From: Gemmatimonadales bacterium
Lineage (GTDB): Bacteria; Gemmatimonadota; Gemmatimonadetes; Gemmatimonadales; GWC2-71-9
Direction of reading: 5' to 3'
Length of the DNA: 64,000 nt
Assembly: GCA_035538515.1 (NCBI GenBank)
Contig: DATLKF010000032.1
Span: 36,073-100,072 of the forward strand
The position numbers were made by a program, and so were the translations under genes. Shown here one piece after another: positions 1 through 64,000 of the stretch. How positions within the stretch are numbered: the stretch's first letter is position 1; every line of letters starts with the position of its first letter. Under the pieces are notes generated by a model. The model was not told where the DNA came from, did no database searches, and saw only the letters and a program-made list of their open reading frames with translations.

Positions 1-389
1 GGCGCCCGCCCGGCAATGAGACCGTCACGCCCGGCGACCGGATCCCGATGATTCCGACACAACGCGCCAACGCCGGAGTCTCGCTTCCGCTGGCGGGCGA
101 GCGATTGCGGGCGCGGCTCGATGCGCGCTACGTCGGCCCGCAGTATCTCCGGGGTGACGAAGAGAACGTCGAACGGCGGCTGCCGGATTACACCGTGGCT
201 GACGCCGCGCTCGAGGCCAGCTTCGGGCGCTACGACGTCCGCGTCGTCGCGCCCAACGTCTTCGATCATTCGTACTTGACGTTCGGTACGTTCGCGGCCA
301 ACCCCACCGTCCCCGGCAACCCGGTCGAGCGATTCGTGACGCCGGGGATGCGGCGGCATCTGCTGGTGAGCGTGAGCGGGGAATTCTAG
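1..389 (+). CDS. TonB-dependent receptor, C-terminal fragment (5' part outside window)
   Basis: The frame is open to the window edge. Barrel-like C-terminal strands end ...HLLVSVSGEF, with the terminal aromatic residue typical of TonB-dependent/OM beta-barrels. Confidence 0.7.
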   Translation, partial: RPPGNETVTPGDRIPMIPTQRANAGVSLPLAGERLRARLDARYVGPQYLRGDEENVERRLPDYTVADAALEASFGRYDVRVVAPNVFDHSYLTFGTFAANPTVPGNPVERFVTPGMRRHLLVSVSGEF

Positions 390-390
390 A

Positions 391-495
391 GTCGTCAGTC
401 GTCAGTCATCAGGTATCAGTTGCACGAATGCGCGGGCCGGGTTTCCTTTCTCCTCGCGAAACCCAACTGATGACTGAGCACTGACGACCGATCAC
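391..495. repeat. Palindromic heptad-array element, family D
   Basis: Left arm 391-421 is gtcgtca gtcgtca gtcatca ggtatca gtt. Right arm 465-495 (aactgatgactgagcactgacgaccgatcac) is its imperfect reverse complement. An inner hairpin pairs gggtttc 439-445 with gaaaccc 458-464. The element fills the spacer between the receptor stop (387-389) and the etfB ATG (499). Confidence 0.8.
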
Positions 496-498
496 TCC

Positions 499-1251
499 AT
501 GAAAATCGCTGTCTGCATCAAGCGCGTGCCCGACTCCGAAACGCGCGTCAAGATCGCCGCCGACGGCAAGTCGATCGACGAGGCCGGGGTCAAGTTCATT
601 CTCAATCCCTACGACGAGTTCGCGGTCGAAGAGGCGCTGCGCCAGAAGGAGCGCGCGGGCACGGGCGAAGTGGTCGTCGTGGCGCTCGGTCCCGCGGCCG
701 CGCAGGAGACGATCCGGACGGCGCTCGCGATGGGTGCGGATCGCGGCATCCTGCTCGAGACCAAGGGACTTCACCCCGATGGCTTGGAGACCGCGCGGGC
801 GCTCGCCGGGGAGCTCAAACATGCGGCGTTCGACTTGATCCTGTTCGGCAAGATGGCGATCGACGACTACAACCATCAGGTCGGTCCGATGGTGGCCGAG
901 CTGCTCGACTTGGCGTGCGTGACGACGGTGGCCCACCTCGAAGTTGCCGGCAACAAGGGGACCGCTGAGCGCGAGATCGAGGGCGGTGTGGAGGTGGTGG
1001 AGTTCTTGCTGCCAGCGGTGCTCACCACCGACAAGGGGCTCAACGAGCCGCGCTATCCCGCGCTCAAGGGCATCATGGCGGCGAAGAAAAAGCCGCTCGA
1101 GGTGAAGCCGACCGCGCCGGGCCCAGGGGCGCTGGAGATCGTCTCGCTCACGCTGCCGCCCGAGCGAAAGGCGGGAAAGATCGTGGGCGAGGGCTCCGCC
1201 GCGGTCCCCGAGCTGGTCCGTCTGCTGCGTGAAGAGGCCAAGGTCCTGTGA
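499..1251 (+). CDS. etfB: Electron transfer flavoprotein, beta subunit
   Basis: The N-terminus MKIAVCIKRVPDSETRVKI... and the full 250-aa pattern match ETF-beta. A GTGA overlap couples it to etfA. Confidence 0.92.
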   Translation: MKIAVCIKRVPDSETRVKIAADGKSIDEAGVKFILNPYDEFAVEEALRQKERAGTGEVVVVALGPAAAQETIRTALAMGADRGILLETKGLHPDGLETARALAGELKHAAFDLILFGKMAIDDYNHQVGPMVAELLDLACVTTVAHLEVAGNKGTAEREIEGGVEVVEFLLPAVLTTDKGLNEPRYPALKGIMAAKKKPLEVKPTAPGPGALEIVSLTLPPERKAGKIVGEGSAAVPELVRLLREEAKVL

Positions 1252-2231
1252 GCAACGTGCTCGCGGTGCTCGAGCAGCGGGACAGTACCCTTCGCAAGGT
1301 GTCGCACGAGGTGGTGACCGGGGCCCGCCGGCTCGCGGATGCTCTGGGAGCCTCCTCTACCGTGGACGCGCTCGTTGTCGCGGCAGCGGCGCCCGTGCGC
1401 GGCGTGGACCAGCTGGGAGGATTTGGGGCAGACCGCGTGGTCACGTTGACGAACGCAGCGTTCGCTCGCTATGCACCGGAGGGATACGCGCGCGCAGTCG
1501 CCGACCGCGCCACGGCGGGCGCCTATGGAGCCGTCGTGTTCGCGGCGAGCGCTACCGGGAAGGACCTCGCGCCTCGGGTGGCCGCCCGTCTCGGTCGCCC
1601 CCTCGTCCAGGAGATCACCGACGTGAGCGTCGCGGGCGGCGCCGTGATCGCCATCCGGCCGGTGTACGCGGACAAGGCGCTCCTCAAGATCAGAGTCGCT
1701 GGCACGCCGGCGGTCCTGTCGCTTCGCCCCAACGTGTTCACGCCGGTCCAGCGTCCCAAGGCGGGCGTGCAGGAGACGGCGACCGTGGACGGCGCGGCGG
1801 GCCGGGTGGTGGTGAAGGAGATCAAGGCCGCCCCCGCGGGCACTCTCGACGTCGCCGAGGCGCCGATCGTCGTGTCGGGCGGTCGCGGTCTCAAGGAGCC
1901 CGCCAACTTCAAGGTACTCGAGGCGCTGGCGGCGGCGTTCGGTGGTCGCGCTGCGGTGGGTGCGTCGCGGGCGGTGGTAGACGCCGGGTGGCGGCCGCAC
2001 GCGGACCAGGTGGGACAGACCGGGAAGACCGTCAGCCCCACGCTCTATGTGGCGGTGGGCGTTTCCGGCGCGATCCAGCATCTCGCGGGGATGCGGACGT
2101 CCAAGGTGATCGTGGCGATCAACAAGGACAAGGATGCCCCGATCTTCAAGGTGGCGGACTACGGGATCGTGGGCGATCTATTCGAGGTGGTGCCGAGACT
2201 GACGGAGGAGATCAAGAAGCTTCATGGGTAA
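1248..2231 (+). CDS. etfA: Electron transfer flavoprotein, alpha subunit
   Basis: The C-terminal FAD-binding region ...[34 protein letters not shown]... is present, and the gene directly follows etfB. Confidence 0.92.
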
Positions 2232-2234
2232 GCG

Positions 2235-3893
2235 GTGAGCGGTGCGCGGTTCGTCCCGGCTCACTTCCAGCCGCCGCTGCCGCTGGACAAAGTGCTGCTG
2301 CCGGTTGACGCTCCCGGTGCGGGCGACCGCATGGAGCTCGATGCCCTAATTGTCGGCGCGGGACCGGCGGGGCTCGCGTGCGCCATCGAGCTCGCCCAGC
2401 TCGCCCGGCGGGCCGGCCGCGAGGTGAACATCGGTGTGCTCGAGAAGGCCGAAGCGCTGGGCGAGCACTCGCTCTCTGGAGCGGTCGTCAACCCCCGCGC
2501 GTTCCGCGCGCTGTTCCCCGATCTCCAAGATCGAGATTTCCCGTTCCGCGCCCCCGTGACCAAGGAGAAGGTCTACCTCCTGACCGGCCAGCGCGCTCTC
2601 CGGATCCCCACGCCGCCCACCATGCACAACGCCGGCAACCAGATCGCCTCACTGTGCGAGATCGTACGCTGGTTGGGAGCGCGGGCGGAGGCCCTTGGGG
2701 TGAATCTCTTCACCGGGTTTCCCGCTGCGAGTCTGCTCGTCGAGCAGCGGCGCGTAGCGGGCGTGCGCACGGTTGCCACCGGGCTCGATCGCGATGGGCG
2801 AGGGCTCACGAACTACGTCGCGCCGAACGATCTCGTGGCGAAGGTCACCGTGCTCGCCGAGGGGACACGCGGCAGCCTGTCCCAGGCGTGGCTGGAATGG
2901 CAGGGAGTACCGTCCCAGAATCCCCAGATCTTCGCGCTGGGGGTGAAGGAGATCTGGGAGACCAGGCGCTCGCTCGACGCGATCGTGCATACGCTCGGCT
3001 GGCCACTCGGGAACGACGCCTTCGGCGGCAGCTTCATGTATCCGCTCGCACCCGACCTGGTGGCGCTCGGCCTGGTGGCGGGGCTCGACTACGGCGATGC
3101 GGCCTTCGACGTGCATGCGCGCTTCCAGGAAATGAAGCTGCACCCACTGTTCCGCCGTGTCCTCGAGGGCGGGGAGATGGTCGAGTGGGGCGCGAAGACG
3201 ATTCCCGAGGGCGGCTACTACTCGGTCCCGGCGCGCCGCTCGGGCGACGGCGTGGTGGTCGTGGGCGACGCTGCGGGTTTCGTGGACGTACCGTCGCTCA
3301 AGGGGATTCACTACGCGATGCAGTCGGGGATGTTCGCGGCGCGCGCGATCTTTCCGGCGCTCGACTCGGGCGACCCGTCCGCGGCGCGACTCGCTGAGTA
3401 CGACCGTCTGCTCGACGACTCGTACATCATGCAGGATCTGTATCGCACTCGGAACATGCGGTTGGCGTTCAAGGACGGGTTCTACCTGGGCGGCTTGAAG
3501 GCGGCGCTGATGACGTTGACCGGTGGCCGGTTCCCCGGCGACAAGATCGCCATGAAGCGCGATGCGGATGTGGCGCGAAGGCTAACCCCGGGCGCGAGCC
3601 CGGGGTCTACCCCTGACGGCCGTCTCACCTTCTCGAAGGTCGACGGCGTGTTTAAGTCCGGCAACGCCACCCGCGATACGATCCCCTCGCACCTCGGGGT
3701 GGGGCGCGACGTGCCGGCCGCGGTGGCGGAGTTCTACGCCCGGCTGTGTCCGGCCGGAGTGTACGAAGTGGCCGGTGGGGCCACGTTGCGCGTCAACGCG
3801 CCAAACTGCGTCGACTGCAAAGCCACGGATGTGCTGGGCCCGCGCTGGTTCCCGCGAGAGGGCGGCAGCGGTCCCAAGTACAAGCGAATGTGA
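2235..3893 (+). CDS. Electron transfer flavoprotein:quinone oxidoreductase (ETF-QO)
   Basis: FAD motif LIVGAGPAGLACA, a C-terminal ferredoxin-like Cys region (CPAGVY...NCVDCKATD) and the family C-terminus GGSGPKYKRM are present. GTG 2235 gives the longest ORF; ATG 2331 (MELDALIVGAG) is an alternative start. Confidence 0.9.
   Translation: MSGARFVPAHFQPPLPLDKVLLPVDAPGAGDRMELDALIVGAGPAGLACAIELAQLARRAGREVNIGVLEKAEALGEHSLSGAVVNPRAFRALFPDLQDRDFPFRAPVTKEKVYLLTGQRALRIPTPPTMHNAGNQIASLCEIVRWLGARAEALGVNLFTGFPAASLLVEQRRVAGVRTVATGLDRDGRGLTNYVAPNDLVAKVTVLAEGTRGSLSQAWLEWQGVPSQNPQIFALGVKEIWETRRSLDAIVHTLGWPLGNDAFGGSFMYPLAPDLVALGLVAGLDYGDAAFDVHARFQEMKLHPLFRRVLEGGEMVEWGAKTIPEGGYYSVPARRSGDGVVVVGDAAGFVDVPSLKGIHYAMQSGMFAARAIFPALDSGDPSAARLAEYDRLLDDSYIMQDLYRTRNMRLAFKDGFYLGGLKAALMTLTGGRFPGDKIAMKRDADVARRLTPGASPGSTPDGRLTFSKVDGVFKSGNATRDTIPSHLGVGRDVPAAVAEFYARLCPAGVYEVAGGATLRVNAPNCVDCKATDVLGPRWFPREGGSGPKYKRM
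3852..3893 (+). repeat. Direct repeat copy 1 (native 3' end of ETF-QO, PREGGSGPKYKRM*)
   Basis: ccgcgagagggcggcagcggtcccaagtacaagcgaatgtga; about 36/42 nt identical by eye to 4297-4338. Confidence 0.85.
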
Positions 3894-3894
3894 C

Positions 3895-4347
3895 TCACAG
3901 CAGCTTCTTGAACTGCGCACGCAGGGTCAACTGCACCCGATTCTCCACCTTCAGCTTCCGGTAAATGTGGTGCAGGTGGATCTTGACCGTCCCTTCGCTG
4001 ATGGCCAGCCGCTGCGACATCTCCTTGTTGCGCAGACCGCGCGCCGCCATACGCACCATCTGAATTTCACGTGGCGTCAACCCGCCGACCGCGGCGGATG
4101 CGCCGGCCTCGCGCTCGAGCAGTGCGTGCAGGGCGCGAGTACAGGCATGCTTTTCGACCCACTGTTCCCCCGCGTGGACCTGGCGCACACAGCGGACCAC
4201 CATCTGCGGCGCCTGCTCCTTCAGGATCATCCCGCGCACCCCGAGACGGAACGCCTCAAGGACCTCCGCTTCTTCCAGCACGGCCGCGAGCAGTCCCCGA
4301 GAGAGGGCGGCATCGGTCCCAAGTACAAACGGATGTAGACCCGACAC
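3895..4347 (-). CDS. LuxR/NarL-family HTH protein, apparently a 5'-truncated response regulator
   Basis: The C-terminal LuxR HTH is LTPREIQMVRMAARGLRNKEMSQRLAISEGTVKIHLHHIYRKL. Upstream, only the last part of a receiver domain remains (...FRLGVRGMILKEQAPQMVVRCVRQVHAGEQWV). The first ~17 codons are the reverse reading of the duplicated ETF-QO tail, and the start is GTG. Confidence 0.6.
   Translation of the reverse strand: MSGLHPFVLGTDAALSRGLLAAVLEEAEVLEAFRLGVRGMILKEQAPQMVVRCVRQVHAGEQWVEKHACTRALHALLEREAGASAAVGGLTPREIQMVRMAARGLRNKEMSQRLAISEGTVKIHLHHIYRKLKVENRVQLTLRAQFKKLL
4297..4338 (+). repeat. Direct repeat copy 2 (orphan duplicate of ETF-QO 3' end, PREGGIGPKYKRM*)
   Basis: ccgagagagggcggcatcggtcccaagtacaaacggatgtag. 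It keeps the reading frame and a stop codon, and differences from copy 1 are mostly synonymous. Confidence 0.85.
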
Positions 4348-4447
4348 TGTGGCGGGGGCGCTGCGTCAGCGCGCTGCTCCGACCCCCCATACGCTCGAAT
4401 TCCGCCGTCTGGCACCGCCTGATCCGGGTGGGCCATGCGGCACGCGC

Positions 4448-4481
4448 GTTGCACAGAAGCATCGGTTGCACAGAAGCATCG
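4448..4481 (+). repeat. Perfect tandem duplication, 2 x 17 bp (GTTGCACAGAAGCATCG)
   Basis: Read directly from the sequence. It lies 38 nt upstream of the ATG at 4519. Confidence 0.9.
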
Positions 4482-4518
4482 GCGGAAGTGGCCTCGCGGG
4501 ATCGGACTCTGGGGCGAT

Positions 4519-5208
4519 ATGACCTGGTACAGGGTGGTCATCGCGCTGCTGGCGCTCGGCTTGGCGTTCGACGTGTACCTGCGGGTTCGTGCGCGTCGGC
4601 GCGAGAGCGCGTCGTCGGGCGACGAGCTCGCGGGAATCGAGGACTGGCGGAGCTTTTACGAGCGCGCGGAGGCCGAGTTCGAGCGGGCCCGCCGCTACGC
4701 TCATCCGTTCAGCCTGTGCTATTTCGACCTCGACGACTTTACGGAAGTGAGCGATCGCTTCAGTCCCGACGTCGCGGAAGCGATGCTCCGCTCGCTGGCT
4801 GAGTCCGCCCGCGCGTCAATCCGCTCGAGCGACGTGATCGGGCGCTTGGGGAGCGACGTCTTTGCCCTGCTGCTTCCTGAGGCCGGCTCGGAGGCGGCCG
4901 ACGCCGTGATCCGCAAGCTGCAACAGGCGCTGGGAGACATGTCGCTGCAAACCGGGCTGCCCCTCACGATCACCGGCGCGGTGGTGACATGCCAGCCGCC
5001 CACGGAAAGCCTTGAGGCGGTGATCGGCGCGGCCGACCGCTTGCTGTCCGGCGCGAGGAATGCCGGCAAGGGCACGCTGTGGAGTGAGGTGATCGCCCCG
5101 CAACCACTCGAGGGCTTCGAGCCGGCGCAGCTGCGGCGGGCCCGTCGGTTGCCACCGGCATTCGACGTGCCGATGCCCCCGATGCAGCGGCGACAAGGGG
5201 GCGGCTGA
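4519..5208 (+). CDS. Membrane-anchored degenerate GGDEF-domain protein
   Basis: The N-terminal TM helix is MTWYRVVIALLALGLAFDVYL. The GGDEF fold pattern FSLCYFDLDDFTEVSD...VIGRLGSDVFALLLPE has GSDVF in place of GGDEF. Confidence 0.7.
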   Translation: MTWYRVVIALLALGLAFDVYLRVRARRRESASSGDELAGIEDWRSFYERAEAEFERARRYAHPFSLCYFDLDDFTEVSDRFSPDVAEAMLRSLAESARASIRSSDVIGRLGSDVFALLLPEAGSEAADAVIRKLQQALGDMSLQTGLPLTITGAVVTCQPPTESLEAVIGAADRLLSGARNAGKGTLWSEVIAPQPLEGFEPAQLRRARRLPPAFDVPMPPMQRRQGGG

Positions 5209-5209
5209 T

Positions 5210-5845
5210 CTACAGCCCCGCCATCTTGATCCCATCGATGATGAACTGCACGGCGATGGCGCTCAGCACGAGCCCCATGAGCCGCGTGAGGATGCGCATC
5301 CCCGTCTGACCGAGCCGGCGCTCCAGCCGGGTCGCGGCCGCGAGCGTCAGGTAGCAGATGACCGCGGTGAGGGCGATGGCGACGTACACGCCGGCCGTCG
5401 TGACCGGCGACTTCGCTGCGCCCGCGAGCACCATCACGGTGGAGATCGCACCCGGCCCCGCCAGCATTGGCACGCCGAGCGGCATGATCCCCACGTCCTC
5501 CTTCTCGATCCCCTCCGCCTTCTCGACTGCGGTCTCTTTTTGCTGACTGCGGCGCGCCTGCACCATGTCGAGCGCGTTGAGGCCGATCAGCACGCCGCCT
5601 GCGACTTTGAAGGCCCCCAAGGTGATACTGAAGAGCCGAAAGATGAGGCTGCCGCCCAGCGCGAACGCGGTGAGCGTGATGGCGCAAGTCCACGCCCCCC
5701 GGCGCGCCATGGCCCGGCGCGTCTCCGGGGTGTCGCGAGCCGTCATGGCGAGAAAGGTGGGTACCGCCGTCAACGGGTCGACGATGAACAGGACGGAGGT
5801 GAAGATGAGGAACAGCTCCTGCAGGGTCTTCACCATGGGCGTCAC
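5210..5845 (-). CDS. MarC-family integral membrane protein
   Basis: It has a multi-TM profile and N-terminal FIVDPLTAVPTFLAMT, typical of the MarC/UPF0056 family. Confidence 0.8.
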   Translation of the reverse strand: MTPMVKTLQELFLIFTSVLFIVDPLTAVPTFLAMTARDTPETRRAMARRGAWTCAITLTAFALGGSLIFRLFSITLGAFKVAGGVLIGLNALDMVQARRSQQKETAVEKAEGIEKEDVGIMPLGVPMLAGPGAISTVMVLAGAAKSPVTTAGVYVAIALTAVICYLTLAAATRLERRLGQTGMRILTRLMGLVLSAIAVQFIIDGIKMAGL

Positions 5846-6648
5846 ATCGCGACCTGCACGACGCGGTCCTTCCCAGCGCGCTTCGCCTCGTACATCGCCT
5901 GGTCGGCCTTGCGGATCAGCTCGTCGGTGCCGGCCTCGGTCCCCGCGACTGACACGACGCCGATGCTGGCGGTCACGGAGGGAGTGCCCCGGAACACGAT
6001 GCGGATGCCGGCCACCAGGCGCGACGCGGCCGCGTGGGCCACGCCGGCGTCGGTTTCGGGCATCAAGACGCCGAATTCGTCGCCACCCAGCCGTCCCACG
6101 ACGTCCGCCGCGCGCACGGCGGCGCGCATGGCGTCGGCAACCAGGCGGAGCACCGCGTCGCCGGTGGCGTGACCGTGGGCGTCATTGACCCTCTTGAAGT
6201 CGTCGAGATCGAGGTAGATCAGGGCCAGCGGGCGGCCGTAGCGCCGGTTGCGGCTCAGCTCCTGCGCCAGCTCGCGGGAGAAGGCCCGCGCGTTGAGCAC
6301 GTTGGTGAGCGGATCGTGGGTGGCGAGCAGCTCGAGCTGCGTCTGCGACCGCCGCACGCGCGACAGGCCGGCGATCGCGACCGCGACCACCGCGAGGTAG
6401 GCTACTTCGTTCACGATGCGGACCTGGAGCGGCGTGGCGATCGGCATCTGATCGATCCCGATACTGAAGCGCAGCAGCGCCGTTCCCAGTGCGAGGGCGA
6501 CGCCCCATCCGATGCCGTCCTGCCACGCCGCGAGCAGGACCGGGATCACGAACAAGATCCCGAGGCGTAGTTCCGGCGGTGCACGCACGTTTAGGACGAA
6601 GACGAGAGCGGTGAGCACCGCCCACGCGAGGCGCCGCAGCCAGGCCAC
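5842..6648 (-). CDS. Membrane-bound diguanylate cyclase (GGDEF)
   Basis: An N-terminal TM region is followed by HDPLTNVLNARAF...LIYLDLDDFKRVNDAHGHATGD...GRLGGDEFGVLMPE. The start is GTG. Confidence 0.85.
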   Translation of the reverse strand: MAWLRRLAWAVLTALVFVLNVRAPPELRLGILFVIPVLLAAWQDGIGWGVALALGTALLRFSIGIDQMPIATPLQVRIVNEVAYLAVVAVAIAGLSRVRRSQTQLELLATHDPLTNVLNARAFSRELAQELSRNRRYGRPLALIYLDLDDFKRVNDAHGHATGDAVLRLVADAMRAAVRAADVVGRLGGDEFGVLMPETDAGVAHAAASRLVAGIRIVFRGTPSVTASIGVVSVAGTEAGTDELIRKADQAMYEAKRAGKDRVVQVAM

Positions 6649-7905
6649 TTAGAAGGGTGCCTCGGCGACGTGGTGCGGATCGTCGAGCAGCAGGGCCGCC
6701 AGCGTCTCCCCGGCGGCCACGACGGGCCGGTCCTCCGGGACGACGAGCAAGGCGTTCGCTCGGGCCATGGAGGTGAGGATGCCGGAGCCCTGCGGGCCCG
6801 TCAAGCGCGCGGCCAGCGCGCCGCCCGGCTCGGCCTGCACCACCGCCCGCAGGAAGTGCCGCAGCTTGGGACCGAGGGTGATCGGCTCCGCGACGCGCAC
6901 CGGCACGATACGCCGGTACGGCAGCCGGTGGCCCAGCAACCGCCGCATCGCCGGCCGCACGAACAGCTCGAACGTCACCATCACGCTGACCGGATTCCCC
7001 GGCAACCCGATCCACGGCTTGCCGTCGAGCACTCCGAACCCCACCGGCGCGCCCGGACGCATGGCGATGCGCCACAGCTTGATGTCGGCACCCAGCTCGG
7101 TGAGCACCTCCCGCACGAAGTCGTGCTCCCCGACGCTGATGCCGGCGGTCGTGACCAGCAGGTCGCTATCTTTCCGCCCCGCCTCCGCGAGCCGCTCCCG
7201 CAAGCTGTCTTTGGTATCGCGCGCTACCCCGAGGTCGATCGGAATGCCGCCCGTGCGGCGAATCAACCCGTGCAGCGTGTACGAATTGGAGGTCACGATC
7301 TTGCGCCCGGCGAGCACCTCGGCGGCACGATCCAGGTCCACGATCTCGTCTCCCGAGCCCATGAAGGCGACGCGCGGGGCACCGTGCACGAGCGGAGTGG
7401 CCTGTGCGATGGAAGCGAGCACGCCGAGCTGGGCGGGCGCGAGGGGCGTCCCGGCCGCCAGCACCACCACGCCCTTGCGGATGTCTTCGCCGCGATGCCG
7501 GACGTTCTTACCGGCGTCACGTCCCGTGACGACGGTGACGCGACCCGCGTCCGCGGGCTCGGTGTCCTCCTGTCGCACCACGGTGTCGGCCCCGGCGGGG
7601 AGGGGCGCGCCCGTGAAGATGCGGGTGACCTGTCCCGGACCGATGGGCTTTGTGGGGAATTGCCCCGCGGCAACGGCTTCGATCACGGTGAGCGTCACCT
7701 TGGCGTCGGGTCGGGCGCGCTCGACGTCGGCGGCGCGCGCCGCATAGCCGTCCATCCCCGAGTTGTCCCACGCGGGCAGATCGATGGGGCTGATCACATC
7801 CTCCGCGAGCACGCGGTCGAGCGCTTCGCGCAGTGAGCACCGCGCGGCGGGAAGGGGCTCGATGTGCTCGAGGATCAGCCGAGCCGCGGCTGCCGGTGTG
7901 AGCAC
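6649..7905 (-). CDS. moeA: Molybdopterin molybdenumtransferase
   Basis: It has the MoeA N/central/C-terminal pattern, including ...PAWDNSGMDGYA... and GLPGNPVSVMVTFELF. Confidence 0.9.
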   Translation of the reverse strand: MLTPAAAARLILEHIEPLPAARCSLREALDRVLAEDVISPIDLPAWDNSGMDGYAARAADVERARPDAKVTLTVIEAVAAGQFPTKPIGPGQVTRIFTGAPLPAGADTVVRQEDTEPADAGRVTVVTGRDAGKNVRHRGEDIRKGVVVLAAGTPLAPAQLGVLASIAQATPLVHGAPRVAFMGSGDEIVDLDRAAEVLAGRKIVTSNSYTLHGLIRRTGGIPIDLGVARDTKDSLRERLAEAGRKDSDLLVTTAGISVGEHDFVREVLTELGADIKLWRIAMRPGAPVGFGVLDGKPWIGLPGNPVSVMVTFELFVRPAMRRLLGHRLPYRRIVPVRVAEPITLGPKLRHFLRAVVQAEPGGALAARLTGPQGSGILTSMARANALLVVPEDRPVVAAGETLAALLLDDPHHVAEAPF

Positions 7906-7906
7906 G

Positions 7907-8440
7907 TCAGGGCGGGAGGATCTTGGCCCGGTCCCACGCGACGTTGGCGAGCGTCACGAGCCAGGCGGTGTCCGTGAAGCGGAACACCGGAAAGTCGGCG
8001 CGATACTTGGTGTTGTCGGTCACCATTGCCACCCAGTCTGCAGGGTCGTGCACCGCCGGATCAAACAGCGGCTCGGGCCCCGCGGCGAGGCGATACACCT
8101 CGATCTTGGGGAGCGGCGCCCCCTTGAATCCTTCCACGAGCACGATGTCCGCCCCAGCCAGATAGCGTCGCGCCAGCGCCACCGGGTCGGACTCCTCCTC
8201 GGTTTTCTCCCATAGCACGCGCTGGCCGGGGCCCTCCATGAGCACGCGCTCCGCGTGTCCCTCATGCCAATGCCGCCAGGAGTCCTTGCCGCGCTGGTCG
8301 GTGTCGGCCGGGTGAGTGCCGTGCTTAATCGTCATCACGCGAAACTTGCGACGCGCGAGCTCCGCGGCGAGCGCGACGAGCAGCGTCGTCTTGCCGGCGT
8401 TCTTGCGCCCGATCACGGAGATCATCCGCGTCGCCGCCAC
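7907..8440 (-). CDS. mobB: Molybdopterin-guanine dinucleotide biosynthesis adapter protein
   Basis: P-loop VIGRKNAGKTTL is present, the protein is 177 aa, and the gene sits between mobA and moeA. Confidence 0.85.
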   Translation of the reverse strand: MAATRMISVIGRKNAGKTTLLVALAAELARRKFRVMTIKHGTHPADTDQRGKDSWRHWHEGHAERVLMEGPGQRVLWEKTEEESDPVALARRYLAGADIVLVEGFKGAPLPKIEVYRLAAGPEPLFDPAVHDPADWVAMVTDNTKYRADFPVFRFTDTAWLVTLANVAWDRAKILPP

Positions 8441-9021
8441 ACGGCCTCCGCCCGTTGCAGATCTTCCGGTGTGTTCACGTTGAAGAACAGCTCGTCGGGC
8501 TCCCCGAACGCCCGGACGCGCTCGAGGGGTAGTGTACCGACGTTCACGGCGGCGTGGAAGCCGATTGCCCGGAGGTCACCCCGGTCGAGCTGACGCTCGA
8601 TGGCGGGGCCGCACGCAGGTCCGTACACGGCGCACAGCGGCTCGACACCGCGGCGCCCGTCGCTCTCCGGAAGAAACGCGTCGCGGCCCGCCGACCCGTG
8701 CACCAGCGCCCGCAACAGCTCCGGAGTAACGAACGGCATGTCCCAGGCGACACACAGCACCGGACCGGCGCCCGAGACCACCGCAGTGTAGATCCCGCCC
8801 AGGCTGCCGCAATCGGGACGCACGTCGCGAATCGCGCGCAGGTCGGGCCGCCACGTGGGGCCGTCGGGGGCGTTCGCCACGAGCAGGGGAGCGACGCCGG
8901 TCACCGCGGCGACGGCATCCACCACGCGGTCGAGAATGCGTTTTCCGCCGAGCTCGATCAACCCCTTGGGACGACCGCCGTAGCGGCGGGCAGCGCCGCC
9001 GGCGAGCACGGCGCCCCGCAC
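8422..9021 (-). CDS. mobA: Molybdenum cofactor guanylyltransferase
   Basis: N-terminal VLAGGAARRYGGRPKGL matches the LAGGxxxRMG-type motif. The protein is 199 aa. Confidence 0.85.
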   Translation of the reverse strand: MRGAVLAGGAARRYGGRPKGLIELGGKRILDRVVDAVAAVTGVAPLLVANAPDGPTWRPDLRAIRDVRPDCGSLGGIYTAVVSGAGPVLCVAWDMPFVTPELLRALVHGSAGRDAFLPESDGRRGVEPLCAVYGPACGPAIERQLDRGDLRAIGFHAAVNVGTLPLERVRAFGEPDELFFNVNTPEDLQRAEAVWRRRG

Positions 9022-9022
9022 C

Positions 9023-9436
9023 TCAGGTCCCCAGCGCCCGATGCTCCAGCATCAGGCAGCGATCCATCACGAAGGGGATACCGGCCGCACGCGCCCGCTC
9101 CTCCGCCGCCCGGTCCACCACTCCCAGCTGCAGCCAGATCAGCCGGGGCGGGGGCCGCAGCCGAATCGCCTCGTCCACGATCGGCCCCACGAAGGCGCTG
9201 CGGCGAAAGATGTCCACGACGTCGATGGTGTGCTCCGCCGCGGCGGCCGTCAGCGTTTCGTAGCTCCGCTCGCCGAGGATGGTGTCGTGATGTGGGTTCA
9301 CGGGGACGATGCGGTATCCGGCGCTCTGGAAATACCGCGCCACGCCGTGACTGGGGCGCTCAGGACTTGGGGAAAGGCCGACGACGGCGATGGTGCGTGT
9401 AGCGGCGAGGATGTCGCGGAGGGCCTCCGGCGTCAC
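9023..9436 (-). CDS. CoA-binding domain protein (YccU-like)
   Basis: It carries TIAVVGLSPSPERPSHGVARYFQSAGYRIVPVNP. The GTG start forms a GTGA overlap with the fdhD stop. The longer listed ORF (to 10114) is out of frame with fdhD and was rejected. Confidence 0.75.
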   Translation of the reverse strand: MTPEALRDILAATRTIAVVGLSPSPERPSHGVARYFQSAGYRIVPVNPHHDTILGERSYETLTAAAAEHTIDVVDIFRRSAFVGPIVDEAIRLRPPPRLIWLQLGVVDRAAEERARAAGIPFVMDRCLMLEHRALGT

Positions 9437-10152
9437 GCGTCGGGCCGGTGGAGGTGCGGGGTGCCGCTCACCGCGCGCCCGACGAGCACGATCCCCGAGC
9501 GCTGGGCGATCGTGAGCGCGAGGGTCGAGGGCACGCTCGGCGTCGCCACATAGGCGAGACCGGCGCGCGCGGCCTTGTACGCGAGCTCGGCCGAGATCCT
9601 GCCGGTGACGAGCAAGCCGCGTCCGGCGATCGGCTCCCGCGCAATCACCGCGGCGCCCACCACCTTGTCTACGGCATTGTGGCGCCCGATGTCCTCCGCG
9701 TGGAACAACAGCCGCTCGCCGTCGGTGAGCGCGGCGGCGTGAATGCCCCCCGTCTCGTTGTAGCGCTCCCCGCGCGTGAACAGCTCCTTGAACAACGCGC
9801 GCAGCCGTTCCGCGCCGGGCGGCTCTCCTCGGGCCGGCGCATGCGCGACGGCGTGCGGATCGGCGAGGAAGGTGGACACGGCCCCGCATCCCGAGGCGAG
9901 CACCCGCTTGCGGTTCTCGGCCGTGACGACGGCAACGCGCTCCGGCCTTACCTCCGCCCAGAACCCCAGGTCCGGGGCACAAGGCCGCAGCTTCACCAGG
10001 TCGTCGAGCGACTCGATGTAGCCCTCGCCGTGCAGCCACCCCGTGGCGAGCTCCTCGAGCTGGTCGGGCGTGCACATCCACGTGACCGCCGGCGCGCCGT
10101 TTACCTCCAGCCACACGGGCACTTCTTCGACCGCGGCCGATTCGGCGAGCAT
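9433..10152 (-). CDS. fdhD: Formate dehydrogenase accessory sulfurtransferase
   Basis: It carries EEVPVWLEVNG..., GGIHAAAL, GRHNAVDKVVGAA and the C-terminal VATPSVPSTLALTIAQRSGIVLVG. ATG 10152 was chosen; the upstream extension to 10254 is simply the translated repeat element. Confidence 0.85.
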   Translation of the reverse strand: MLAESAAVEEVPVWLEVNGAPAVTWMCTPDQLEELATGWLHGEGYIESLDDLVKLRPCAPDLGFWAEVRPERVAVVTAENRKRVLASGCGAVSTFLADPHAVAHAPARGEPPGAERLRALFKELFTRGERYNETGGIHAAALTDGERLLFHAEDIGRHNAVDKVVGAAVIAREPIAGRGLLVTGRISAELAYKAARAGLAYVATPSVPSTLALTIAQRSGIVLVGRAVSGTPHLHRPDA

Positions 10153-10171
10153 GCGGCCCCGGCGGGATCCC

Positions 10172-10239
10172 GGGGTTCGGGGTTCGGGTCTCGGGGCTTG
10201 GGATGCACCCCCAGCCCCGAGCCCCGAGCCCCGAGCCCC
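10172..10239. repeat. Palindromic heptad-array element, family C (GGGG[C/T]TC units)
   Basis: Left arm 10172-10202 is ggggttc ggggttc gggtctc ggggctt ggg. The loop is atgca. Right arm 10208-10239 is cccccag ccccgag ccccgag ccccgag cccc. It sits in the 91-bp spacer between the PTPS-like stop and the fdhD ATG. Confidence 0.85.
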
Positions 10240-10243
10240 TCGA

Positions 10244-10663
10244 TCACCGTTCACCGAAGTATTCCGAATAGATAGTCGGCCCCTCTTGGATGCGCACCGC
10301 GTGCAGCGTCACGCCGTTGGGCAACCGCGGCGCAACCCGTTCCCACACCCACACTGCTAGCGCCTCGCCCGTCGCCAGCCGACCCCCGTCTCTGAACTCG
10401 GGGAGCGCCCGATTGATGCTTTGCCCGTCCAGCCGCCGTGTGATTTCCTCCGCCAAGACGTCGTCCAACAGCCCAAGCCGCATCACCCCACCTGCCTCCG
10501 CCACGAGGGGTCCCTTCACGGTGACCCGGCACTGATAGCGATGCCCGTGCTCCGCGGCGGCACGGCCGAACTCGCGCGCGTTCTGCGCGTCCGACCAATC
10601 CGCGCGCCGGATGCGGTGCGTCGCGCTAAACTCAACGATACGCGTAAGATAGCTGATCGGCAT
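10244..10663 (-). CDS. 6-pyruvoyl-tetrahydropterin synthase / QueD-family protein
   Basis: Three Zn-ligand His residues are present (FSATHRI..., ...EHGHRY) and the protein is 139 aa. The Cys of the QueD CxxxHGH motif is not present (AAAEHGH). Confidence 0.75.
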   Translation of the reverse strand: MPISYLTRIVEFSATHRIRRADWSDAQNAREFGRAAAEHGHRYQCRVTVKGPLVAEAGGVMRLGLLDDVLAEEITRRLDGQSINRALPEFRDGGRLATGEALAVWVWERVAPRLPNGVTLHAVRIQEGPTIYSEYFGER

Positions 10664-10665
10664 CG

Positions 10666-11676
10666 CTAGAACACGCGCACCGCGCTCGCCTTGAAGGAGA
10701 ACACCACCGGACCTCCCGGGGTGAGCCCCAAGTCGTGCACAGCGGCTTGGGTGACCACCGCCACGAGCTCCACACCCACGTCCGCCGTAACGTGGACGAC
10801 GCCGGAGCGCTGGTGGCTCAGGCGGGTCACGCGTCCGAGGAAGACATTGCGCGCGGACGAGGTGAGCGGCTCAAGGCTCACGATGATGTCCGTCGCGGGG
10901 ATCGCGAGGATGGCGGGGCCGGTCTTGTCCGTCGTCACGGCGACTTCGATGCTGCCCACGCACACGTGCATCAGGTCGCCGCTTCCGGACGGCAGCTCCA
11001 CGCGGAACAGGTTCTCGGGCGTCACGGGCGCGAGCCGCCCTTCGGCGAGCGCACGCACGTCATCCGCCCAGCGGTAGGCATCTTCCAGCTGATGTGAGGC
11101 GAGACAGATCGCGAGTGGGCGGCGGGCGCGCTCTTCGGCCAGCACCCGGTACAGCGTCTGCGACGCCGCGCGGTCGGCCGAGCTCGTGGGCTCGTCCAGC
11201 AGCAGCACGTCGGGCTCGACCACGAGCGCGCGTGCCACCGCGACGCGCTGCACCTCGCCCTCGGACAACTCGTGCCGGCGACGCGCGAGCAGCGGCGTGA
11301 TGCCGAGCCGCGCGGCGACGGTCGCCACCCTCTTGTTCCCTTCTGTCCGTCTAATTCCTCGAACCTGCAATCCAAATCCTATGTTGTCGCGGACCGTTCC
11401 CTGGAGCATCGCTGGCCGCTGTTCCACCAGCGTCACTTGCCGGCGCAGCGCGGCGCTGGCGCGGCCGGCGCCGGCGCCGGCCACCAGCGCGCCGTCGAGC
11501 CGGACCTCGCCTTCGCTGGGACGCTCGAGCAACGCGAGCAGTCTTAGTAGGGTGCTCTTTCCCGACCCGTTGGGCCCCACGACGGCGACCGTGGCGCCCG
11601 GCGCGAGGGTGAACCGCTCGAGGTCGAGCACCACCCGGTCGTCGTAGCGGTGGCGCACGCCAACCAGCTCAAGCAC
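10666..11676 (-). CDS. ABC transporter ATP-binding protein with C-terminal TOBE/Mop-like domain (molybdate/tungstate type)
   Basis: Walker A is GPNGSGKST, the signature is LSEGEVQR and Walker B is LLLDEP. A ~110-aa beta-rich tail ends ...FSFKASAVRVF. The gene lies in a Moco-gene context. Confidence 0.8.
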   Translation of the reverse strand: MLELVGVRHRYDDRVVLDLERFTLAPGATVAVVGPNGSGKSTLLRLLALLERPSEGEVRLDGALVAGAGAGRASAALRRQVTLVEQRPAMLQGTVRDNIGFGLQVRGIRRTEGNKRVATVAARLGITPLLARRRHELSEGEVQRVAVARALVVEPDVLLLDEPTSSADRAASQTLYRVLAEERARRPLAICLASHQLEDAYRWADDVRALAEGRLAPVTPENLFRVELPSGSGDLMHVCVGSIEVAVTTDKTGPAILAIPATDIIVSLEPLTSSARNVFLGRVTRLSHQRSGVVHVTADVGVELVAVVTQAAVHDLGLTPGGPVVFSFKASAVRVF

Positions 11677-12367
11677 GGCTGCCTCGTCCTTGGAGCGCCT
11701 GGAGCCCGACGTTCACGAGCAGCGCGAGCATCAGCAGGATCAGGCCGAGCGCGAGCGCCAAGCCGAAGTCGCCCTGACTGGTGTACAGGGTGACCGCGGT
11801 CGTGAGCGTGCGGGTCTGGCCGCGGATGTTGCCGCCCACCGTCATCGCGGATCCGACCTCGGCCACGACGTGGCCAAAGGCAGTCGTGATCACGGCGGCG
11901 AGGGCAAAGCGCGCCTCCCGCGCCACGGTCCACGCTGTGCGCCAGCGCCCGGCGCCCAGCGTTTCGGCCGTGCGGCGGATGCGCGGGTCCACCCCCTGGA
12001 CAGCCGCGGCCGCGAGCGCCGCCGCGATCGGAAACGCGAGCAGCACGTCGCCCACAACTATCGCTTGCCAGGTATACAGCCACCCGATCGCGCCCAGCGG
12101 CCCACGGCGGGAGAGCAGGCCGTATAGCAGCAGGCCCACCACGACGGTGGGGAAAGCGAGCGCGGTGTTGACCACGGTGAGGGCGGCGCGGCGGCCCCAA
12201 AACGGCTTCGTGGCCAGCACAAAGCCCGTCGGGATGCCGAGGCCACAGGCGACGATCGTGGAGAGCACACCGATCTTGAGCGTCAGGCGGGCGATGCCGT
12301 ACACCTCGGCGTCGCCCGAGACCAGCAGCGCGAACGCTCGCCGGAATCCCTCCGCTAGAAAGTCCAC
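11669..12367 (-). CDS. ABC transporter permease (TupB/ModB-like)
   Basis: It has a multi-TM profile and an EAA-type loop TAETLGAGRWRTAWTVAREARFAL. It overlaps the ATPase start by 8 nt. GTG 12367 was chosen because the longer ORF would overlap the OMP gene. Confidence 0.7.
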   Translation of the reverse strand: MDFLAEGFRRAFALLVSGDAEVYGIARLTLKIGVLSTIVACGLGIPTGFVLATKPFWGRRAALTVVNTALAFPTVVVGLLLYGLLSRRGPLGAIGWLYTWQAIVVGDVLLAFPIAAALAAAAVQGVDPRIRRTAETLGAGRWRTAWTVAREARFALAAVITTAFGHVVAEVGSAMTVGGNIRGQTRTLTTAVTLYTSQGDFGLALALGLILLMLALLVNVGLQALQGRGSRA

Positions 12368-13089
12368 GCCACGCCGATCGTGGCCCAGCGGTGCGAGGTC
12401 CACTCGGTGATCGCCGCGGTGGGCGCCAGCACGCTGCTTCCCCCGCCTGACGGCGGCACCTTGTAAGAGAGCGGGTAGTGCAGCCGCCACAGCACCAGCC
12501 GGAAATCGCCGCGGATCGAGAGGCGCCGCGCGGGATACCAGCGCACGCCGGCGTTAGGCGAAAGGGTGAACTTGGTGCCGAACGTGTAGCCGCTCGAATC
12601 CTGGGCCAACGTGTTCGCGAACGCGACGCCGAGCGCGCCGCCGATGTAAGGCGCGAAGCCGCGCCACGTCTTGCGGCCCGTCAACACGAGCTGCAGGCCG
12701 GCGTCGGCGAGCACCACCCCGTTGTCGTACGGACCGCTGGTGCGCGCGGAATCCTTCTTGGGATCCACGACGAAGCTTTGGGTCCGCCCGTACGCGAGGC
12801 CGAGTGACGCGCCGATGGCCCCGAATTGGGCGTCGTAGCGGATCCCCGCGGTCGCACCATCGGCGAGGCCGACGCCCAGGCTCCCCCGGCCGCCGCTCAG
12901 GTATCCGAACGCCAGCACGCCGACGGCTCCGCGCCGGATATCGCGATAGGGGGAGTGGCCGGGATCGTAGCCCACTTGAGCGCCGGACGGTTGGACGGTG
13001 GGACCGACGGACAGTAGCACCGTTGCACCGAGTGCGATCCAGCCACGGGTCCACCGTCCGACCGTCCGACCGTCCGACCGTCCGTCCAT
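12355..13089 (-). CDS. Small outer-membrane beta-barrel protein (hypothetical)
   Basis: The predicted signal peptide is MDGRSDGRTVGRWTRGWIALGATVLLSVGPTVQPSGA/QV. It has an alternating amphipathic strand pattern and ends ...ATIGVAWTF. The ATG overlaps the gpmI stop (ATGA). Confidence 0.6.
   Translation of the reverse strand: MDGRSDGRTVGRWTRGWIALGATVLLSVGPTVQPSGAQVGYDPGHSPYRDIRRGAVGVLAFGYLSGGRGSLGVGLADGATAGIRYDAQFGAIGASLGLAYGRTQSFVVDPKKDSARTSGPYDNGVVLADAGLQLVLTGRKTWRGFAPYIGGALGVAFANTLAQDSSGYTFGTKFTLSPNAGVRWYPARRLSIRGDFRLVLWRLHYPLSYKVPPSGGGSSVLAPTAAITEWTSHRWATIGVAWTF
12983..13087. repeat. Palindromic octad-array element, family B ([A/G]GTCGGAC units)
   Basis: Arm 12983-13015 is ccggacggt tggacggt gggaccga cggacagt. 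Arm 13054-13087 is (ccgtccga)x3 ccgtccgtcc, its imperfect reverse complement. A 38-nt spacer separates them. The element lies inside the first ~35 codons of the OMP gene. Confidence 0.8.
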
Positions 13090-14657
13090 CAGTCCGTCTC
13101 CCTGAGATCTCGCCCCGTCATCTCCGGCGGCGGCTCCACACCGAGCAATCGGAGCACCGTGGGCCCCACGTCGCACAGCGCGCCGCCGTGGCGCAGCGGG
13201 CCGCGCACGTCGTCCCCAACGAGGCAGAACGGTACCGGATTGGTGGTGTGGGCCGTGTGAGGGCCGTCCGTCGTGGGATCGATCATCAGCTCGCAATTAC
13301 CGTGGTCCGCCGTGACGAGCAGGGTGGCGCCGCGCCGCTCGGCGCTGCGTAAGACGCGCTCCAGGCAGCGATCCACCGTTTCCACCGCTTGGATGGCGGC
13401 GCGTAGTACCCCGGAGTGGCCGACCATGTCCCCGTTGGCGTAGTTGCACAGGATGAAGTCGTGGTGCCCCGCCTCGATCGCGCGGCACAGCACGTCGGTC
13501 ACGCCCGGGGCGCTCATTTCCGGCATGAGATCGTAGGTCGCGACCTTTTGAGACGGCACCAGCTGCCGCTCCTCGCCCGGGTACGGCGTCTCGACCCCAC
13601 CGTTGAAGAAGTAGGTGACGTGGGCGTATTTCTCCGTCTCGGCGGTCCGGAACATCGTCTTGCCCCGCTCCGACAGCACCTGCGCGACGATCTGCGAGAG
13701 CACCATCGGGCCGAACGCCATCGGGAATGGGAAGGTCGCGTCGTACTGTGTCATCGTCACGAGATCGACGGCCGGCCGAGCCCCGGTGTCGAAACCGTCG
13801 AATCCTTCGAGCGCGAGCGCGCGCACGATCTGGCGCATGCGGTCGGCTCGGAAGTTGACGCAGAAGATACCGTCTCCATCCCGGATGCGCGGCGTGCCGG
13901 TGATCACGCGCGGCTTCACGAACTCGTCCGTCTCGCCGGCCTCGTACGCGCGACGGACGGCGGTAATCGGGTTCGGCGCGGGCTCGCCCACGCCGTGTAC
14001 CATCGCGTCGTACGCGATCTTGGTGCGCTCCCAGCGCTTGTCGCGGTCCATGGCATAGTAGCGACCGACGACGGTGGAAATGCATATGGGGGCTCGGGGA
14101 TCGGGGCTCGGGGCTCGGGCCCCGCCACCCCCGATCCCCTCTACCAGCTCCTGCATGAACGCCAGCCCCGACTGCGGCGCCGTGTCGCGCCCGTCGAGCC
14201 ACGCGTGGATCGCGACCGGCAGGTCGTGCTCGCGGCCGAGCTCGACGGCGGCCACGAGGTGCTGATCGAGCGCGTGCACGCCGCCCGTGCCGATCAGCCC
14301 GCACAGGTGGAGCGTGCCGCCGCGCCGCTTCACGTCGGCGCACAACTGGACTAAGGGCGGAAGGCGGAAGAACTCGCCCGACTGGATTGCCTGCGAGATG
14401 CGCACCATGTCCTGCGGCACGACGCGACCCGCGCCCAGGTTCAGGTGTCCCACCTCGCTGTTGCCGATCTGTCCTTGGGGGAGTCCCACGGCGAGACCCG
14501 ACGCGTCGAGCAGTGTGCGCGGTGCTTTGGCCCACAGACGATGCCAGGTAGGTGTCGCGCCGAGCTCGACGGCGTTGCCCTCCCGGCCGGGGCGGAAGCC
14601 CCAGCCGTCGAGCACGATCAGGACGACCGGGGTGCGCGGCCCATTCTGCTTTGCCAT
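13089..14657 (-). CDS. gpmI: 2,3-bisphosphoglycerate-independent phosphoglycerate mutase
   Basis: It carries VVLIVLDGWG, GNSEVGHLNLGAGR, GRYYAMDRDKRWER and TADHGN. The protein is 522 aa. Confidence 0.92.
   Translation of the reverse strand: MAKQNGPRTPVVLIVLDGWGFRPGREGNAVELGATPTWHRLWAKAPRTLLDASGLAVGLPQGQIGNSEVGHLNLGAGRVVPQDMVRISQAIQSGEFFRLPPLVQLCADVKRRGGTLHLCGLIGTGGVHALDQHLVAAVELGREHDLPVAIHAWLDGRDTAPQSGLAFMQELVEGIGGGGARAPSPDPRAPICISTVVGRYYAMDRDKRWERTKIAYDAMVHGVGEPAPNPITAVRRAYEAGETDEFVKPRVITGTPRIRDGDGIFCVNFRADRMRQIVRALALEGFDGFDTGARPAVDLVTMTQYDATFPFPMAFGPMVLSQIVAQVLSERGKTMFRTAETEKYAHVTYFFNGGVETPYPGEERQLVPSQKVATYDLMPEMSAPGVTDVLCRAIEAGHHDFILCNYANGDMVGHSGVLRAAIQAVETVDRCLERVLRSAERRGATLLVTADHGNCELMIDPTTDGPHTAHTTNPVPFCLVGDDVRGPLRHGGALCDVGPTVLRLLGVEPPPEMTGRDLRETD
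14088..14139. repeat. Family C heptad tract inside gpmI
   Basis: gggggctc ggggatc ggggctc ggggctc ggg occupies 14088-14119. It is followed by ccccgatcccc (14129-14139), which is complementary to ggggatcgggg (14096-14106). It is read in frame as GGGGARAPSPDPRAP. Confidence 0.8.
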
Positions 14658-14667
14658 ATTGGAGGGG

Positions 14668-15749
14668 ATGCAATCTAGCCGGGGCTTCCGCGCCCTTCCA
14701 GTTGTTCTGTGGCTCGCGCTTCCCCTGCCGCTCGCCGCCCAAGCGCGCTATCGAGTCACCACCGACGGCGCCTGGTTCTACCAGGAAGCCGGTGGCAAGC
14801 GCCTGGCACGGCTAGCGCGCGGGGCAGTGCTGATGGGTGGCGACACACAAGGCGACTGGCAGGGCGTGACGCTCGAGGGGTGGATCTTCGCGACGTCCGT
14901 CGTCCCGACGACGCGCTCCGGGTACGATCTGATCGTGACGCGTGCGCCCGAGGAAAACCTCCGGTCCGCGCCGGCGGGCGCGCTCATCGGAAAGCTGCCC
15001 GAGGGATTTCTCTTGAACCGCGTGGCCGAGGGGAGCTCGGACCGCTGGGTGCACGTGACTCGCGCGGGGTGGATCGAGAAGACCGACGCGGAAGCGGTGG
15101 TACAGGTCGCGAGCTCGCGCAGCGCCGCGCCGGCGGATTCGGATACGACGCGTGCGCGTCACTCGACGCCGCGCGCCGCCTCCCAGCCTCCGCCTCTCGT
15201 TCCCGGCGACAGTGCGCCGCCGACCAGTGTCTCGGCGCCGGTAGACCCCGCCAGGGTCGAGTCGGCGCGCCGCACGGTACTGTATCGCGCGCCCGAAGGA
15301 CAGCCAGCGGGGACGCTGGCGCCCTCCGCGCCGTTGCGCGTGCTTGGGAAGTCCGGCGACTGGACCCGCGTGGCGCTCGAAGGGTGGGTGAAGAGCGCGG
15401 ATCTGGAGATCGCGCCGCCCGGCGTGCTTGTGGGGATCACGGCCGCCGAGTTGCGCACCGACCCGCAGCGCTACGCGGGACAGGTGCTGCGCTGGACCCT
15501 GCAGTTCATCTCGGCCCAGAAGGCGGACGAGCTGCGGCCCGAGATACCGAATGGCGCTAGCTATTTTCTGGCGCGCGGCCCGCTTCCCGAGCGTGGCTTC
15601 GTGTACGTCGTGGTGCCGGACGCGAAGCGCGCGCAGCTCGAGGCGCTGGCGCCCCTCGCGACGGTTCAGGTCACGGCGCGCGTCCGCACCGGGCGCACCC
15701 GCTTCCTCGGGAACCCGGTGTTGGATCTGATCAGCCTGGAGACCCTGCC

Positions 15750-15753
<4 letters not shown>
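14668..15753 (+). CDS. Secreted protein with repeated SH3b-like modules (hypothetical)
   Basis: An SD ggagggg precedes the ATG. The signal peptide is MQSSRGFRALPVVLWLALPLPLAAQA. Three similar modules occur: GDWQGVTLEGWIF, DRWVHVTRAGWIE and GDWTRVALEGWVK. Confidence 0.6.
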
Positions 15754-17563
<1,810 letters not shown>

Positions 17564-17606
17564 GGCCGTCTTTTTTTGGGGGTCAGGGGGACGGGGCGCT
17601 TGCGCC

Positions 17607-18469
17607 TTGTTGCAAATTGGCACATTGGACGCGGCAGTTTGCCGCTCGAGGACCCCGCCGGTGCTTGCTCGCTTCGCTCTCCTTCTGGCCGGGGGTGTCG
17701 TTGTCGCCTCGCCGCCGACGTGCGTCGCCCAGACGGGCACCTCTCCTGAGCCCCTGGACTCGAACACTCGCCCGACCGCGTCTTATTTCATCGACGCCGC
17801 GCGCCTCACGCGCGAGGGAGCCGTACGCGACCTGGGCGAGCTGCTCACTAGTCGTGTTCCCAACCTCCTAGTCATTCCCGGCTCGGGGCTCATGGGCACG
17901 GGGTCGTGCATCCGGTTCCGGGGCGTGCAGTCTCTCGTGGACGACGAGGCGCCGATCGTGCTCGTCGATGGCATGCGGGTAGATCAAACGGAGGACGATT
18001 TCCTTTTCGGCGGACCTGGTTCGGCCGGGCCGCTGCGGCTATCCGACCTGAACATCGTGGACATCGAATCGGTCGAGGTCGTAGGGCCAGCCGCTGCCGC
18101 GCTGTACGGGCCCGGGGCGGCCGGGGGCGTGTTGCTGATCCGCACAAAACGGGGCCACCCCGGGGCACCACGCTGGGAGGCCTACGGAGCCGGCGGCGTG
18201 AGATCGGAGCCGGCATCTTGGCCGGCCAACTTTGGGGGGGTGGACGTCGACAATCCGCGCCACCGGGCGTCGCGGCCGCCTTGCGCGCGCGCGCGGCAAC
18301 GATCACGCTTGCCGGTCGGAATCTCATGACGTGGACCGGGTATTCGGGCGGCGATCCGGAAGCGGGGAGCTACGGTACGGCGGTGCCGGGCCGGCCCAGG
18401 ACCGTCGAAGACTTCGCAACCATGCCGGTTCCCCGTTCGTGGACGTTGAGGGTGGACCTCACCTTCTGA
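17607..18469 (+). pseudogene. SusC/TonB-dependent receptor remnant (plug region plus last barrel strands; internal deletion and frameshift)
   Basis: Frame 0 (17607-~18260) encodes a signal peptide and a plug region (...IRFRGVQSL...PIVLVDGMRV...SVEVVGPAAAALYGPGAAGGVLLIRTKRG). Frame 2 (~18270-18469) encodes the C-terminal strands ...ITLAGRNLMTWTGYSGGDPE...RSWTLRVDLTF. The total is ~0.86 kb against ~3 kb for intact genes. Confidence 0.65.
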
Positions 18470-18470
18470 C

Positions 18471-18499
18471 TTGACAGGTCCACTGGCCGGTCCTACTCT
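18471..18499 (+). promoter_or_regulatory. Possible sigma70-type promoter for the first APC permease
   Basis: TTGACA (18471-18476), a 17-nt spacer, then TACTCT (18494-18499), about 50 nt upstream of ATG 18551. This is a pattern match only. Confidence 0.3.
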
Positions 18500-18550
18500 A
18501 GCCGCCGACTCGCCGTTCACCTGCTGTCCGCTCCAACCATCCGAGGACTC

Positions 18551-19984
18551 ATGAACCTGCTCCGACGGAAGAGCGTCACCGAGCTGCAGCAGGAGGCCCA
18601 GACCGACCACAGCCTCAAGCGGGCACTCGGCGCGCTCAACCTCACGATGCTGGGGATCGGGGCGATCATCGGTACCGGCATTTTCGTACTGACGGGGACG
18701 GTGGCGGCGCAGAATGCCGGCCCCGCCGTCGTACTGTCGTTCATCCTCGCGGGCGTCGCCTCGATCTTCGCCGCGTTGTGCTACTCGGAGTTCGCGTCGC
18801 TCGTGCCGATGGCGGGGAGCGCGTACACGTACGGCTACGCTACACTCGGAGAGGTCTTCGCCTGGATCATCGGCTGGGACCTGATTCTTGAGTATGCCCT
18901 AGGCGCGGTGACCGTGGCGATCGGGTGGTCCGGCTACGTCGTGAGCTTCCTGAAGGACATCGGGATCAACGTGCCGTGCTCGCTCGCCGCAGCGCGAGGC
19001 GTGGTGGCGCCGCAGTGCACCGAGCCCGCTGTGTTCAACCTGCCCGCCGTGATCATCATCGCGATCGTGACGACCCTGCTCGTGATCGGCATCAAGGAGT
19101 CGGCGAACGTCAACAACGTCATCGTGTTCATTAAGGTCGCGGTCGTCCTGCTGTTCATCGTCGGGGCCGCCCACGCCATCATCCCCGCCAACTGGCACCC
19201 GTTCATTCCGGCGAACACGGGAGACCGTGGCGCGTTCGGGTGGACGGGCGTGATGGCCGGCGCGGGCCTCGTGTTCTTCGCCTACATCGGCTTCGACGCC
19301 GTGAGCACCGCAGCCCAGGAGGCGAAGAACCCGCAACGCGACATGCCGATCGGCATCATCGGCTCGCTGCTCATCTGTACGGTGCTGTACATCCTGGTCT
19401 CCGGAATCGCCACGGGCGTGATGAGCTACAAGGACCTGAACGTCCCGGACCCGATCGCCGTCGCGGCCGATCACGCCGGCCTTGGGTGGATGTCGACGCT
19501 CATCAAGCTCGGCGCCATCGCCGGCTTGTCGTCGGTGATCCTGGTCATGTTGCTCGGCCAGTCGCGCGTGTTCTACTCGATGGCGCGCGACGGTCTCCTG
19601 CCACAGTTCGTCAACAAGGTCCACCCCAAGTTCCAGACGCCGTACCTCACCTCGATCATTACCGGCATCGTCGTCGCCTTCGTGGCGTCGCTGCTCACGG
19701 TGCGCGAGGCCGGCAACCTGGTTTCCATCGGCACGCTGCTCGCGTTCGTGATCGTGTCGATCGGCGTCATGGTGCTGCGGGTGCGGGAGCCGACGTTGCC
19801 GCGGGCCTTCACGACGCCGGCGGTTTTCATCGTCGCTCCGCTCGGGGCGATCTCCGCGGCGTACCTGATGATCTCGCTGCCCTGGACCACTTGGCGGCGG
19901 TTGATCATCTGGTTCGTCTTCGGCATGTTCCTGTACTTCCTCTACGGCGTACGCCATTCCAAGCTGGCGCGGCCCAAGACCTGA
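18551..19984 (+). CDS. APC-family amino acid permease (paralog 1)
   Basis: It has a 12-TM profile, with ALNLTMLGIGAIIGTGIFVLTG and AGSAYTYGYATLGEVFAWIIGWDLILEY. Confidence 0.88.
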   Translation: MNLLRRKSVTELQQEAQTDHSLKRALGALNLTMLGIGAIIGTGIFVLTGTVAAQNAGPAVVLSFILAGVASIFAALCYSEFASLVPMAGSAYTYGYATLGEVFAWIIGWDLILEYALGAVTVAIGWSGYVVSFLKDIGINVPCSLAAARGVVAPQCTEPAVFNLPAVIIIAIVTTLLVIGIKESANVNNVIVFIKVAVVLLFIVGAAHAIIPANWHPFIPANTGDRGAFGWTGVMAGAGLVFFAYIGFDAVSTAAQEAKNPQRDMPIGIIGSLLICTVLYILVSGIATGVMSYKDLNVPDPIAVAADHAGLGWMSTLIKLGAIAGLSSVILVMLLGQSRVFYSMARDGLLPQFVNKVHPKFQTPYLTSIITGIVVAFVASLLTVREAGNLVSIGTLLAFVIVSIGVMVLRVREPTLPRAFTTPAVFIVAPLGAISAAYLMISLPWTTWRRLIIWFVFGMFLYFLYGVRHSKLARPKT

Positions 19985-19998
19985 GGTCGGCGCAAACG

Positions 19999-20796
19999 GT
20001 GCGCATCCGCCTCAAGTGGTTCGGCTTTTGGACGCTCGTCGGCCTGTGCTTCGCTGCGCAGCAGTTCCTGGCCGGCCGACGCCTCCCGTCGCACGCCACG
20101 GCCTGGTGGCAAGCGCTCGCCGCGAGCCTCTCCATGTGGTACCTGTGGGGCCTCCTATCGCTCGTCGTGGCGTGGCTGGCGCGCCGGTTCCGGGTGGATC
20201 GGGCGAACTTCGGCCGGCATTTCTTCATCCACCTCGGCGCGAGTCTCGACCTGGCGCTGGTACAGCTCCTTGCCACCGTAGGGGTGCAGGACTTATTGCA
20301 TACGGCGGCGGGCGAGCCGTTCGGGTTCGCGCAGAAGCTCGTGGACAACTTCACGCTGCTCTACCACTGGAACGTCCTGATCTACTGGACGATCCTGGCC
20401 GTGGTGCACGCCCGCGATTATCACCATGATCTGGAACAGCGCCGCGCCGCGCTGCGGCCGGTGATCGAACGGCTCCTGGTCGAGAGCAACGGCCACGGCG
20501 TCTTTGTGCGGACCAGTGATATCGACTGGATGGAGGCCGCGAAGAACTACGTCCGTCTCCATCTGGGGGACCGTACCCACGTGCTTCGCTCCACGCTCAG
20601 CGCGCTCGAGCGGCGGCTCGATCCAGAGCGGTTTCGCCGCGTCAGCCGCTCGGCGCTCGTGAATCTGGACCGGGTACGCGAGGTGCAGCCGTGGTTCCAC
20701 GGCGACGCGATCGTCATTCTCGAGACCGGCGCCCGAGTCACCCTCAGCCGGCGCTACCGCCGCAACCTGCTCGCTTCCGCTCCCGGCACGCTCTAG
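19999..20796 (+). CDS. Membrane-anchored LytTR-domain DNA-binding protein
   Basis: The start is GTG. The N-terminal half has several TM helices. The C-terminal LytTR domain reads FVRTSDIDWMEAAKNYVRLHLGDRTHVLRSTLSALERRLDPERFRRVSRSALVNLDRV. No receiver domain is present. Confidence 0.75.
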   Translation: MRIRLKWFGFWTLVGLCFAAQQFLAGRRLPSHATAWWQALAASLSMWYLWGLLSLVVAWLARRFRVDRANFGRHFFIHLGASLDLALVQLLATVGVQDLLHTAAGEPFGFAQKLVDNFTLLYHWNVLIYWTILAVVHARDYHHDLEQRRAALRPVIERLLVESNGHGVFVRTSDIDWMEAAKNYVRLHLGDRTHVLRSTLSALERRLDPERFRRVSRSALVNLDRVREVQPWFHGDAIVILETGARVTLSRRYRRNLLASAPGTL

Positions 20797-21011
20797 GGCA
20801 TCTCTGCACGAGGACTCCCAAGCCCAAGGCTGGCCAGACCTGCACAGTGCCGCGTTGCATGTTTCGGTGCGCCCTCGCGTGTAGGCGCCCAGCGTTCCAC
20901 CCCAGCACCACGTTCCCTTGGTACGGAGTTCCCTAGCGCCGTTCGTCCCGCTCACGGTCCCGCTCGTCCCGGCGCCGTTGGGGACGCGCTCGCTACGTCC
21001 CAAATTGTGGG

Positions 21012-22490
21012 GTGACTCTGTTCGCCACCAAGCCGATCGCGAGCCTCCGCGCCGAAGCGGAGGCGGCGGGTGAGCACGCCCTGAGGCGGGCCCTCGGGCC
21101 CCTCAATCTCGTCACACTCGGCATCGGCGCCGTCATCGGCGCGGGGATCTTCGTGATCACTGGGCAGGTGGCGGCCCTGTACACGGGTCCCGCGGTGCCG
21201 CTGTCAATGATCCTCGTCGGGATTGCCTGCGCCTTCGCGGGACTGTGCTACGCCGAGATGGCGAGCGCCGTGCCGGTGGCGGGCAGCGCGTATACGTACT
21301 CCTACGCCACGATGGGGGAGTTCGCCGCCTGGATCATCGGGTGGGACCTGGTGCTCGAGTACGCCGCGGGCGCTGCCACCGTGGGCGTCGGCTGGTCGGC
21401 CCATTTCGTCTCCCTGCTGGGGTTGTTCGGCCTCCGAATTCCCGCCACGCTCACCGCCCCGCCAACCCAGCTGTGCACCGCCGGGCAGGTGGCGAGCCAC
21501 GTCGCGGGATGCGCCCACGCGGGGCTCAATCTCACGGGGGCGATCATCAACCTCCCGGCCGTTTGCATCGTCGCCGTAATGTCCGCCGTGCTCGTGATCG
21601 GTATCAGGGAGTCGGCCCGGGTCAACACCGCGATCGTGATTCTCAAGGTGGGGATCGTCCTGCTCGTCGTGCTCGTGGGCTTCGGGCATATCAATCGGGC
21701 CAACTGGACGCCGTTCATTCCCGCCAACACGGGGGAATGGGGCACGTACGGTTGGTCGGGTGTGTTGCGGGGCGCGGGCCTGGTGTTCTTCTCTTACATC
21801 GGGTTCGACTCGGTCTCGACCGCGGCGCAGGAATCGAGAAACCCCCAACGCGACATGCCTATCGGCATCCTCGGGTCGCTCGTGATTTGCACGCTGTTGT
21901 ACGTCGTCGTGTCGGCCGTGCTGGTGGGCATGGTGCCCTACCGCGAGCTCAATATCGCGGCGCCGATGGCGTACGCCATGGAGCGGATCGGCGCGCCCTG
22001 GTGGATTCGCGTCTCGATCGACTTGGGCGCGGTCCTGGGCATCGCCTCCGTGATCCTGGTGATGCTGCTCGGTCAGTCTCGCATATTCTACTCGATGTCG
22101 CGGGACGGCTTGCTGGGGCGCTGGGCGGGCAAGGTCCATCCCCGCTTCCGGACGCCCTACGTTTCCACGATCTACACCGGGATCGCGGTGTGCGTCGCCA
22201 CCGGCCTCTTGCCGCTGCAGCTCCTCGGAACGTGGGTCAACATCGGCACACTGCTCGCGTTCGTGCTGGTGTGCACCGGTGTGTGGGTGCTGCGGCACAC
22301 CCGACCTGATTTGGAGCGGCCGTTCCGCACGCCACTCGTCCCCCTCGTGCCGCTGCTCGGTATTCTTTCCTGCCTGGGCCTCATGCTCACGCTGCCGTTC
22401 GACACCTGGATCCGGCTGGCCGTGTGGCTCGTGATCGGCTTGGGGATCTACTTCGGGTACAGCCGGCAACACAGCGTACTGAAGGAATAG
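21012..22490 (+). CDS. APC-family amino acid permease (paralog 2)
   Basis: The start is GTG. It is collinear with paralog 1: PLNLVTLGIGAVIGAGIFVITG and AGSAYTYSYATMGEFAAWIIGWDLVLEY. Confidence 0.88.
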   Translation: MTLFATKPIASLRAEAEAAGEHALRRALGPLNLVTLGIGAVIGAGIFVITGQVAALYTGPAVPLSMILVGIACAFAGLCYAEMASAVPVAGSAYTYSYATMGEFAAWIIGWDLVLEYAAGAATVGVGWSAHFVSLLGLFGLRIPATLTAPPTQLCTAGQVASHVAGCAHAGLNLTGAIINLPAVCIVAVMSAVLVIGIRESARVNTAIVILKVGIVLLVVLVGFGHINRANWTPFIPANTGEWGTYGWSGVLRGAGLVFFSYIGFDSVSTAAQESRNPQRDMPIGILGSLVICTLLYVVVSAVLVGMVPYRELNIAAPMAYAMERIGAPWWIRVSIDLGAVLGIASVILVMLLGQSRIFYSMSRDGLLGRWAGKVHPRFRTPYVSTIYTGIAVCVATGLLPLQLLGTWVNIGTLLAFVLVCTGVWVLRHTRPDLERPFRTPLVPLVPLLGILSCLGLMLTLPFDTWIRLAVWLVIGLGIYFGYSRQHSVLKE

Positions 22491-22511
22491 AGACGTCACG
22501 CGAAGACGTCA

Positions 22512-22540
22512 CGCAGGACCGTCGCGTCCCTGCGGTTCTT
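22512..22540 (+). terminator. Possible intrinsic terminator after permease 2
   Basis: The stem is cgcaggac / gtccctgcg (one bulge), the loop is cgtcgc, and the tail is gttctt. It is preceded by the direct repeat agacgtcacgc x2 (22491-22514). Confidence 0.3.
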
Positions 22541-22591
22541 GGCGCCCCTGTGCTACGCCCCATAGCTTTAGGGCACCTAAGGGGAGGTGCC

Positions 22592-23080
22592 ATGAAGCTC
22601 TGGTCTCGCTGTATCGTGCTCGTTGGCGCCGTGGCGGCGGCGATCGCGGACGCGTGCAGCAACAGCACTAGCCCGCATCAGCCGGCTGTGTGTCCGTCGT
22701 ACAGCGGCGGGGCGGCGCAGCCTGACACCCTGTACGGCTTGTACCACCTGGTCTCGTACTGTCTCGACACCCTCCCTGCATTCGGCCCGCCGACGGACTC
22801 GGGCCACGTCACTCTGAGCCACTCATCCAGTGTTGACTCGTTCGTCGCCGTACTCGCGACCCAGGGCCAGCAGCCCGAGACGATCCTCGGCACGTACACC
22901 CACCCCATTCCGGATTCGATCCATGTGACCGGCGAGGTCAGGGCGCCGGGCGTTCCGTTCGCGGTGCCGGTCCAGCTGCTGGGCCGGTTCCTGCTGCGTC
23001 ACGACAGTCTGTCGGTGAGCGGGAGTCTGGTTGTGACGGGGACGAGCCCGCACTTCGTGTCGTTCATCGGAGCGAGGTAG
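22592..23080 (+). CDS. Hypothetical lipoprotein
   Basis: An SD ggggagg precedes the ATG. The signal peptide with lipobox is MKLWSRCIVLVGAVAAAIADAC. Confidence 0.55.
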   Translation: MKLWSRCIVLVGAVAAAIADACSNSTSPHQPAVCPSYSGGAAQPDTLYGLYHLVSYCLDTLPAFGPPTDSGHVTLSHSSSVDSFVAVLATQGQQPETILGTYTHPIPDSIHVTGEVRAPGVPFAVPVQLLGRFLLRHDSLSVSGSLVVTGTSPHFVSFIGAR

Positions 23081-23099
23081 GGACCGTTATCTTGATGTC

Positions 23100-24113
23100 G
23101 TGACGACAAACGGAGTCACGGTTCCCCCTGAGCGAGCACGCGCCGCGCAGGACGTCGCGGCCGTTCTTACGCCCGGCCGCCGAGTGGCCGTCACCACGCA
23201 TGTGAACGCGGACGGTGATGGCGTGGGCAGCGAAGTCGCGCTGTGGCATCTGCTCACGGCGCGCGGCCTACGCTCGGGCCTCGCAAATCCTACGCCGATC
23301 CCCGAGCGGTTTCACTTTCTCGTGCCGCCGGGCGCCGACCACTCGGACCGCGCCGCACGGGAGATCGAGGCGGCCGACGTGGTGATCGTGCTCGACATCT
23401 CGGAGCTGAGCCGGCTGGGCGATCTGGCGCGGGCGATCACGCGCTCGCACGTGGTCGCCTGCATCGACCATCACGTGAGCCAGGGCTCGCTCCCGGCGGG
23501 CCCCCGGCTCGTGGCCCCCGAGGCGGCCGCGACCGCCGAGCTGGTGTTCGACCTCGCGAGCGCCGTGGGGTGGCCCATCTCACCGGCGGCGGCGCGGGCG
23601 TTGTACGTCGGCATCCTGACCGACACCGGCGGGTTCCGGTTCGCCAACACGACCCCGCGGGCGCTGCGCGTGGCGGGCGCGCTGCTGGAGCGGGGCGTGG
23701 ACCCGGAATCGATCTACGAGTCGGTGTACGCCAGCGCCCCGGAAGGGCGTGTGCGCCTCTTGGTCGAGGTGCTCGCCACATTGGTTGTCGAGCGTGAGCA
23801 CGGACTGGCGTGGGTGACCGTGCCACCGGACGCACTGCAACGGCATCGCGCCACCGCCGACGATCTGGACGGGATCGTCGAGTACCCGCGCTCGATCGCT
23901 GGGGTGCGCCTCGCGCTGCTGTTCCGCCAGCTGGCGAGCGGCAAGGTGAAGGTCAGCTTTCGCTCGCTCGGCGAAGTCGACGTGGCGGAGCTGGCGCACC
24001 AGTTCGGAGGCGGAGGCCACCGCAAGGCGGCCGGGGCGTCGCTCGAGGGCACGCTGGCCGAAGCGCAGGGCCGGGTGTTGGCCGCGGCCCGCGCCTACCT
24101 GAACGGGCGATGA
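23100..24113 (+). CDS. DHH/DHHA1-family phosphoesterase (NrnA-like oligoribonuclease/pAp phosphatase)
   Basis: It carries VTTHVNADGDGVGS, ACIDHH and the DHHA1 motif FGGGGHRKAAGASL. Confidence 0.8.
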   Translation: MTTNGVTVPPERARAAQDVAAVLTPGRRVAVTTHVNADGDGVGSEVALWHLLTARGLRSGLANPTPIPERFHFLVPPGADHSDRAAREIEAADVVIVLDISELSRLGDLARAITRSHVVACIDHHVSQGSLPAGPRLVAPEAAATAELVFDLASAVGWPISPAAARALYVGILTDTGGFRFANTTPRALRVAGALLERGVDPESIYESVYASAPEGRVRLLVEVLATLVVEREHGLAWVTVPPDALQRHRATADDLDGIVEYPRSIAGVRLALLFRQLASGKVKVSFRSLGEVDVAELAHQFGGGGHRKAAGASLEGTLAEAQGRVLAAARAYLNGR

Positions 24114-25576
24114 GCAAGCGAGCGTTCCTCGTCCTGTTCGCGGCCGTGCTGATCCTCGGCGCGATCGTCCTCGAGCGCACCTTCACTTTCGGGTCGCGGC
24201 AGCCCGCGGTGCCCACCGCGGCCGCGATGCCGCTCGATACCGCAGCCCTGGCCACCCGGCTGGCAGGGGCGCTGCGGTTTCGCACGGTGTCCTACCAGGA
24301 CTCGAGCCGGTTCGAACCGCGCGAGTTCGACGGCTTGCAGCGGTACCTCCGGGAGTCGTTCCCCAGAGCGCACGCGGCGCTCAAGCTCGAGAAGGTCAAC
24401 GGCTACGGCCTGTTGTACGAGTGGACCGGCTCGGATACGCGCCTCGCTCCGGTCATGCTCCTCGCCCACCAGGACGTCGTGCCAGTGGAGCCCGGGACCG
24501 AAGGCAAGTGGACGGAGCCACCATTCGCAGGGCGCGTCGCCGGCGGCTACATCTGGGGACGAGGGGCGCTCGACGACAAGGGCAGTCTGGTAGCGATCCT
24601 CGAGGCCGTGGAGCACTTACTCGAGGCCGGCGCCAAGCCGCGACGCACGGTATACCTCGCGTTCGGGTACGATGAAGAAGTGGGTGGGCGCCGCGGTGCG
24701 GCGCAGATCGCCGCGGCCCTCGCGTCCCGGAAGGTGCACCCTGACTTCGTGCTCGACGAAGGGGGCGCCGTCGCCACGGGGCTCATCGCCGGCATCGGCG
24801 CTCCGGTCGCCCTGGTCGGCATCGCGGAGAAGGGCTACCTGACCGTCGAGCTCGTGGCGCACGCGGAGGGCGGCCATTCGTCGATGCCGCCCGAGCAGAC
24901 CGCCGTCGGCATGCTGGCGGCCGCGTTGACGCGCCTCGAGCGCGAGCAGATGCCGCGCGCCATCCGTGGACCGACCGCGGCCATGTTCGACTACCTGGGG
25001 CCCGAGATGTCGTTCGGGCCACGCCTGGTTCTCGCGAACCGCTGGCTGTTCGGCGGGATGCTCGCGGCGCGCTTCGGCGCCACGCCGCAGGGCAATGCCC
25101 TGGTGCGTACGACGACGGCTCCTACGGTGATCCAGGCGGGTGTGAAGGAGAACGTACTGCCGTCTACCGCTCAGGCACTGGTGAACTTCCGGATCCTTCC
25201 CGGCGACAGCGCAGCGGGCGTGGTCGAGCACGTGCGAGCGGTGGTGCACGACGCCGCGATCGACGTGCGGGCGCTCGAGACGAACGTCACCAACCCGTCC
25301 GCCGTCAGCGATGTGGACGCCGAGCCATTCCAGTTACTGGCTCGCACGATTCGACAGGTGATTCCCGGGGCGGTCGTGACACCCTGGCTCGTGGTGGGCG
25401 GCACCGATTCACGCCACTACGGCCGGCTCACTCCCAACGTGCTGCGCTTCGTGGGGGCGACGATCGGAAAGGACGACCTGCGGCGAGTGCATGGCATCGA
25501 TGAGCGCATCGGGCTGCAGGCGTATGCCGATGCCGTGCGGGTGTACGTTCAGCTCTTGAGGAACGCGGCGCTTTAG
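24110..25576 (+). CDS. M20-family metallopeptidase (carboxypeptidase-like), membrane-anchored or secreted
   Basis: The N-terminal anchor is MSKRAFLVLFAAVLILGAIVL. It also carries LLAHQDVVPV, GRGALDDKG and GGTDSRHY. An ATGA overlap couples it to the upstream gene. Confidence 0.8.
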   Translation: MSKRAFLVLFAAVLILGAIVLERTFTFGSRQPAVPTAAAMPLDTAALATRLAGALRFRTVSYQDSSRFEPREFDGLQRYLRESFPRAHAALKLEKVNGYGLLYEWTGSDTRLAPVMLLAHQDVVPVEPGTEGKWTEPPFAGRVAGGYIWGRGALDDKGSLVAILEAVEHLLEAGAKPRRTVYLAFGYDEEVGGRRGAAQIAAALASRKVHPDFVLDEGGAVATGLIAGIGAPVALVGIAEKGYLTVELVAHAEGGHSSMPPEQTAVGMLAAALTRLEREQMPRAIRGPTAAMFDYLGPEMSFGPRLVLANRWLFGGMLAARFGATPQGNALVRTTTAPTVIQAGVKENVLPSTAQALVNFRILPGDSAAGVVEHVRAVVHDAAIDVRALETNVTNPSAVSDVDAEPFQLLARTIRQVIPGAVVTPWLVVGGTDSRHYGRLTPNVLRFVGATIGKDDLRRVHGIDERIGLQAYADAVRVYVQLLRNAAL

Positions 25577-26217
25577 GGACTCCGCGCGGGCCTTGACGCG
25601 TTGACGCCATGATGCGGCGCCACCTCGAAGTGTCGCGCCGAGGCCTGAGGTGTGGGAAGATCGGGCGGCCCAGGCAGGAACGCTTGCTGGGTGCGGTCGA
25701 TTCCCCGCACGACGCGGATCGCGAGGATGATCGCCACGATCCCGACGGCGTGCATCGGGAGACGGAGGTCGAAGGCGTCCTCCGTAAGCCACGTGGTCAC
25801 CAGGACGAGCGCTCCCCATGCCAGTGAGATCCCCCACCAGCCCGGCAGCAGGGCAGAGGGCGGTAGGTCGTCGTAGCCGTCGCGATCGTTCATGGAGTTG
25901 GTGCGGAGCCACAGATCCTTCATTACTTCGTAGGCGCGCACCACGTTGAGGAACGGGATGAGCCAGACCCCGATGGCCCAGCGGCGGCCGAATCGAGTCC
26001 GCCTCGAGCCGACCAGCGCGAGATTCCCGTACGCCCGGCGGAGCCACAGGAGCCACATGAGCCCGGTGCCAACCAGTACCGGTAGCTTGAGCGCGCCGAC
26101 CGCCTCGGGCCGCGCGATCGCGGCGGCTTCGAGCGCGAGGCAGGCGAACAGCAGGCCGATCGTCCATTGCGCCGCGAAGTGTTCCGCGCGGCGCGCACTG
26201 CTCAGGTCTTGGGGCAT
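25573..26217 (-). CDS. DUF4328-like membrane protein
   Basis: TM helices are present along with WLLWLRRAYGNL...RWAIGVWLIPFLNVVRAYEVMKDLW. The start is uncertain (ATG 26217 or 26286). Confidence 0.6.
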   Translation of the reverse strand: MPQDLSSARRAEHFAAQWTIGLLFACLALEAAAIARPEAVGALKLPVLVGTGLMWLLWLRRAYGNLALVGSRRTRFGRRWAIGVWLIPFLNVVRAYEVMKDLWLRTNSMNDRDGYDDLPPSALLPGWWGISLAWGALVLVTTWLTEDAFDLRLPMHAVGIVAIILAIRVVRGIDRTQQAFLPGPPDLPTPQASARHFEVAPHHGVNASRPARSP

Positions 26218-26333
26218 CGAGGGCGCGGTGAGACACCCGGGCTTGCGGCAATCTCCATGCCTGGTGTCCCGAGGTGTCGCGCGCACTCAGCAGGGACGAT
26301 TCTCCGAGCGTATCCTCTGGTAAAGGAGGCCGA

Positions 26334-26675
26334 ATGAGACCACCATTCTTGCTATTTGCAACGCTGCTGGCCGCGTCGCCGGCGCTGGCGCAGAACCCGT
26401 CGGGGCGTGGCCCGGGCCGCGCGATGGAAGGGCTGCTTCGGGACATCACGCTGACCGCCGAGCAGCAAGCGAAAGTCGATTCGATCCGGGGACACTATCG
26501 GGAGCAGATGCCGTCGTTCACGCCGGGAAGTCCGCCGGATTCGGCGACTCGGGAGAAGGTGCGCGGCCTATTTCACCACGAGGTGGACGACATTCGCGCC
26601 GTGCTGACCGCCGATCAGCAGAAGATCTTCGATCGCAATGTGGCTGCGATGCGGGAGCGTCGGGGCCGACCCTGA
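26334..26675 (+). CDS. Periplasmic Spy/CpxP-like LTXXQ-motif protein
   Basis: An SD aaggagg precedes the ATG. The signal peptide is MRPPFLLFATLLAASPALAQ. There are two LTxxQ motifs (LTAEQQAKV and LTADQQKIF). Confidence 0.65.
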   Translation: MRPPFLLFATLLAASPALAQNPSGRGPGRAMEGLLRDITLTAEQQAKVDSIRGHYREQMPSFTPGSPPDSATREKVRGLFHHEVDDIRAVLTADQQKIFDRNVAAMRERRGRP

Positions 26676-26760
26676 GGGGGGCTGGGCGGAGTCACATCCG
26701 CGAGCGCTTGCTCGGTACCGGTCCCGCACGTCCCCCGCCGAGGCTCGTTACCTTTCACTC

Positions 26761-27858
26761 GTGCCTGCTTCCCACACGCTCCAAGCCCGCGTCGAGCACG
26801 TGCTCTCGCTCCTCGTCAACCCGCGCCGCGGTGGCGACGTCCTCTCGGCCGGGATGGTGAAGGACCTCGCGATCGCCAGCGACGGGACGGTCAGCTTCAC
26901 CTTCCTGCTCGGCCGCGACGATCCGGGATCGCTCGCTCGCGAGGTGCGGAAGGCCGTCCAGGGGGTGGAGGGCGTGACGGCGGTGCGCGTCAACGTGACG
27001 GACGCCGGCGGCGTGCCGACCGGTACCGCGCCTCGCTCGACGGCTCCGCGGCCGGGTGGCGCCTCCGTGCCACCGCCCCCGACGCCCGTGGAACTCCCCC
27101 AGCTCGGTACGGTGCTCGCGATCTCGTCGGGAAAGGGTGGCGTGGGCAAATCCACGGTGTCCGCGAACGTGGCGGTGGCGCTGGCGCGTGCCGGTCACCG
27201 CGTGGGACTGATGGACGCGGACATTTATGGACCCAACATCCCGCGCATGATGGGCGTCGACCGCAAGCCGGAGGTGCAGGGCGGGAGGATCCAGCCGCTC
27301 GAGGCCCACGGCGTGAAGATCATGTCGCTGGGCCTGATCGTGGAGCGCGACGCGCCCGCCATCTGGCGGGGACCGATCATCATGAAGGTGATCCAGCAGT
27401 TCTTGAAGGATGTGGATTGGGGAGAGCTGGATTTCTTCCTCGTGGATTTGCCGCCCGGCACGGGCGACGCGCAGCTGTCGCTCGCGCAGACCGTGCACAT
27501 CCGCGCCGCCGTCATCGTCACCACTCCGCAGGAGGTGGCGGTGGGCGACAGCCTGCGCGGCGCCAAAATGTTCGAGCGCGTGGGGGTGCCCGTGCTGGGC
27601 GTGGTGGAGAACATGAGCTACTTCGTGTGCCCCCATTGCGGCGAGCGGACCGAGATCTTCCTGTCGGGCGGCGGCACCCGGCTCGCGGACGAGCTGGGGG
27701 TGCCGCTGCTGGGACAGGTCCCGTTGCAGGCGCGGCTCCCGAATCTCGCTGACGCCGGCCAACCGGTGGTCGTGGCGGAGCCGGGCACGCCCGCGGCGCA
27801 AGCGCTGGACGCGGTCGCGCGCCGCCTGACCGACTCTCTCGCCTCGCTGCCACGCTGA
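26761..27858 (+). CDS. Mrp/ApbC/NBP35-family Fe-S cluster carrier ATPase
   Basis: An N-terminal DUF59-like region is followed by the deviant Walker A SSGKGGVGKST and the CPHCG motif. The start is GTG. Confidence 0.88.
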   Translation: MPASHTLQARVEHVLSLLVNPRRGGDVLSAGMVKDLAIASDGTVSFTFLLGRDDPGSLAREVRKAVQGVEGVTAVRVNVTDAGGVPTGTAPRSTAPRPGGASVPPPPTPVELPQLGTVLAISSGKGGVGKSTVSANVAVALARAGHRVGLMDADIYGPNIPRMMGVDRKPEVQGGRIQPLEAHGVKIMSLGLIVERDAPAIWRGPIIMKVIQQFLKDVDWGELDFFLVDLPPGTGDAQLSLAQTVHIRAAVIVTTPQEVAVGDSLRGAKMFERVGVPVLGVVENMSYFVCPHCGERTEIFLSGGGTRLADELGVPLLGQVPLQARLPNLADAGQPVVVAEPGTPAAQALDAVARRLTDSLASLPR

Positions 27859-27859
27859 C

Positions 27860-28624
27860 GTGCGGGCTCTGCTTGCCGCGCTGTGTCTGCTGCAAGATCC
27901 CCGCGCCGACCGACCCGAGCTCCGCGCCGGGTTGGACACGCTGTATGCCGGCGGTTTTCCCACCGCCGCCGCGTATTTCGCGGCGCTGGCGGCGCACGAC
28001 TCGAGCGACGCTGCGGCGGTGACGTTCGAGGCGAGCGCCTACATCTGGTGGGCCGCCGCGCTCGAAAACGATGCCTACGAAGCCGAGCGCATCGACTCGC
28101 TGCTGGACCTCGCCGTCCGCCGGGCGCGCGCCGGGTCTCCCGGCCCCGCGCGCGACTTCTGGCTGGCGACCGCGCTGGGGTACCGAGCCCGCCAGCGCGA
28201 CCTGCACGGCCACTCATGGAGCGCGGCGAAAGACGGCAAGGCGATGCGCGACGCCTATGCCCGCGTGCTCGCGGTCGATTCCACCTGCACCGATTGTCTT
28301 CTCGGACTGGGAGTCTATCAGTACGGCCTGGCGCGGGCGGGGGCGCTGGCGCGGCTCGTGGCGAAGATCATCGGGCTGGGGAGCGGGAATGCGGATCGGG
28401 GCATCGGCTACCTCCGGCGGGCCGCGACCGAGGGAGATCTGGGGCGGGTGGAAGCGACCTGGGTGCTCGCGGCCGTGCTCGAGCGCGAGGCCCGACGCGA
28501 CCCCGCGCAACGTGAGGCGCGCGAGCGTGACGCCCGCGACGCGGTCCGGCGCCTCGCCGAGCAATATCCTGGCAATCCGGTCTTCCAGCGCTTCCTCCGC
28601 GAGGTCCCCCAGACGCCCCCCTGA
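27860..28624 (+). CDS. Hypothetical protein (helical, TPR-like?)
   Basis: The ORF has coding-like composition and starts at a GTG 1 nt after the mrp stop. I recognised no motif. Confidence 0.45.
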   Translation: MRALLAALCLLQDPRADRPELRAGLDTLYAGGFPTAAAYFAALAAHDSSDAAAVTFEASAYIWWAAALENDAYEAERIDSLLDLAVRRARAGSPGPARDFWLATALGYRARQRDLHGHSWSAAKDGKAMRDAYARVLAVDSTCTDCLLGLGVYQYGLARAGALARLVAKIIGLGSGNADRGIGYLRRAATEGDLGRVEATWVLAAVLEREARRDPAQREARERDARDAVRRLAEQYPGNPVFQRFLREVPQTPP

Positions 28625-28694
28625 TCGTGCTCACCGCCCCTGTTGCGACGGCGCCACTCTACCATTCTGGCATGAACCTTTTAGCGTGTTCCCG

Positions 28695-29084
28695 ATGGAA
28701 CCGGGCCTGGAGGGGGCGCTCGCCGAGCCGCAGTGGGCTCGGTTACGGGTCGACGTGAACTGTCGGCTACGCCGTGGTGCGTGGTACCGGGTCGCGGGCT
28801 TGAGGGCCGGCGAGGCGATGCTGGACGTGAACCGGCATCCGGTGCCCGTGCCCCGCACCTCGCTGAAGATCGTTACGAAGCCACCCCAGTGCTGGACGGT
28901 CGTCTCGCTCCCGCGCGATGCGAAAGGACTCGCCGCCATGTGGGGCGGTCGGTACGCCGTGTGCCCATCGTGCCGTAATCGCGCGCAGCTGAAGGGGACA
29001 CCAAGCGAGATGCGTTGCTCGCGGTGTATCAAGACGTACCGTGTGGCATGGGAGGAGTGGTTCATGGGGCCGGCTGATCGGTAG
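28695..29084 (+). CDS. Hypothetical protein with C-terminal CxxC...CxxC zinc-ribbon
   Basis: It carries CPSCRNRAQLKGTPSEMRCSRC. The start is ATG 28695. I did not recognise a family. Confidence 0.45.
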   Translation: MEPGLEGALAEPQWARLRVDVNCRLRRGAWYRVAGLRAGEAMLDVNRHPVPVPRTSLKIVTKPPQCWTVVSLPRDAKGLAAMWGGRYAVCPSCRNRAQLKGTPSEMRCSRCIKTYRVAWEEWFMGPADR

Positions 29085-29170
29085 GTTGCATCGGGAGCCG
29101 GTCCCTGTCATCGTTGAGTACTAGTGCCGTTGAAGGCGCGCGCCCCGCCGTCCGGAGACCGAGGGCTGGG

Positions 29171-30553
29171 ATGATCCAGTCGCGATTGGTCAGACGTCTG
29201 GGGTTGCTCGCCGCCATCTGCGCCGCCTATATCGTAGCCGGCAAGCTGGGGTTGCGGCTTGCGTTCGTGAACCCGAGCGCGACGCCCGTCTGGCCTCCCA
29301 CCGGTATCGCGCTCGCGGCGTTCCTGCTTGCCGGGTACGAAGTGTGGCCGGCCATCCTGGTCGGTGCCTTCCTCGTCAACATCACGACCGCGGGCTCCAC
29401 GGCGACTTCCATCGGCATCGCTGCCGGCAATATGCTCGAGGGGTTGGTCGGCGCGTACCTAGTCAACCGGTTTGCCCGGGGGCGGCGGGCGTGCGAGCGC
29501 GCCCGCGACGTCGTCAAACTCGTCGCACTCGCCGGGCTGGCCAGCACCACCCTGAGCGCCACCGCGGGCGTCGTGACGCTCTCGCTCGCGGGCTTCGCCC
29601 CCTGGGGAGACTTTTGGCCCATTTGGTCCACCTGGTGGACGGGGGACGTGGTGGGCGATCTGGTGGTCGCGCCCGCCGTGCTCCTGTGGGCGGAGCGCCC
29701 CCGCATCCACTGGCACCGCCGTCAGGCGCTCGAGGCCGCCGCCTTGCTCGGGTGCCTTGTGGTCGTGGGCCTCGCGGCATTCGATGGGTTGTTCCCGTGG
29801 AAAGACAAGCACTATCCGCTGGAATTCCTGTGCCTCCCGCCGCTGTTGTGGGCGGCGTTCCGCTTCGAGCGGCGCGAAGCGGCGGCGGTCGTGGTGATGC
29901 TCTCGGTCTTGGCGATCTGGGGGACCCTGAGTGGGTACGGGCCGTTCGTCCGGCCGACGTTCAACGAGTCGCTGCTCCTGCTGCAGGCATTCCAAGGTGT
30001 CTCGGCCGTCATGACGCTGGTGCTCGCCGCGGTGGCGGGCGAGCGGAAGGAAGCGGAGGAGCGGCTGCGGCGGCTCGCGGTGAGCGATCCGCTCACGGGG
30101 CTCGCCAATTACCGCCAGCTGGTGCAGGCGCTGGACGTCGAGATCCGGCGCTCCTCCCGCACCGAACGGCCGTTCGCGGTGGTGTTGATGGACCTGGACG
30201 GCTTGAAGCAGATCAACGACCAGCACGGGCACCTCGTAGGCAGCCTGGCCCTGCGGCGGGTGGCGGAGACGTTGCTCGGCTCCTGCCGGGGCATCGATAC
30301 CGCTGCGCGCTTCGGCGGCGACGAGTTCGCGCTGGTGCTTCCGGAGACGGGGGACGCAGCGGCGTGGCACGTCGCCCGGCGTGTGGCCGAACGGGTGTCC
30401 CGGGACGGTGAGAAGCCGAAGCTCTCCGTGAGCATCGGGGTCGCGGTCCATCCGCGCGACGGCGCGACGCTCGAAACGCTGCTGAACGCGGCGGATCGCT
30501 CGTTGTACGAGATCAAGGCGCAGCGGCACCGCAAGACGCACATCGCTCGTTGA
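29171..30553 (+). CDS. MASE1-GGDEF diguanylate cyclase
   Basis: It has a MASE1-like multi-TM sensor region (FVNPSATPVWPPTGIALAAFLL...) and a catalytic domain SDPLTGLANYRQL...VVLMDLDGLKQINDQHGHLVG...ARFGGDEFALVLPE. TTG 29114 is an alternative start. Confidence 0.8.
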   Translation: MIQSRLVRRLGLLAAICAAYIVAGKLGLRLAFVNPSATPVWPPTGIALAAFLLAGYEVWPAILVGAFLVNITTAGSTATSIGIAAGNMLEGLVGAYLVNRFARGRRACERARDVVKLVALAGLASTTLSATAGVVTLSLAGFAPWGDFWPIWSTWWTGDVVGDLVVAPAVLLWAERPRIHWHRRQALEAAALLGCLVVVGLAAFDGLFPWKDKHYPLEFLCLPPLLWAAFRFERREAAAVVVMLSVLAIWGTLSGYGPFVRPTFNESLLLLQAFQGVSAVMTLVLAAVAGERKEAEERLRRLAVSDPLTGLANYRQLVQALDVEIRRSSRTERPFAVVLMDLDGLKQINDQHGHLVGSLALRRVAETLLGSCRGIDTAARFGGDEFALVLPETGDAAAWHVARRVAERVSRDGEKPKLSVSIGVAVHPRDGATLETLLNAADRSLYEIKAQRHRKTHIAR

Positions 30554-30587
30554 CCTCCGGCCCGGCGCCCCGGTAGCTTCCGGCGCC

Positions 30588-31928
30588 ATGACCACCGTCG
30601 CCCGCACGCCCGGCTCCCTCACCGTCGGGCCGCTCCGGCCCGTCATTCTGAAGCTCGCCGCGCCTGCGGTCGCGATGATGGCCTGCCACTTCTGTTTCAA
30701 CCTCATCGATGCCATCTGGGTGGGCAACCTGATCGGGGCCGCCGCGCTCGCCGCGGTCTCGACCGCGGGGTTCTACGTGTGGGTGCTGCTGTCGCTTGGC
30801 GAGATGGTGGAGGTAGGGCTGATCGCGGTCGCGGCGCGGCGACACGGAGAGGGGCGCCCTGACGCCGCCGCGCGTGCCGCGGGCGCCGCCGTGGTGTATG
30901 CCCTCGCGGCTGGGACCGTCGTCTCCCTGGTCGGCCTCGGCCTCACCGCCGCCCTGTTCCGCTTGATGAGCGTTCCGGCCGAGGTTGCGACGCTGGGGCG
31001 CGCGTACCTCGACACCTGGCTCCTGGGCGGGCCGCTCGTGTTCGGGTTCTTCGCCGTCGAGGCGACGTTCCGCGCCTCGGGCGACACGCGTACGCCGTTT
31101 CGGCTGTTGATGGCCTCCGTGTTGCTGTCGATCGGGCTCGATCCGCTGCTGATCGCCGGAATCGGCCCCTTGCCCAGGCTCGGGGTGGAAGGCGCTGCCC
31201 TCGCGTCGGTCATGGTGCGGGGCGGTGGTTTCCTCATCGGGATCGGCATCGCGTGGCGGCGGGGGCTGATCCGCCTCGATGCGCCCGACTGGCATGCGCT
31301 CCCCACGGTGTTTCGCGTGGGCGCGCCGCTTTCGCTCGCGGGCGTGCTGCTCTCGATCGTGTACATGTGGCTCACGCGGTACACGTCGCGCTTCGGGACC
31401 GCGGCGCTCGCGGCGCTCGGTGTCGGCCACAAGGTGGAGGGCCTCGGCTTCATCGCGATCTCGGGATTCGCGCTCTCGGCGTCGGCGCTCGTGGGACAGA
31501 ACCTAGGCGCGGGACAGGAGGCCCGCGCGCGCCAGGCCGTGCGCATGACAGTGGCGTACTGCCTCGCCGTCACCACGACCACGGCCATCGCGTTTCTAAC
31601 GATTCCGAGGCTGCTCGTCGCGCTGTTCACGTCGGATTCGGCGGTGATCGCGGACGGGAGTCTCTATCTGCGGGTGATCGCGTTCGCGCAGATCGGCCAG
31701 ACGTTCGAGATCATTCTGGAGGGCGCGTTGGCCGGGGCGGGCTATACCCTGTGGCCTCAGATCACGAGCACCACGCTCACCTTGCTGCGAGTGCCGCTCG
31801 GCGCCTGGTGGTCGGGTGCGATCGGGCTGATCGGCATCTGGCTCGCTCTGTCGGTGACCGCCGTGTCGCGGGGGATCGCGATGACTCTGTTTTGGCTACG
31901 AGGCGCATGGCGGAACACGGTGTTATGA
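30588..31928 (+). CDS. MATE-family efflux transporter
   Basis: It has a 12-TM profile with duplicated halves, N-terminal ILKLAAPAVAMMACHFCFNLIDAIWVG, and 446 aa. Confidence 0.85.
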   Translation: MTTVARTPGSLTVGPLRPVILKLAAPAVAMMACHFCFNLIDAIWVGNLIGAAALAAVSTAGFYVWVLLSLGEMVEVGLIAVAARRHGEGRPDAAARAAGAAVVYALAAGTVVSLVGLGLTAALFRLMSVPAEVATLGRAYLDTWLLGGPLVFGFFAVEATFRASGDTRTPFRLLMASVLLSIGLDPLLIAGIGPLPRLGVEGAALASVMVRGGGFLIGIGIAWRRGLIRLDAPDWHALPTVFRVGAPLSLAGVLLSIVYMWLTRYTSRFGTAALAALGVGHKVEGLGFIAISGFALSASALVGQNLGAGQEARARQAVRMTVAYCLAVTTTTAIAFLTIPRLLVALFTSDSAVIADGSLYLRVIAFAQIGQTFEIILEGALAGAGYTLWPQITSTTLTLLRVPLGAWWSGAIGLIGIWLALSVTAVSRGIAMTLFWLRGAWRNTVL

Positions 31929-31929
31929 C

Positions 31930-32015
31930 AACGCGGAACGCGGAAGTCGGAATGCGGAACAGGCGGCTCGAGGTCCGCTCGAATGTTCCGCGTTCGGCAT
32001 TCCGCGTTCCGACTT
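31930..32015. repeat. Palindromic heptad-array element, family A copy 1
   Basis: The left arm is cgcggaa cgcggaa gtcggaa tgcggaa ca (31932-31961). The spacer is 22 nt. The right arm is tg ttccgcg ttcggca ttccgcg ttccgac tt (31984-32015). About 24/30 arm positions are complementary by eye. It starts 1 nt after the MATE TGA and ends at the next gene start. Confidence 0.85.
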
Positions 32016-32019
32016 GACC

Positions 32020-32763
32020 ATGGCCACCCTAATCACGCTCCTTACCGACTTCGGTGACGCCGACAGCTACCTGGGCGAAATGAAGGGTGTGCTGCTGTCG
32101 CAGGTGCACGGCGCGGCGCTCGTCGATATCACTCACCAGGTGCCCCCCGGTAACGTGCGGGCCGCGCAGTACGTCCTGTCACGCGTGTGGCACCGGTTCC
32201 CGCAAGGAAGCGTCCACCTCGCGGTGGTGGATCCGGGAGTGGGCACGGCCCGGCGAGCGCTCGCCGCCTCGACGGCCGGCCACTTCTTCGTCGCCCCCGA
32301 CAACGGGCTGCTCTCGTTCCTGCCGGGGGATGCACACTTCGCAACCCTGCCGATTCCGCCAACGGCCGCCCCCACGTTCCATGCGCGCGACGTGTTCGCG
32401 CCGGCCGCGGGCCAGCTCGCCCTGGGTGCCTCGTTGTCACACGTGGGCCACCCCATCACCGATCCGCTGCGCTCCCCGCTCCCTGCGCCCCGCACGCACG
32501 GCGGCGTGACGATCGGCGAAGTGCTCTATGTCGATCGGTTTGGGACTCTGATCTCGAACATTCCGGGCGCAGCGGTGGAGCCGGGCGTGCGGATCAGGGT
32601 CGCGGGAACGGAAATCGGTCCCCTGTCGCGGACGTTCGGCGACGTGGGCCGGGGAGCCCTGTTGGCGTTTGTGGGAAGTGGCGGGACGGTGGAGATCGCC
32701 GTGCGGGACGGCAGCGCGGCGCGCCTGTTAGGCGTCGGTGTGGGGGCGGAGGTGCGGGCCTGA
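32020..32763 (+). CDS. SAM hydroxide adenosyltransferase / chlorinase-fluorinase-family (DUF62) protein
   Basis: It carries ITLLTDFGDADSYLGEMKGV, VVDPGVGTARRALA, FVAPDNGLLSF and FHARDVFAPAAG. TTG 32014 is an alternative start. Confidence 0.8.
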   Translation: MATLITLLTDFGDADSYLGEMKGVLLSQVHGAALVDITHQVPPGNVRAAQYVLSRVWHRFPQGSVHLAVVDPGVGTARRALAASTAGHFFVAPDNGLLSFLPGDAHFATLPIPPTAAPTFHARDVFAPAAGQLALGASLSHVGHPITDPLRSPLPAPRTHGGVTIGEVLYVDRFGTLISNIPGAAVEPGVRIRVAGTEIGPLSRTFGDVGRGALLAFVGSGGTVEIAVRDGSAARLLGVGVGAEVRA

Positions 32764-32988
32764 CGGTGTGGGGATCTTCACCTTCGCCATTACCCGCTCC
32801 ACGAACCCGAATTCGGGTGCGAAGCGCGTCAACTGCGCCAGCTCGCGAATCAGCTTGCGCTCCCGCTCCGCCGCCAGACGGCAGTCGGCGCACGCGCCCA
32901 CGTGACCCTCACGTGCGGCGGGCAGGAGACCCTGAGCCCACAGCTCGATCTCCTCGGGAGTCAGATGCTGCACCAGCGGCTCGTTCAT
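32728..32988 (-). CDS. Putative anti-sigma factor (zf-HC2-like)
   Basis: The 86-aa ORF lies immediately downstream of the ECF sigma gene and carries an H..x3..C..xx..C pattern (GHVGACADCRLA). Its 3' end overlaps the convergent DUF62 gene. Confidence 0.55.
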   Translation of the reverse strand: MNEPLVQHLTPEEIELWAQGLLPAAREGHVGACADCRLAAERERKLIRELAQLTRFAPEFGFVERVMAKVKIPTPSGPHLRPHTDA

Positions 32989-33022
32989 GGTGTCGTCCTA
33001 CGGCCCGGAGGGGGTGCGGGTT

Positions 33023-33739
33023 TCACGGGCGCCGATCCTCCAGGTAGGTCCGTAATTCGTTGCGCGCCCTGTGGATATACGTCTTCACCGTGCCCAGGGG
33101 CAGGTCCAGAATGCGGGCGATCTCCTCGTAGCTGTGACCCTCCACGTGGCGCAGCAGGATGCAGGAGCGGTATTCGGGGCGGAGCCGCGCGATGGCCCGC
33201 TCGATGGCGCTGCCGAGCTCGCGCGCCTCGAGCTCCTGCAACGGTGTTTCGCTCCGGTCGCCGAGCTGCAGCGCCGTCGCGCGCATTTGGTCCGGCGTCG
33301 TGGCGTGCGGCGACCCGTCGAGCGACAGCGTCTCGAGCTCGCGCTTGCGCAGGTGATCGATCGCGGCGTTGTTGGCGATCTTGAAGATCCACGAGGAGAA
33401 CTTGAACTGCGGATTGTACGAGTCGATGCCGTTCAGGACCTTGATGAACGTTTCCTGCGCGAGGTCCTCGGCGAGCGCGCGGTCACGCACCATACGATAC
33501 AGTAACGAGAACACCGGGCGCTCGTAGCGCCGCACCAGCTCGCGAAACGCCGCTTCGTGGCCCTGCGTCGCCCACGCGGCGACTTGTTGATCGCTGGCGC
33601 CCGTCAGGTTGCCCGGCCTATCTTTCGCGCTTATGACGCACCCCTTCGGTACCTCCCCGACCTTCACAGCCTCCACCGACCTCCCGCCCGCCGCGCGGGC
33701 GGCCAAGCGGTCGTACGTGCGCACCATGTTCGCCGCCAT
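33023..33739 (-). CDS. ECF-type RNA polymerase sigma factor
   Basis: Region 2 reads FRELVRRYERPVFSLLYRMVRDRALAEDLAQETFIKV. Region 4 reads LRHVEGHSYEEIARILDLPLGTVKTYIHRARNEL. The longest ORF is given; GTG starts at 33676 or 33667 are equally possible because the 5' end overlaps divergent ubiE. Confidence 0.8.
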   Translation of the reverse strand: MAANMVRTYDRLAARAAGGRSVEAVKVGEVPKGCVISAKDRPGNLTGASDQQVAAWATQGHEAAFRELVRRYERPVFSLLYRMVRDRALAEDLAQETFIKVLNGIDSYNPQFKFSSWIFKIANNAAIDHLRKRELETLSLDGSPHATTPDQMRATALQLGDRSETPLQELEARELGSAIERAIARLRPEYRSCILLRHVEGHSYEEIARILDLPLGTVKTYIHRARNELRTYLEDRRP

Positions 33740-34385
33740 CGCGCCGCGCTACGACTTCCTCAATCATCTCCTCAGCTTCAACATCGACCGCGCCTGGCGG
33801 CGCGCCGCGGTGCGACGGCTCGGCTGGGAGCGGCGACCCGGCGGCACGTACCTCGATCTCTGCGCCGGCACACTCGACCTCGCGGCGACGCTGGCGCGTG
33901 AGCCGGCGTTCTCCGGGCGCGTCGTCGGCGCGGACTTCGTGGTCCCGATGCTCGCACGGGGGAAGACCAAAGCGGTCCGTATCCGTCCCGTCGGAGCCGA
34001 CGCGCTCACGCTCCCGTTCGCTGACGCTCGGTTCGACGGAGCGATGGTGGCTTTCGGAGTGCGGAATCTGGCGGATCTCGACGCGGGGCTCGCCGAGGCG
34101 CATCGCGTGCTCCGGCCGGGGGCGCACTTCGTGGCGCTGGAGTTCACGCTGCCGAGGTTCGCGCCGCTGCGCGCCCTCTACCTCGTGTACCTGCGGCACG
34201 TGCTCCCGGCGATCGGCCGCGTGGTGTCGAAACATAGGGACGCCTATGCCTACCTGCCAGAGTCGGTGCTCGGCTTTCCAGATCCCGAGGCCTTCGCACA
34301 CCGGTTGGAACGCGCCGGATTCCACGAGGTGAGCTTCGAGCGGCTTACGGGCGGGATCTGCGCCGTCCATCATGGCACTCGATAA
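33633..34385 (+). CDS. ubiE: Demethylmenaquinone/ubiquinone C-methyltransferase (UbiE/MenG)
   Basis: It carries VRTMFAAIAPRYDFLNHLLSFNIDRAWRR and the SAM motif YLDLCAGTLDL. The exact start is uncertain. Confidence 0.85.
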   Translation: MTHPFGTSPTFTASTDLPPAARAAKRSYVRTMFAAIAPRYDFLNHLLSFNIDRAWRRAAVRRLGWERRPGGTYLDLCAGTLDLAATLAREPAFSGRVVGADFVVPMLARGKTKAVRIRPVGADALTLPFADARFDGAMVAFGVRNLADLDAGLAEAHRVLRPGAHFVALEFTLPRFAPLRALYLVYLRHVLPAIGRVVSKHRDAYAYLPESVLGFPDPEAFAHRLERAGFHEVSFERLTGGICAVHHGTR

Positions 34386-35850
34386 CCTGCGTGGCTGGCT
34401 CGACGCGATCGCTGCGCGCGACGAGCTGGTACGCGTCGAGCGCCCGGTGTCGGTGGACAAAGAGCTCACGGAGATCGCGGATCGCTGCATGAAGTCGCCG
34501 GGAGGTGGACCGGCGCTCTTGTTCACACATCCCACGCTGCGGTCGGGCGGCACCGCGCGGCAGCCGGTTGCCGTGAACCTGTTCGGGTCGGAGCGCCGCA
34601 TGGCGCTGGCGCTGGGCGTGGAGTGCCTGGACGAGATCGGCGAGCGGATCACGACTTTCCTCAACCTGAAGGTTCCCGACAGCCTGCTCGGCAAGCTCGC
34701 GATGCTGCCGCAGCTGGCAGAGGTCGCCAAGTTCCCGCCCAAGACGACCGGCGGAAAGCCGCCGTGTCAGGAGACAGTGCTGCGCGAGCGGGATGTCGAC
34801 CTGTCGCAGTTCCCGGTGCCAGTGTGCTGGCCGCTCGACGGAGGTCCGTACATCACCCTGCCCGGCGTGATCACGCGCGATCCCAGGACCGGCGTGCGCA
34901 ACGTGGGCATGTACCGCATCCAGGTGATCGGACGCAACGAGCTGGCAATGCACTGGCAGCGCCACAAGGTTGGCGCCGCGCACTGGCGCGAGATGGCGGC
35001 GCGCGGCGAGCGCATGCCGGTCGCCATCGCGCTGGGCGGCGACCCCGCGTCCATCTACGCGGCCTCGGCGCCGCTCCCCCCCACCATCGATGAGTTCCTG
35101 TTCGCGGGCTTCCTCCGCAAGGAGCCGGTGCGGCTCGCGAAGGCCGTGACGAGCGACCTCGAAGTGCCAGCGGAAGCCGAAATCGTGCTGGAGGGTTATG
35201 TCGACCCCCGCGAGGAGCTCGTGCTCGAAGGACCGTTCGGTGACCACACCGGCTTCTACTCGCTTGCAGACTACTACCCCAGGGTGCACGTCACCGCGAT
35301 CACGCTGCGTCAGGACCCCGTGTGGCCGCACACGATCGTGGGCCGGCCGCCGATGGAAGATTACTGGCTGGGCCATGCGACCGAGCGGATCTTCCTGCCG
35401 CTCCTGAAGCTCACGCTCCCCGAGATCGTGGACCTCCATATGCCGGCCGAGGGGATATTCCACAACCTCGTGTTCGTGAGCATCGACAAGCAGTACCCGG
35501 GCCAGGCGTACAAAGTGATGAGCGGCCTATGGGGGCAAGGACTGATGTCACTCGCCAAGGTGATCATCGTCCTCGACAAGGATGTGAACGTGCGCGACCC
35601 CAAGGAGGCGTGGTGGGTGGCGTTGAATCACATCGACCCCGAGCGCGACGTGCGCTTCACCCCGGGGCCGATCGACGTGCTGGATCATTCGAGCCGCGGC
35701 TTCACCTTCGGGTCCAAGATGGGCATCGATGCCACGCGCAAATGGAAGGAAGAAGGCTTCACGCGCGAGTGGCCGGGAAGAATCGTGATGGATGCGGAAA
35801 CGAAGCAGCGCGTCGACGTGATGTGGAAGGAGCTGGGAATTGAGCTCTGA
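34372..35850 (+). CDS. ubiD: UbiD-family (prenylated-FMN dependent) decarboxylase
   Basis: The 492-aa protein carries ...RNVGMYRIQVIGRNELAMHWQRHKVGAAHW... and ...GPFGDHTGFYS... Confidence 0.9.
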   Translation: MALDNLRGWLDAIAARDELVRVERPVSVDKELTEIADRCMKSPGGGPALLFTHPTLRSGGTARQPVAVNLFGSERRMALALGVECLDEIGERITTFLNLKVPDSLLGKLAMLPQLAEVAKFPPKTTGGKPPCQETVLRERDVDLSQFPVPVCWPLDGGPYITLPGVITRDPRTGVRNVGMYRIQVIGRNELAMHWQRHKVGAAHWREMAARGERMPVAIALGGDPASIYAASAPLPPTIDEFLFAGFLRKEPVRLAKAVTSDLEVPAEAEIVLEGYVDPREELVLEGPFGDHTGFYSLADYYPRVHVTAITLRQDPVWPHTIVGRPPMEDYWLGHATERIFLPLLKLTLPEIVDLHMPAEGIFHNLVFVSIDKQYPGQAYKVMSGLWGQGLMSLAKVIIVLDKDVNVRDPKEAWWVALNHIDPERDVRFTPGPIDVLDHSSRGFTFGSKMGIDATRKWKEEGFTREWPGRIVMDAETKQRVDVMWKELGIEL

Positions 35851-36763
35851 CCGACAGTCGGAAGGTCGGACAGTCGGACGAGAAGGCCAAACGGTCGCGG
35901 GCGAAAGCTTGCTTGTCCGCTATGTCAACTTCGTCAAGCTGCCGCACACAGTATTCGCGTTACCGTTCGCATTGCTCGGTGTGATCGTTGCTTCGCGTGA
36001 GGCGGCGGTGACGTGGCGGATGCTCGGGCTCGTCGTTCTCGCGTTCACGTGTGCCCGGTTCGTTGCGCTCGGGTTCAACCGCATCGCGGATCGCGAGCTC
36101 GACGCGCGGAACCCGCGCACCAGCGGCCGTGAGCTCCCCAGCGGGCGCCTCACCCTGACGCAGGCCTGGGTCGCGGTGGCCGCGGCGGCGGCGCTGTTTC
36201 TGGTGAGCGCCTGGGCGCTGAACCCGCTGTGCTTCGCCCTCGCCCCCATCGCGCTGCTCTTCGTCGCGGCATACAGCTACACCAAGCGGTTCACGTCCTG
36301 GTCGCATCTGTGGCTCGGCCTCGCGGACGGCATCGCGACGCCGGCAGGATATCTCGCGGTGACCGGCCGCTGGGGCGATCCCTGGTGGCTGCTTCCTGTG
36401 GGCGCGCTCGCCGTCACGTTCTGGGTTGGTGGCTTCGACGTGTTCTACGCGCTCCCCGACGAGACCTTCGACCGTGCCGAGCGGCTCGCGTCGCTCGTGG
36501 TGCGGCTGGGGCAGGCGCGGGCCATCCGGGTCGCGAAGCTGCTGCACGGGGTCGCGCTGGTCGCGCTTGTCGTATTCGGGATCGGGGCGGGTTTGGGTGT
36601 GGCCTATTACGCCGGCGTGGCGGCCGGCGCCGCGCTCATCATCTGGGAGCACCAGCTGGTCCGGCCGGGAGACCTGCGCCGGCTGAATGCGGCGTTCTTC
36701 ACCGCGAACGGAATCGTGAGCGTGGTCGTGTTCCTGGGAGCGTTGGTGGATAGAGTGATATGA
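35840..36763 (+). CDS. ubiA: UbiA-family aromatic prenyltransferase (4-hydroxybenzoate / dihydroxynaphthoate type)
   Basis: It carries VKLPHTVFALPFALLG, the Asp-rich motif NRIADRELD and 8-9 TM helices. TTG 35840 gives the longest ORF; TTG 35909 is an alternative that would leave the family B tract noncoding. Confidence 0.85.
   Translation: MSSDRQSEGRTVGREGQTVAGESLLVRYVNFVKLPHTVFALPFALLGVIVASREAAVTWRMLGLVVLAFTCARFVALGFNRIADRELDARNPRTSGRELPSGRLTLTQAWVAVAAAAALFLVSAWALNPLCFALAPIALLFVAAYSYTKRFTSWSHLWLGLADGIATPAGYLAVTGRWGDPWWLLPVGALAVTFWVGGFDVFYALPDETFDRAERLASLVVRLGQARAIRVAKLLHGVALVALVVFGIGAGLGVAYYAGVAAGAALIIWEHQLVRPGDLRRLNAAFFTANGIVSVVVFLGALVDRVI
35851..35880. repeat. Family B octad tract (single arm)
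   Basis: ccgac agtcggaa ggtcggac agtcggac g lies directly after the ubiD TGA (35848-35850). No convincing inverted partner was seen nearby. Confidence 0.7.
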
Positions 36764-36851
36764 AACGCGGAACGCGGAAGTCGGAACGCGGAGCAGACGA
36801 GCGAGTGCCGGTGGCGCCTGTTCCGCGTTCCCCGTTCCGCGTTCCGCGTTC
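36763..36851. repeat. Palindromic heptad-array element, family A copy 2
   Basis: The left arm is cgcggaa cgcggaa gtcggaa cgcggag ca (36766-36795). The spacer is 22 nt and unrelated to that of copy 1. The right arm is tg ttccgcg ttccccg ttccgcg ttccgcg ttc (36819-36851). About 26/30 positions are complementary. It abuts the ubiA TGA. Confidence 0.85.
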
Positions 36852-36917
36852 TCTTCCGCCCCCGAGACCGCCAGCGCATCCCAAGCGCTCTCCCACGCCC
36901 AATCGACGCGGGCACTG

Positions 36918-37508
36918 ATGGCCAAGCTTCCGCTGATCCTCGCCATCACCGGCGCCTCGGGGGTCACGTACGGCGTGCGGCTGCTCGAGGTGCTCGCCAT
37001 GCACCAGGTGCCGACCTGGCTGATGATCTCGAGCCACGGCTGGCGGCTGCTCACGGAAGAGTGCGCCATCAAAGACGACCGTGAGCTGAAGAAGGCCACG
37101 GGGGGCGACTGGGCGAGCGTGCGGGTGTTCGACGACAAAGACCGCGGGGCCGAGCCGGCGTCCGGATCGGCCAGGAGTGCGGGAATGGTGATTTGCCCCT
37201 GCTCCATGGGCACGGTCGCTGCGATCGCCCATGGCACGAGCCGCAGCCTCATCGAGCGCGCGGCCGACGTGGTGCTCAAGGAGCACCGCCCGCTCGTCCT
37301 AGTGCCCCGCGAGACCCCGCTATCGCTCGTGCACCTTCGCAATCTCACTCTCGCCACCGAGGCGGGCGCCGTGGTGCTGCCGGCGGCGCCGGGGTTCTAT
37401 CACAAGCCCCAGCAAATACGCGACCTTGTGGACTTCGTGGTGCAGCGGGTACTGGACCACCTTGGGGTCGAGATCAGTCTGGTCAAGCGCTGGGAAGGCA
37501 ATAAGTAG
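36918..37508 (+). CDS. ubiX: Flavin prenyltransferase UbiX
   Basis: It carries LAITGASGVTYG, the ...ICPCSMGTVAAIAHG... motif and 196 aa. Confidence 0.9.
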   Translation: MAKLPLILAITGASGVTYGVRLLEVLAMHQVPTWLMISSHGWRLLTEECAIKDDRELKKATGGDWASVRVFDDKDRGAEPASGSARSAGMVICPCSMGTVAAIAHGTSRSLIERAADVVLKEHRPLVLVPRETPLSLVHLRNLTLATEAGAVVLPAAPGFYHKPQQIRDLVDFVVQRVLDHLGVEISLVKRWEGNK

Positions 37509-37511
37509 TTG

Positions 37512-37535
37512 CACGACGCCACGACGCCACGTGAC
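37512..37535. repeat. Short tandem octad tract (CACGACGC CACGACGC CACGTGAC)
   Basis: Read directly from the sequence, in the 38-nt ubiX-to-next-gene spacer. Confidence 0.7.
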
Positions 37536-37546
37536 ACCAGTGAGCC

Positions 37547-38023
37547 ATGAGAGTCGGCGTCATCTCCGACACTCATGGGTTGCTGCGGCCCGAGGTGCTC
37601 GACGTCTTCGCGAAAGTCGATCACATTCTGCACGCCGGCGACGTCGGGGACGCTCAGATCCTGATCGAGCTCGCGGCGGTCGCGTCGCTCACTGCCGTAT
37701 ACGGTAACGCAGATCCTCCGGACATCCGGGCGCGGCTGCCGCAAGTCGCGAGCATCGAACTCGACGGGTTCGCGATCGTGGTGACGCACGGCGACCAGCT
37801 CGGGCATCCGACTCCCGCCAAGCTGCACGAAGCGTTTCCGCGCGCCGAGATCATCGTGTACGGCCACACGCACAAACCGCTGCTCGAGCTGGTGGATCGA
37901 ACGGTGACAGTGATGAATCCCGGCGGGGCGGGCGTTGCGCGGTTCAATCTCAAGCCGTCCGTTGGAATCATGGAGCTCGAGCCCGGGATTCCGCCGCGGG
38001 CGAGGGTGGTGAAGCTGTTGTAA
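37547..38023 (+). CDS. YfcE/MJ0936-family metallophosphoesterase
   Basis: It carries MRVGVISDTHG, HAGDV and VYGHTHKP. The protein is 158 aa. Confidence 0.8.
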   Translation: MRVGVISDTHGLLRPEVLDVFAKVDHILHAGDVGDAQILIELAAVASLTAVYGNADPPDIRARLPQVASIELDGFAIVVTHGDQLGHPTPAKLHEAFPRAEIIVYGHTHKPLLELVDRTVTVMNPGGAGVARFNLKPSVGIMELEPGIPPRARVVKLL

Positions 38024-38174
38024 GGCGATGGGCGGCTGCAGTGATCCGAGGCGCGACAGCTGTGGCGCCGGCGCCTGCTTGACGGCGCGGCCTCAGGTGC
38101 GTGTTCAGCAGTCGTTTCAAAGGGCACCCGTCTTGCGCCGCACCTCACTCAACCCCTACCTCAAAGTCTCCCCG

Positions 38175-39056
38175 ATGGGTCGCGCCCTCTCGGCATCCCT
38201 CACTCTCGTGTCCCTCGGCGTTCTGGAATCCTGTCATCGCGACGAGGTGACCGCGCCACACGCGGCGTCGAGGATCGCCTTCGTGAGCGACCGGGACCGC
38301 AGGGCCGGTGACATCTACGTGATGAGTGCGGATGGATCGGCTCCCACGCGGCTGACCAACACGGTCACGCAGCTCACAGGCGCGTTCAGCAACACCGAGC
38401 CCAGCTGGTCGCCCGACGGTACGCGGATCGCGTTCACGAACGCGCATCGTGTGTTCGCCACGGAGCTCGACATTAACATCTGGCTCATGAATGCCGATGG
38501 ATCGGCCCAGCGCAGCTGACTCATGAATTTCGTACAAATATCGGAGACCAGCACCCGACGTGGTCACCCGACGGCCTGAGAATCGCTTTCAACAGCATTG
38601 CGGTGCTTATCAACGTCATCAACGCCGATGGAACGGGGGAGGTGACGCTGACGCCGCTCACAGCCGATGTCCGCCCAGAAACAACCCAGCTGGTCGCCGG
38701 ACGGAAGCCGCATTGCGTTCAGCAACCTTGTCCAGGTCTACATGATGAATGCTGACGGATCAGCCCAGACACAGCTGACGAACAGTTCGGGCTTCAATCG
38801 GAACCCGGCGTGGTCCCCAGACGGAGGGCAGATTGCGTTCCAGACCGACCGGGACGGCAACAACGAGATTTACGTGATGAACGCAGACGGATCGGCCCCA
38901 CTGAACCTGACGAATAATCCGGCCAGCGACGAGCAGCCCAGCTGGTCACACGCAACCAGCGTCTGCAAAGACCACGGTCGGCAGAAGGGCTCCGCGGGGC
39001 CAAACGATCCTGACTGCCACCCTGAGAAGGACAAGACCCCCGACTTGGCGCCCTGA
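38175..39056 (+). pseudogene. PD40 (TolB-like beta-propeller) lipoprotein gene disrupted by two frameshifts
   Basis: The lipoprotein-like start MGRALSASLTLVSLGVLESC and PD40 repeats run in frame 0 to the stop at 38517. The repeat continues in frame 2 (38516-~38680: LTHEFRTNIGDQHPTWSPDGLRIAFNS...VINADGTGEVTLT). It then returns to frame 0 (PSWSPDGSRIAF... from ~38685). Confidence 0.6.
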
Positions 39057-39087
39057 GGCTGCCCAGCGCGATTGCTGCGTGTGCGCA

Positions 39088-39127
39088 ACGCCCGGCGGCG
39101 CGGCACCCTGCGCCGGCGGGCGTTTTA
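39088..39127 (+). terminator. Rho-independent terminator
   Basis: The stem 39088-39101 acgcccggcggcgc pairs with 39110-39123 gcgccggcgggcgt (13 of 14 bp). The loop is ggcaccct, followed by a T-run tttt(a). Confidence 0.6.
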
Positions 39128-39185
39128 GTACGGGCATTGGACTTGCGACTCCACCAAGTCGACCCAAGGGAGTCGAGCTCGCTCC

Positions 39186-41789
39186 GTGCGCCGTCTCGTC
39201 ACCGCAGCGCTGCTGCTGGCCCTCACGCTGGTCCCGCAGGCGTGTCACCAGGATGACGTGCTGGCGCCGCACCTGACCAAGATCAAGGCGCAGCTCGGCT
39301 CCAGCCTTACCTACAAGGTTGCCTTCGAGAGTCGGGGCGACGTCTACGTGACGAACCCCGACGGCTCACAAGCGCGGCTGACGACCAGCTCCGGTCGGGA
39401 GCCCGCGTGGTCGCCCGACGGGCAACGGATCGCGTTTTCGAGCGGGCGGGACGGCCACCCGGAGATCTATCTGATGATGGCCGGCGGCTCGACGCAAACG
39501 CGGTTGACGTACACCGCGAGCGCCGTCTACTACCCGGGGTCTCCGACCTGGTCGCCCGACGGCAGCAAGATCGCCTTCTCGAAGGACGGGCACATCTTTG
39601 TGATCAGGGCCGATGGATCCGGCCTGACCCAGCTGACCAGCGGCGCATCATTCGACGATTCTCCAAATTGGTCTCCCGACGGAGGCCTGATCGCCTTCTC
39701 GAGCGACCGGGTCAACTTCAACCACGACATCTACGTGATGAACGCCGATGGATCCGGCCCGACGCGCTTGACGGACGATCCAGGGTGGGACGGCGAACCC
39801 AGCTGGTCGCCCGACGGCAAACGGATCGCGTTCACGAGCTTTAGGGACGACAGCTACGAGATCTACGTAATGAACGCCGACGGATCGGGCCAGACGCGCC
39901 TGACCAACGATCCGGCCTGGGATGGCCAGCCCAGCTGGTCCCCCGACGGACGGCAAATCGCGTTCGCGACGTACCGCGCGTCCATCAACGGCGATGTCTA
40001 CTTGATCAACGCGGATGGTTCCGAGCCGACGCGGCTGACGTACAACCTGGCAGGTGCTCTGAATCCGAGTTGGTCTCCCACCCACGAGCCCGGAAAACGC
40101 TCGCTGACCTTCGCCACGCAACCCTCGGAGACTGTCGCGGTGAATGACGCGCTGTCACCGCCGGTCCGCGTCGCGGTGGTCGACTCGCTCGGCCACCCGG
40201 TGCCGGGCGCGACCGACACGGTGACGCTCGAGCTCGGGACCAACTTGACCGGGGCGACCTTGCGAGGCACCACGAAGGTCGCGGCGGTGGACGGTGTCGC
40301 CACCTTCGGCGACTTGCGACTCGACCGGCTGGGGCGCGCCTACACACTCGCTGCCAGGGTTCCGTCGCTGAATGGGGTGGAGAGCCACCCCTTTACCGTG
40401 ACCTCGGCGGTGCGCCTGGTCTTCGTCGGCCAGCCTCCACAGGCCGTCGCAGCGAATGGGGTCTTGTCGCCTCCCGTGCGGGTCGCACTGGTGGACGCGT
40501 CCGGCAACCCCCTGCCGGGCGCGGCGGATACCGTGACCTTGGCACTCTCCGCCAACCCGAGCGCCGCCGCGCTCCAAGGAACCACGAGCGTTGCGGCCCA
40601 GGGCGGGATTGCGACGTTCGCCGACTTGCGCGTCGACCGCCCCGGCGACGGCTTCACGCTCGGCGCCACGGCGGCCGGGCGTAACCCGGCGACGAGTACA
40701 GCGTTCGCGGCGCACGTGACGTTCGCCTCCGTGGAGGCCGGGGGGGCACACTCCTGCAGCGTGACCACGAGTGGCGCGGCGTACTGCTGGGGGAGCAGCT
40801 CGTGGGGCGAAGCGGGCGACGGGAGCCAGTCGAGGCCCAACTACCGGACGAGCCCCGCGCTGGTCGTGGGCGGGCTGGACTTCGCGATGGTGAGCGTCGG
40901 CGGTGCGCACACGTGTGGCGTGACCACGTCCGGCGCGGGGTACTGCTGGGGGTTCGGATACTGGGGCCAGCGCGGGGACGGCGGTCTCGGCCAGTCGCGC
41001 GCCATGCCGACGCCGGTCGCGGGTGCGCTCGTCTTCGCCTCGATCAGCGCAGGCGGTAATCACACGTGTGGCGTCACCACACGGAAGAGAGTCTACTGCT
41101 GGGGACAAAACATCTTCGGCCAGCTCGGGGACGGGCAGATCAATACGCGAAGCTTCAGCGCGACTCCGGTACGCGCCCTGGCCAGCTCCCACTTCGCGAT
41201 GATCAGTTCGGGGACCGCGCACACCTGCGGCGTGACGGTCTCTGGCAGGGCGTCCTGTTGGGGCGCGAATGCCTCCGGCCAGCTCGGCGACGGCACCACC
41301 AGCGACCGGTCCGTACCGGCTCCCGTCGTGGCCGGAGTCAGGTTTACCACGCTGAGCGCGGGAGGTAGCCACACGTGCGGCCTCACCACAAGCGGTACGG
41401 CGTACTGCTGGGGGGACAACAGCTATGGACAGCTCGGCGACGGGACCCCCACTCAGCGGCTGAGGCCGGTCTCGGTAGCGGGCGGGCTGACCTTTACCAC
41501 GATCCGTGCCGGGGATAGGCACACGTGCGCCGTTACGGCGAGCGGCGCCGCGTACTGCTGGGGCTACAATGCGGACGGTCGGCTCGGCGATGGCACGACC
41601 ACTCAGCAGCTGACGCCAGTGCTCGTTGCGGGAGGCCTCGGCTTCACGGCGATTCGTGCCGGGACGAGCTATACCTGTGGCATCGTGAGCGGCGGCGGTG
41701 GGGCATACTGCTGGGGAGACAATGCGACGGGCCAGCTCGGCACCGGCACCCAGACCGTGAGCCTCACGCCTGCACGAGTGGTGCAATAG
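39186..41789 (+). CDS. Large lipoprotein: PD40 beta-propeller + two Ig-like domains + 7-bladed RCC1-like propeller
   Basis: The start is GTG, with the lipobox LTLVPQAC. WSPDG repeats occur at aa 75, 122, 162, 207 and 251 (and a degenerate one at 296). Two ~100-aa paralogous modules span aa 306-406 and 408-511 (SPPVRVAVVDSLGHPVPGATDTVTL / SPPVRVALVDASGNPLPGAADTVTL). There are seven HTCGVT..G..YCWG..GQLGDG repeats. Confidence 0.8.
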   Translation: MRRLVTAALLLALTLVPQACHQDDVLAPHLTKIKAQLGSSLTYKVAFESRGDVYVTNPDGSQARLTTSSGREPAWSPDGQRIAFSSGRDGHPEIYLMMAGGSTQTRLTYTASAVYYPGSPTWSPDGSKIAFSKDGHIFVIRADGSGLTQLTSGASFDDSPNWSPDGGLIAFSSDRVNFNHDIYVMNADGSGPTRLTDDPGWDGEPSWSPDGKRIAFTSFRDDSYEIYVMNADGSGQTRLTNDPAWDGQPSWSPDGRQIAFATYRASINGDVYLINADGSEPTRLTYNLAGALNPSWSPTHEPGKRSLTFATQPSETVAVNDALSPPVRVAVVDSLGHPVPGATDTVTLELGTNLTGATLRGTTKVAAVDGVATFGDLRLDRLGRAYTLAARVPSLNGVESHPFTVTSAVRLVFVGQPPQAVAANGVLSPPVRVALVDASGNPLPGAADTVTLALSANPSAAALQGTTSVAAQGGIATFADLRVDRPGDGFTLGATAAGRNPATSTAFAAHVTFASVEAGGAHSCSVTTSGAAYCWGSSSWGEAGDGSQSRPNYRTSPALVVGGLDFAMVSVGGAHTCGVTTSGAGYCWGFGYWGQRGDGGLGQSRAMPTPVAGALVFASISAGGNHTCGVTTRKRVYCWGQNIFGQLGDGQINTRSFSATPVRALASSHFAMISSGTAHTCGVTVSGRASCWGANASGQLGDGTTSDRSVPAPVVAGVRFTTLSAGGSHTCGLTTSGTAYCWGDNSYGQLGDGTPTQRLRPVSVAGGLTFTTIRAGDRHTCAVTASGAAYCWGYNADGRLGDGTTTQQLTPVLVAGGLGFTAIRAGTSYTCGIVSGGGGAYCWGDNATGQLGTGTQTVSLTPARVVQ

Positions 41790-41802
41790 GCGTGAATCGT
41801 CG

Positions 41803-42630
41803 TTACCGCTGGCAGCTCGGACAGAACGTGGTCGCGCGGAGATCGATCGTGTGCGTGGTCACGAGCTTCTTGCCGCAGGTGACGCAGCGCTCGCCACCGC
41901 GGCCGTACACCTTCAGCTCGAACTGAAACCGTCCCGGCTCGCCCACACCCGTCCGATAGTCGCGCACCGTCGTCCCCGACGAGCTCACGGCGCGCTCCAG
42001 CACATCCGTCACGGCCGCGTGGAGCCGCGCAAACTCGTCCAGCGACAGCTTGCTCGTCGGCTTCGAGGGATCGATCCCGGCCTGGAATAGCGCTTCGTTG
42101 GCGTAGATGTTGCCGACCCCCGCCACCCGGCGCTGGTCCATGATGCTCTTCTTGATCGCGGCGCGCGTGCCGTGCAGCCGCTCGGCGAATACGAACGGGG
42201 TGAACGTCTCGTCTAGCGGCTCGGGACCGATCCGGCTGGTGTAGCCGGCCCACCCCTTCTCGTCGAGCAGCCACACCGTGCCGAGGCGGCGCACGTCGCG
42301 GTACACGAAGAGCTGGCCGTCTTCGAGCGTGCAGATGAGGACCGCGTACTTCGCCTCGTCCTTGGTGAGCGGCCGGTCGTAGACCACGAGTGAGCCGGTC
42401 ATGCGCGGCTGCACCACCAGCCGGTGACCGCTCGTGAGTCGGAACACCGCATGCTTGGCTCGCCGGGTCACCTCCTCGAAGCCATTGCCGCGCAACGTCC
42501 GGAGCAGGCGGGCCTTCGAGACCCGCCGCAACACGTCGCTCTTCGCGAGCCGGGCGCGCGCGATCCGAAATCCTTCGAGCCGGGGTGCCAGCTCCCGGAC
42601 GATCGTCTCAACCTCGGGCAGCTCCGGCAC
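41803..42630 (-). CDS. mutM: Formamidopyrimidine-DNA glycosylase
   Basis: It has N-terminal MPELPEVE and the C-terminal zinc finger CVTCGKKL...FCPSCQR. Confidence 0.9.
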   Translation of the reverse strand: MPELPEVETIVRELAPRLEGFRIARARLAKSDVLRRVSKARLLRTLRGNGFEEVTRRAKHAVFRLTSGHRLVVQPRMTGSLVVYDRPLTKDEAKYAVLICTLEDGQLFVYRDVRRLGTVWLLDEKGWAGYTSRIGPEPLDETFTPFVFAERLHGTRAAIKKSIMDQRRVAGVGNIYANEALFQAGIDPSKPTSKLSLDEFARLHAAVTDVLERAVSSSGTTVRDYRTGVGEPGRFQFELKVYGRGGERCVTCGKKLVTTHTIDLRATTFCPSCQR

Positions 42631-43912
42631 GCGCCCCCCTCCCGTCCCTGATCTCGCGCCAACCGATATCCCGGCGGTAGGTCTTGCCCGGAAACGTGAT
42701 CAGCTCGCAGGCGTCACTGCTCTTGTGCGCGGCCTCCACCAGCGTGTCGCCGAGCCCAGTGACGGTGAGCACCCGGCCGCCGCGCACGTGAAGCGCACCC
42801 TGGTCGTCGCGCTCCGTCCCCGCGTGGAACACCAGCGTTCCGGCTTCGACGTCGCGCGGGATGACGACGGTCGCGCCTACTTGAGGCTTGTCGGGATACC
42901 CAGTGGCGGCGAGAACCACGGCGACGGCGGCGCGAGCCGCGGTGAGCGCGGTCTGCTCGGGCTGCCACGTGCCCGCCGCGATCTCCGCGACATGCCGCAT
43001 CACCCCGGGGAGCACCGGCAGCAACGCCTGCGCCTCCGGGTCGCCGAACCGGCAGTTGAACTCGAGCACCGAGAGCGTGCCGTCCGTCGCGAGCATCAGG
43101 CCCGCGTAGAGCACTCCCTGAAACGGCGCGCCCAGCGCCGCCAGTTCGCGTATCGCCGGCTCGAGCACTTCGCGCCGCACCCGCTGCAGCAGGCCCGGCG
43201 TGGCGGTGCTCACCGGGCAATAGGCGCCCATCCCTCCGGTGTTGGGTCCGGTGTCTCCCTCCCCCAGTCGCTTGTGGTCCTGCGCGGCGGGGAGGAGCAC
43301 GAGACGCTCACCGTCCGTGAGCGCCAGCACCGAAAGCTCTTCCCCCTTCAAGAAGTCCTCGATCACGATCTCGCGACCGGCGTCGCCGAACGCGCCGTCG
43401 GCGAGCATGGCGCGCGCCGCGCGGGTCGCGTCGGTGCGTCGCGCGCACACGACCGCGCCCTTGCCGGCGGCGAGGCCCGACGCCTTGACCACCATGGGCT
43501 CGGGGTGCCGGGCGATAAACGCGAGCGCCGGGTCCAACGCGGTGAAGGTACGGCTCGGCGCGGTCGGAATCTTCGCGCGTCGCATCACGTCCTTCGCGAA
43601 CGCTTTGGACGACTCGATCCGGGCGGCCGCCGCGCTCGGTCCGAATACGGGATAGTCTCGCGCCCGCAAGGCGTCGGCGAGTCCGGCAGCAAGTGGCGCT
43701 TCCGGGCCTACGATCGTGAGGTCGATGTGGTTGGCCTTCACAGCCTCCACAACCTCCTCACTCTTCACGACGTCGATGTTCAGATTGGTGCCAAGCTGAG
43801 CGGTGCCGGGGTTGCCCGGTGCGGCGAACAACGTCGCGTCGGGGGTGTCGCGTTTCAGCGCCCAGCACAGCGCGTGCTCGCGACCGCCCCCCCCGACGAC
43901 CAGGACTCTCAC
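42608..43912 (-). CDS. purD: Phosphoribosylamine--glycine ligase
   Basis: It has MRVLVVGGGGREHAL and the ATP-grasp pattern. The protein is 434 aa. Confidence 0.93.
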   Translation of the reverse strand: MRVLVVGGGGREHALCWALKRDTPDATLFAAPGNPGTAQLGTNLNIDVVKSEEVVEAVKANHIDLTIVGPEAPLAAGLADALRARDYPVFGPSAAAARIESSKAFAKDVMRRAKIPTAPSRTFTALDPALAFIARHPEPMVVKASGLAAGKGAVVCARRTDATRAARAMLADGAFGDAGREIVIEDFLKGEELSVLALTDGERLVLLPAAQDHKRLGEGDTGPNTGGMGAYCPVSTATPGLLQRVRREVLEPAIRELAALGAPFQGVLYAGLMLATDGTLSVLEFNCRFGDPEAQALLPVLPGVMRHVAEIAAGTWQPEQTALTAARAAVAVVLAATGYPDKPQVGATVVIPRDVEAGTLVFHAGTERDDQGALHVRGGRVLTVTGLGDTLVEAAHKSSDACELITFPGKTYRRDIGWREIRDGRGARAGAARG

Positions 43913-44904
43913 TTCTTCTTGAACGCCTCCGTGAACGCCTGGGCGGCGCGCTTGGCGCTGTCCACCACGTCGTCCACGACGGCCCTGGCTTCCCTCATGT
44001 AGTGTTCGCGCGCTTCGTCGACGTCTTTCTCGATGGGCCGCTGCTCGGCGTCAGGTCCGCGGCGCGTGTACTCGCCTCCCAGGATGCGCTCGTAATTCCC
44101 ACCCTGGATCCAGCGCTGCAGCTCGGCCGCGCGGAGGGTGTTGAACGGATGTGACTGCGGCAGGGTGTTGAGAATCTTGAACACGCGGTCGATGGCGCCG
44201 CCCGACTCCTCGTACTCCTTCGCCTGCTCGAGATAGGTGTCGAGGTCCATCTGCTTCATGTCGCCGCCGCCCGCCATCTTGAGGAACATCCGCATCGAGG
44301 CGGCGGGATCCTGCGCGGCCAGGAGGCCCGCGCGGTCGGAGGAGAGCTCGCTCTTACGATACCACTCGAGCAGCGCGAACTCGATCGGCGCGAGCACGAT
44401 CCCCGTCAGGAAAGGCAGGAAGTTCATCCCCACGAACACGATGAGCACCAGGATCGTGTGGTACAGCGCGTGGCCGCTCATCACGTGCCCGAGCTCATGG
44501 CCGAGCAGGACGCGCATCTCGTCGTCGTCGAGCAGGTTCAACGCCCCGGAGTTGATCACGATGAACGGACGCTCCATGCCGTACGCGCCCGCATTCACAA
44601 ACGGGGTTTGCGACACGAACAGCTCGGGACGCTCGGGCCAGTCGAGCGATGTGAGCACGTCGCTGTACAGGGCGTTCATCCGCGGGAATTGCGTGGGGCC
44701 GACGCGGACCGCGTTGGCCTGGAACAGCAGCCGGATGCCGCGCTCGCCGAAGAACCCGACGACCTTCTTCACGACCTGATCGAACCCGGGAACCGAGCGC
44801 AACGTCTGCAACGCCGCACGATCGGCGGGGTGCTCCCACGTCACCGGGGCGACCTGGGTGAGGATCTTGCGCGGCCTCGCGGCCGGAAGGGTGGACTCAG
44901 TCAT
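43909..44904 (-). CDS. M48-family zinc metalloprotease
   Basis: It has the HEXXH motif LLGHELGHVMSGH and hydrophobic segments after the motif. Confidence 0.8.
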   Translation of the reverse strand: MTESTLPAARPRKILTQVAPVTWEHPADRAALQTLRSVPGFDQVVKKVVGFFGERGIRLLFQANAVRVGPTQFPRMNALYSDVLTSLDWPERPELFVSQTPFVNAGAYGMERPFIVINSGALNLLDDDEMRVLLGHELGHVMSGHALYHTILVLIVFVGMNFLPFLTGIVLAPIEFALLEWYRKSELSSDRAGLLAAQDPAASMRMFLKMAGGGDMKQMDLDTYLEQAKEYEESGGAIDRVFKILNTLPQSHPFNTLRAAELQRWIQGGNYERILGGEYTRRGPDAEQRPIEKDVDEAREHYMREARAVVDDVVDSAKRAAQAFTEAFKKK

Positions 44905-44957
44905 GTGATGCTCCTGCCGAAAGATAGAACCCGCACTACGCTAACGGATCTGTGGTG

Positions 44958-45015
44958 TTTCGCGCGATCAGTAGTTTCGCGCCATCAGTAGGGGCGCAGC
45001 ATGCTGCGCCCCTAC
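44958..45015. repeat. 2 x 17-bp direct repeat followed by a 28-bp perfect palindrome
   Basis: The repeat is TTTCGCGCGATCAGTAG (44958-44974) / TTTCGCGCCATCAGTAG (44975-44991). The palindrome gtaggggcgcagcatgctgcgcccctac spans 44988-45015. Confidence 0.85.
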
Positions 45016-45108
45016 GCATACCAGGCTGCGCCCCTCCGCATTCTCGGCCCGGGTGCGTCCTTCAAGGACGCCCTGGCGCCGAGCCCGGGCTTCAGCCCGG
45101 GGAAACCC

Positions 45109-46278
45109 TCACGCCCCGTCCAGCGCCTGCTCCAGGTCGTCGATCAGATCTTCAACCTCCTCGATGCCCACCGAGAGCCGCACCAGACTGTCCGTCAGGC
45201 CCATGGCCCGGCGCATCTCGGGCGGGACGCTCGCGTGCGTCATCGAGGCCGGATGCCCGATCAGGCTCTCAACGCCGCCCAGCGATTCGGCGAGCGCGAA
45301 GATCCGCGTGCCCTCGGCGAACCGCTTCGCACGCTCGACCGAGCCGAGCTCAATCGAAATCATGCCGCCGAACCCCGCCATCTGGCGGCAGGCGAGGTCG
45401 TGCTGGGGGTGCGACGGCAGACCGGGATAGTAGACCCGCTCCACCTTGGGGTGCCGGGTGAGCCAGTCGGCGATGCGGCGGCCGTTGGCGTCGTGCTGCC
45501 GCATCCGCACCGCCAGCGTCTTGGTGCCGCGCAGGCACAGCCAGCAGTCGAAGGGACCCGGCACCGCGCCCACCGAGTTCTGCAGGAAGCCGATCCGCTC
45601 CGCGAGGTTGTCCCGGTTCACCACCAGCATCCCGCCCACCATATCGCTGTGCCCATTCAGGTACTTGGTGGTCGAGTGCAGCACTACGTCGGCGCCCAGC
45701 TCGAGCGGCCGTTGGAAACACGGGGTGGCGAACGTGTTGTCCACCACGAACAGCGCCCCGGTGCGGCGCGCGATCTCGCCGGCGGCGGCGAGGTCGCACA
45801 GCCGCATCATGGGATTGGTGGGCGTCTCGGCGTAGATCATCTTGGTGCGCGGCGTCACCGCCGCCGCGATGTTGGCGGTCTCGGCGGCGTCCACGAACGT
45901 GAACCTGACGCCGAACGGCGTCCAGATCCGCGTCATCTGGCGGTGCGAGCCGCCGTACAGATTCTCGCTGCTCACCACCTCGTCGCCGGGGGACAGCAGC
46001 TTGAGGACGGCGTCCAGCGCGGCCAGTCCCGACGCGAAGGCGAAGCCGTGACGCCCGCCTTCGAGGGCGGCGATGTTGCGCTCGAGCACCTCGCGCGTGG
46101 GGTTGCGAGTGCGAGCATACTCGTACCCCTTGTGCCGACCCAGCCCGTCTTGGATGTACGTCGACGTCTGATAGATGGGCGTCATGACGGCGCCCGCGAG
46201 CGGATCCGCGATGTGACCGGCGTGCACGGCGCGGGTTCCCAAGCGCGACTTGAGGTCGTCGCCCGATACCTGACTCAT
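45109..46278 (-). CDS. Cys/Met-metabolism PLP-dependent enzyme (cystathionine gamma-synthase/beta-lyase family)
   Basis: The PLP-lysine motif HSTTKYLNGHSDMVGG is present. The protein is 389 aa. Confidence 0.85.
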   Translation of the reverse strand: MSQVSGDDLKSRLGTRAVHAGHIADPLAGAVMTPIYQTSTYIQDGLGRHKGYEYARTRNPTREVLERNIAALEGGRHGFAFASGLAALDAVLKLLSPGDEVVSSENLYGGSHRQMTRIWTPFGVRFTFVDAAETANIAAAVTPRTKMIYAETPTNPMMRLCDLAAAGEIARRTGALFVVDNTFATPCFQRPLELGADVVLHSTTKYLNGHSDMVGGMLVVNRDNLAERIGFLQNSVGAVPGPFDCWLCLRGTKTLAVRMRQHDANGRRIADWLTRHPKVERVYYPGLPSHPQHDLACRQMAGFGGMISIELGSVERAKRFAEGTRIFALAESLGGVESLIGHPASMTHASVPPEMRRAMGLTDSLVRLSVGIEEVEDLIDDLEQALDGA

Positions 46279-46284
46279 GGCGTG

Positions 46285-46306
46285 AACGTAAAGGTGCCTT
46301 TACGTT
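46285..46306. promoter_or_regulatory. Candidate operator: 10-2-10 perfect palindrome AACGTAAAGG-TG-CCTTTACGTT
   Basis: It lies in the 37-bp divergent spacer between the metB-family start (46278) and the REC-HD-GYP start (46316). It is locally AT-rich in a high-GC genome. Confidence 0.4.
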
Positions 46307-46315
46307 AAGCGCAAC

Positions 46316-47434
46316 ATGCCACAACCGACCGCCGTCAAGTGTCTGGTGGTAGACGACGAGCCCCGGCTTCGCCGGGTGCTCGTGCGGCTGCTCGAGGGTG
46401 AGGGATTCACCTGCTCGGAGGCAGGGTCCGGCACCGAGGCGCTCGAGATACTGCAGCACGACCCCGTGCCGCTCGTCATCTCCGATCTGCGAATGCCGCA
46501 GATGGATGGCGTCACCTTGCTGCGTGAGATCCTGGCGCGCTGGCCGGACACCGCGGTGATCGTCGTGACCGCCGTGGCGGAGGTGGAGAGCGCGGTCGCG
46601 TGCCTGCAGCAGGGTGCGCTCGACTACGTCGCCAAGCCCTTCCATCTGGATGAAGTGCGCGCCCGCGTGATGCAGGCGCTCGACAAGCGCCGCCTCAAGT
46701 TGGAAGTCGAGGACTACAAGCACAATCTGGAGCTGCGCGTCCAGCAGCAGGCGCGGCGCATCGAAGAGCTGTCGCTCGAGCGGCTCCAGGCGCTGGTGTT
46801 CTTCCTGGAGGAGAAGGATCCCTACACCCGCGGCCACTCGGTGCGGGTCGCCGACTACTCGGCGCGCATCGGCCGCATGATGGGTCTGCCGCAGACGACG
46901 ATGGACTTGATCGCCCTTGGCGCCGAGCTCCATGACATCGGGAAGATCGGCGTGAGCGAAGCCGTGCTCCATAAGGAGGGCAAGCTCAGCGACGGCGAGT
47001 ACCGGCACATCATGGAGCACCCCGTGATCGGCGCGCGCATCCTGGCGCCGCTGATGCGCGACGTGCCCGCGGCCCTCGCTATCGTGCGGTCCCACCACGA
47101 GCGCCTCGACGGCAAGGGGTTCCCCGACGGTCTCAGGGGAGACGCGATCCCGCTCGAGGTGCGGGTCGTCACCGTCGCCGACTCGTTCGATGCCATGACC
47201 AGTGTCCGCCCTTACCGGCCGGCGCTGTCGGTGCCCAAGGCGCTGCAGGAGCTCGAAGAGGGCAAGGGGAGCCAGTTCCACGCCCCGGCCGTCGACGCCT
47301 TCATGGCCGCTTTTCCCGATCGCACGGCGCTCCCCGTCTCCACACCGGAAATCAAACCGCTGCGTCTACCCGTCCCTGTTGCCGAGGCGCTCCAGAGCGG
47401 CGGCCGCGGGGGCCGCACCTCCACACCGAATTAA
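46316..47434 (+). CDS. Response regulator with HD-GYP domain (putative c-di-GMP phosphodiesterase)
   Basis: The receiver domain reads KCLVVDDEP...LVISDLRMPQMDG. The HD-GYP domain reads GHSVRVADY, LHDIGKIG and HHERLDGKGFPDGL. Confidence 0.85.
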   Translation: MPQPTAVKCLVVDDEPRLRRVLVRLLEGEGFTCSEAGSGTEALEILQHDPVPLVISDLRMPQMDGVTLLREILARWPDTAVIVVTAVAEVESAVACLQQGALDYVAKPFHLDEVRARVMQALDKRRLKLEVEDYKHNLELRVQQQARRIEELSLERLQALVFFLEEKDPYTRGHSVRVADYSARIGRMMGLPQTTMDLIALGAELHDIGKIGVSEAVLHKEGKLSDGEYRHIMEHPVIGARILAPLMRDVPAALAIVRSHHERLDGKGFPDGLRGDAIPLEVRVVTVADSFDAMTSVRPYRPALSVPKALQELEEGKGSQFHAPAVDAFMAAFPDRTALPVSTPEIKPLRLPVPVAEALQSGGRGGRTSTPN

Positions 47435-47444
47435 ATTGGTGCGC

Positions 47445-48865
47445 ATGACCGGCACCTTAATGGTCGGTGTCTCGGGGATCCGCGGCATCGTAGGCAAGGA
47501 CCTGACCGATGAAATCGTCGCCCGCTACGCCCGGGCGTTCGGCCGGTGGGCCAAGGGAAGGGCGGGGGGGGCGCGCAATCCGCTCGTGGTGGTCGGCCGC
47601 GACGCGCGGGAATCCGGAGCGGCGTTCGAGCGGGCCGTGACCGACGCGTTGCGGTCCGTGCGGTGCGACGTCGTGCAGCTAGGCGTCGTCCCCACCCCCA
47701 CCGTGCAGCTAGCGGTCGAGCATCACCACGCAGGCGGCGGGATCGCCATCACGGCCAGCCACAACCCCATCGAGTGGAACGCCCTGAAATTCATCGGGCC
47801 GGACGGAATTTTCCTCGACGGCAAGGACGGAAGGCGGGTGCTGGAGCTGGTGGGAGAGGACGGGGGAGGACGGGGAAGGACGGGGGAGGCTAGGACCGAT
47901 GACCAGGCGATCGCGCGGCACCTCGCGGCCGTGCTGGAGCTTCCGGCGGTGGACGTCGCGGGGGTCCGGGCCCGCAAGCTCACCGTGGCGCTCGACACGG
48001 TGCGGGGAGCGGGAGGCCCGGTGATGCGGGAGCTCCTGGAGCGGCTTGGCTGCCGCGTGGAGGGCATCAACCTCGAGACCGATGGCCAGTTTCCCCGGCC
48101 CCCGGAGCCGGTGCCCGAGAACCTGGGTGACCTGGCCGCCCTCGTGCAGCGGACCGGTGCGGTGTTCGGCATCGCGGTCGATCCGGACGTGGATCGCCTG
48201 GCGATCGTGGACGACCGGGGGATGCCGATTGGGGAGGACTACACGCTTGCCTTCGCCGTTCGAGCGGTCTTCGGTGTCGGAGCGTCGGACAGTCGGACGG
48301 TCGGACTGCAAAGCGGTGGACTGTCCGACCGTCCGACCGACCGAAGAACCGTCGTCTGCAACCTCTCGACCAGCCTCGTCGTCGAAGACGCCGCCCGTGA
48401 GTTCGGCGCCGAGGTCGTCCGGACGCCCGTCGGCGAAGTGCACGTCGCCCGCAAGATCCTCGCACTCGGGGCGCCGATCGGGGGGGAGGGGAACGGGGGC
48501 GTCATGTATCCCGCGCTGCACGTCGGTCGGGATGCCCCGGTCGCGGCGGCGTTGCTGCTGACGCTGCTCGCCCGGTCGGGAACGCGAGTGAGCGAGCTCG
48601 TAGCCGCGGCCCCGCGCTATGTGATCGTCAAAGCAAAGTTGGAACGGGGAACGCGGAACGCGGAACGGGGAATGGAAGAGATCTATGCCGCTTTGCGTCG
48701 GCGGTTCCCCGAGGCGAGCGTCGACACGCAGGACGGGTTGCGGCTCGCCTGGTCGGACCGCTGGCTGCACGTGCGGCCGTCCAACACCGAGCCGATCATC
48801 CGGCTGATCGCCGAGGCGCCGATCCGCGCCGATGCGGAACGACTGATCGAGGAGGGGCGCCGCCC

Positions 48866-48881
<16 letters not shown>
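47445..48881 (+). CDS. Alpha-D-phosphohexomutase (phosphoglucosamine mutase / phosphomannomutase family)
   Basis: It has the phosphoserine loop GIAITASHNP, the Mg site FGIAVDPDVDR and the sugar-binding motif GGEGNGG. Its 3' end overlaps the glmS start, which suggests a GlmM-type role. It contains three repeat tracts. Confidence 0.85.
47853..47889. repeat. Tandem decamer tract AGGACGGGG[G/A] x3.3 inside the mutase gene
   Basis: ggagaggacgggggaggacggggaaggacgggggagg is read as GEDGGGRGRTGEA. It fits a G>=3 N1-7 x4 quadruplex pattern on the sense strand. Confidence 0.8.
48271..48344. repeat. Family B palindromic element inside the mutase gene
   Basis: A perfect 15-bp stem pairs gtcggacggtcggac (48292-48306) with gtccgaccgtccgac (48323-48337), and the loop is 16 nt. 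The flanking units are gcgtcggac agtcggac / ...cgaccga. It is read as ASDSRTVGLQSGGLSDRPTDRRT. Confidence 0.85.
48638..48675. repeat. Family A heptad tract (single arm) inside the mutase gene
   Basis: gttggaa cggggaa cgcggaa cgcggaa cggggaa tgg is read as LERGTRNAERGM. Confidence 0.8.
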
Positions 48882-50707
<1,826 letters not shown>

Positions 50708-50827
50708 GAACGCGGAAGTCGGAACGCGGAATGCGGAACGGCCGGTCGGCCGTCGATCGGCAACGAAAGCCCACGGGCCAGAAACGCGAAGGCTCTGTTC
50801 CGCGTTCCGACTTGCGCGTTCCGCGTT
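50708..50827. repeat. Palindromic heptad-array element, family A copy 3
   Basis: The left arm is cgcggaa gtcggaa cgcggaa tgcggaa cgg (50711-50741). The spacer is 53 nt. The right arm is tg ttccgcg ttccgac ttgcgcg ttccgcg tt (50796-50827). It abuts the glmS TGA and is followed by an SD gggagggg and the dtd GTG. Confidence 0.85.
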
Positions 50828-50845
50828 AGGGAGGGGCGGGGCGGC

Positions 50846-51295
50846 GTGAGGGTGGTTCTGCAGCGCGTGTCCCGTGCGGCGGTGCGGGTGAACGGACGAG
50901 TGACGGGATCGATTGGGGTCGGGTTGCTCGTCCTCGCCGGCTTCGCCGCGTCCGACACCGAGGAGACGCTCACCTGGATGGCCGACAAGATCATCGGTGT
51001 GCGGCTGTTCGCGGACGCCGAGGGCAAGATGAACCTGGCGCTCGCCGATGTGCGTGGAGGGCTGCTGGTCGTCTCTCAGTTCACATTGTATGGCGACGTC
51101 AAGAAAGGACGGCGCCCGAGCTTCATCGACGCCGCGGTGCCCGAGGTGGCCATCCCGCTCTATGATCGCTTCGTCGCACTGCTCCGGGAGCGGGGCGCCG
51201 GGAGCGGGACCGCGGTGGCGACGGGGGAGTTTGGCGCCATGATGGAAGTGGAGCTGGTGAACGACGGACCCGTCACCTTGATCTTGGAGCGGTGA
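50846..51295 (+). CDS. dtd: D-aminoacyl-tRNA deacylase
   Basis: It carries MRVVLQRV, SQFTLYGDVKKGRRPSF and the NDGPVT motif. The protein is 149 aa. Confidence 0.9.
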   Translation: MRVVLQRVSRAAVRVNGRVTGSIGVGLLVLAGFAASDTEETLTWMADKIIGVRLFADAEGKMNLALADVRGGLLVVSQFTLYGDVKKGRRPSFIDAAVPEVAIPLYDRFVALLRERGAGSGTAVATGEFGAMMEVELVNDGPVTLILER

Positions 51296-51864
51296 TCGTC
51301 CTCGCGAGCGGCAGCCCGCGGCGGCGGCAGCTGCTCGAGATGCTGGGCATTCCGTTCCGCGTGGTCGCCCCCCATGTCGAGGAGACCCTGGGAACGGCCG
51401 AGCAGCCCGAGGCGTATGTGACCCGCCTGGCCCGCGAAAAGGCCCGCAGCGTCGCGGCGCGCGAACCGGGCGCCGTGGTCCTGGCGGCCGACACGACCGT
51501 GGTGCTGCGGGGTCACGTGTTCGAGAAGCCCGCGACGCCCGACGAGGCGGTCCAGATGCTCGAGCGGCTGCAGGGACGCAAGCATCAGGTCCTGACCGCC
51601 GTGGCGGTGGCTCGCGATACCCGGCTGGAGCACGCGCTCGACGTGACGGATGTGATGTTCCGGCAGCTCTCGCGCCAGGTGATCGCCGACTACGTGGCCA
51701 CGGCAGAGCCGCTCGACAAGGCGGGCGCCTACGCGATCCAGGGGAAGGGCGCCGCCCTCGTCGAGGGCATCCATGGCGACTTCTTCGGCGTGATGGGGCT
51801 GCCGCTGCGGCTCGCGCTGGACCTGCTGGCGCGCTTCGACGTGCCTTACCGCTTCACCCGGTAG
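51292..51864 (+). CDS. maf: Maf-family nucleoside triphosphate pyrophosphatase
   Basis: It carries IVLASGSPRRRQLL and ...KAGAYAIQG... The protein is 190 aa. Confidence 0.88.
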   Translation: MIVLASGSPRRRQLLEMLGIPFRVVAPHVEETLGTAEQPEAYVTRLAREKARSVAAREPGAVVLAADTTVVLRGHVFEKPATPDEAVQMLERLQGRKHQVLTAVAVARDTRLEHALDVTDVMFRQLSRQVIADYVATAEPLDKAGAYAIQGKGAALVEGIHGDFFGVMGLPLRLALDLLARFDVPYRFTR

Positions 51865-53471
51865 ACCGGAATCCTCTTCGCCTTTCCCTTCACCTGGATC
51901 GACTCCAGGGCCTCGACGTTGGCGGGCTTCTTGAGCTGCTGGTAGAACGGCTCCGAGATGAGGATCTCGTTCGGACCGGCGGTGTCGCACAGGCGCTTCG
52001 CGGTATTCACTGCGTCGCCGATGACCGTGTACTCGAGGCGCCGGTCGGAGCCGATGTTCCCCGCAAAGACCTCGCCGAAGTTGATGCCGATCCCGATGCG
52101 CAGCTCGGGCTGGCCCTGCTCCTTCCACTTGGCGTTGAGCTTCTCGAGCGCCGTGAGCTGGCCGAGCGCGCACTCGAGCGCGCGGTCGGCATCGTCCTCA
52201 TGCGCGATGGGCGCGCCCCACAGCGCCATGATCGCGTCACCCATGAACTTGTCGAGCGTGCCACCGTTCTCGAACACCATGTCCACCATCTCGGTGAAAT
52301 ACGCGGTGAGAAGCGTGGCGATCTCGTCGGGCCCCATCGACTCGGACATGGGGGTGAAGCCGCGGATGTCGGAGAAGAAGATCACGACCGGCCGCTTCCG
52401 GCCGCCCAGCTGCACCGCGCCTTCCTGCTGCGCGATCTGCGCCGCTAGGTTGGGCGCGAAGTAGCGTTGGAAGTTGGAGAGCACGAGCGCCTCGCGCTGC
52501 AGCCGTTCGGAGCGCTGCGAGTTCTCGATCGCCACCGCGGCGAGGGAGCCGAACGCGATCAGGAACTTGAGGTCGTCGTCCGAGAACGAATGCGTCGCGG
52601 TGAGATTATCGACGTACAGGATCCCCAGCACTTTCTGGTCCGTCCCCATGAGCGGCGTGCACATCGCGCTGCGGACGCTCTGGATCAGGATCGACTTCCC
52701 CTTGAACCGCTCGTCCGCCGCGGTGTTGTCGGACAGGATCGCCACGCGGTCGTCCACCACCTTGCGCGCGATCGATTGCGGCACGTGCTTCGAGGCGGAC
52801 GACTGGGCGGTCCGTCCCCGCGAGATGCGGGGCACCAGCTCGCCCGACGGCTCCTCCAGCAGCAGGATCGACACGCGATCCACGTTCATCACCTGGAACG
52901 TGAACTCGACCACCTTGTCGAGCAGGCGGTCCAGCTCTTGCTGCTTGGATAGCTCCTTGGAGATCTCGAGCAGCAGCTCCAGCTTCTTCTCGCGCAGCTC
53001 CTCGAGTGACTTAGCGGTCACCTTGAGATGGGAGGCGCCCGACGGCGAGGCCGTCACGATCGCCGGGACGCCCCCCGACACGCTCACGGGGAGCTGTCGC
53101 ACGATGGTGCCGCCCGCCGGCTTGGCTCCGGCGAACTCGGCCGAGGGCCGCGGCACGACCTGGGGGCGCGCCGATGGGGTGGTCACTTCCTTCACGCGGA
53201 AGGCGACTTTGCCGAAGGTGATCACGTCGTTCTCGACGGCGATCGCATCGGTGATGCGGGCGCCGTTCAGGAACGTGCCGTTGGAGGAGCCGGCATCCTT
53301 GACCTTCACGCCGCCGTCGGTGAGGGAGACCTCGGCATGCCGGCGGGAGATGGTCGGATCGTAGATGGGAACGTCGCTCGTGACCGCGCGCCCGACGATG
53401 ATGATCCGGCCGGGCTGCAGGTCGATCGACTGCTCACCCGTGGTGCTCAGCAGCTTGAACACGACGGCCAA
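51846..53471 (-). CDS. FHA-GAF-class III adenylate/guanylate cyclase
   Basis: The FHA domain reads GRAVTSDVPIYDPTISRRHAEV...GSSNGTFLNG. The GAF domain reads MNVDRVSILLLE...VLGILYVDN. The cyclase domain reads VVIFFSDIRGFTPMSE...DKFMGDAIMALWGAP...TVIGDAVNTAKRL. Confidence 0.85.
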   Translation of the reverse strand: MAVVFKLLSTTGEQSIDLQPGRIIIVGRAVTSDVPIYDPTISRRHAEVSLTDGGVKVKDAGSSNGTFLNGARITDAIAVENDVITFGKVAFRVKEVTTPSARPQVVPRPSAEFAGAKPAGGTIVRQLPVSVSGGVPAIVTASPSGASHLKVTAKSLEELREKKLELLLEISKELSKQQELDRLLDKVVEFTFQVMNVDRVSILLLEEPSGELVPRISRGRTAQSSASKHVPQSIARKVVDDRVAILSDNTAADERFKGKSILIQSVRSAMCTPLMGTDQKVLGILYVDNLTATHSFSDDDLKFLIAFGSLAAVAIENSQRSERLQREALVLSNFQRYFAPNLAAQIAQQEGAVQLGGRKRPVVIFFSDIRGFTPMSESMGPDEIATLLTAYFTEMVDMVFENGGTLDKFMGDAIMALWGAPIAHEDDADRALECALGQLTALEKLNAKWKEQGQPELRIGIGINFGEVFAGNIGSDRRLEYTVIGDAVNTAKRLCDTAGPNEILISEPFYQQLKKPANVEALESIQVKGKAKRIPVYRVKR

Positions 53472-53475
53472 TATA

Positions 53476-54969
53476 TCACCCTCCGCCCTTCGCGAGTGCC
53501 AGCGCCTTGAGCACGGCCTGCGCCTTGTCTTCGGTCTCGCGAAACTCGCGCGCGGGATCGGAATCGGCCACGATGCCGGCGCCCGCCTGGACCACGACCC
53601 GATCGGGGCGCACCACGGCGCTGCGGATCGTGATGGCGGTGTCCAGGTTGGTCGCGCCCCACCCGACGTAGCCCACCGCGCCCGCGTACGGCCCCCGCCG
53701 CTCCGGCTCGAGCTCGTCGATGATCTCCATGGCGCGCACCTTGGGCGCCCCGGTCACGGTGCCCGCCGGGAAGCACGCCTTGAACACATCGAGCGCGTCG
53801 TAGCCCTCCCGCAGCTGCCCGCGCACTTCACTCACCAGGTGCTGGACGTGGGAGTAGCGCTCGATCGCGAGCAGCTCGGTGACGCGGACGGTACCGAATC
53901 GCGCCACGCGTCCCACGTCGTTGCGGCCCAGATCCACCAGCATCAAGTGCTCCGCGCGCTCCTTTTCGTCGGCGGCGAGCTGCCGGGCCAGCGCCTCGTC
54001 CTCCTCAGGCGTGCGGCCGCGCGGCCGTGTCCCGGCGATCGGCCGCACCGTCACGTCGCTGCCCTCCACCCGCACCAGCACCTCGGGCGAGCTGCCGAGC
54101 AGCGTGAAGTCGTCGAGCGCCAGGTAGAACAGGTACGGCGCCGGGTTGAGCGCCCGCAGGTAGCGGTACAGCAGCAACGGATCGACCGCGCCGCGGATCT
54201 CCTGGCGGCGCGACAGGACGGTCTGAAAGGTGTCGCCCGCGCCGATGTACTCGAGCACGCGGCCGACGTCGCGCTCGAACGCGCCGCGCGGGTAGCGCGA
54301 CTCGGTGGCCACGGGCGGCAGGCTGTTCCGCAGCGCGAGCGGCGCGAGCTCGTGCCGACCGCCGAGCCGTGCCACCAGCTCTTCGAGCCGGGCCTCCGCG
54401 CTCGCGTACAGCCGCAGCCGCTCCGCCGGCGGGGCGCCCGGCGGCACCTCCACGTTCGCCACGATGATCGCCCGCCCGAACAAATTGTCGATGATGACGA
54501 GCGAGTCGGCGACCATCATCACGGCGTCGGACGCATCGAGCGTGTCGGCGGGAGCTCGCGGCAGTCGCTCCACGGTACGCACCAGGTCGTACCCGAGGTA
54601 GCCTACCGCCCCGCCCGTGAAGCGCGGCAGGCCCGGCACCGGGGCGCCGGGGAGCGCGCGCAGCCGCTGCGCCAGGTGGCCGATCGGGTCGTGGGTCTCC
54701 CCCGCCGCTTGCCAGCCGGTGGGCCTGGTCCAGCGCTCCACCCGTTGCCCACGGTACCGCCACACCTCACGCGGCTCGGTGCCGAGAAAGGTGTAGCGGG
54801 CCCAGCGCTCGCCGCCCACCAGCGATTCGAGCAGGAACGCGAACGGCGGCCGGGCCACCTTCGCGAACGCCGCGAGCGGGGTGTCGCCATCGAGCACCAC
54901 CTGACGCAGCACCGGCACCATGCCCCCGCGCTCGGCGCGCGCGAGGAACGCGGCACGGGGATCAGTCAT
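53476..54969 (-). CDS. trpE: Anthranilate synthase component I
   Basis: It carries FLLESLVGGERWARYTF, ...LMLVDLGRNDVGRV... and FPAGTVTGAPKVRAMEII. The protein is 497 aa. Confidence 0.92.
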   Translation of the reverse strand: MTDPRAAFLARAERGGMVPVLRQVVLDGDTPLAAFAKVARPPFAFLLESLVGGERWARYTFLGTEPREVWRYRGQRVERWTRPTGWQAAGETHDPIGHLAQRLRALPGAPVPGLPRFTGGAVGYLGYDLVRTVERLPRAPADTLDASDAVMMVADSLVIIDNLFGRAIIVANVEVPPGAPPAERLRLYASAEARLEELVARLGGRHELAPLALRNSLPPVATESRYPRGAFERDVGRVLEYIGAGDTFQTVLSRRQEIRGAVDPLLLYRYLRALNPAPYLFYLALDDFTLLGSSPEVLVRVEGSDVTVRPIAGTRPRGRTPEEDEALARQLAADEKERAEHLMLVDLGRNDVGRVARFGTVRVTELLAIERYSHVQHLVSEVRGQLREGYDALDVFKACFPAGTVTGAPKVRAMEIIDELEPERRGPYAGAVGYVGWGATNLDTAITIRSAVVRPDRVVVQAGAGIVADSDPAREFRETEDKAQAVLKALALAKGGG

Positions 54970-55040
54970 ACGACGGCGTGCGGGGTACTGGGTGCGTGGC
55001 CCGTTGCTCGCGTCTCAGCCCGCCCCGACATTTCGCGCCC

Positions 55041-57086
55041 ATGCGCGTCGCGCTTACCGCTTGCGCCGTCGGGATCCTCGTGTGTCCCGAGTCCGCGCGG
55101 GCGCAGGCGTGGAACTCGGAGGGCGCGCTGAGCCTGGCGCGCCGGGCGATCCTGCGGCGCAGCGGCGCCGTGGCCGACAGCTCGCTGCACGATTACAAGG
55201 CCCAGGCCCATGGGTTCCTCTTCTTTCTGGGCGCCTTCGGTCAGGGGCTTGCCGACCCTCCTCGCCTCGTCAAGGCCGATCAGCTGGAGCTGGAAGTGTA
55301 CTGGAAGGCGCCCGCCAGCAGCAAGCAGCGGGTCGTCGGCTGGCGCGACCAGGCGCTGTTGCCCACCGACATCAACTATCATCGCGACCACCTCGGCATC
55401 ATCCAAAACAACTTCGGGGCCGCCATCCGACTGGGCGAGGGCGACGAAGTGCGCGACGTGCCCCACCCCCTCGCGCCCGCCGGTCCGGCGCTGTACGACT
55501 TCGCCCTGGGAGATACGACGACGATCGTGTTCCCCGGGCGCGAAGTGCGGGTCGTGGCGCTGCGCGTCCGACCGAAGGATTTCGGCCTCCCTCGCATCGT
55601 CGGCACCTTGTACGTGGACGCCGAGAGCGCCGACCTCGTGCGCATGGCCTTCAATTTCACGCCGCGGTCCTACCTCGATCCCGAGCTCGAGGACGTAAGC
55701 ATCGTGCTCGACAATGCGCTCGAGGAGCAGCGCTACTGGCTCCCGTACCGCCAGGAGATCGAGATCCGGCGCCGTGCCACCTGGCTGGATGTGCCGGCGC
55801 GCGGGATCATCCGCGCACGCTGGGAGATCGACGGCTACGCGTTGAACCTGGGGCTCGCGAACAGCTGGTTCGCGGGAGAAGAAATCACGTTCCTTCCGAA
55901 GGCGGAGCGCGATTCGTTTCCGTGGAAGGAGCCGCTGGCGGCCGCCCTGCAGGACGTGGCCGAGCCCGTGCGGCAGAACGACCTGGCGCGAGTGCGGGCG
56001 CAGGTGGAGGAGATCGCCGGCCGGCGCGCTCTCACGGGACTCAAGGCCCGGCGCCTCGGCGTCCGCGGCGTCTCAGACCTGCTGCACGCCAACCGTGTCG
56101 AGGGGCTGACGCCGGGCGCGGGGATCGTGCTGCGCGGCGGGGGCGAGCGCCGCGAGCTGCGGGCACGAGGGAGCTACGGCTTCGGCGACCGGCGCCCCAA
56201 GGGCGCGCTCAGCGCAGTCGACCGCCAGGGACGGGGTGCGCTCGAGGCCGGCGTGTATCGCGAGGTGCGCGACGTCGGGGACGCGCCGGTCATCGCCCCG
56301 CTCCTGAACTCGTTTTCGTCCCAGGAATTCGGGCTCGACTACGGGGACTATTACTTGGCGGACGGTGGGCGCCTGACCTACCGCCACGGGGTGGGCGCGC
56401 GCAGCGAATGGCGCGTGACGGTGGGCCGCGAGTCCATCGGGTCGCTTCCGATCGTCGCCGTCCCGGCGAACGGCCGCTTCCGGCCCAATCCCCCTCTCGG
56501 CGGCACCGGCGTAGACCTCGTGCAGCTGGGGCTCGAGCGCAAGAGCGAGGGCTTCGCCGTGCTGCGCGACCTGCACTACGAGCTGTTGCTCGAGGGAGGG
56601 CGTCGGGACGGGGGCGTGGACTTCCTGAGGCTCTCGACCGTCGGACACGTGTTGGTTCCAGTCGGCGCGACGCGAGTGCTGGTCCGCGCTCAGGGCGGCG
56701 TGGCGAGCGCGAACTTGCCGGCGCACCGCGCGTTCGTGCTCGGCGGGCGCGGCACGCTCCTGGGCGATGAGTTTCGCCGCTGGGGCGGCGCCCGCATGGC
56801 GCTGGTCCACGTCGAATGGCGCGTGCCGGTCCCGTTCGTCTCGCTCGGGATCGGTCCGTACGCGCGCACGCCGCGCACCCTCACGGTCGCGCCCTATGCG
56901 GCGCTCGGCGGGACCGGCCGACCGCTCGCTGATACACCCTGGGCCGCCACACCAGGTGTCCGGGTCACGGTTGGGCTCGGGTTCGAGTGGCTGGGTGTGT
57001 TCCGATGGGACGTGGGGTTCGGCACGACCACGCATCGCGTGGCGGTGGCGTTCGACGTGGCGCGCGATTTTTGGTCGATACTGTAA
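55041..57086 (+). CDS. Large outer-membrane protein, hypothetical (possibly surface-antigen/Omp85-like barrel)
   Basis: The signal peptide is MRVALTACAVGILVCPESARAQA. The beta-rich C-terminal third reads ...VTVGLGFEWLGVFRWDVGF... The family was not recognised with confidence. Confidence 0.5.
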   Translation: MRVALTACAVGILVCPESARAQAWNSEGALSLARRAILRRSGAVADSSLHDYKAQAHGFLFFLGAFGQGLADPPRLVKADQLELEVYWKAPASSKQRVVGWRDQALLPTDINYHRDHLGIIQNNFGAAIRLGEGDEVRDVPHPLAPAGPALYDFALGDTTTIVFPGREVRVVALRVRPKDFGLPRIVGTLYVDAESADLVRMAFNFTPRSYLDPELEDVSIVLDNALEEQRYWLPYRQEIEIRRRATWLDVPARGIIRARWEIDGYALNLGLANSWFAGEEITFLPKAERDSFPWKEPLAAALQDVAEPVRQNDLARVRAQVEEIAGRRALTGLKARRLGVRGVSDLLHANRVEGLTPGAGIVLRGGGERRELRARGSYGFGDRRPKGALSAVDRQGRGALEAGVYREVRDVGDAPVIAPLLNSFSSQEFGLDYGDYYLADGGRLTYRHGVGARSEWRVTVGRESIGSLPIVAVPANGRFRPNPPLGGTGVDLVQLGLERKSEGFAVLRDLHYELLLEGGRRDGGVDFLRLSTVGHVLVPVGATRVLVRAQGGVASANLPAHRAFVLGGRGTLLGDEFRRWGGARMALVHVEWRVPVPFVSLGIGPYARTPRTLTVAPYAALGGTGRPLADTPWAATPGVRVTVGLGFEWLGVFRWDVGFGTTTHRVAVAFDVARDFWSIL

Positions 57087-57090
57087 GGCA

Positions 57091-57201
57091 GGTTGGGGAG
57101 GCGAGATACGAGATGCGAGATGCGGGATGGGTGGTAAGGGGCCGCAATCACGCTCTCCTATCCCGGCTCCAACCTCCCCTAACCTCCCCAACCTCCCTAC
57201 C
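57091..57201. repeat. Composite palindromic repeat element, family F
   Basis: The outer perfect 11-bp stem pairs ggttggggagg (57091-57101) with cctccccaacc (57183-57193). Inside are four heptads cgagata cgagatg cgagatg cgggatg (57102-57129) and the C-rich decamers aacctcccct aacctcccc aacctccct (57171-57198). It fills the spacer before the gspE-REC gene. Confidence 0.8.
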
Positions 57202-57212
57202 TTTAGGAGACG

Positions 57213-59462
57213 ATGGCCGACACACACTTCCCGGATGAGTGGCTGACGCATTCCCTGGAGGGAGTGCTGACCCCGGAGCTCCTCGCCGAGCTGCGGGAGA
57301 AGGCTGCACCGCAGGCCACCCTGTGGCAGACCCTCGTGGCGCAGAAGGTGACGAGTGACGAGCAAATCCTCGCCGCCTTGTCGTCGCGGTTTCGGCTGAA
57401 GGTCGCCGACTCGCAGCTGGTGGACCCGACCGCCAAGGAGAAGGTGCCCGAGGCTCTAGCCCGGCGCTATCAGATCTTGCCGCTGCGCGCCACGGACTCC
57501 TATCTGGAAGTGGCGACCGCGAACCCGTTCGATCTCGACGCCGAGAAGGCGCTCGCTTTCGCGACCGCCCGCGAAGTCCGGATACTCCTGCTCGCTCCCT
57601 CCAAGATCGCCGAAAAGCTGGACGAGCTGTACCGCCCGGAGAAGGCCGTCGACAAGCTGCTCGAGAGGATGGAGGGCGCGACTGAGTTCGAGCACCTGCA
57701 GGAAAAGCCGCCGGCCCCCGACGAGATCGCCGCGTCGGAAGCCGAGGCGAGCCAGCGGCCGGTGGTCCGCCTCGTGGATCTGATCATCTCGGAAGGAATC
57801 CTCGCGCGCTCGAGCGACATTCACATCGAGCCTGAGGAAGGCGGCGTCGCGGTGCGCTACCGCATCGACGGTGTGTTGCGGCAGGTGATGAAGATCCCGC
57901 GCCAGGCCGGCCTGCCGCTGATCTCCCGTATCAAGATCATGTCGTCGCTCGACATCGCCGACCGGCTGCGACCGCAGGACGGCCGCGCGCGGGTGGCGGT
58001 GAACGGCCAGCCGATCGACCTGCGGGTGTCGACGCTCCCCGCCGCGCTGGGCGAGAAGGTCGTGATCCGTATCCTGGACTCGCGCGCCACGGTGAAGTCG
58101 CTCGACTCACTGGGACTCAACAGCAACGAAGCCGCCGGCATCAAACGGCTACTGGAGAACCACGAGGGCGTCATCCTCGTCACGGGCCCCACCGGCTCCG
58201 GCAAGACCACCACCCTCTACTCCTGCATCAACCAGATCAAGAGCGAGGGTGTGAACATCGTCACGGTGGAAGACCCGGTCGAGTATCGCATGCAGGGAAT
58301 CGTGCAGGTCCAGGTGCAGGAAAAGGCAGGGCTCACGTTCGCGGCGGCGCTGCGGTCGATTCTGCGGCAGGACCCGAACGTCGTGCTGATCGGCGAGATT
58401 CGCGACCGCGAGACGGCGCAGATCGCGGTGCAGGCGTCGCTCACGGGTCACCTCGTGCTCTCGACGCTGCACACCAACGATGCGGCGAACGCGGTCACGC
58501 GCCTCGTGGACATCGGCATCGAAGCCTACAAGATCGCGGCGGCGTTGCGCGGCGTGCTGGCGCAGCGGCTGATGCGCAAGTTGTGTCCCACCTGCAAGGA
58601 AGTCTGGATGGAGGCGCCGCCGGAGCGCCTCAAGCGGTGGATTCCGAAGGGCACGCCGCTGTATCGCGCGGCCGGGTGCCCCGACTGCGCGATGACGGGG
58701 TACCGGGGCCGCTTCTCAATCGTCGAGGTGTTGACGGTGTCGGCCGAGGTCGAGCGGCGCATCGCTGCGGGCGAAACGGCGGAGCACATCGCCGGCGCCG
58801 CCCGCCGCGCCGGGATGAAGGGGTTGTGGGAATCCGGCTTGGAGCACGTGCTGCGCGGCGAGTCCACGCTCGACGAGCTGACACGCGTCGTGGACATCCC
58901 GGACGTGGACGACCGGCCCTCGGCGTCCGCCCCTCCGTCGGCGCGCCGCCCGGGCGGTGGAGTGCCGCAGCCGCAGCAGGCGTCTTACGGGGCCGTGGCC
59001 GAGGCGGCGCCCCCCTCCGACACGCTGGCCGCGCACTTCGAGCTGCTGGAAGAGCCGCCACCGCGGCGCTCTGGCCCGCACGGGCTACCCGCGCGCAAGG
59101 TGCTGCTGGTGGACGACGAGGACAGCCTGCGCAAGGTCGTCAAGGATTTGCTGGAGCGCGACGGCTACGATGTGGCCGAAGCGCGCGATGGCGTGCAAGC
59201 GCTCGACCAGGTCGATCGCGTCGGGCCCGACATCATCGTGCTGGACCTCAACATGCCGGGGCTGGATGGCTACGGCGTGCTGTCCCACCTCCGGTCTCGC
59301 CCCGCCACCGCCGACATCCCGGTCATCGTGCTCACCGCCAAAGGCGACGAGGACAACGAAGTGCGTGTGTTCGAGCTCGGCGCGGACGACTTCCTGACGA
59401 AGCCGTTCCGTGCCCGCGCGCTCTCGGCCCGGTTGGAAGCGGTCCTGGGACGGCGGCGCTAG
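57213..59462 (+). CDS. GspE/PilB-family secretion ATPase fused to a C-terminal response-regulator receiver domain
   Basis: It has a T2SSE_N-type N-domain, Walker A VTGPTGSGKTTTLY, Asp/His boxes and the tetracysteine CPTC...CPDC. A Pro-rich linker follows. The REC domain starts at aa 629 (nt 59097): KVLLVDDEDS...IIVLDLNMPGLDG...LTKPF. Confidence 0.85.
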   Translation: MADTHFPDEWLTHSLEGVLTPELLAELREKAAPQATLWQTLVAQKVTSDEQILAALSSRFRLKVADSQLVDPTAKEKVPEALARRYQILPLRATDSYLEVATANPFDLDAEKALAFATAREVRILLLAPSKIAEKLDELYRPEKAVDKLLERMEGATEFEHLQEKPPAPDEIAASEAEASQRPVVRLVDLIISEGILARSSDIHIEPEEGGVAVRYRIDGVLRQVMKIPRQAGLPLISRIKIMSSLDIADRLRPQDGRARVAVNGQPIDLRVSTLPAALGEKVVIRILDSRATVKSLDSLGLNSNEAAGIKRLLENHEGVILVTGPTGSGKTTTLYSCINQIKSEGVNIVTVEDPVEYRMQGIVQVQVQEKAGLTFAAALRSILRQDPNVVLIGEIRDRETAQIAVQASLTGHLVLSTLHTNDAANAVTRLVDIGIEAYKIAAALRGVLAQRLMRKLCPTCKEVWMEAPPERLKRWIPKGTPLYRAAGCPDCAMTGYRGRFSIVEVLTVSAEVERRIAAGETAEHIAGAARRAGMKGLWESGLEHVLRGESTLDELTRVVDIPDVDDRPSASAPPSARRPGGGVPQPQQASYGAVAEAAPPSDTLAAHFELLEEPPPRRSGPHGLPARKVLLVDDEDSLRKVVKDLLERDGYDVAEARDGVQALDQVDRVGPDIIVLDLNMPGLDGYGVLSHLRSRPATADIPVIVLTAKGDEDNEVRVFELGADDFLTKPFRARALSARLEAVLGRRR

Positions 59463-59476
59463 CCGCCCCCGTTTTC

Positions 59477-59944
59477 ATGACGGAAGTGCGCGTGGCGTTC
59501 GTGGACGCCTACGTTTTGCGCCGGGTCGGCGCGGGACTCGAGGTGCTCGTGCTGCGCCGCGGCCCGGAGGGTCGTTCTCCGGGCTCGTGGGAGACCGTGC
59601 ACGGGCACATCGAGTCCGGAGAGACACCGGTGCAGGCGGCGCTGCGCGAGCTGCGCGAAGAGACGGGCCTCGAGCCGCTGCGGCTCTACAACGTCTCGCG
59701 TGTGGAGACGTTCTATCGCCACGCCACCGACGAAATCGTCCTGATTCCGGTGTTCGCGGCGCTCGTGGGCTCGGACGCGACGCCCCGGCGCTCGCAGGAG
59801 CACGATCGGGTGGAGTGGCTCACGCCGTCGGCGGCGGCCGGGCGCTTCTCCTGGCCCCGCGAGCGCAGAGCACTGGAAGACGTTTTGTCAATCCTCTGGT
59901 CCGGCGACGCAGGCTTGCTGGAAGATGTGCTGCGGATAGGTTAG
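59477..59944 (+). CDS. NUDIX hydrolase
   Basis: The Nudix box is GHIESGETPVQAALRELREETGL. Confidence 0.8.
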   Translation: MTEVRVAFVDAYVLRRVGAGLEVLVLRRGPEGRSPGSWETVHGHIESGETPVQAALRELREETGLEPLRLYNVSRVETFYRHATDEIVLIPVFAALVGSDATPRRSQEHDRVEWLTPSAAAGRFSWPRERRALEDVLSILWSGDAGLLEDVLRIG

Positions 59945-59999
59945 AGGCGGCCGGGGTGGTGGTGGCCGGAGCGCGGACCTCGAGAGGTAGCGACGGCAT

Positions 60000-60389
60000 G
60001 TGAACCCGTTCTATCACCGCATCTATCGCGTCGTGCGCCACGTCCCCAAAGGCCGAGTCGCCACGTACGGGCTCGTGGCCCGACTCGCCGGCCGTCCTGG
60101 AGCCGCCCGCACCGTCGGGTGGGCGCTCTCGGCCCTTCCCGATGACTCCGATGTCCCCTGGTGGCGGGTGCTCAATGCGGCCGGCCGCATCTCTCTCTCC
60201 GGCTCGGATCACGGCAGCGTGGTGCAGCGCGCGCTCCTGTTGCGCGAAGGCGTGAAGTTCGCCCCCGGTGGAAGCGTCAACCTGGCGATGTTCGGCTGGC
60301 CGTCCGAGGCCTACGACAACGCCGTAGCCGCCCACACTCGCGCCGCCTCGTCCAAGAGATCCCGCAGGTTGAAGGGCTTGCGGACGTAG
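60000..60389 (+). CDS. MGMT-family DNA-binding protein lacking the acceptor Cys (alkyltransferase-like, Atl/YbaZ type)
   Basis: It carries VPKGRVATYGLVARLAG and PWWRVLN where methyltransferases have PCHRV. The start is GTG. Confidence 0.7.
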   Translation: MNPFYHRIYRVVRHVPKGRVATYGLVARLAGRPGAARTVGWALSALPDDSDVPWWRVLNAAGRISLSGSDHGSVVQRALLLREGVKFAPGGSVNLAMFGWPSEAYDNAVAAHTRAASSKRSRRLKGLRT

Positions 60390-62455
60390 CGCAGGCCCAA
60401 CCGCGTCAGGACATCCTCGCTCGAAGGCACAGTTCCGGCCGCGACCAACACCCGGTCCTTGAGACCGGGGTACGCCTCCACCAGCCGCTGCACGAACGGC
60501 TGATCGCTCGCCTGCACGTCGCGGTCGGCCACGATCAGGTCGAACGCACGCGTGCCCGCGAGATCGAGTGCGTGCTCGGCGTCGTGCGCCACTTCCACCG
60601 AGTGTCCCTCGCGCCCGAACAGTGCCTTGACCATGCGGCGCACAGCCGGATCGTCATCGACGAGCAGGATGGCGCGCCTGACGACCGGAGCCGCGGCGCG
60701 GGGCTCGGGCGTATCGCGACGCGCTGCGTCGACCGCTGTGGGCAGGTCCACCAGGAACGCCGCGCCTCCCCCCGGCGGACGCTCGACGACGATGCGACCC
60801 CCGTGCGCTTCCACTATCGAGAACGTGATCGACAGGCCCAGCCCCGTTCCCTGGCCCGGTTCCTTGGTCGTGAAGAACGGGGTGAACAGATGCGGCAGCA
60901 CATCGTCGGCGATGCCGGGCCCCGAGTCCGACACCCGGAGGCGCACCCGGTCGTCCGCCCAAGTCTCGACCCGAATCTGGCGCCGCCGCTGCGGCGGGTT
61001 CAACGCCACCGCTTGCGCCGCGTTGGTCAACAAGTTGATCACCACCTGCTGCAGCGCGTGTCGGTCTCCCAGCACTGGTGGCAGCGGCGCGAGGCTCTTG
61101 TCGATGACCACGTCCTTGAGCTGCAGGTCGTAGCTCATGAGCAGGAGCGTCCGGTGGATCACGTCGTTCAGGTCGAGCGGCGCCCGCTCCGCGGGGCTCT
61201 GGCGCGCGAACGTGAGCAGGTTCCGGACGATGCGGCCCGCCCGATCCGCCTGCTCGTGAATCACCCGCAGGTGGCCGCGATCCTTGGCGCCGAGCTCCCG
61301 TTGCTCGAGGAGGAACTCGGACAGACCGGCGATGGAGGTGAGCGGATTGTTCAGCTCGTGCGCCACGCCGGAGACGAGCTGTCCGACGGCGGCGAGCTTC
61401 TCGCTCTGGATCAGCTGGGCTTCCAGCGCATGCTGGTCGGTGACATCCTCCACCAGCACGACCAGGTTCTGATCGTGGGCGGGGGCGGGAATGCGGGCGG
61501 CGTTCACGCGGATAGTGCGGCCGAGCTTCGTCGAGCGCACGACGAGCGGCTGCGGCCGGCCGCCGTCGCGCGCGGCCGCGAGCAACTCCTGCAGGGGAGG
61601 GGAGAGCCCGAGGAGCGCCTCCGCCAGGTCACGGCCGATGACTGCCGGCAAGGAGGCGCCCAGGAGTGAGGCGAACGCCCGGTTGGCGCGGCGCACGCGA
61701 CCGCCGTCGTCCACCACGGCGATGCCCTCGGATAGGGCGTCGAAGGCGGTCTCCCATTGCTCCTTGGCGTGTCGTACCATCTCGAAGAAGCGGGCGTTGG
61801 CGATGACGATCGCGGCGTGGGTCGCCACGGTGGACAGCAGGCGCGCGTCCTCCGGCCCGAACCCTCCCTCGCGCGGGTTGGCGATCACGAGCGTGCCCAC
61901 CACGACGCCGTGGGAGCGCAGCGGCACCGCCGCCGCCGACTCCACGCTCACGTCGTTCACGAGCGGGGTCGGCTGGCCGGGGGGAGGGTTCCGCACCAGC
62001 TCGAGCCGGTCGCGTCCCAGCGCCCGCGCCACGAGGCCCGGATCGTCGGGACGGATCAAGGTTCCGACGAGTGGCGCCAGTGTCCCCACGGCCGCCGCAA
62101 CGTGCAGCGGTCGTCGCTCCGCGGCGCCGGCTACTCCCCCCCCGCTCGGCCCGCTGCTCCCGCCCCCCCCGCTCCCGTCCCCCTCCGGCGCCAAGGCGAT
62201 CAGGGCGCCCTGCGCATCGAGAAAGCGCATGGCGTAGCGCACCACTTGCTCCGTGATACGGTCGAGCTGCAGCGAGCCCGAGAGGATGTAGGACAGCTCT
62301 TGGAGTGAGAACAGCTCGGAGAGCCGGCGGTTCAGCTCGTCGGCGGCCTTCCGCCGGTCGCGCTCGCTCCGTTCGAGGCGGCGCTTGAGGCGGATGGCGC
62401 CCCAGCCCAGCCCGCCGGCGGCGAGCAGCAGGAGCGAAACGAGAATCGTCGGCAT
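60311..62455 (-). CDS. Hybrid sensor histidine kinase (TM-GAF-PAS-HisKA-HATPase-REC)
   Basis: The H-box is VSGVAHELNNPLTSI, the G-box is GTGLGLS, and the C-terminal REC is ILLVDDDPAVR...LIVADRDV...KPF. ATG 62455 (MPTILVSLLLL) is preferred because the extension to 62524 is AT-rich with low third-position GC. Confidence 0.85.
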   Translation of the reverse strand: MPTILVSLLLLAAGGLGWGAIRLKRRLERSERDRRKAADELNRRLSELFSLQELSYILSGSLQLDRITEQVVRYAMRFLDAQGALIALAPEGDGSGGGGSSGPSGGGVAGAAERRPLHVAAAVGTLAPLVGTLIRPDDPGLVARALGRDRLELVRNPPPGQPTPLVNDVSVESAAAVPLRSHGVVVGTLVIANPREGGFGPEDARLLSTVATHAAIVIANARFFEMVRHAKEQWETAFDALSEGIAVVDDGGRVRRANRAFASLLGASLPAVIGRDLAEALLGLSPPLQELLAAARDGGRPQPLVVRSTKLGRTIRVNAARIPAPAHDQNLVVLVEDVTDQHALEAQLIQSEKLAAVGQLVSGVAHELNNPLTSIAGLSEFLLEQRELGAKDRGHLRVIHEQADRAGRIVRNLLTFARQSPAERAPLDLNDVIHRTLLLMSYDLQLKDVVIDKSLAPLPPVLGDRHALQQVVINLLTNAAQAVALNPPQRRRQIRVETWADDRVRLRVSDSGPGIADDVLPHLFTPFFTTKEPGQGTGLGLSITFSIVEAHGGRIVVERPPGGGAAFLVDLPTAVDAARRDTPEPRAAAPVVRRAILLVDDDPAVRRMVKALFGREGHSVEVAHDAEHALDLAGTRAFDLIVADRDVQASDQPFVQRLVEAYPGLKDRVLVAAGTVPSSEDVLTRLGLRYVRKPFNLRDLLDEAARVWAATALS

Positions 62456-62480
62456 TTGCGAGTCCACTACAATAATCTGC

Positions 62481-62509
62481 TTGACCCGGCGAATCCCGAG
62501 TTCTAAATT
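62481..62509 (+). promoter_or_regulatory. Possible sigma70-type promoter for the porin-like gene
   Basis: TTGACC (62481-62486), a 17-nt spacer, then TAAATT (62504-62509), in an AT-rich divergent spacer. This is a pattern match only. Confidence 0.4.
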
Positions 62510-62523
62510 CGGGTATCCACTCA

Positions 62524-62540
62524 TTGAGAACGATTCTCAA
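62524..62540. promoter_or_regulatory. Perfect 7-3-7 palindrome TTGAGAA-CGA-TTCTCAA directly upstream of the porin-like ATG
   Basis: Read directly from the sequence. It ends 2 nt before ATG 62543 and occupies the position where an SD would be expected. Confidence 0.35.
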
Positions 62541-62542
62541 CT

Positions 62543-63661
62543 ATGAAGCGCCTCTCATCAGCCCTGGCGCTCGCCGTGATGGGGTTGCCAGGGCAGGCCG
62601 CTGTAGCACAGGAGCGTACAACGGTGGGGGGATACGGTGAGGTGCACTACACCGACCCCACCGGCACGGCCACGCCACCCGTGGTGAACCTCGCCCGCTT
62701 CGTCGTCTACCTCGCCCACAGTTTCGACGACCGGCTGGCGTTCCGCTCCGAGGTGGAGATCGAGGATGCGAAGGTGGAGGGGGGGACCCCCGGCGGCGAA
62801 GTCTCGGTCGAGCAGGCATACCTCGATTACCGCCTCGGCGCCCGCGTGACCCTTCGGACCGGCCTCGTCTTGCCTCCGGTCGGCATCATCAACGAGACGC
62901 ACGAGCCCCCCACCTTCAACGGCGTGGACCGTCCCGGCTTCGACCACGATGTGGTTCCGACGACATGGCGGGAGTTGGGGCTCGGCGTCGTGGGCACCGT
63001 CCCAGGAGGGGCGGGACTCGCCTACCGCGTGTATCTCGTGAATGGGCTCCTGGCTGAGGGCTTTTCAGCGAGCGAGGGCATCCGCGAGGGGCGTCAGGAA
63101 GGACGACAGGCGAGGTTCGTCAACCCTTCGCTCACCGGTCGATTGGAGTGGGCAAGACCGGGCTGGAAGGTCGGGGCCTCGTTCTGGTACGGTGGGTCGG
63201 CGGACACGAATCGCGCCGTCGGGACGGGCGCCTTCGCCGCTCCCGTCACGCTGCTCTCGGCGGACGCCCGTTACGAGAACGGCGGCCTCGCCGCGCGGGC
63301 CGTCGTCGCCAACATAAGCGTTGGCGACGCCCAGGCTATCAACGCTGCGTACGGGGGGTCAGTGGGGAGTCGCATCGCGGGAGGCTACCTCGAGGTTGCC
63401 TACGACCTGCTGCATGTGCTGGCGCCGGCGTCGTCCGGGAAGCTCAACGCGTTCGTTCGCCACGAGCGGTACGACACGCAGGCGGATGTGCCCCTGGGCG
63501 TCACGCGCGACCGCTCACTGGCGCGTCGCCTCTCGACCTTCGGTCTGGCCTACAAGCCCACTTGGAATACGGCCTTCAAAGGGGACTACCAGCTGGTCCG
63601 GAACGCGGCCGGTATGGGGGAGCACGAGGTGCTGAGCCTCGGCTTCGGATATCAGTTTTGA
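62543..63661 (+). CDS. Porin-like outer-membrane beta-barrel protein
   Basis: The signal peptide is MKRLSSALALAVMGLPGQAAVAQ. It has an alternating strand pattern and ends ...LSLGFGYQF. Confidence 0.6.
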   Translation: MKRLSSALALAVMGLPGQAAVAQERTTVGGYGEVHYTDPTGTATPPVVNLARFVVYLAHSFDDRLAFRSEVEIEDAKVEGGTPGGEVSVEQAYLDYRLGARVTLRTGLVLPPVGIINETHEPPTFNGVDRPGFDHDVVPTTWRELGLGVVGTVPGGAGLAYRVYLVNGLLAEGFSASEGIREGRQEGRQARFVNPSLTGRLEWARPGWKVGASFWYGGSADTNRAVGTGAFAAPVTLLSADARYENGGLAARAVVANISVGDAQAINAAYGGSVGSRIAGGYLEVAYDLLHVLAPASSGKLNAFVRHERYDTQADVPLGVTRDRSLARRLSTFGLAYKPTWNTAFKGDYQLVRNAAGMGEHEVLSLGFGYQF

Positions 63662-63665
63662 TCTG

Positions 63666-64000
63666 ATGCTCGCCCTCGCCCTGCTGCTGGTCCTGCAAAC
63701 CGCTGCCCCCAATGCGCCACCGGCCAAGGTAGCCGCCTCAATCGCGCGTCTGTTCGGCCCTGGTGTCCGAGTGGACACGTTGCGGGTGGACAGTACCGCC
63801 GTGCTCCGTGTCTCCCGAGCCGACTCGCTGCTCGGCTTCGCCGCCGTGGCCGACGTGATGGGGAAAGACCAGCCGATCACGTTCCTGGTCGCCGTCGATC
63901 CCGCCGACCGGCTGAAGGACGTGGACATCCTCGTCTACCGAGAGCCGTACGGAGGCGAAGTCGCCTACGAGCCGTGGCGACGGCAGTTCCGGGGACACAC
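63666..64000 (+). CDS. FMN-binding-domain protein (partial, 3' end outside window)
   Basis: Translated by hand as MLALALLLVLQTAAP...FAAVADVMGKDQPITFLVAVDPADRLKDVDILVYREPYGGEV..WRRQFRG, which is an FMN_bind-like pattern. It is not in the ORF track because no stop codon falls within the window. Confidence 0.55.
   Translation, partial: MLALALLLVLQTAAPNAPPAKVAASIARLFGPGVRVDTLRVDSTAVLRVSRADSLLGFAAVADVMGKDQPITFLVAVDPADRLKDVDILVYREPYGGEVAYEPWRRQFRGH

Follow-up and report, generated by a model that had tools for sequence, protein, structure and literature searches.

Rickettsia supplies the best-known cases of palindromic repeats that are read in frame within housekeeping proteins. The glmM gene of a free-living soil Gemmatimonadales bacterium with a G+C content of 69%, a housekeeping gene that is expected to be essential, raises a comparable question: are the repeat tracts read within this gene insertions of dispersed DNA, and does the encoded protein accommodate them? 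The gene lies in a 64,000-nucleotide stretch of DNA (hereafter the window), on which an earlier note had described three in-frame repeat tracts in glmM. All three were reported by Tandem Repeats Finder (TRF), and their translations had been quoted correctly. The features concerned are as follows.

47445..48881, + strand: glmM coding sequence, 478 aa, predicted archaeal-type phosphoglucosamine mutase (TIGR03990, Pfam, structural model, dN/dS)
47852..47889, + strand: tract 1, (GGGGGAGGAC) x 3.8, read as G137-A149 (GEDGGGRGRTGEA); TRF
48264..48352, + strand: tract 2, whole family B hairpin, read as a predicted loop at about residues 277-301 (fold, length, pLDDT)
48276..48306, + strand: tract 2, 5' arm, (GTCGGACN) x 3.9; TRF, pattern search
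48307..48322, + strand: tract 2, 16-nt loop, TGCAAAGCGGTGGACT; its sequence differs between family B copies
48323..48344, + strand: tract 2, 3' arm, (GTCCGACN) units; TRF, pattern search
48641..48672, + strand: tract 3, (GGAACGC) x 4.6, read as E400-G409 (ERGTRNAERG); TRF
48866..50707, + strand: glmS, whose start codon (ATG) is 16 nt upstream of where the glmM stop codon ends; synteny is kept in relatives

The tract peptides in GlmM include SDSRTVGLQSGGLSDRPTDR and GEDGGGRGRTGE in addition to that of tract 3.

The glmM gene and its product

The product of 47445-48881 is, by profile and motif content, a complete archaeal-type GlmM. Its TIGR03990 score of 459.5 bits exceeds the curated equivalog cutoff of 439, all four PGM_PMM domains (I-IV) are present with scores above the Pfam cutoffs, and the protein is 100% identical to one from a Gemmatimonadales MAG. 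The catalytic Ser loop (TASHNP), the metal loop (DxDxDR), the sugar loop (GEGNG), and the phosphate loop (RxSxTEP) are all present. Further, S105, H106, D246, D248, D250, R251, G347, E348, G349, R444, T448, and E449 are invariant in an alignment of 126 sequences, in keeping with the claim that the catalytic motifs are retained. The AlphaFold model has a mean pLDDT of 93.6 and a TM of 0.90 to the solved structure 1wqa. The reading frame is unbroken across tracts 1, 2, and 3, and the gene is under purifying selection, with a dN/dS of 0.14-0.17 (about 0.15). The coding sequences of glmM and glmS overlap by 16 nt, and this overlap, together with the dN/dS, supports the earlier proposal that glmM is coupled to glmS and probably functional. 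A functional GlmM would be the best explanation of these observations and forms part of the overall reading given below. It should be noted that the Pfam match to domain III begins at profile position 23.

Three tracts in length-variable loops

Among 80 Gemmatimonadales orthologues, internal length variation occurs solely in four loops (residues 37-44, 137-143, 276-300, and 401-409), and tracts 1, 2, and 3 all fall in these loops. In the AlphaFold model all three tracts sit between secondary-structure elements, surface loops having been anticipated, and the tract 2 insert is of low confidence. In other species these GlmM loops hold other 7-10-nt arrays or hairpins with lineage-specific units; a 23-nt motif known from relatives (CTNAAGGACTCCCTGNCGGTCGC) is absent from the window. 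Insertion sizes were obtained by comparison with 143 representatives of the family, clustered at 50% identity. The earlier note had proposed that loop lengths in orthologues would reveal whether each tract is an insertion, and on this measure tracts 2 and 3 lengthen their loops whereas tract 1 does not and instead replaces one.

The largest difference is at tract 2, where the segment from EDYTLA to NLSTS comprises 36 residues in GlmM versus a family mode of 16 (+20) and exceeds that of 1wqa by 19 residues. The statement in the earlier note that this segment is some 20 residues longer than usual was thus accurate. Judged by this gain in length and by the short forms in close relatives, tract 2 is a large in-frame insertion of 20 residues, as had been suspected. 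It occupies the loop joining the first helix (267-276) and the first strand (302-306) of domain III, where its pLDDT of about 50, versus >90 in the remaining model, is consistent with a disordered loop.

For tract 3 (TRF: period 7, 4.6 copies, 92% matches), the corresponding segment is 19 residues long in GlmM versus a family mode of 15 among the 143 representatives (+4) and is 5 residues longer than the ancestral Gemmatimonadales PRGPxL. By alignment, this tract therefore lengthened a short loop by 4-5 residues, and its pLDDT is about 69. Tract 1 (TRF: period 10, 3.8 copies, 89% matches) lies in a modeled loop between helix 126-136 and strand 149-151 and is not palindromic. Its segment comprises 20 residues versus a family mode of 23 (143 representatives), and, on comparison with orthologues, it is a replacement of the ancestral loop PPRAGWDGIG, 3 residues shorter, and no insertion. 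The ancestral W/Y...hG motif at this site is present in more distant orthologues and gone from the clade to which the window belongs. Beyond the copies in glmM, no decamer was found in the window except for one weak match at chance level; the decamer was therefore rejected as a dispersed family and is regarded as a local array.

Turnover at the site of tract 2 (site 2) was compared in relatives that are ~77% identical in DNA, where A denotes the family of heptad repeats and B that of octamer repeats.

L081 and L082: family B
L085: a family B-like hairpin of G(C/G)CGGAC units, probably of common origin
L084: family A hairpin
L087: GACGGAAN hairpin
L083: direct (GGGAAAC) x 4 array
L086: another small insert

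Site 2 is polymorphic for presence and absence of the element: close relatives have either a repeat of another kind there or a 14-residue shorter form, and those that lack tract 2 or carry unrelated repeats keep the glmM-glmS operon. Since sister lineages have filled one GlmM loop independently with different repeat families, nature has in effect replicated the experiment. Comparison of filled and empty forms of site 2 revealed neither a target-site duplication, the boundaries being blurred by a unit-like ancestral flank, nor terminal inverted repeats separate from the arms. In the ancestral loop, GACGG...CCGACCGTC, either side comes near to a single family B unit, and the 3' flank, CCGACCGTC, offers microhomology in that it equals a family B unit.

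The tract 2 hairpin and the dispersed repeat families

The perfect 15-bp stem and 16-nt loop reported for tract 2 were recovered: GTCGGACGGTCGGAC at 48292-48306 is followed, after 16 nt, by its exact reverse complement at 48323-48337. TRF reported a period of 8 at 48276-48306 and 48319-48344, and pairing continues outward of the stem to 48264-48352. The RNA fold has an energy of -58 kcal/mol (z = -5.65), which none of 200 shuffles equaled, and the DNA fold has a z of -4.63. A scan of the whole window matched no Rfam family. No terminator- or promoter-like site was found at 47000-51200, indicating that the hairpins are not canonical intrinsic terminators.

The octamer unit has 19 matches in the window versus 2.3 expected, and the heptad unit 22 versus 2.2; in each case 0 of 100 shuffles reached the count. 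By TRF and these shuffles, the tracts comprise at least three head-to-tail units of 5-11 nt above chance, as in simple-sequence repeats. Family B is present at three loci within the window, including tract 2, with a 15-nt double unit common to all, and on >120 metagenome contigs. A total of 101 of 120 copies have no spanning coding-like open reading frame (ORF), and 11 (about 10%) are in frame within coding-like ORFs. Pfam assigned 7 of these 11 to Tgt, MeaB, PfkB, and GlmM; the remainder comprise 2 that are MeaB-like by sequence and 2 (L177 and L195) without a family name. About half of the extragenic copies lie <=20 nt from a stop codon. The tract 2 element is thus, on sequence grounds, a member of a dispersed and mostly extragenic hairpin family. 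The comparators in the window, given without strand, are as follows.

12984..13090: family B octamer hairpin, extragenic, with the tract 2 unit
35851..35879: family B single arm directly after a stop codon
50708..50827: family A heptad hairpin, extragenic, from the first base after the glmS stop codon; orthologous position in relatives
31929..32016: family A hairpin, extragenic, directly after a stop codon
36764..36851: family A hairpin, extragenic, directly after a stop codon

A heptad hairpin read in frame inside gpmI is a second coding case in the window. Tract 3 had been described as a family A heptad arm, and this stands in part: its unit is common to family A, but every solo arm found was the glmM tract in orthologues. 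Tract 3 is one unpaired arm: heptad matches here are on the + strand only, no complementary arm lies close by, and the tract is not palindromic.

The analogy that had been drawn with Rickettsia palindromic elements (RPEs) is apt in that tract 2 comes from a family of palindromes that is dispersed and mostly extragenic, and is inserted in frame, at a fold-compatible site, with further copies in several unrelated genes. RPEs measure about 100-150 bp, and each family has its own conserved sequence and peptide (Ogata et al., 2000, 2002, as summarized in PMC10969869). The likeness is one of dispersed palindromes, in frame in unrelated housekeeping genes, at fold-compatible sites and with insert-free orthologues (PMC10969869). 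Compared by description, the glmM element differs in that it is about 70-90 nt long with arms of tandem 7-8-nt units and a periodic peptide, its loop is not conserved between copies, its host is a free-living, high-G+C soil bacterium rather than one with a reduced intracellular genome, and one protein loop holds different families in sister lineages. The glmM tracts are a new and clear case of Rickettsia-type 'selfish DNA inside proteins', one in which the repeat design is unusual. A literature search for described Gemmatimonadetes repeats returned nothing relevant. The tracts bear on where proteins can tolerate foreign peptide, on the spread of hairpins without obvious transposon ends, and on whether repeat DNA provides raw material for new loops.

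Origin of the tracts

The favored reading, to which a probability of about 75% is assigned, is that GlmM is functional and that translated repeats of kinds common in Gemmatimonadales have colonized three of the four surface loops in which it tolerates indels. The repeats would be translated as flexible Gly/Arg/Ser/Asp/Pro-rich loops. Tract 2 would be a copy of family B, usually found just after stop codons and here placed in frame in a domain III loop, tract 3 would be a heptad array that stretched a short loop, and tract 1 would be a decamer array that expanded locally and took the place of an ancestral loop. By inspection of the frames that were worked out, the 7-, 8-, and 10-nt units are free of stop codons, so that any in-frame length is readable, and an array of such units would yield one periodic peptide in all three frames. 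The tracts are probably tolerated passengers rather than adaptive, and may have arisen by local slippage together with copying, at microhomologies, from copies elsewhere in the genome. Template switching between arms could maintain hairpin complementarity, and a dedicated transposase would not be required.

The elements could instead be non-autonomous transposons (REP/REPIN- or MITE-like) moved by a dedicated enzyme, for example a tyrosine transposase of the IS200/IS605 type that works on single-stranded hairpins, with tract 2 the outcome of classical transposition; this is rather unlikely. Family B is high-copy and widely dispersed with near-identical arms, and its in-frame copies are found in at least four Pfam-identified families (GlmM among them) and two further ORFs, as transposition might produce. 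Family A copies, including one inside the glmM of L084, have in common an internal variant unit, AAGTCGG, which indicates copying and no independent origin and would also fit a transposon. REPs are likewise short, G+C-rich stem-loops that lie mainly downstream of co-directional or convergent coding regions, and occasionally within genes for known proteins, and the position after stop codons is thus shared with them (PMC3733652). However, in REPs the stem measures 5-13 bp and the loop 2-20 nt, a terminal tetranucleotide is conserved, and a link to RAYT transposases is frequent (PMC3733652), whereas here tandem units make up stems of 15-35 bp, the loops span 15-57 nt and vary in length and sequence between copies, and the REP GTAG tag is absent. 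CGTC does occur inside the units, with no defined terminal GTAG/CGTC tag. Nor do the elements resemble MITEs: the arms are the whole element, the loops are unconserved, and neither duplication nor separate terminal repeats were seen at site 2. Transposition is also at odds with the change of units in both arms in concert at an orthologous site (GAACGCG to GAATGCG) and with the interconversion of hairpin and single-arm forms at one site (L007 versus L005/L017).

It is unlikely that the tracts are purely local, formed by slippage of loop motifs and then by a template-switched second arm, with the likeness to families A and B being convergent. The ancestral loop of site 2 was already near one family B unit on each side, every variable loop has lineage-specific units, the decamer has no second copy in the window, and the single arm of tract 3 is found solely in glmM, all of which a local origin would accommodate. 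Heptanucleotide repeats are, moreover, the commonest long simple-sequence repeats in bacteria, and such repeats, which are attributed to polymerase slippage and are abundant in some high-G+C genomes, resemble the tracts in forming head-to-tail 7-10-nt arrays (PMC4679880). They are usually extragenic, or confer phase variation when intragenic (PMC4679880), whereas here a housekeeping gene has fixed, in frame, arrays whose unit length is not divisible by three, often with an inverted partner array. Template switching, for its part, is known to homogenize the arms of inverted repeats (PMC7202029, PMC8604942). At quasipalindromes, it perfects imperfect inverted repeats and leaves clustered, seemingly compensatory changes without selection (PMC7202029; for an effect on coding, PMC8604942). 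This is a mechanism rather than an element family, and its action here is suggested by the homogeneity of the arms and the extension of the stem into flanking codons. Convergence, however, sits poorly with a 15-nt double unit at three loci in the window, on >120 contigs, and in at least four Pfam-identified families, and with the AAGTCGG signature of family A in the L084 glmM copy; unrelated families in one loop of sister lineages would be hard to reach by stepwise local change.

That at least one tract is kept for a nucleic-acid or protein function, such as an mRNA hairpin tuning glmM-glmS translation or stability, a protein-bound heptad array, or a new interaction loop, is doubtful and quite unlikely, though several observations point in this direction. 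At tract 3, 224 of 250 same-residue codon pairs (90%) are identical at synonymous third positions, versus a background of 61%, and the rare codons GAA (22%) and GGA (14%) are used throughout, a pattern not expected of a neutral passenger if selection acts at the protein level alone. Lineages separated by a dS of 0.7-0.9 still share tracts 1 and 3. Five orthologues retain the tract 2 stem, and 5 of its 33 pairs show compensatory changes; in these few family B sequences, the double changes give a covariation term of +1.04. Changes specific to the lineage of the window (Leu276 to Phe and the 3' end DRRT) lengthen the stem. Such retention, compensation, and lengthening could reflect selection on structure. 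Against a function, tract 2 is missing from, or swapped for unrelated repeats in, close relatives with the same operon, the low pLDDT of its insert is consistent with disorder, the Rfam and site searches described above returned no match, and the tract 3 heptad has a scattered distribution across the tree, with sister taxa differing. A candidate long-range pairing between tract 3 and the 3' arm of the hairpin after glmS was rejected: L081 and L082 conserve tract 3 without that family A hairpin, so that such pairing is not required.

A further reading is offered tentatively and with the odds against it: Gemmatimonadales might carry undescribed, self-propagating 'tandem-unit palindromes', seeded by templated, transposase-independent copying, with at least some coding copies, among them the glmM heptad array, constrained at the nucleotide level by something other than selection on the protein. 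Such elements may have arms that are arrays of 7-10-nt units, free loops, and concerted change of units and of both arms, and may settle behind stop codons as well as in every protein loop that tolerates indels. The constancy of the glmM heptad may then stem from array homogenization or from a function at the RNA or DNA level.

Finally, although the source is a MAG and G-rich low-complexity peptides are common in high-G+C genomes, it is exceedingly improbable that the tracts are assembly or binning artefacts, or chance low complexity in a genome of 69% G+C, given identical or related tracts in the same frame and position in dozens of independent NCBI, JGI, and ENA assemblies, shuffle controls that exclude chance, and an intact frame through all three. 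In annotation, such tracts inflate protein length, break domain-model alignments, and could pass for MAG assembly errors.

Three repeat tracts in an intact glmM gene

The glmM ORF translates without interruption into 478 residues, in which a domain search finds all four PGM_PMM domains, and the protein scores 459.5 bits (curated cutoff 439) against TIGR03990, the archaeal-type GlmM equivalog. It is 100% identical to an annotated protein of a Gemmatimonadales MAG and has more than 100 relatives at 75-81% identity in NCBI, JGI, and ENA assemblies. With the three tract sites masked, dN/dS of glmM against the DNA of seven relatives was 0.14-0.17 at a dS of 0.7-0.9. The catalytic motifs had been described as kept in an earlier note made from the sequence, and the catalytic residues are indeed all invariant in an alignment of 126 sequences. 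The glmM stop codon lies 16 nt within glmS, which starts at ATG 48866, and relatives keep the same gene order, with a response regulator gene ahead of glmM and glmS, and dtd and maf behind them. In two relatives, about 400 nt (L085:4243-4649 and L086:4233-4639), including a small ORF on the reverse strand that matches no Pfam family, separate glmM from glmS; not all members of the clade therefore have the overlap.

Tandem Repeats Finder calls all three of the repeat tracts previously reported in this unbroken ORF:

47445-48881, + strand: glmM ORF
47852-47889, + strand: tract 1, decamer array, 3.8 copies
48276-48306 and 48319-48344, + strand: tract 2, octamer arms of a family B hairpin (GTCGGACN units)
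48641-48672, + strand: tract 3, heptad array, 4.6 copies

The perfect 15-bp stem (48292-48306 with 48323-48337) and 16-nt loop claimed for tract 2 are exact. The hairpin reaches outward to 48264-48352 and folds strongly both as RNA (-58 kcal/mol, z = -5.65) and as DNA (z = -4.63). Two changes in the window lineage, GTG CTC GGC to GTC TTC GGT at 48264-48275 (Leu276 to Phe) and a 3' end ...GACCGAAGAACC, read as DRRT, at 48338-48352, both lengthen the stem, by about 10 bp, into flanking codons. Double units of the octamer and of the heptad are ninefold commoner, approximately, in the window than in shuffles, and a search of the window found no further copy of the tract 1 decamer.

Insertion, replacement, and position in the protein

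GlmM was aligned with 143 full-length representatives (clusters at 50% identity), and the lengths of the loops holding the tracts (sites 1-3) were compared between anchor residues.

Site 1, L134-D153: window 20 aa, family mode 23 aa; replacement, 3 shorter
Site 2, A271-N306: window 36 aa, family mode 16 aa; +20
Site 3, K396-Y414: window 19 aa, family mode 15 aa; +4

Only one other sequence among the 143 representatives reaches 34 residues at site 2. Relative to the solved Pyrococcus enzyme (1wqa), sites 1, 2, and 3 differ by -3, +19, and about +1 residues, in agreement with the excess of about 20 residues described earlier for site 2. The ancestral loops, as seen within 80 Gemmatimonadales orthologues from species-level genomes, were PPRAGWDGIG (site 1), VLDGR...PTVVV (site 2), and PRGPxL (site 3), against the last of which the heptad adds five residues. 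At site 1, loss of a conserved aromatic motif in the window clade preceded the decamer arrays. The site 3 heptad is patchy on the tree, occurring in three clades and differing between the sister taxa L005 and L017. The insertion suggested for tract 2 thus stands; tract 3 is a small insertion, and tract 1 is a rewritten loop.

An AlphaFold2 model built from the 126-sequence alignment (mean pLDDT 93.6; TM 0.90 onto 1wqa) places all three tracts between secondary-structure elements. Tract 1 is a loop that links helix 126-136 to strand 149-151 (pLDDT 86-92), tract 2 is a low-confidence loop from helix 267-276 to strand 302-306 (about 50, and below 50 at 287-289), and tract 3 follows strand 393-400 and precedes helix 411-420 (about 69). 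Internally, only four loops differ in length among the 80 orthologues (residues 37-44, 137-143, 276-300, and 401-409), three of which are the tract sites. The fourth, residues 37-44, holds heptad or similar arrays in L001, L010, L014, L031, L033, and L035 (heptads in L001, L010, and L033; (CGGGAAA) x 4 in L001). The corresponding stretch of the window (47553-47576) is G-rich and decamer-like, and is read as KGRAGGA.

Turnover at site 2 and dispersal of the repeat families

The most striking result is that the occupancy of site 2 differs among relatives with about 77% DNA identity (55-60% at third positions), different contents lying between corresponding flanking codons:

Window, L081, L082: family B hairpin
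L085: family B-like hairpin of G(C/G)CGGAC units, presumably related to family B
L084: family A hairpin (GGAACGC heptad units) with the AAGTCGG signature
L087: hairpin of GACGGAAN units
L083: direct (GGGAAAC) x 4 array, a short form
L086: (GGGATGC) array broken by a 23-nt motif

Other strongly folding hairpins (z -3 to -12) occupy site 2 in more distant species (L002, L007, L010, L036, L060, L047, and L065), and L005 and L017 have just the 3' arm of a hairpin present in their relative L007. The 23-nt motif, CTNAAGGACTCCCTGNCGGTCGC, translated as LKDSLTVA, is conserved; depending on the species, it is inserted in frame into one or the other of two GlmM loops (L006:3442-3461, L086:3649-3668, L003 at site 1, L035 at site 2, and proteins P0038, P0043, and P0048); it is absent from the window.

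The orthologous spacer behind glmS also varies, holding family A in three relatives, an unrelated decamer hairpin in L081, and no hairpin in L082. In two others (L087:5792-5908 and L086:6423-6566, versus 50708-50827 in the window), GAACGCG has become GAATGCG in every unit, both arms having been altered in concert.

The strongest inverted repeats of the window are all hairpins with both arms made of tandem 7-8-nt units. Tandem-unit elements in the window besides those in glmM:

389-497, 31929-32016, 35851-35879, 36764-36851, 50708-50827, 57087-57197: extragenic hairpins starting at or a few bases from the upstream gene's stop codon
10166-10245: hairpin upstream of the likely fdhD start
12984-13090: further tandem-unit hairpin
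14088-14140, - strand: GGGGCTC-unit hairpin in frame inside ORF 13092-14747 (gpmI)

Extragenic hairpins of this kind number about eight in the 64 kb, with arm units of 7-9 nt; no T-tract was found at the extragenic hairpins and no Rfam family matched the window hairpins. The gpmI hairpin is read as GIGGGGARAPSPDPRAP in cofactor-independent phosphoglycerate mutase, which at this loop is nine residues longer than PDB 5vpu. Family A copies across loci and genomes have the internal variant unit AAGTCGG in common, which argues that they derive from one another.

Family B occurs in the window at 12984-13090, 35851-35879, and glmM, and its two-arm pattern in at least 120 metagenome contigs. Among the 120 matches listed, no coding-like ORF spans 101, 8 lie at the end of a contig, and 11 are in frame within coding-like ORFs. 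Pfam identified seven of the latter as Tgt (2), MeaB (3), a PfkB-family kinase (1), and GlmM (1, in the loop that holds tract 2); two more resemble MeaB, and the remaining two are the ORFs L177:1737-3113 and L195:1175-3220. About half of the evaluable extragenic copies among these matches lie -6 to +19 nt from a stop codon. The behavior of family B, dispersed and in frame, is that of Rickettsia palindromic elements (PMC10969869), to which tract 2 had been likened, and also matches that of intragenic REPs (PMC3733652). The initial observation is real and its interpretation is supported. That palindromic repeat DNA can be read through in housekeeping proteins is already known; what is new is the architecture of the elements, the phylum, the presence of three tracts in a single, presumably essential gene, the independent filling of one loop several times over, and the conservation of synonymous sites in tract 3.

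Conservation of tract 3 and origin of the repeats

Tract 3 DNA (48642-48671 in the window) is nearly invariant in eight relatives, with an orthologous tract in L081-L087. The third base is shared in 224 of 250 same-residue codon pairs (90%), versus 61% elsewhere in the gene. Rare codons run throughout in all relatives, GAA making up 22% of the codons for Glu and GGA 14% of those for Gly, and are retained in more distant species, except for L029, which has drifted. Selection on the protein does not by itself predict this conservation. One candidate is homogenization within the array, which together with amino-acid selection would freeze every base, because each heptad position is codon position 1 or 2 in some unit; conversion by family A copies and a nucleic-acid function are also candidates. 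Comparison of the post-glmS spacers in relatives indicates that tract 3 need not pair with the hairpin behind glmS. In 1.4 Mb of DNA, all single-arm arrays of the GGAACGC unit proper are glmM tract 3, the other two matches being a degenerate hairpin arm in L084 and, in L199, an array of the GCATTCC variant; the link between tract 3 and family A would therefore be one of unit identity only.

Family elements are dispersed, with conserved arms and unconserved loops; neither target-site duplication nor separate terminal repeats were seen at site 2 in the relatives compared. Most likely, copies are either templated at microhomologies by copies elsewhere in the genome or grown from unit-like seeds; the ancestral 3' flank of site 2, CCGACCGTC, is one family B unit. 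Arrays would then lengthen by slippage, and arm complementarity could be kept via template switching between arms, a documented mutational process (PMC7202029, PMC8604942), with retention restricted to loops that tolerate extra residues. Transposase-driven spread is a less likely possibility. In the frames worked out by inspection, the repeat units are free of stop codons. Moreover, a 7- or 8-nt array encodes one periodic peptide, identical in all three frames, such that its total length need only be a multiple of three.

Follow-up and report, generated by a model that had tools for sequence, protein, structure and literature searches.

A PilB/GspE-like ATPase fused to a C-terminal receiver domain, a candidate phosphorelay-switched filament motor in Gemmatimonadales

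Introduction

The pilus extension motors PilB and PilF (Geobacter 5tsg/5zfr, Myxococcus 3jc8, Thermus 5oiu) are organised as an N1 domain of the MshEN fold, an N2 domain and a C-terminal domain, and carry Walker A and B motifs, a catalytic Glu, a His box and a tetracysteine zinc motif, the last of which is also present in the type II secretion ATPases GspE/EpsE (Vibrio 1p9r, 4ksr, 4pht). In canonical systems, the N1 domain and the zinc motif contact the machine (GspE–GspL, PilB–PilM/PilC), and a PilT-like retraction ATPase is typical of type IVa pili. Receiver (REC) domains fused to ring-forming ATPases are known from the NtrC-type REC–AAA+ activators of sigma54, in which an N-terminal, tightly packed receiver controls ring assembly or activity through its phosphorylation.

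A signal input domain fused to a filament motor is known from MshE of V. cholerae, the N-terminal domain of which has two 24-residue helical repeats (PMC5013675). Its c-di-GMP-binding motif is a tandem of the 24-residue sequence RLGxx(L/V/I)(L/V/I)xxG(L/V/I)(L/V/I)xxxxLxxxLxxQ with 5-residue spacing, and imperfect versions can still bind c-di-GMP (PMC5013675, PMC10333796). Other receivers control the extension motor in trans: PATAN-REC response regulators (PixG, PixH and TaxP) act on PilB in Synechocystis (10.1101/2021.06.11.447907, PMC11181946), and the response regulator DrdR acts on PilB in Xanthomonas (PMC13507683). The Pseudomonas receivers PilG and PilH are placed in the same group, with no interaction with PilB reported according to a 2024 review (PMC11656802). 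How signals from two-component and chemosensory systems are passed to the extension motor of pili has yet to be worked out.

Here we describe a PilB/GspE-like ATPase with a C-terminal receiver, encoded within a 64,000-nucleotide stretch of Gemmatimonadales DNA (the window). The protein has the domain organisation and all of the motifs of PilB/PilF listed above, and in addition a C-terminal tether and REC that PilB/PilF lack. It resembles MshE in its N-terminal fold, including the two 24-residue helical repeats and their 5-residue spacing, and in the concept of an input domain fused to a motor, but it has lost the RLGxx signature, and its input would be a phospho-receiver at the opposite end. 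Control of an extension motor by a receiver, as proposed here, is shared with the trans-acting regulators; the difference is that this receiver is covalently attached to the motor, is PhoB/OmpR-like and comes without a PATAN domain or second REC. Unlike NtrC, the protein appears to be a PilT-like ASCE ATPase, and its REC is C-terminal, on a tether predicted to be disordered.

An intact fusion gene

The gene and its ribosome-binding site are as follows.
57213–59462, + strand: ATPase–REC gene, 749 aa, stop codon included (ORF listing and translation)
57205–57210, + strand: Shine–Dalgarno sequence AGGAGA, two bases before the ATG start codon (read from the sequence)

The single 749-aa ORF starting with ATG that a preliminary description of this DNA had reported is borne out. 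NCBI holds an identical protein from a Gemmatimonadales MAG contig, an independent Logan assembly also contains the identical ORF, and in each of 76 further species-level Gemmatimonadales genomes one uninterrupted ORF encodes the fusion, the orthologues being 729–789 aa long. These observations rule out an assembly or frameshift artefact and confirm that the ATPase–REC fusion is real, one polypeptide.

Rfam returned zero matches at gathering thresholds across the whole window. A 5' hairpin upstream of the gene (ΔG −54.4, z −2.0) and its CCTCCC/GGGAGG repeats occur together in just 3 of 74 orthologous leaders, and with the Rfam result this led us to reject a riboswitch or conserved leader. A sigma-70 promoter scan around the gene, which is uninformative for Gemmatimonadota, found none.

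Domain content and catalytic residues

The translated protein divides into the following segments.
57213–57677, + strand: N1 domain, aa 1–155, MshEN-like without the c-di-GMP-binding signature (Pfam, motif score, alignment, AlphaFold2)
57747–58886, + strand: ATPase core, aa 179–558, N2 plus catalytic C-terminal domain (Pfam T2SSE, Foldseek, alignments)
58185–58211, + strand: Walker A motif GPTGSGKTT, aa 325–333 (translation, alignments)
58584–58688, + strand: tetracysteine zinc motif, CPTC (aa 458–461) to CPDC (aa 489–492) (translation)
58893–59093, + strand: disordered Pro/Ala-rich tether, aa 561–627 (composition, AlphaFold2)
59094–59459, + strand: REC domain, aa 628–749 (Pfam Response_reg, active-site residues, AlphaFold2)
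59244–59246, + strand: codon of the phospho-acceptor D678, within IIVLDLNMPGLDG

Pfam matched all three domains that had been read from the letters: MshEN at residues 69–144 (E = 2e-16; 60.1 bits, cut-off 23.1), T2SSE at residues 179–558 (E = 1.6e-132; 442.1 bits, cut-off 24.9) and Response_reg at residues 630–741 (E = 1.9e-33; 115.4 bits, cut-off 30.2). The motifs named in the preliminary description all lie in the translation, K730 of LTKPF among them. Within the ATPase, G325–K331 is invariant in all alignments, the catalytic Glu E395 (Walker B) and the His box H413/H420 are likewise invariant, and conservation of C458, C461, C489 and C492 is complete or almost complete. A whole-protein AlphaFold2 model has a mean pLDDT of 80.7, and Foldseek superposed its core on Thermus PilF (5oiu; TM 0.90, rmsd 2.3 Å) and Geobacter PilB (5tsg; TM 0.90). 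Judged by T2SSE score, invariant catalytic residues and fold superposition, the ATPase domain looks functional, and homology and predicted structure place the protein among the PilT-like ATPases, in the PilB/GspE assembly-ATPase subclass.

The N1 domain is modelled with a pLDDT of ~85–90, and its D8 and W10 (DEWL in this protein) are invariant across the Gemmatimonadales and Calditrichota alignment. The best match to the tandem MshEN motif covers 8 of 22 defining positions, with the R, the Gly residues and the Q absent, and 75 of the 77 orthologues reach at best 4–6 of 11 positions of a single motif. Binding of c-di-GMP by this domain appears unlikely, and the 8/22 tandem match led us to reject c-di-GMP sensing through MshEN as the main input.

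The tether, previously put at ~75 aa, spans 67 residues, of which 14 are Pro and 11 Ala (together 37%). Its pLDDT falls below 50 over residues 568–623, it is the least conserved segment of the orthologue alignment (0.40), and the linker ranges from 12 to 142 aa across the wider family. A semi-conserved patch, FELLEE, lies at residues 609–614. Conservation peaks in the REC domain (0.87; ATPase, 0.83), its α4-β5-α5 region included. The receiver active-site set is complete (D634/D635, D678, T708 and K730): across 77 orthologues, D635, D678 and K730 never vary and T708 is kept in at least 90%, and among 116 RECs of diverse cluster representatives the successive positions are D in 108, D in 109, T/S in 110 and K in 107. 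AlphaFold2 builds residues 629–747 as five strand-helix units, (βα)5, at a pLDDT of ~90, and the nearest solved receivers are of the PhoB/OmpR type. With its active-site residues kept and the top conservation in the protein, the REC looks functional; the model suggests that it folds independently of the ATPase on a disordered tether.

Genomic neighbourhood and the Calditrichota operons

Four neighbours are relevant here.
55041–57086, + strand: gene for a 681-aa secreted protein, weakly DUF5686-like (signal peptide, synteny)
59477–59944, + strand: NUDIX hydrolase gene, 14 nt past the ATPase stop codon (Pfam NUDIX, Nudix box)
60000–60389: DNA_binding_1 (Atl/MGMT-like) gene
60311–62524, − strand: membrane-anchored hybrid histidine kinase, GAF-PAS-HisKA-HATPase_c-REC, candidate phosphodonor (Pfam)

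Platform, pilin and secretin genes had been described as absent from the window, and this agrees with our searches. A Pfam sweep of the genes in the 64-kb window gave zero matches to T2SSF, Peptidase_A24, N_methyl, Secretin or PilM/N/O, and tblastn with Calditrichota PilD, PilC, pilin, PilO and secretin queries gave no match there at E ≤ 1e-3. Within ±10 kb of 81 related Gemmatimonadales loci there was likewise no PilC, PilD, pilin or secretin. We conclude that the orphan position of the Gemmatimonadales gene is conserved. With genes for platform protein, pilins, peptidase and secretin missing from both the window and the 81 loci, a pilus role in the source organism is indirect. Other genomes of the phylum do encode parts of type IV filament machines: for Gemmatimonadota, RAST tables list PilM at 0.83–0.95 copies per genome, like ribosomal proteins, and annotate GspD and GspF in many genomes and GspC, GspD, GspE and GspF in some.

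The NUDIX and Atl-like neighbours named previously are both supported by Pfam. The upstream gene, which had been called a large OMP, encodes a protein with a signal peptide whose sole Pfam match, DUF5686, scores 26 bits, under the cut-off of 39.2; it has no PDB or NCBIfam match, and a single-sequence AlphaFold2 model reached a pLDDT of 31.9. The gene is kept in 58 of 60 loci and is also found near an ATPase–NUDIX fusion (L085). Whether it belongs to the ATPase–REC system is uncertain.

In Calditrichota, at two loci, a fused gene stands first in a complete type IV pilus operon (the homologues have 39% identity). After it come genes for a prepilin peptidase, a T2SSF platform protein and two to three N_methyl pilins, the pilB-pilD-pilC type of arrangement, and the operons also hold a PilM_2-like protein, a secretin and, at the end, a PilT-like ATPase. 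PilO is present at one of the two loci, and one operon has a weak T2SSC match. At a further locus (L088), the genes downstream of the fusion encode an N_methyl pilin and a single-domain REC; two other REC-fused homologues (L090 and L091) are orphans too. Gene order in the Calditrichota operons suggests that the REC-fused family is tied to pili.

Phosphorelay context

The hybrid kinase near the Atl-like gene, reported earlier as 60311–62455, is encoded by a longer ORF (60311–62524). It is syntenic in 47 of the 65 loci with enough flank and missing at L085 and L087, two loci whose ATPase lacks a REC, and this distribution favours it as a plausible phosphodonor of the ATPase–REC protein. A hybrid kinase normally requires an Hpt relay protein. 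No Hpt gene was detected in the Gemmatimonadales loci, which weakens the kinase link; tblastn across the window and the 81 loci returned nothing below E 0.5, a search of little power given how fast Hpt domains diverge. Elsewhere, the fused gene overlaps at its start with an Hpt gene (L089) or is part of a cluster that opens with one (L090), and these adjacent Hpt genes in two other lineages point to a tie between the REC-fused family and phosphorelays.

A proposed phosphorelay-switched assembly motor

We propose, with moderate confidence, that the fused protein serves as an assembly motor for a type IV filament, belongs to the PilB/GspE class and is switched by a phosphorelay at D678. The ATPase would form the hexameric assembly motor of a member of the type IV filament superfamily, with the REC hung C-terminally on a disordered tether. 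Phosphate would come through a phosphorelay from a histidine kinase, probably via an Hpt protein if the kinase is a hybrid, and phosphorylation of D678 would most likely switch either motor activity or engagement with the machine. The phosphorylated REC could alter docking on the N1/N2 domains or the ring, or could dimerise through its α4-β5-α5 face. Such a signal would replace the c-di-GMP input of the N-terminal MshEN domain in MshE-type motors, the c-di-GMP site being degenerate here. In Gemmatimonadales, the gene would have been split from pilus genes lying elsewhere in the genome and would travel with the NUDIX gene. We infer the phosphorylation itself, the direction of its effect, the identity of the kinase and the driving of a pilus in Gemmatimonadales.

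Some observations sit uneasily with this proposal. The protein misses both NCBIfam equivalog cut-offs, for GspE (TIGR02533; 558.8 bits, cut-off 630.25) and for PilB (TIGR02538; 530 bits, cut-off 675.65); the orphan position of other REC-fused homologues (L090 and L091) could point to signalling in place of a motor role; and a model of a pilus motor alone leaves the repeated pairing with NUDIX unaccounted for. If the proposal holds, a REC–PilB fusion offers signal acceptor and motor in one purifiable polypeptide, so that D678 variants would allow direct measurement of what phosphorylation does to ATPase rate, hexamer symmetry and docking.

The NUDIX neighbour and alternative roles

The NUDIX protein scores 74.1 bits (E = 1.4e-20; cut-off 21.1) and has an intact Nudix box, GX5EX7REUXEEXGU (G43-HIESG-E49-TPVQAAL-R57-E58-L-R-E61-E62-T-G-L), and reaches no NCBIfam equivalog cut-off. 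Its gene is present in 69 of 76 loci, and in 42 of 68 it starts between −27 and +155 nt from the ATPase stop; the two genes are probably co-transcribed here. In 24 loci, hisC, hisB and hisH are inserted between them, so tight co-transcription is not universally kept. MshEN-T2SSE-NUDIX fusions without a REC form three 50%-identity clusters (P0133, P0169/P0443 and the frameshifted P0145), two of the three lineages (L085 and L087) showing Gemmatimonadota-type synteny. The NUDIX neighbour is 46% and 37% identical to the fused C-terminal domains of P0133 and P0169, respectively, and a Gemmatimonadota protein, P0230, has PAS-GGDEF in the same C-terminal position. Since its domain is fused elsewhere in place of the REC, the NUDIX protein may not be there by chance. 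A possible but doubtful extension is that ATPases of this clade have at their C-terminus an exchangeable slot for regulatory domains (REC, NUDIX or PAS-GGDEF), and that the Gemmatimonadota protein and its NUDIX hydrolase form a functional unit. This would be an undescribed coupling of a PilB-type motor to hydrolysis of nucleotide derivatives, in which the NUDIX protein might destroy or sense a nucleotide ligand controlling the motor, or the orphan ATPase might serve mainly as a signalling device. A functional NUDIX partnership would be a new kind of input for type IV filament motors.

Taken further, the orphan ATPase would be a signalling NTPase that forms a module with NUDIX, its slot taking REC, NUDIX or PAS-GGDEF as regulatory or enzymatic domains and its ATP turnover or nucleotide state reporting to another pathway such as exopolysaccharide (EPS) production or nucleotide signalling. 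The REC-less NUDIX fusions, the short ATPase–NUDIX spacing, the slot occupant of P0230 and the conserved orphan position, shared by L090 and L091, all fit such a role, and M. xanthus PilB is reported to be a signalling protein for EPS production (PMC5544727). We nevertheless consider it unlikely: the protein retains every motor feature, including the zinc motif and the N1 domain, Calditrichota homologues belong to full pilus operons, his genes separate ATPase and NUDIX in 24 loci, a simple deletion can fuse adjacent genes, and our literature search found no paper connecting NUDIX with PilB.

An assembly motor of the type II secretion kind, GspE rather than a pilus extension motor, is a still less probable identity. 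The GspE HMM is the top NCBIfam match, slightly above PilB, the lowest Foldseek E-values are to Vibrio GspE 4pht, core similarity to GspE/EpsE (375 bits) is as high as that to PilB/PilF (phmmer, ~378–380 bits over residues 17–560), and the weak T2SSC match and the GspC–GspF annotations in some Gemmatimonadota genomes point the same way. However, the GspE cut-off is missed as the PilB cut-off is, no gsp genes adjoin, and GspE/EpsE lack the REC. The N-terminus is also of full PilB length, longer than in GspE/EpsE, with the alignment reaching residues 10–561 of the PilB model; the core TM is 0.88–0.90 to PilF/PilB and just 0.80 to EpsE (1p9w); and the homologous Calditrichota operons end in a PilT-like ATPase. 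The protein also differs from PilB/PilF, in its PilB score below the cut-off and in the location of the Gemmatimonadales gene apart from all pil genes.

Finally, a role for the receiver other than activity switch is very unlikely, be it as phosphate sink, as relay intermediate or as localisation tag that docks the motor at, say, a kinase array or cell pole: a long disordered tether would suit reach-and-dock, there are homologues with three RECs or REC plus TPR, and PilH is a proposed phosphate sink while PilG/PilH affect PilB localisation without known direct contact (PMC11656802), but the REC is the best-conserved part of the protein, α4-β5-α5 included, which argues for a specific effector interface, and a phosphate sink needs no covalent linkage to a motor.

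Spread of the architecture

Of the 150 best representatives of 50%-identity clusters, at least 112 have a REC on the C-terminal side of the ATPase, a wider family in which taxa were assigned for Gemmatimonadota and Calditrichota, and the fusion is fixed across Gemmatimonadales and Calditrichota. A profile search for distant fused homologues returned almost solely the same Gemmatimonadales proteins. IMG annotation already reads 'PilB-like protein/CheY-like'. The PilB/GspE–REC fusion is thus a widespread database architecture, common in environmental bacteria and not rare. The preliminary description had called such control within one polypeptide uncommon, a judgement that these counts qualify. 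Our literature search found no experimental work characterising a PilB/GspE–REC fusion, and the words 'receiver' and 'fused' never occur in a 2024 review of PilB regulation (PMC11656802). Members are plentiful in soil Gemmatimonadales and in Calditrichota, for both of which there is hardly any genetics, and through this abundance the family bears on the control of surface behaviour in common environmental bacteria. Some homologues carry three REC domains, or a REC together with TPR repeats.

Domain architecture of the fused ATPase

The gene under study encodes a PilB/GspE-type ATPase and a receiver in one polypeptide. Pfam found the MshEN (N-terminal N1-type), T2SSE (ATPase core) and Response_reg (REC) domains, in agreement with the domain reading of the preliminary description, and the motifs quoted there are all present in the translation. 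The linker before REC (residues 561-627) is Pro/Ala-rich as described (Pro+Ala 37%), with a length of 67 rather than about 75 residues.

Features of the ATPase-REC gene and its product
57213-59462, + strand: single ATG-started frame of 749 codons
Two bases 5' of the ATG: ribosome-binding site AGGAGA, read from the sequence
Residues 69-144: MshEN (Pfam, E 2e-16)
Residues 179-558: T2SSE (Pfam, E 1.6e-132)
Residues 325-333: Walker A GPTGSGKTT (translation)
Residues 458-461 and 489-492: CPTC and CPDC, the tetracysteine (translation)
Residues 630-741: Response_reg (Pfam, E 1.9e-33)
D678: phospho-acceptor Asp, within IIVLDLNMPGLDG (translation)
K730: within LTKPF (translation)

In an AlphaFold2 model based on 46 homologues (mean pLDDT 80.7, pTM 0.52), the N1, ATPase and REC domains were confident, whereas residues 156-177 and 568-623 were disordered. 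REC is therefore a domain that folds separately, on a flexible tether. A semi-conserved FELLEE patch (window 59037-59054, residues 609-614) lies in the variable, disordered linker about 15 residues N-terminal of REC and could be a docking motif.

Conservation of the fusion

NCBI has an identical protein, named 'type II/IV secretion system protein', from a Gemmatimonadales MAG (contig of 152,744 bp), and an independent assembly from Logan contains it too. When one genome was scanned for each GTDB species, 80 orthologous loci were obtained (57-92% identity), 79 from Gemmatimonadales or Gemmatimonadota MAGs by title and one (L077) titled 'bacterium' only. The orthologue is one ORF of 729-789 aa in 76 of the 80 loci; in the others a contig end or a local frameshift interrupts it. 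The preliminary description had allowed that resequencing might split the ORF in two; instead, the frame is single in 76 other loci and in the Logan copy, and these data together with Pfam confirm the one-ORF fusion.

REC is the best-conserved segment among the orthologues, with a mean top-residue frequency of 0.87, compared with 0.83 for the ATPase core and 0.40 for the linker. Within REC, the acceptor D678 is invariant, as are D635 and K730, and conservation of T708 reaches at least 90%; the ATPase retains Walker A, E395, the four cysteines and the His box in the orthologue alignments. Purifying selection therefore acts on both ATPase and REC as working parts. We conclude from the sequences that this is a motor of the PilB/GspE class with a probably working receiver, orphan in Gemmatimonadales. 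To that extent the earlier interpretation stands; its view of the fusion as uncommon does not.

An orphan motor in a conserved neighbourhood

A Pfam sweep found no T2SSF, Peptidase_A24, N_methyl, Secretin or PilM/N/O among the genes of the window. Searches by tblastn with PilD, PilC, pilins, PilO and secretin from Calditrichota gave no match in either the window or the 81 related loci, the sole matches in that set being those of a PilT-like query to the ATPase itself. The absence of platform, pilin and secretin genes, reported previously for the window, thus holds, and the orphan position is conserved in Gemmatimonadales.

Conservation of neighbouring genes, counted over loci with sufficient flank only
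Upstream 681-aa DUF5686-like protein: 58/60 loci
FHA-GAF-cyclase: 44/46 loci
Maf: 40/44 loci
NUDIX (59477-59944, 155 aa, starting 14 nt past the ATPase stop, Nudix box intact): 69/76 loci
Hybrid kinase (60311-62524, - strand, membrane-anchored; GAF, PAS, HisKA, HATPase_c, REC): 47/65 loci
Atl-like protein: 28/74 loci

The 681-aa upstream product (window 55041-57086) has a signal peptide but belongs to no confident family; its DUF5686 match of 26 bits is under the cut-off, and to call it an outer-membrane protein is a guess. The 126-nt intergenic leader that follows (window 57080-57215) contains G-rich (GGTTGGGGAGG) and C-rich (AACCTCCCC, three times) repeats that form a long predicted hairpin (dG -54.4 kcal/mol, z -2.0). 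These repeats are kept in just 3 of 74 orthologous leaders and had no Rfam match.

Distribution of the architecture

A HMMER scan covered 1.84 billion representatives of 50%-identity clusters, and the best 150 of the matches were re-scored with domain HMMs from the orthologue alignment. Among these 150, REC lies C-terminal to the ATPase in at least 112 clusters and N-terminal in 2; because these are only the best 150 and favour fused proteins, 112 is a minimum number of clusters and not a frequency. Relative to the 19,307 representatives with E <= 1e-30, this makes at least about 0.6%. The complete three-domain proteins among the best 150 (n = 85) have a median pairwise identity of only 37% and linkers of 12-142 residues, and catalytic residues are retained in 107-110 of 116 REC domains from diverse cluster representatives. 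IMG annotation of such proteins already reads 'PilB-like protein/CheY-like'. With these cluster counts, the annotation indicates that the architecture is widespread and visible in databases, and the description of the fusion as uncommon is not borne out.

The fusion being widespread and already characterised had been named as grounds for rejecting the observation; the first part applies, and for the second we found no paper on the ATPase-REC fusion. The words 'receiver' and 'fused' are absent from a 2024 review on PilB regulation (PMC11656802), and the paper on MshEN mentions no more than that the domain can occur together with REC (PMC5013675). The fusion is thus well represented in databases and, as far as we could find, has no experimental study.

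Members of this ATPase clade differ in their C-terminal modules. Besides a single REC, cluster representatives have REC plus TPR repeats (P0215), three REC domains (P0136/P0273), a double zinc ribbon plus REC (P0160) or, in P0230 from Gemmatimonadota, PAS-GGDEF at the same position. P0130 and 13 others like it, each about 1000 aa long, have an ATPase-ATPase tandem.

The NUDIX neighbour

A NUDIX domain takes the place of REC in some of the closest non-REC relatives, the MshEN-T2SSE-NUDIX proteins P0133, with 53% identity over the core, and P0169/P0443, with 46%. Aligned over its full length, the window NUDIX shares 46% and 37% identity, respectively, with their C-terminal domains, and identity between the two fusion proteins is 56%. 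In locus L085 the P0169/P0443 fusion (10001-12259) has DUF5686-like, Chorismate_bind, Maf and Dtd neighbours, as in the window, and is therefore the positional orthologue of our gene; the DUF5686-like gene there encodes 693 aa. Locus L087 (P0145, 6045-8205) has the same synteny and fusion, with one frameshift on an error-prone contig. Window synteny was therefore seen for two of the three NUDIX-fusion clusters, the P0133 contig being too short for neighbours.

The closest solved relatives of the window NUDIX are 3ees (Bdellovibrio RppH, deposited as a 'probable pyrophosphohydrolase'), MutT and Ap4A hydrolases; the window NUDIX reached no equivalog cut-off. Despite the fusions, several observations speak against a tight ATPase-NUDIX unit: hisC, hisB and hisH lie between the two genes in 24 of 68 Gemmatimonadales loci, a simple deletion can fuse adjacent genes, and literature searches gave no paper that connects PilB with NUDIX. 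A functional link is therefore unlikely and not our main explanation, although the neighbour may be of relevance. The his insertion (L040, 12337-14847, and 23 similar loci) occurs in one subclade at about 64-67% identity and also in a few closer loci.

Pilus assembly as the probable function

The distant fused representative P0146, 39% identical, comes from Calditrichota, Caldithrix abyssi included, and in the Calditrichota loci L082 and L083 the fused gene heads a full type IV pilus operon.

Loci of REC-fused relatives
L082, L083, after the fused gene: Peptidase_A24 prepilin peptidase, T2SSF platform, two to three N_methyl pilins, PilM_2-like; further, secretin and PilT-like ATPase
L083 only: PilO (Pfam match) and a small protein with a weak T2SSC match
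L088 (P0131, 50% identical, GC 0.70): next come a single-domain REC, one unknown gene and an N_methyl pilin
L089 (P0207): Hpt gene (3049-3393) overlapping the fused gene start; motAB and flagellar genes around
L090 (P0273): row of Hpt (7982-8314), MshEN-REC, MshEN-T2SSE-REC x3, MshEN-T2SSE-REC
L091 (P0166): orphan

These contexts tie the family to type IV pilus machinery and His-Asp phosphorelays. In L089 and L090, from two unrelated lineages, small Hpt genes stand directly upstream of genes for REC-fused ATPases; of the contextual evidence, this is the strongest sign that REC is a real relay target.

Scores did not separate PilB from GspE, as both NCBIfam equivalog cut-offs were missed (GspE, 558.8 versus 630.25; PilB, 530 versus 675.65) and PDB sequence scores were equal (about 375-380 bits). 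That the protein is a type II secretion ATPase of the GspE type is nevertheless improbable: its N-terminus is PilB-like and of full length, the Calditrichota operons include a PilT-like gene, and its modelled core is closer in fold to Thermus PilF and Geobacter PilB (TM 0.88-0.90) than to Vibrio EpsE (TM 0.80).

Type IV pilus genes occur in Gemmatimonadota of all environments but marine; RAST tables give 0.83-0.95 PilM copies per genome, equal to ribosomal proteins, and GspD, GspE and GspF annotations in many genomes (Mujakic et al. 2023, PMC10581226). Most economically, the machine would be encoded elsewhere in the genome, and the fused ATPase would supply its assembly motor.

Signal input

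The N-terminal domain keeps two 24-residue MshEN helical repeats with the canonical 5-residue spacing, and matches 8 of the 22 positions defining the c-di-GMP motif (PMC5013675, PMC10333796), the R, both Gly and Q being absent. D8 and W10 do not vary across the fused ATPases of Gemmatimonadales and Calditrichota; the window protein reads DEWL there. The surrounding FPDEWL patch (window 57213-57260, residues 1-16), at the position of the first c-di-GMP-binding RLG motif of MshE, may be a family-specific interaction site.

The nearest receiver type for REC is PhoB/OmpR. We propose that phosphorylation of D678 would take over from c-di-GMP as post-translational input, with the tethered REC either docking on the motor in a phospho-dependent manner or forming REC-REC dimers between ring subunits. 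Response regulators of Synechocystis and Xanthomonas act on PilB in trans (10.1101/2021.06.11.447907, PMC11181946, PMC13507683), whereas the fusion would be a cis version of the same logic, and makes it possible to ask within a single polypeptide how phosphorelays control a pilus motor.

The nearby hybrid kinase had been suggested as the partner. Its synteny and its absence from both REC-less relatives (L085, L087) are suggestive only, and with two REC-less loci the kinase-REC association is not significant. A hybrid kinase normally requires an Hpt protein, and no Hpt gene was found near the ATPase gene. Specific pairing of the two is thus possible but doubtful.

Other genes of the window

Nucleotide second-messenger genes are dense in the window (4435-5208, 5842-6648, 29114-30553, 46316-47434, 23100-24113 and 51846-53471): three GGDEF proteins (one with MASE1), a REC-HD_5 protein (HD-GYP-type), a DHH-DHHA1 phosphoesterase and an FHA-GAF adenylate/guanylate cyclase. 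A 240-aa ORF (17607-18329) has a TonB-dependent receptor Plug domain alone, with no barrel, and may be a truncated gene or a gene-calling error. An 867-aa lipoprotein-like protein (39186-41789) consists of PD40 beta-propeller repeats, Big_1 and an RCC1-like propeller, and the two short PD40 ORFs just 5' of its gene (38028-39056) may be fragments.
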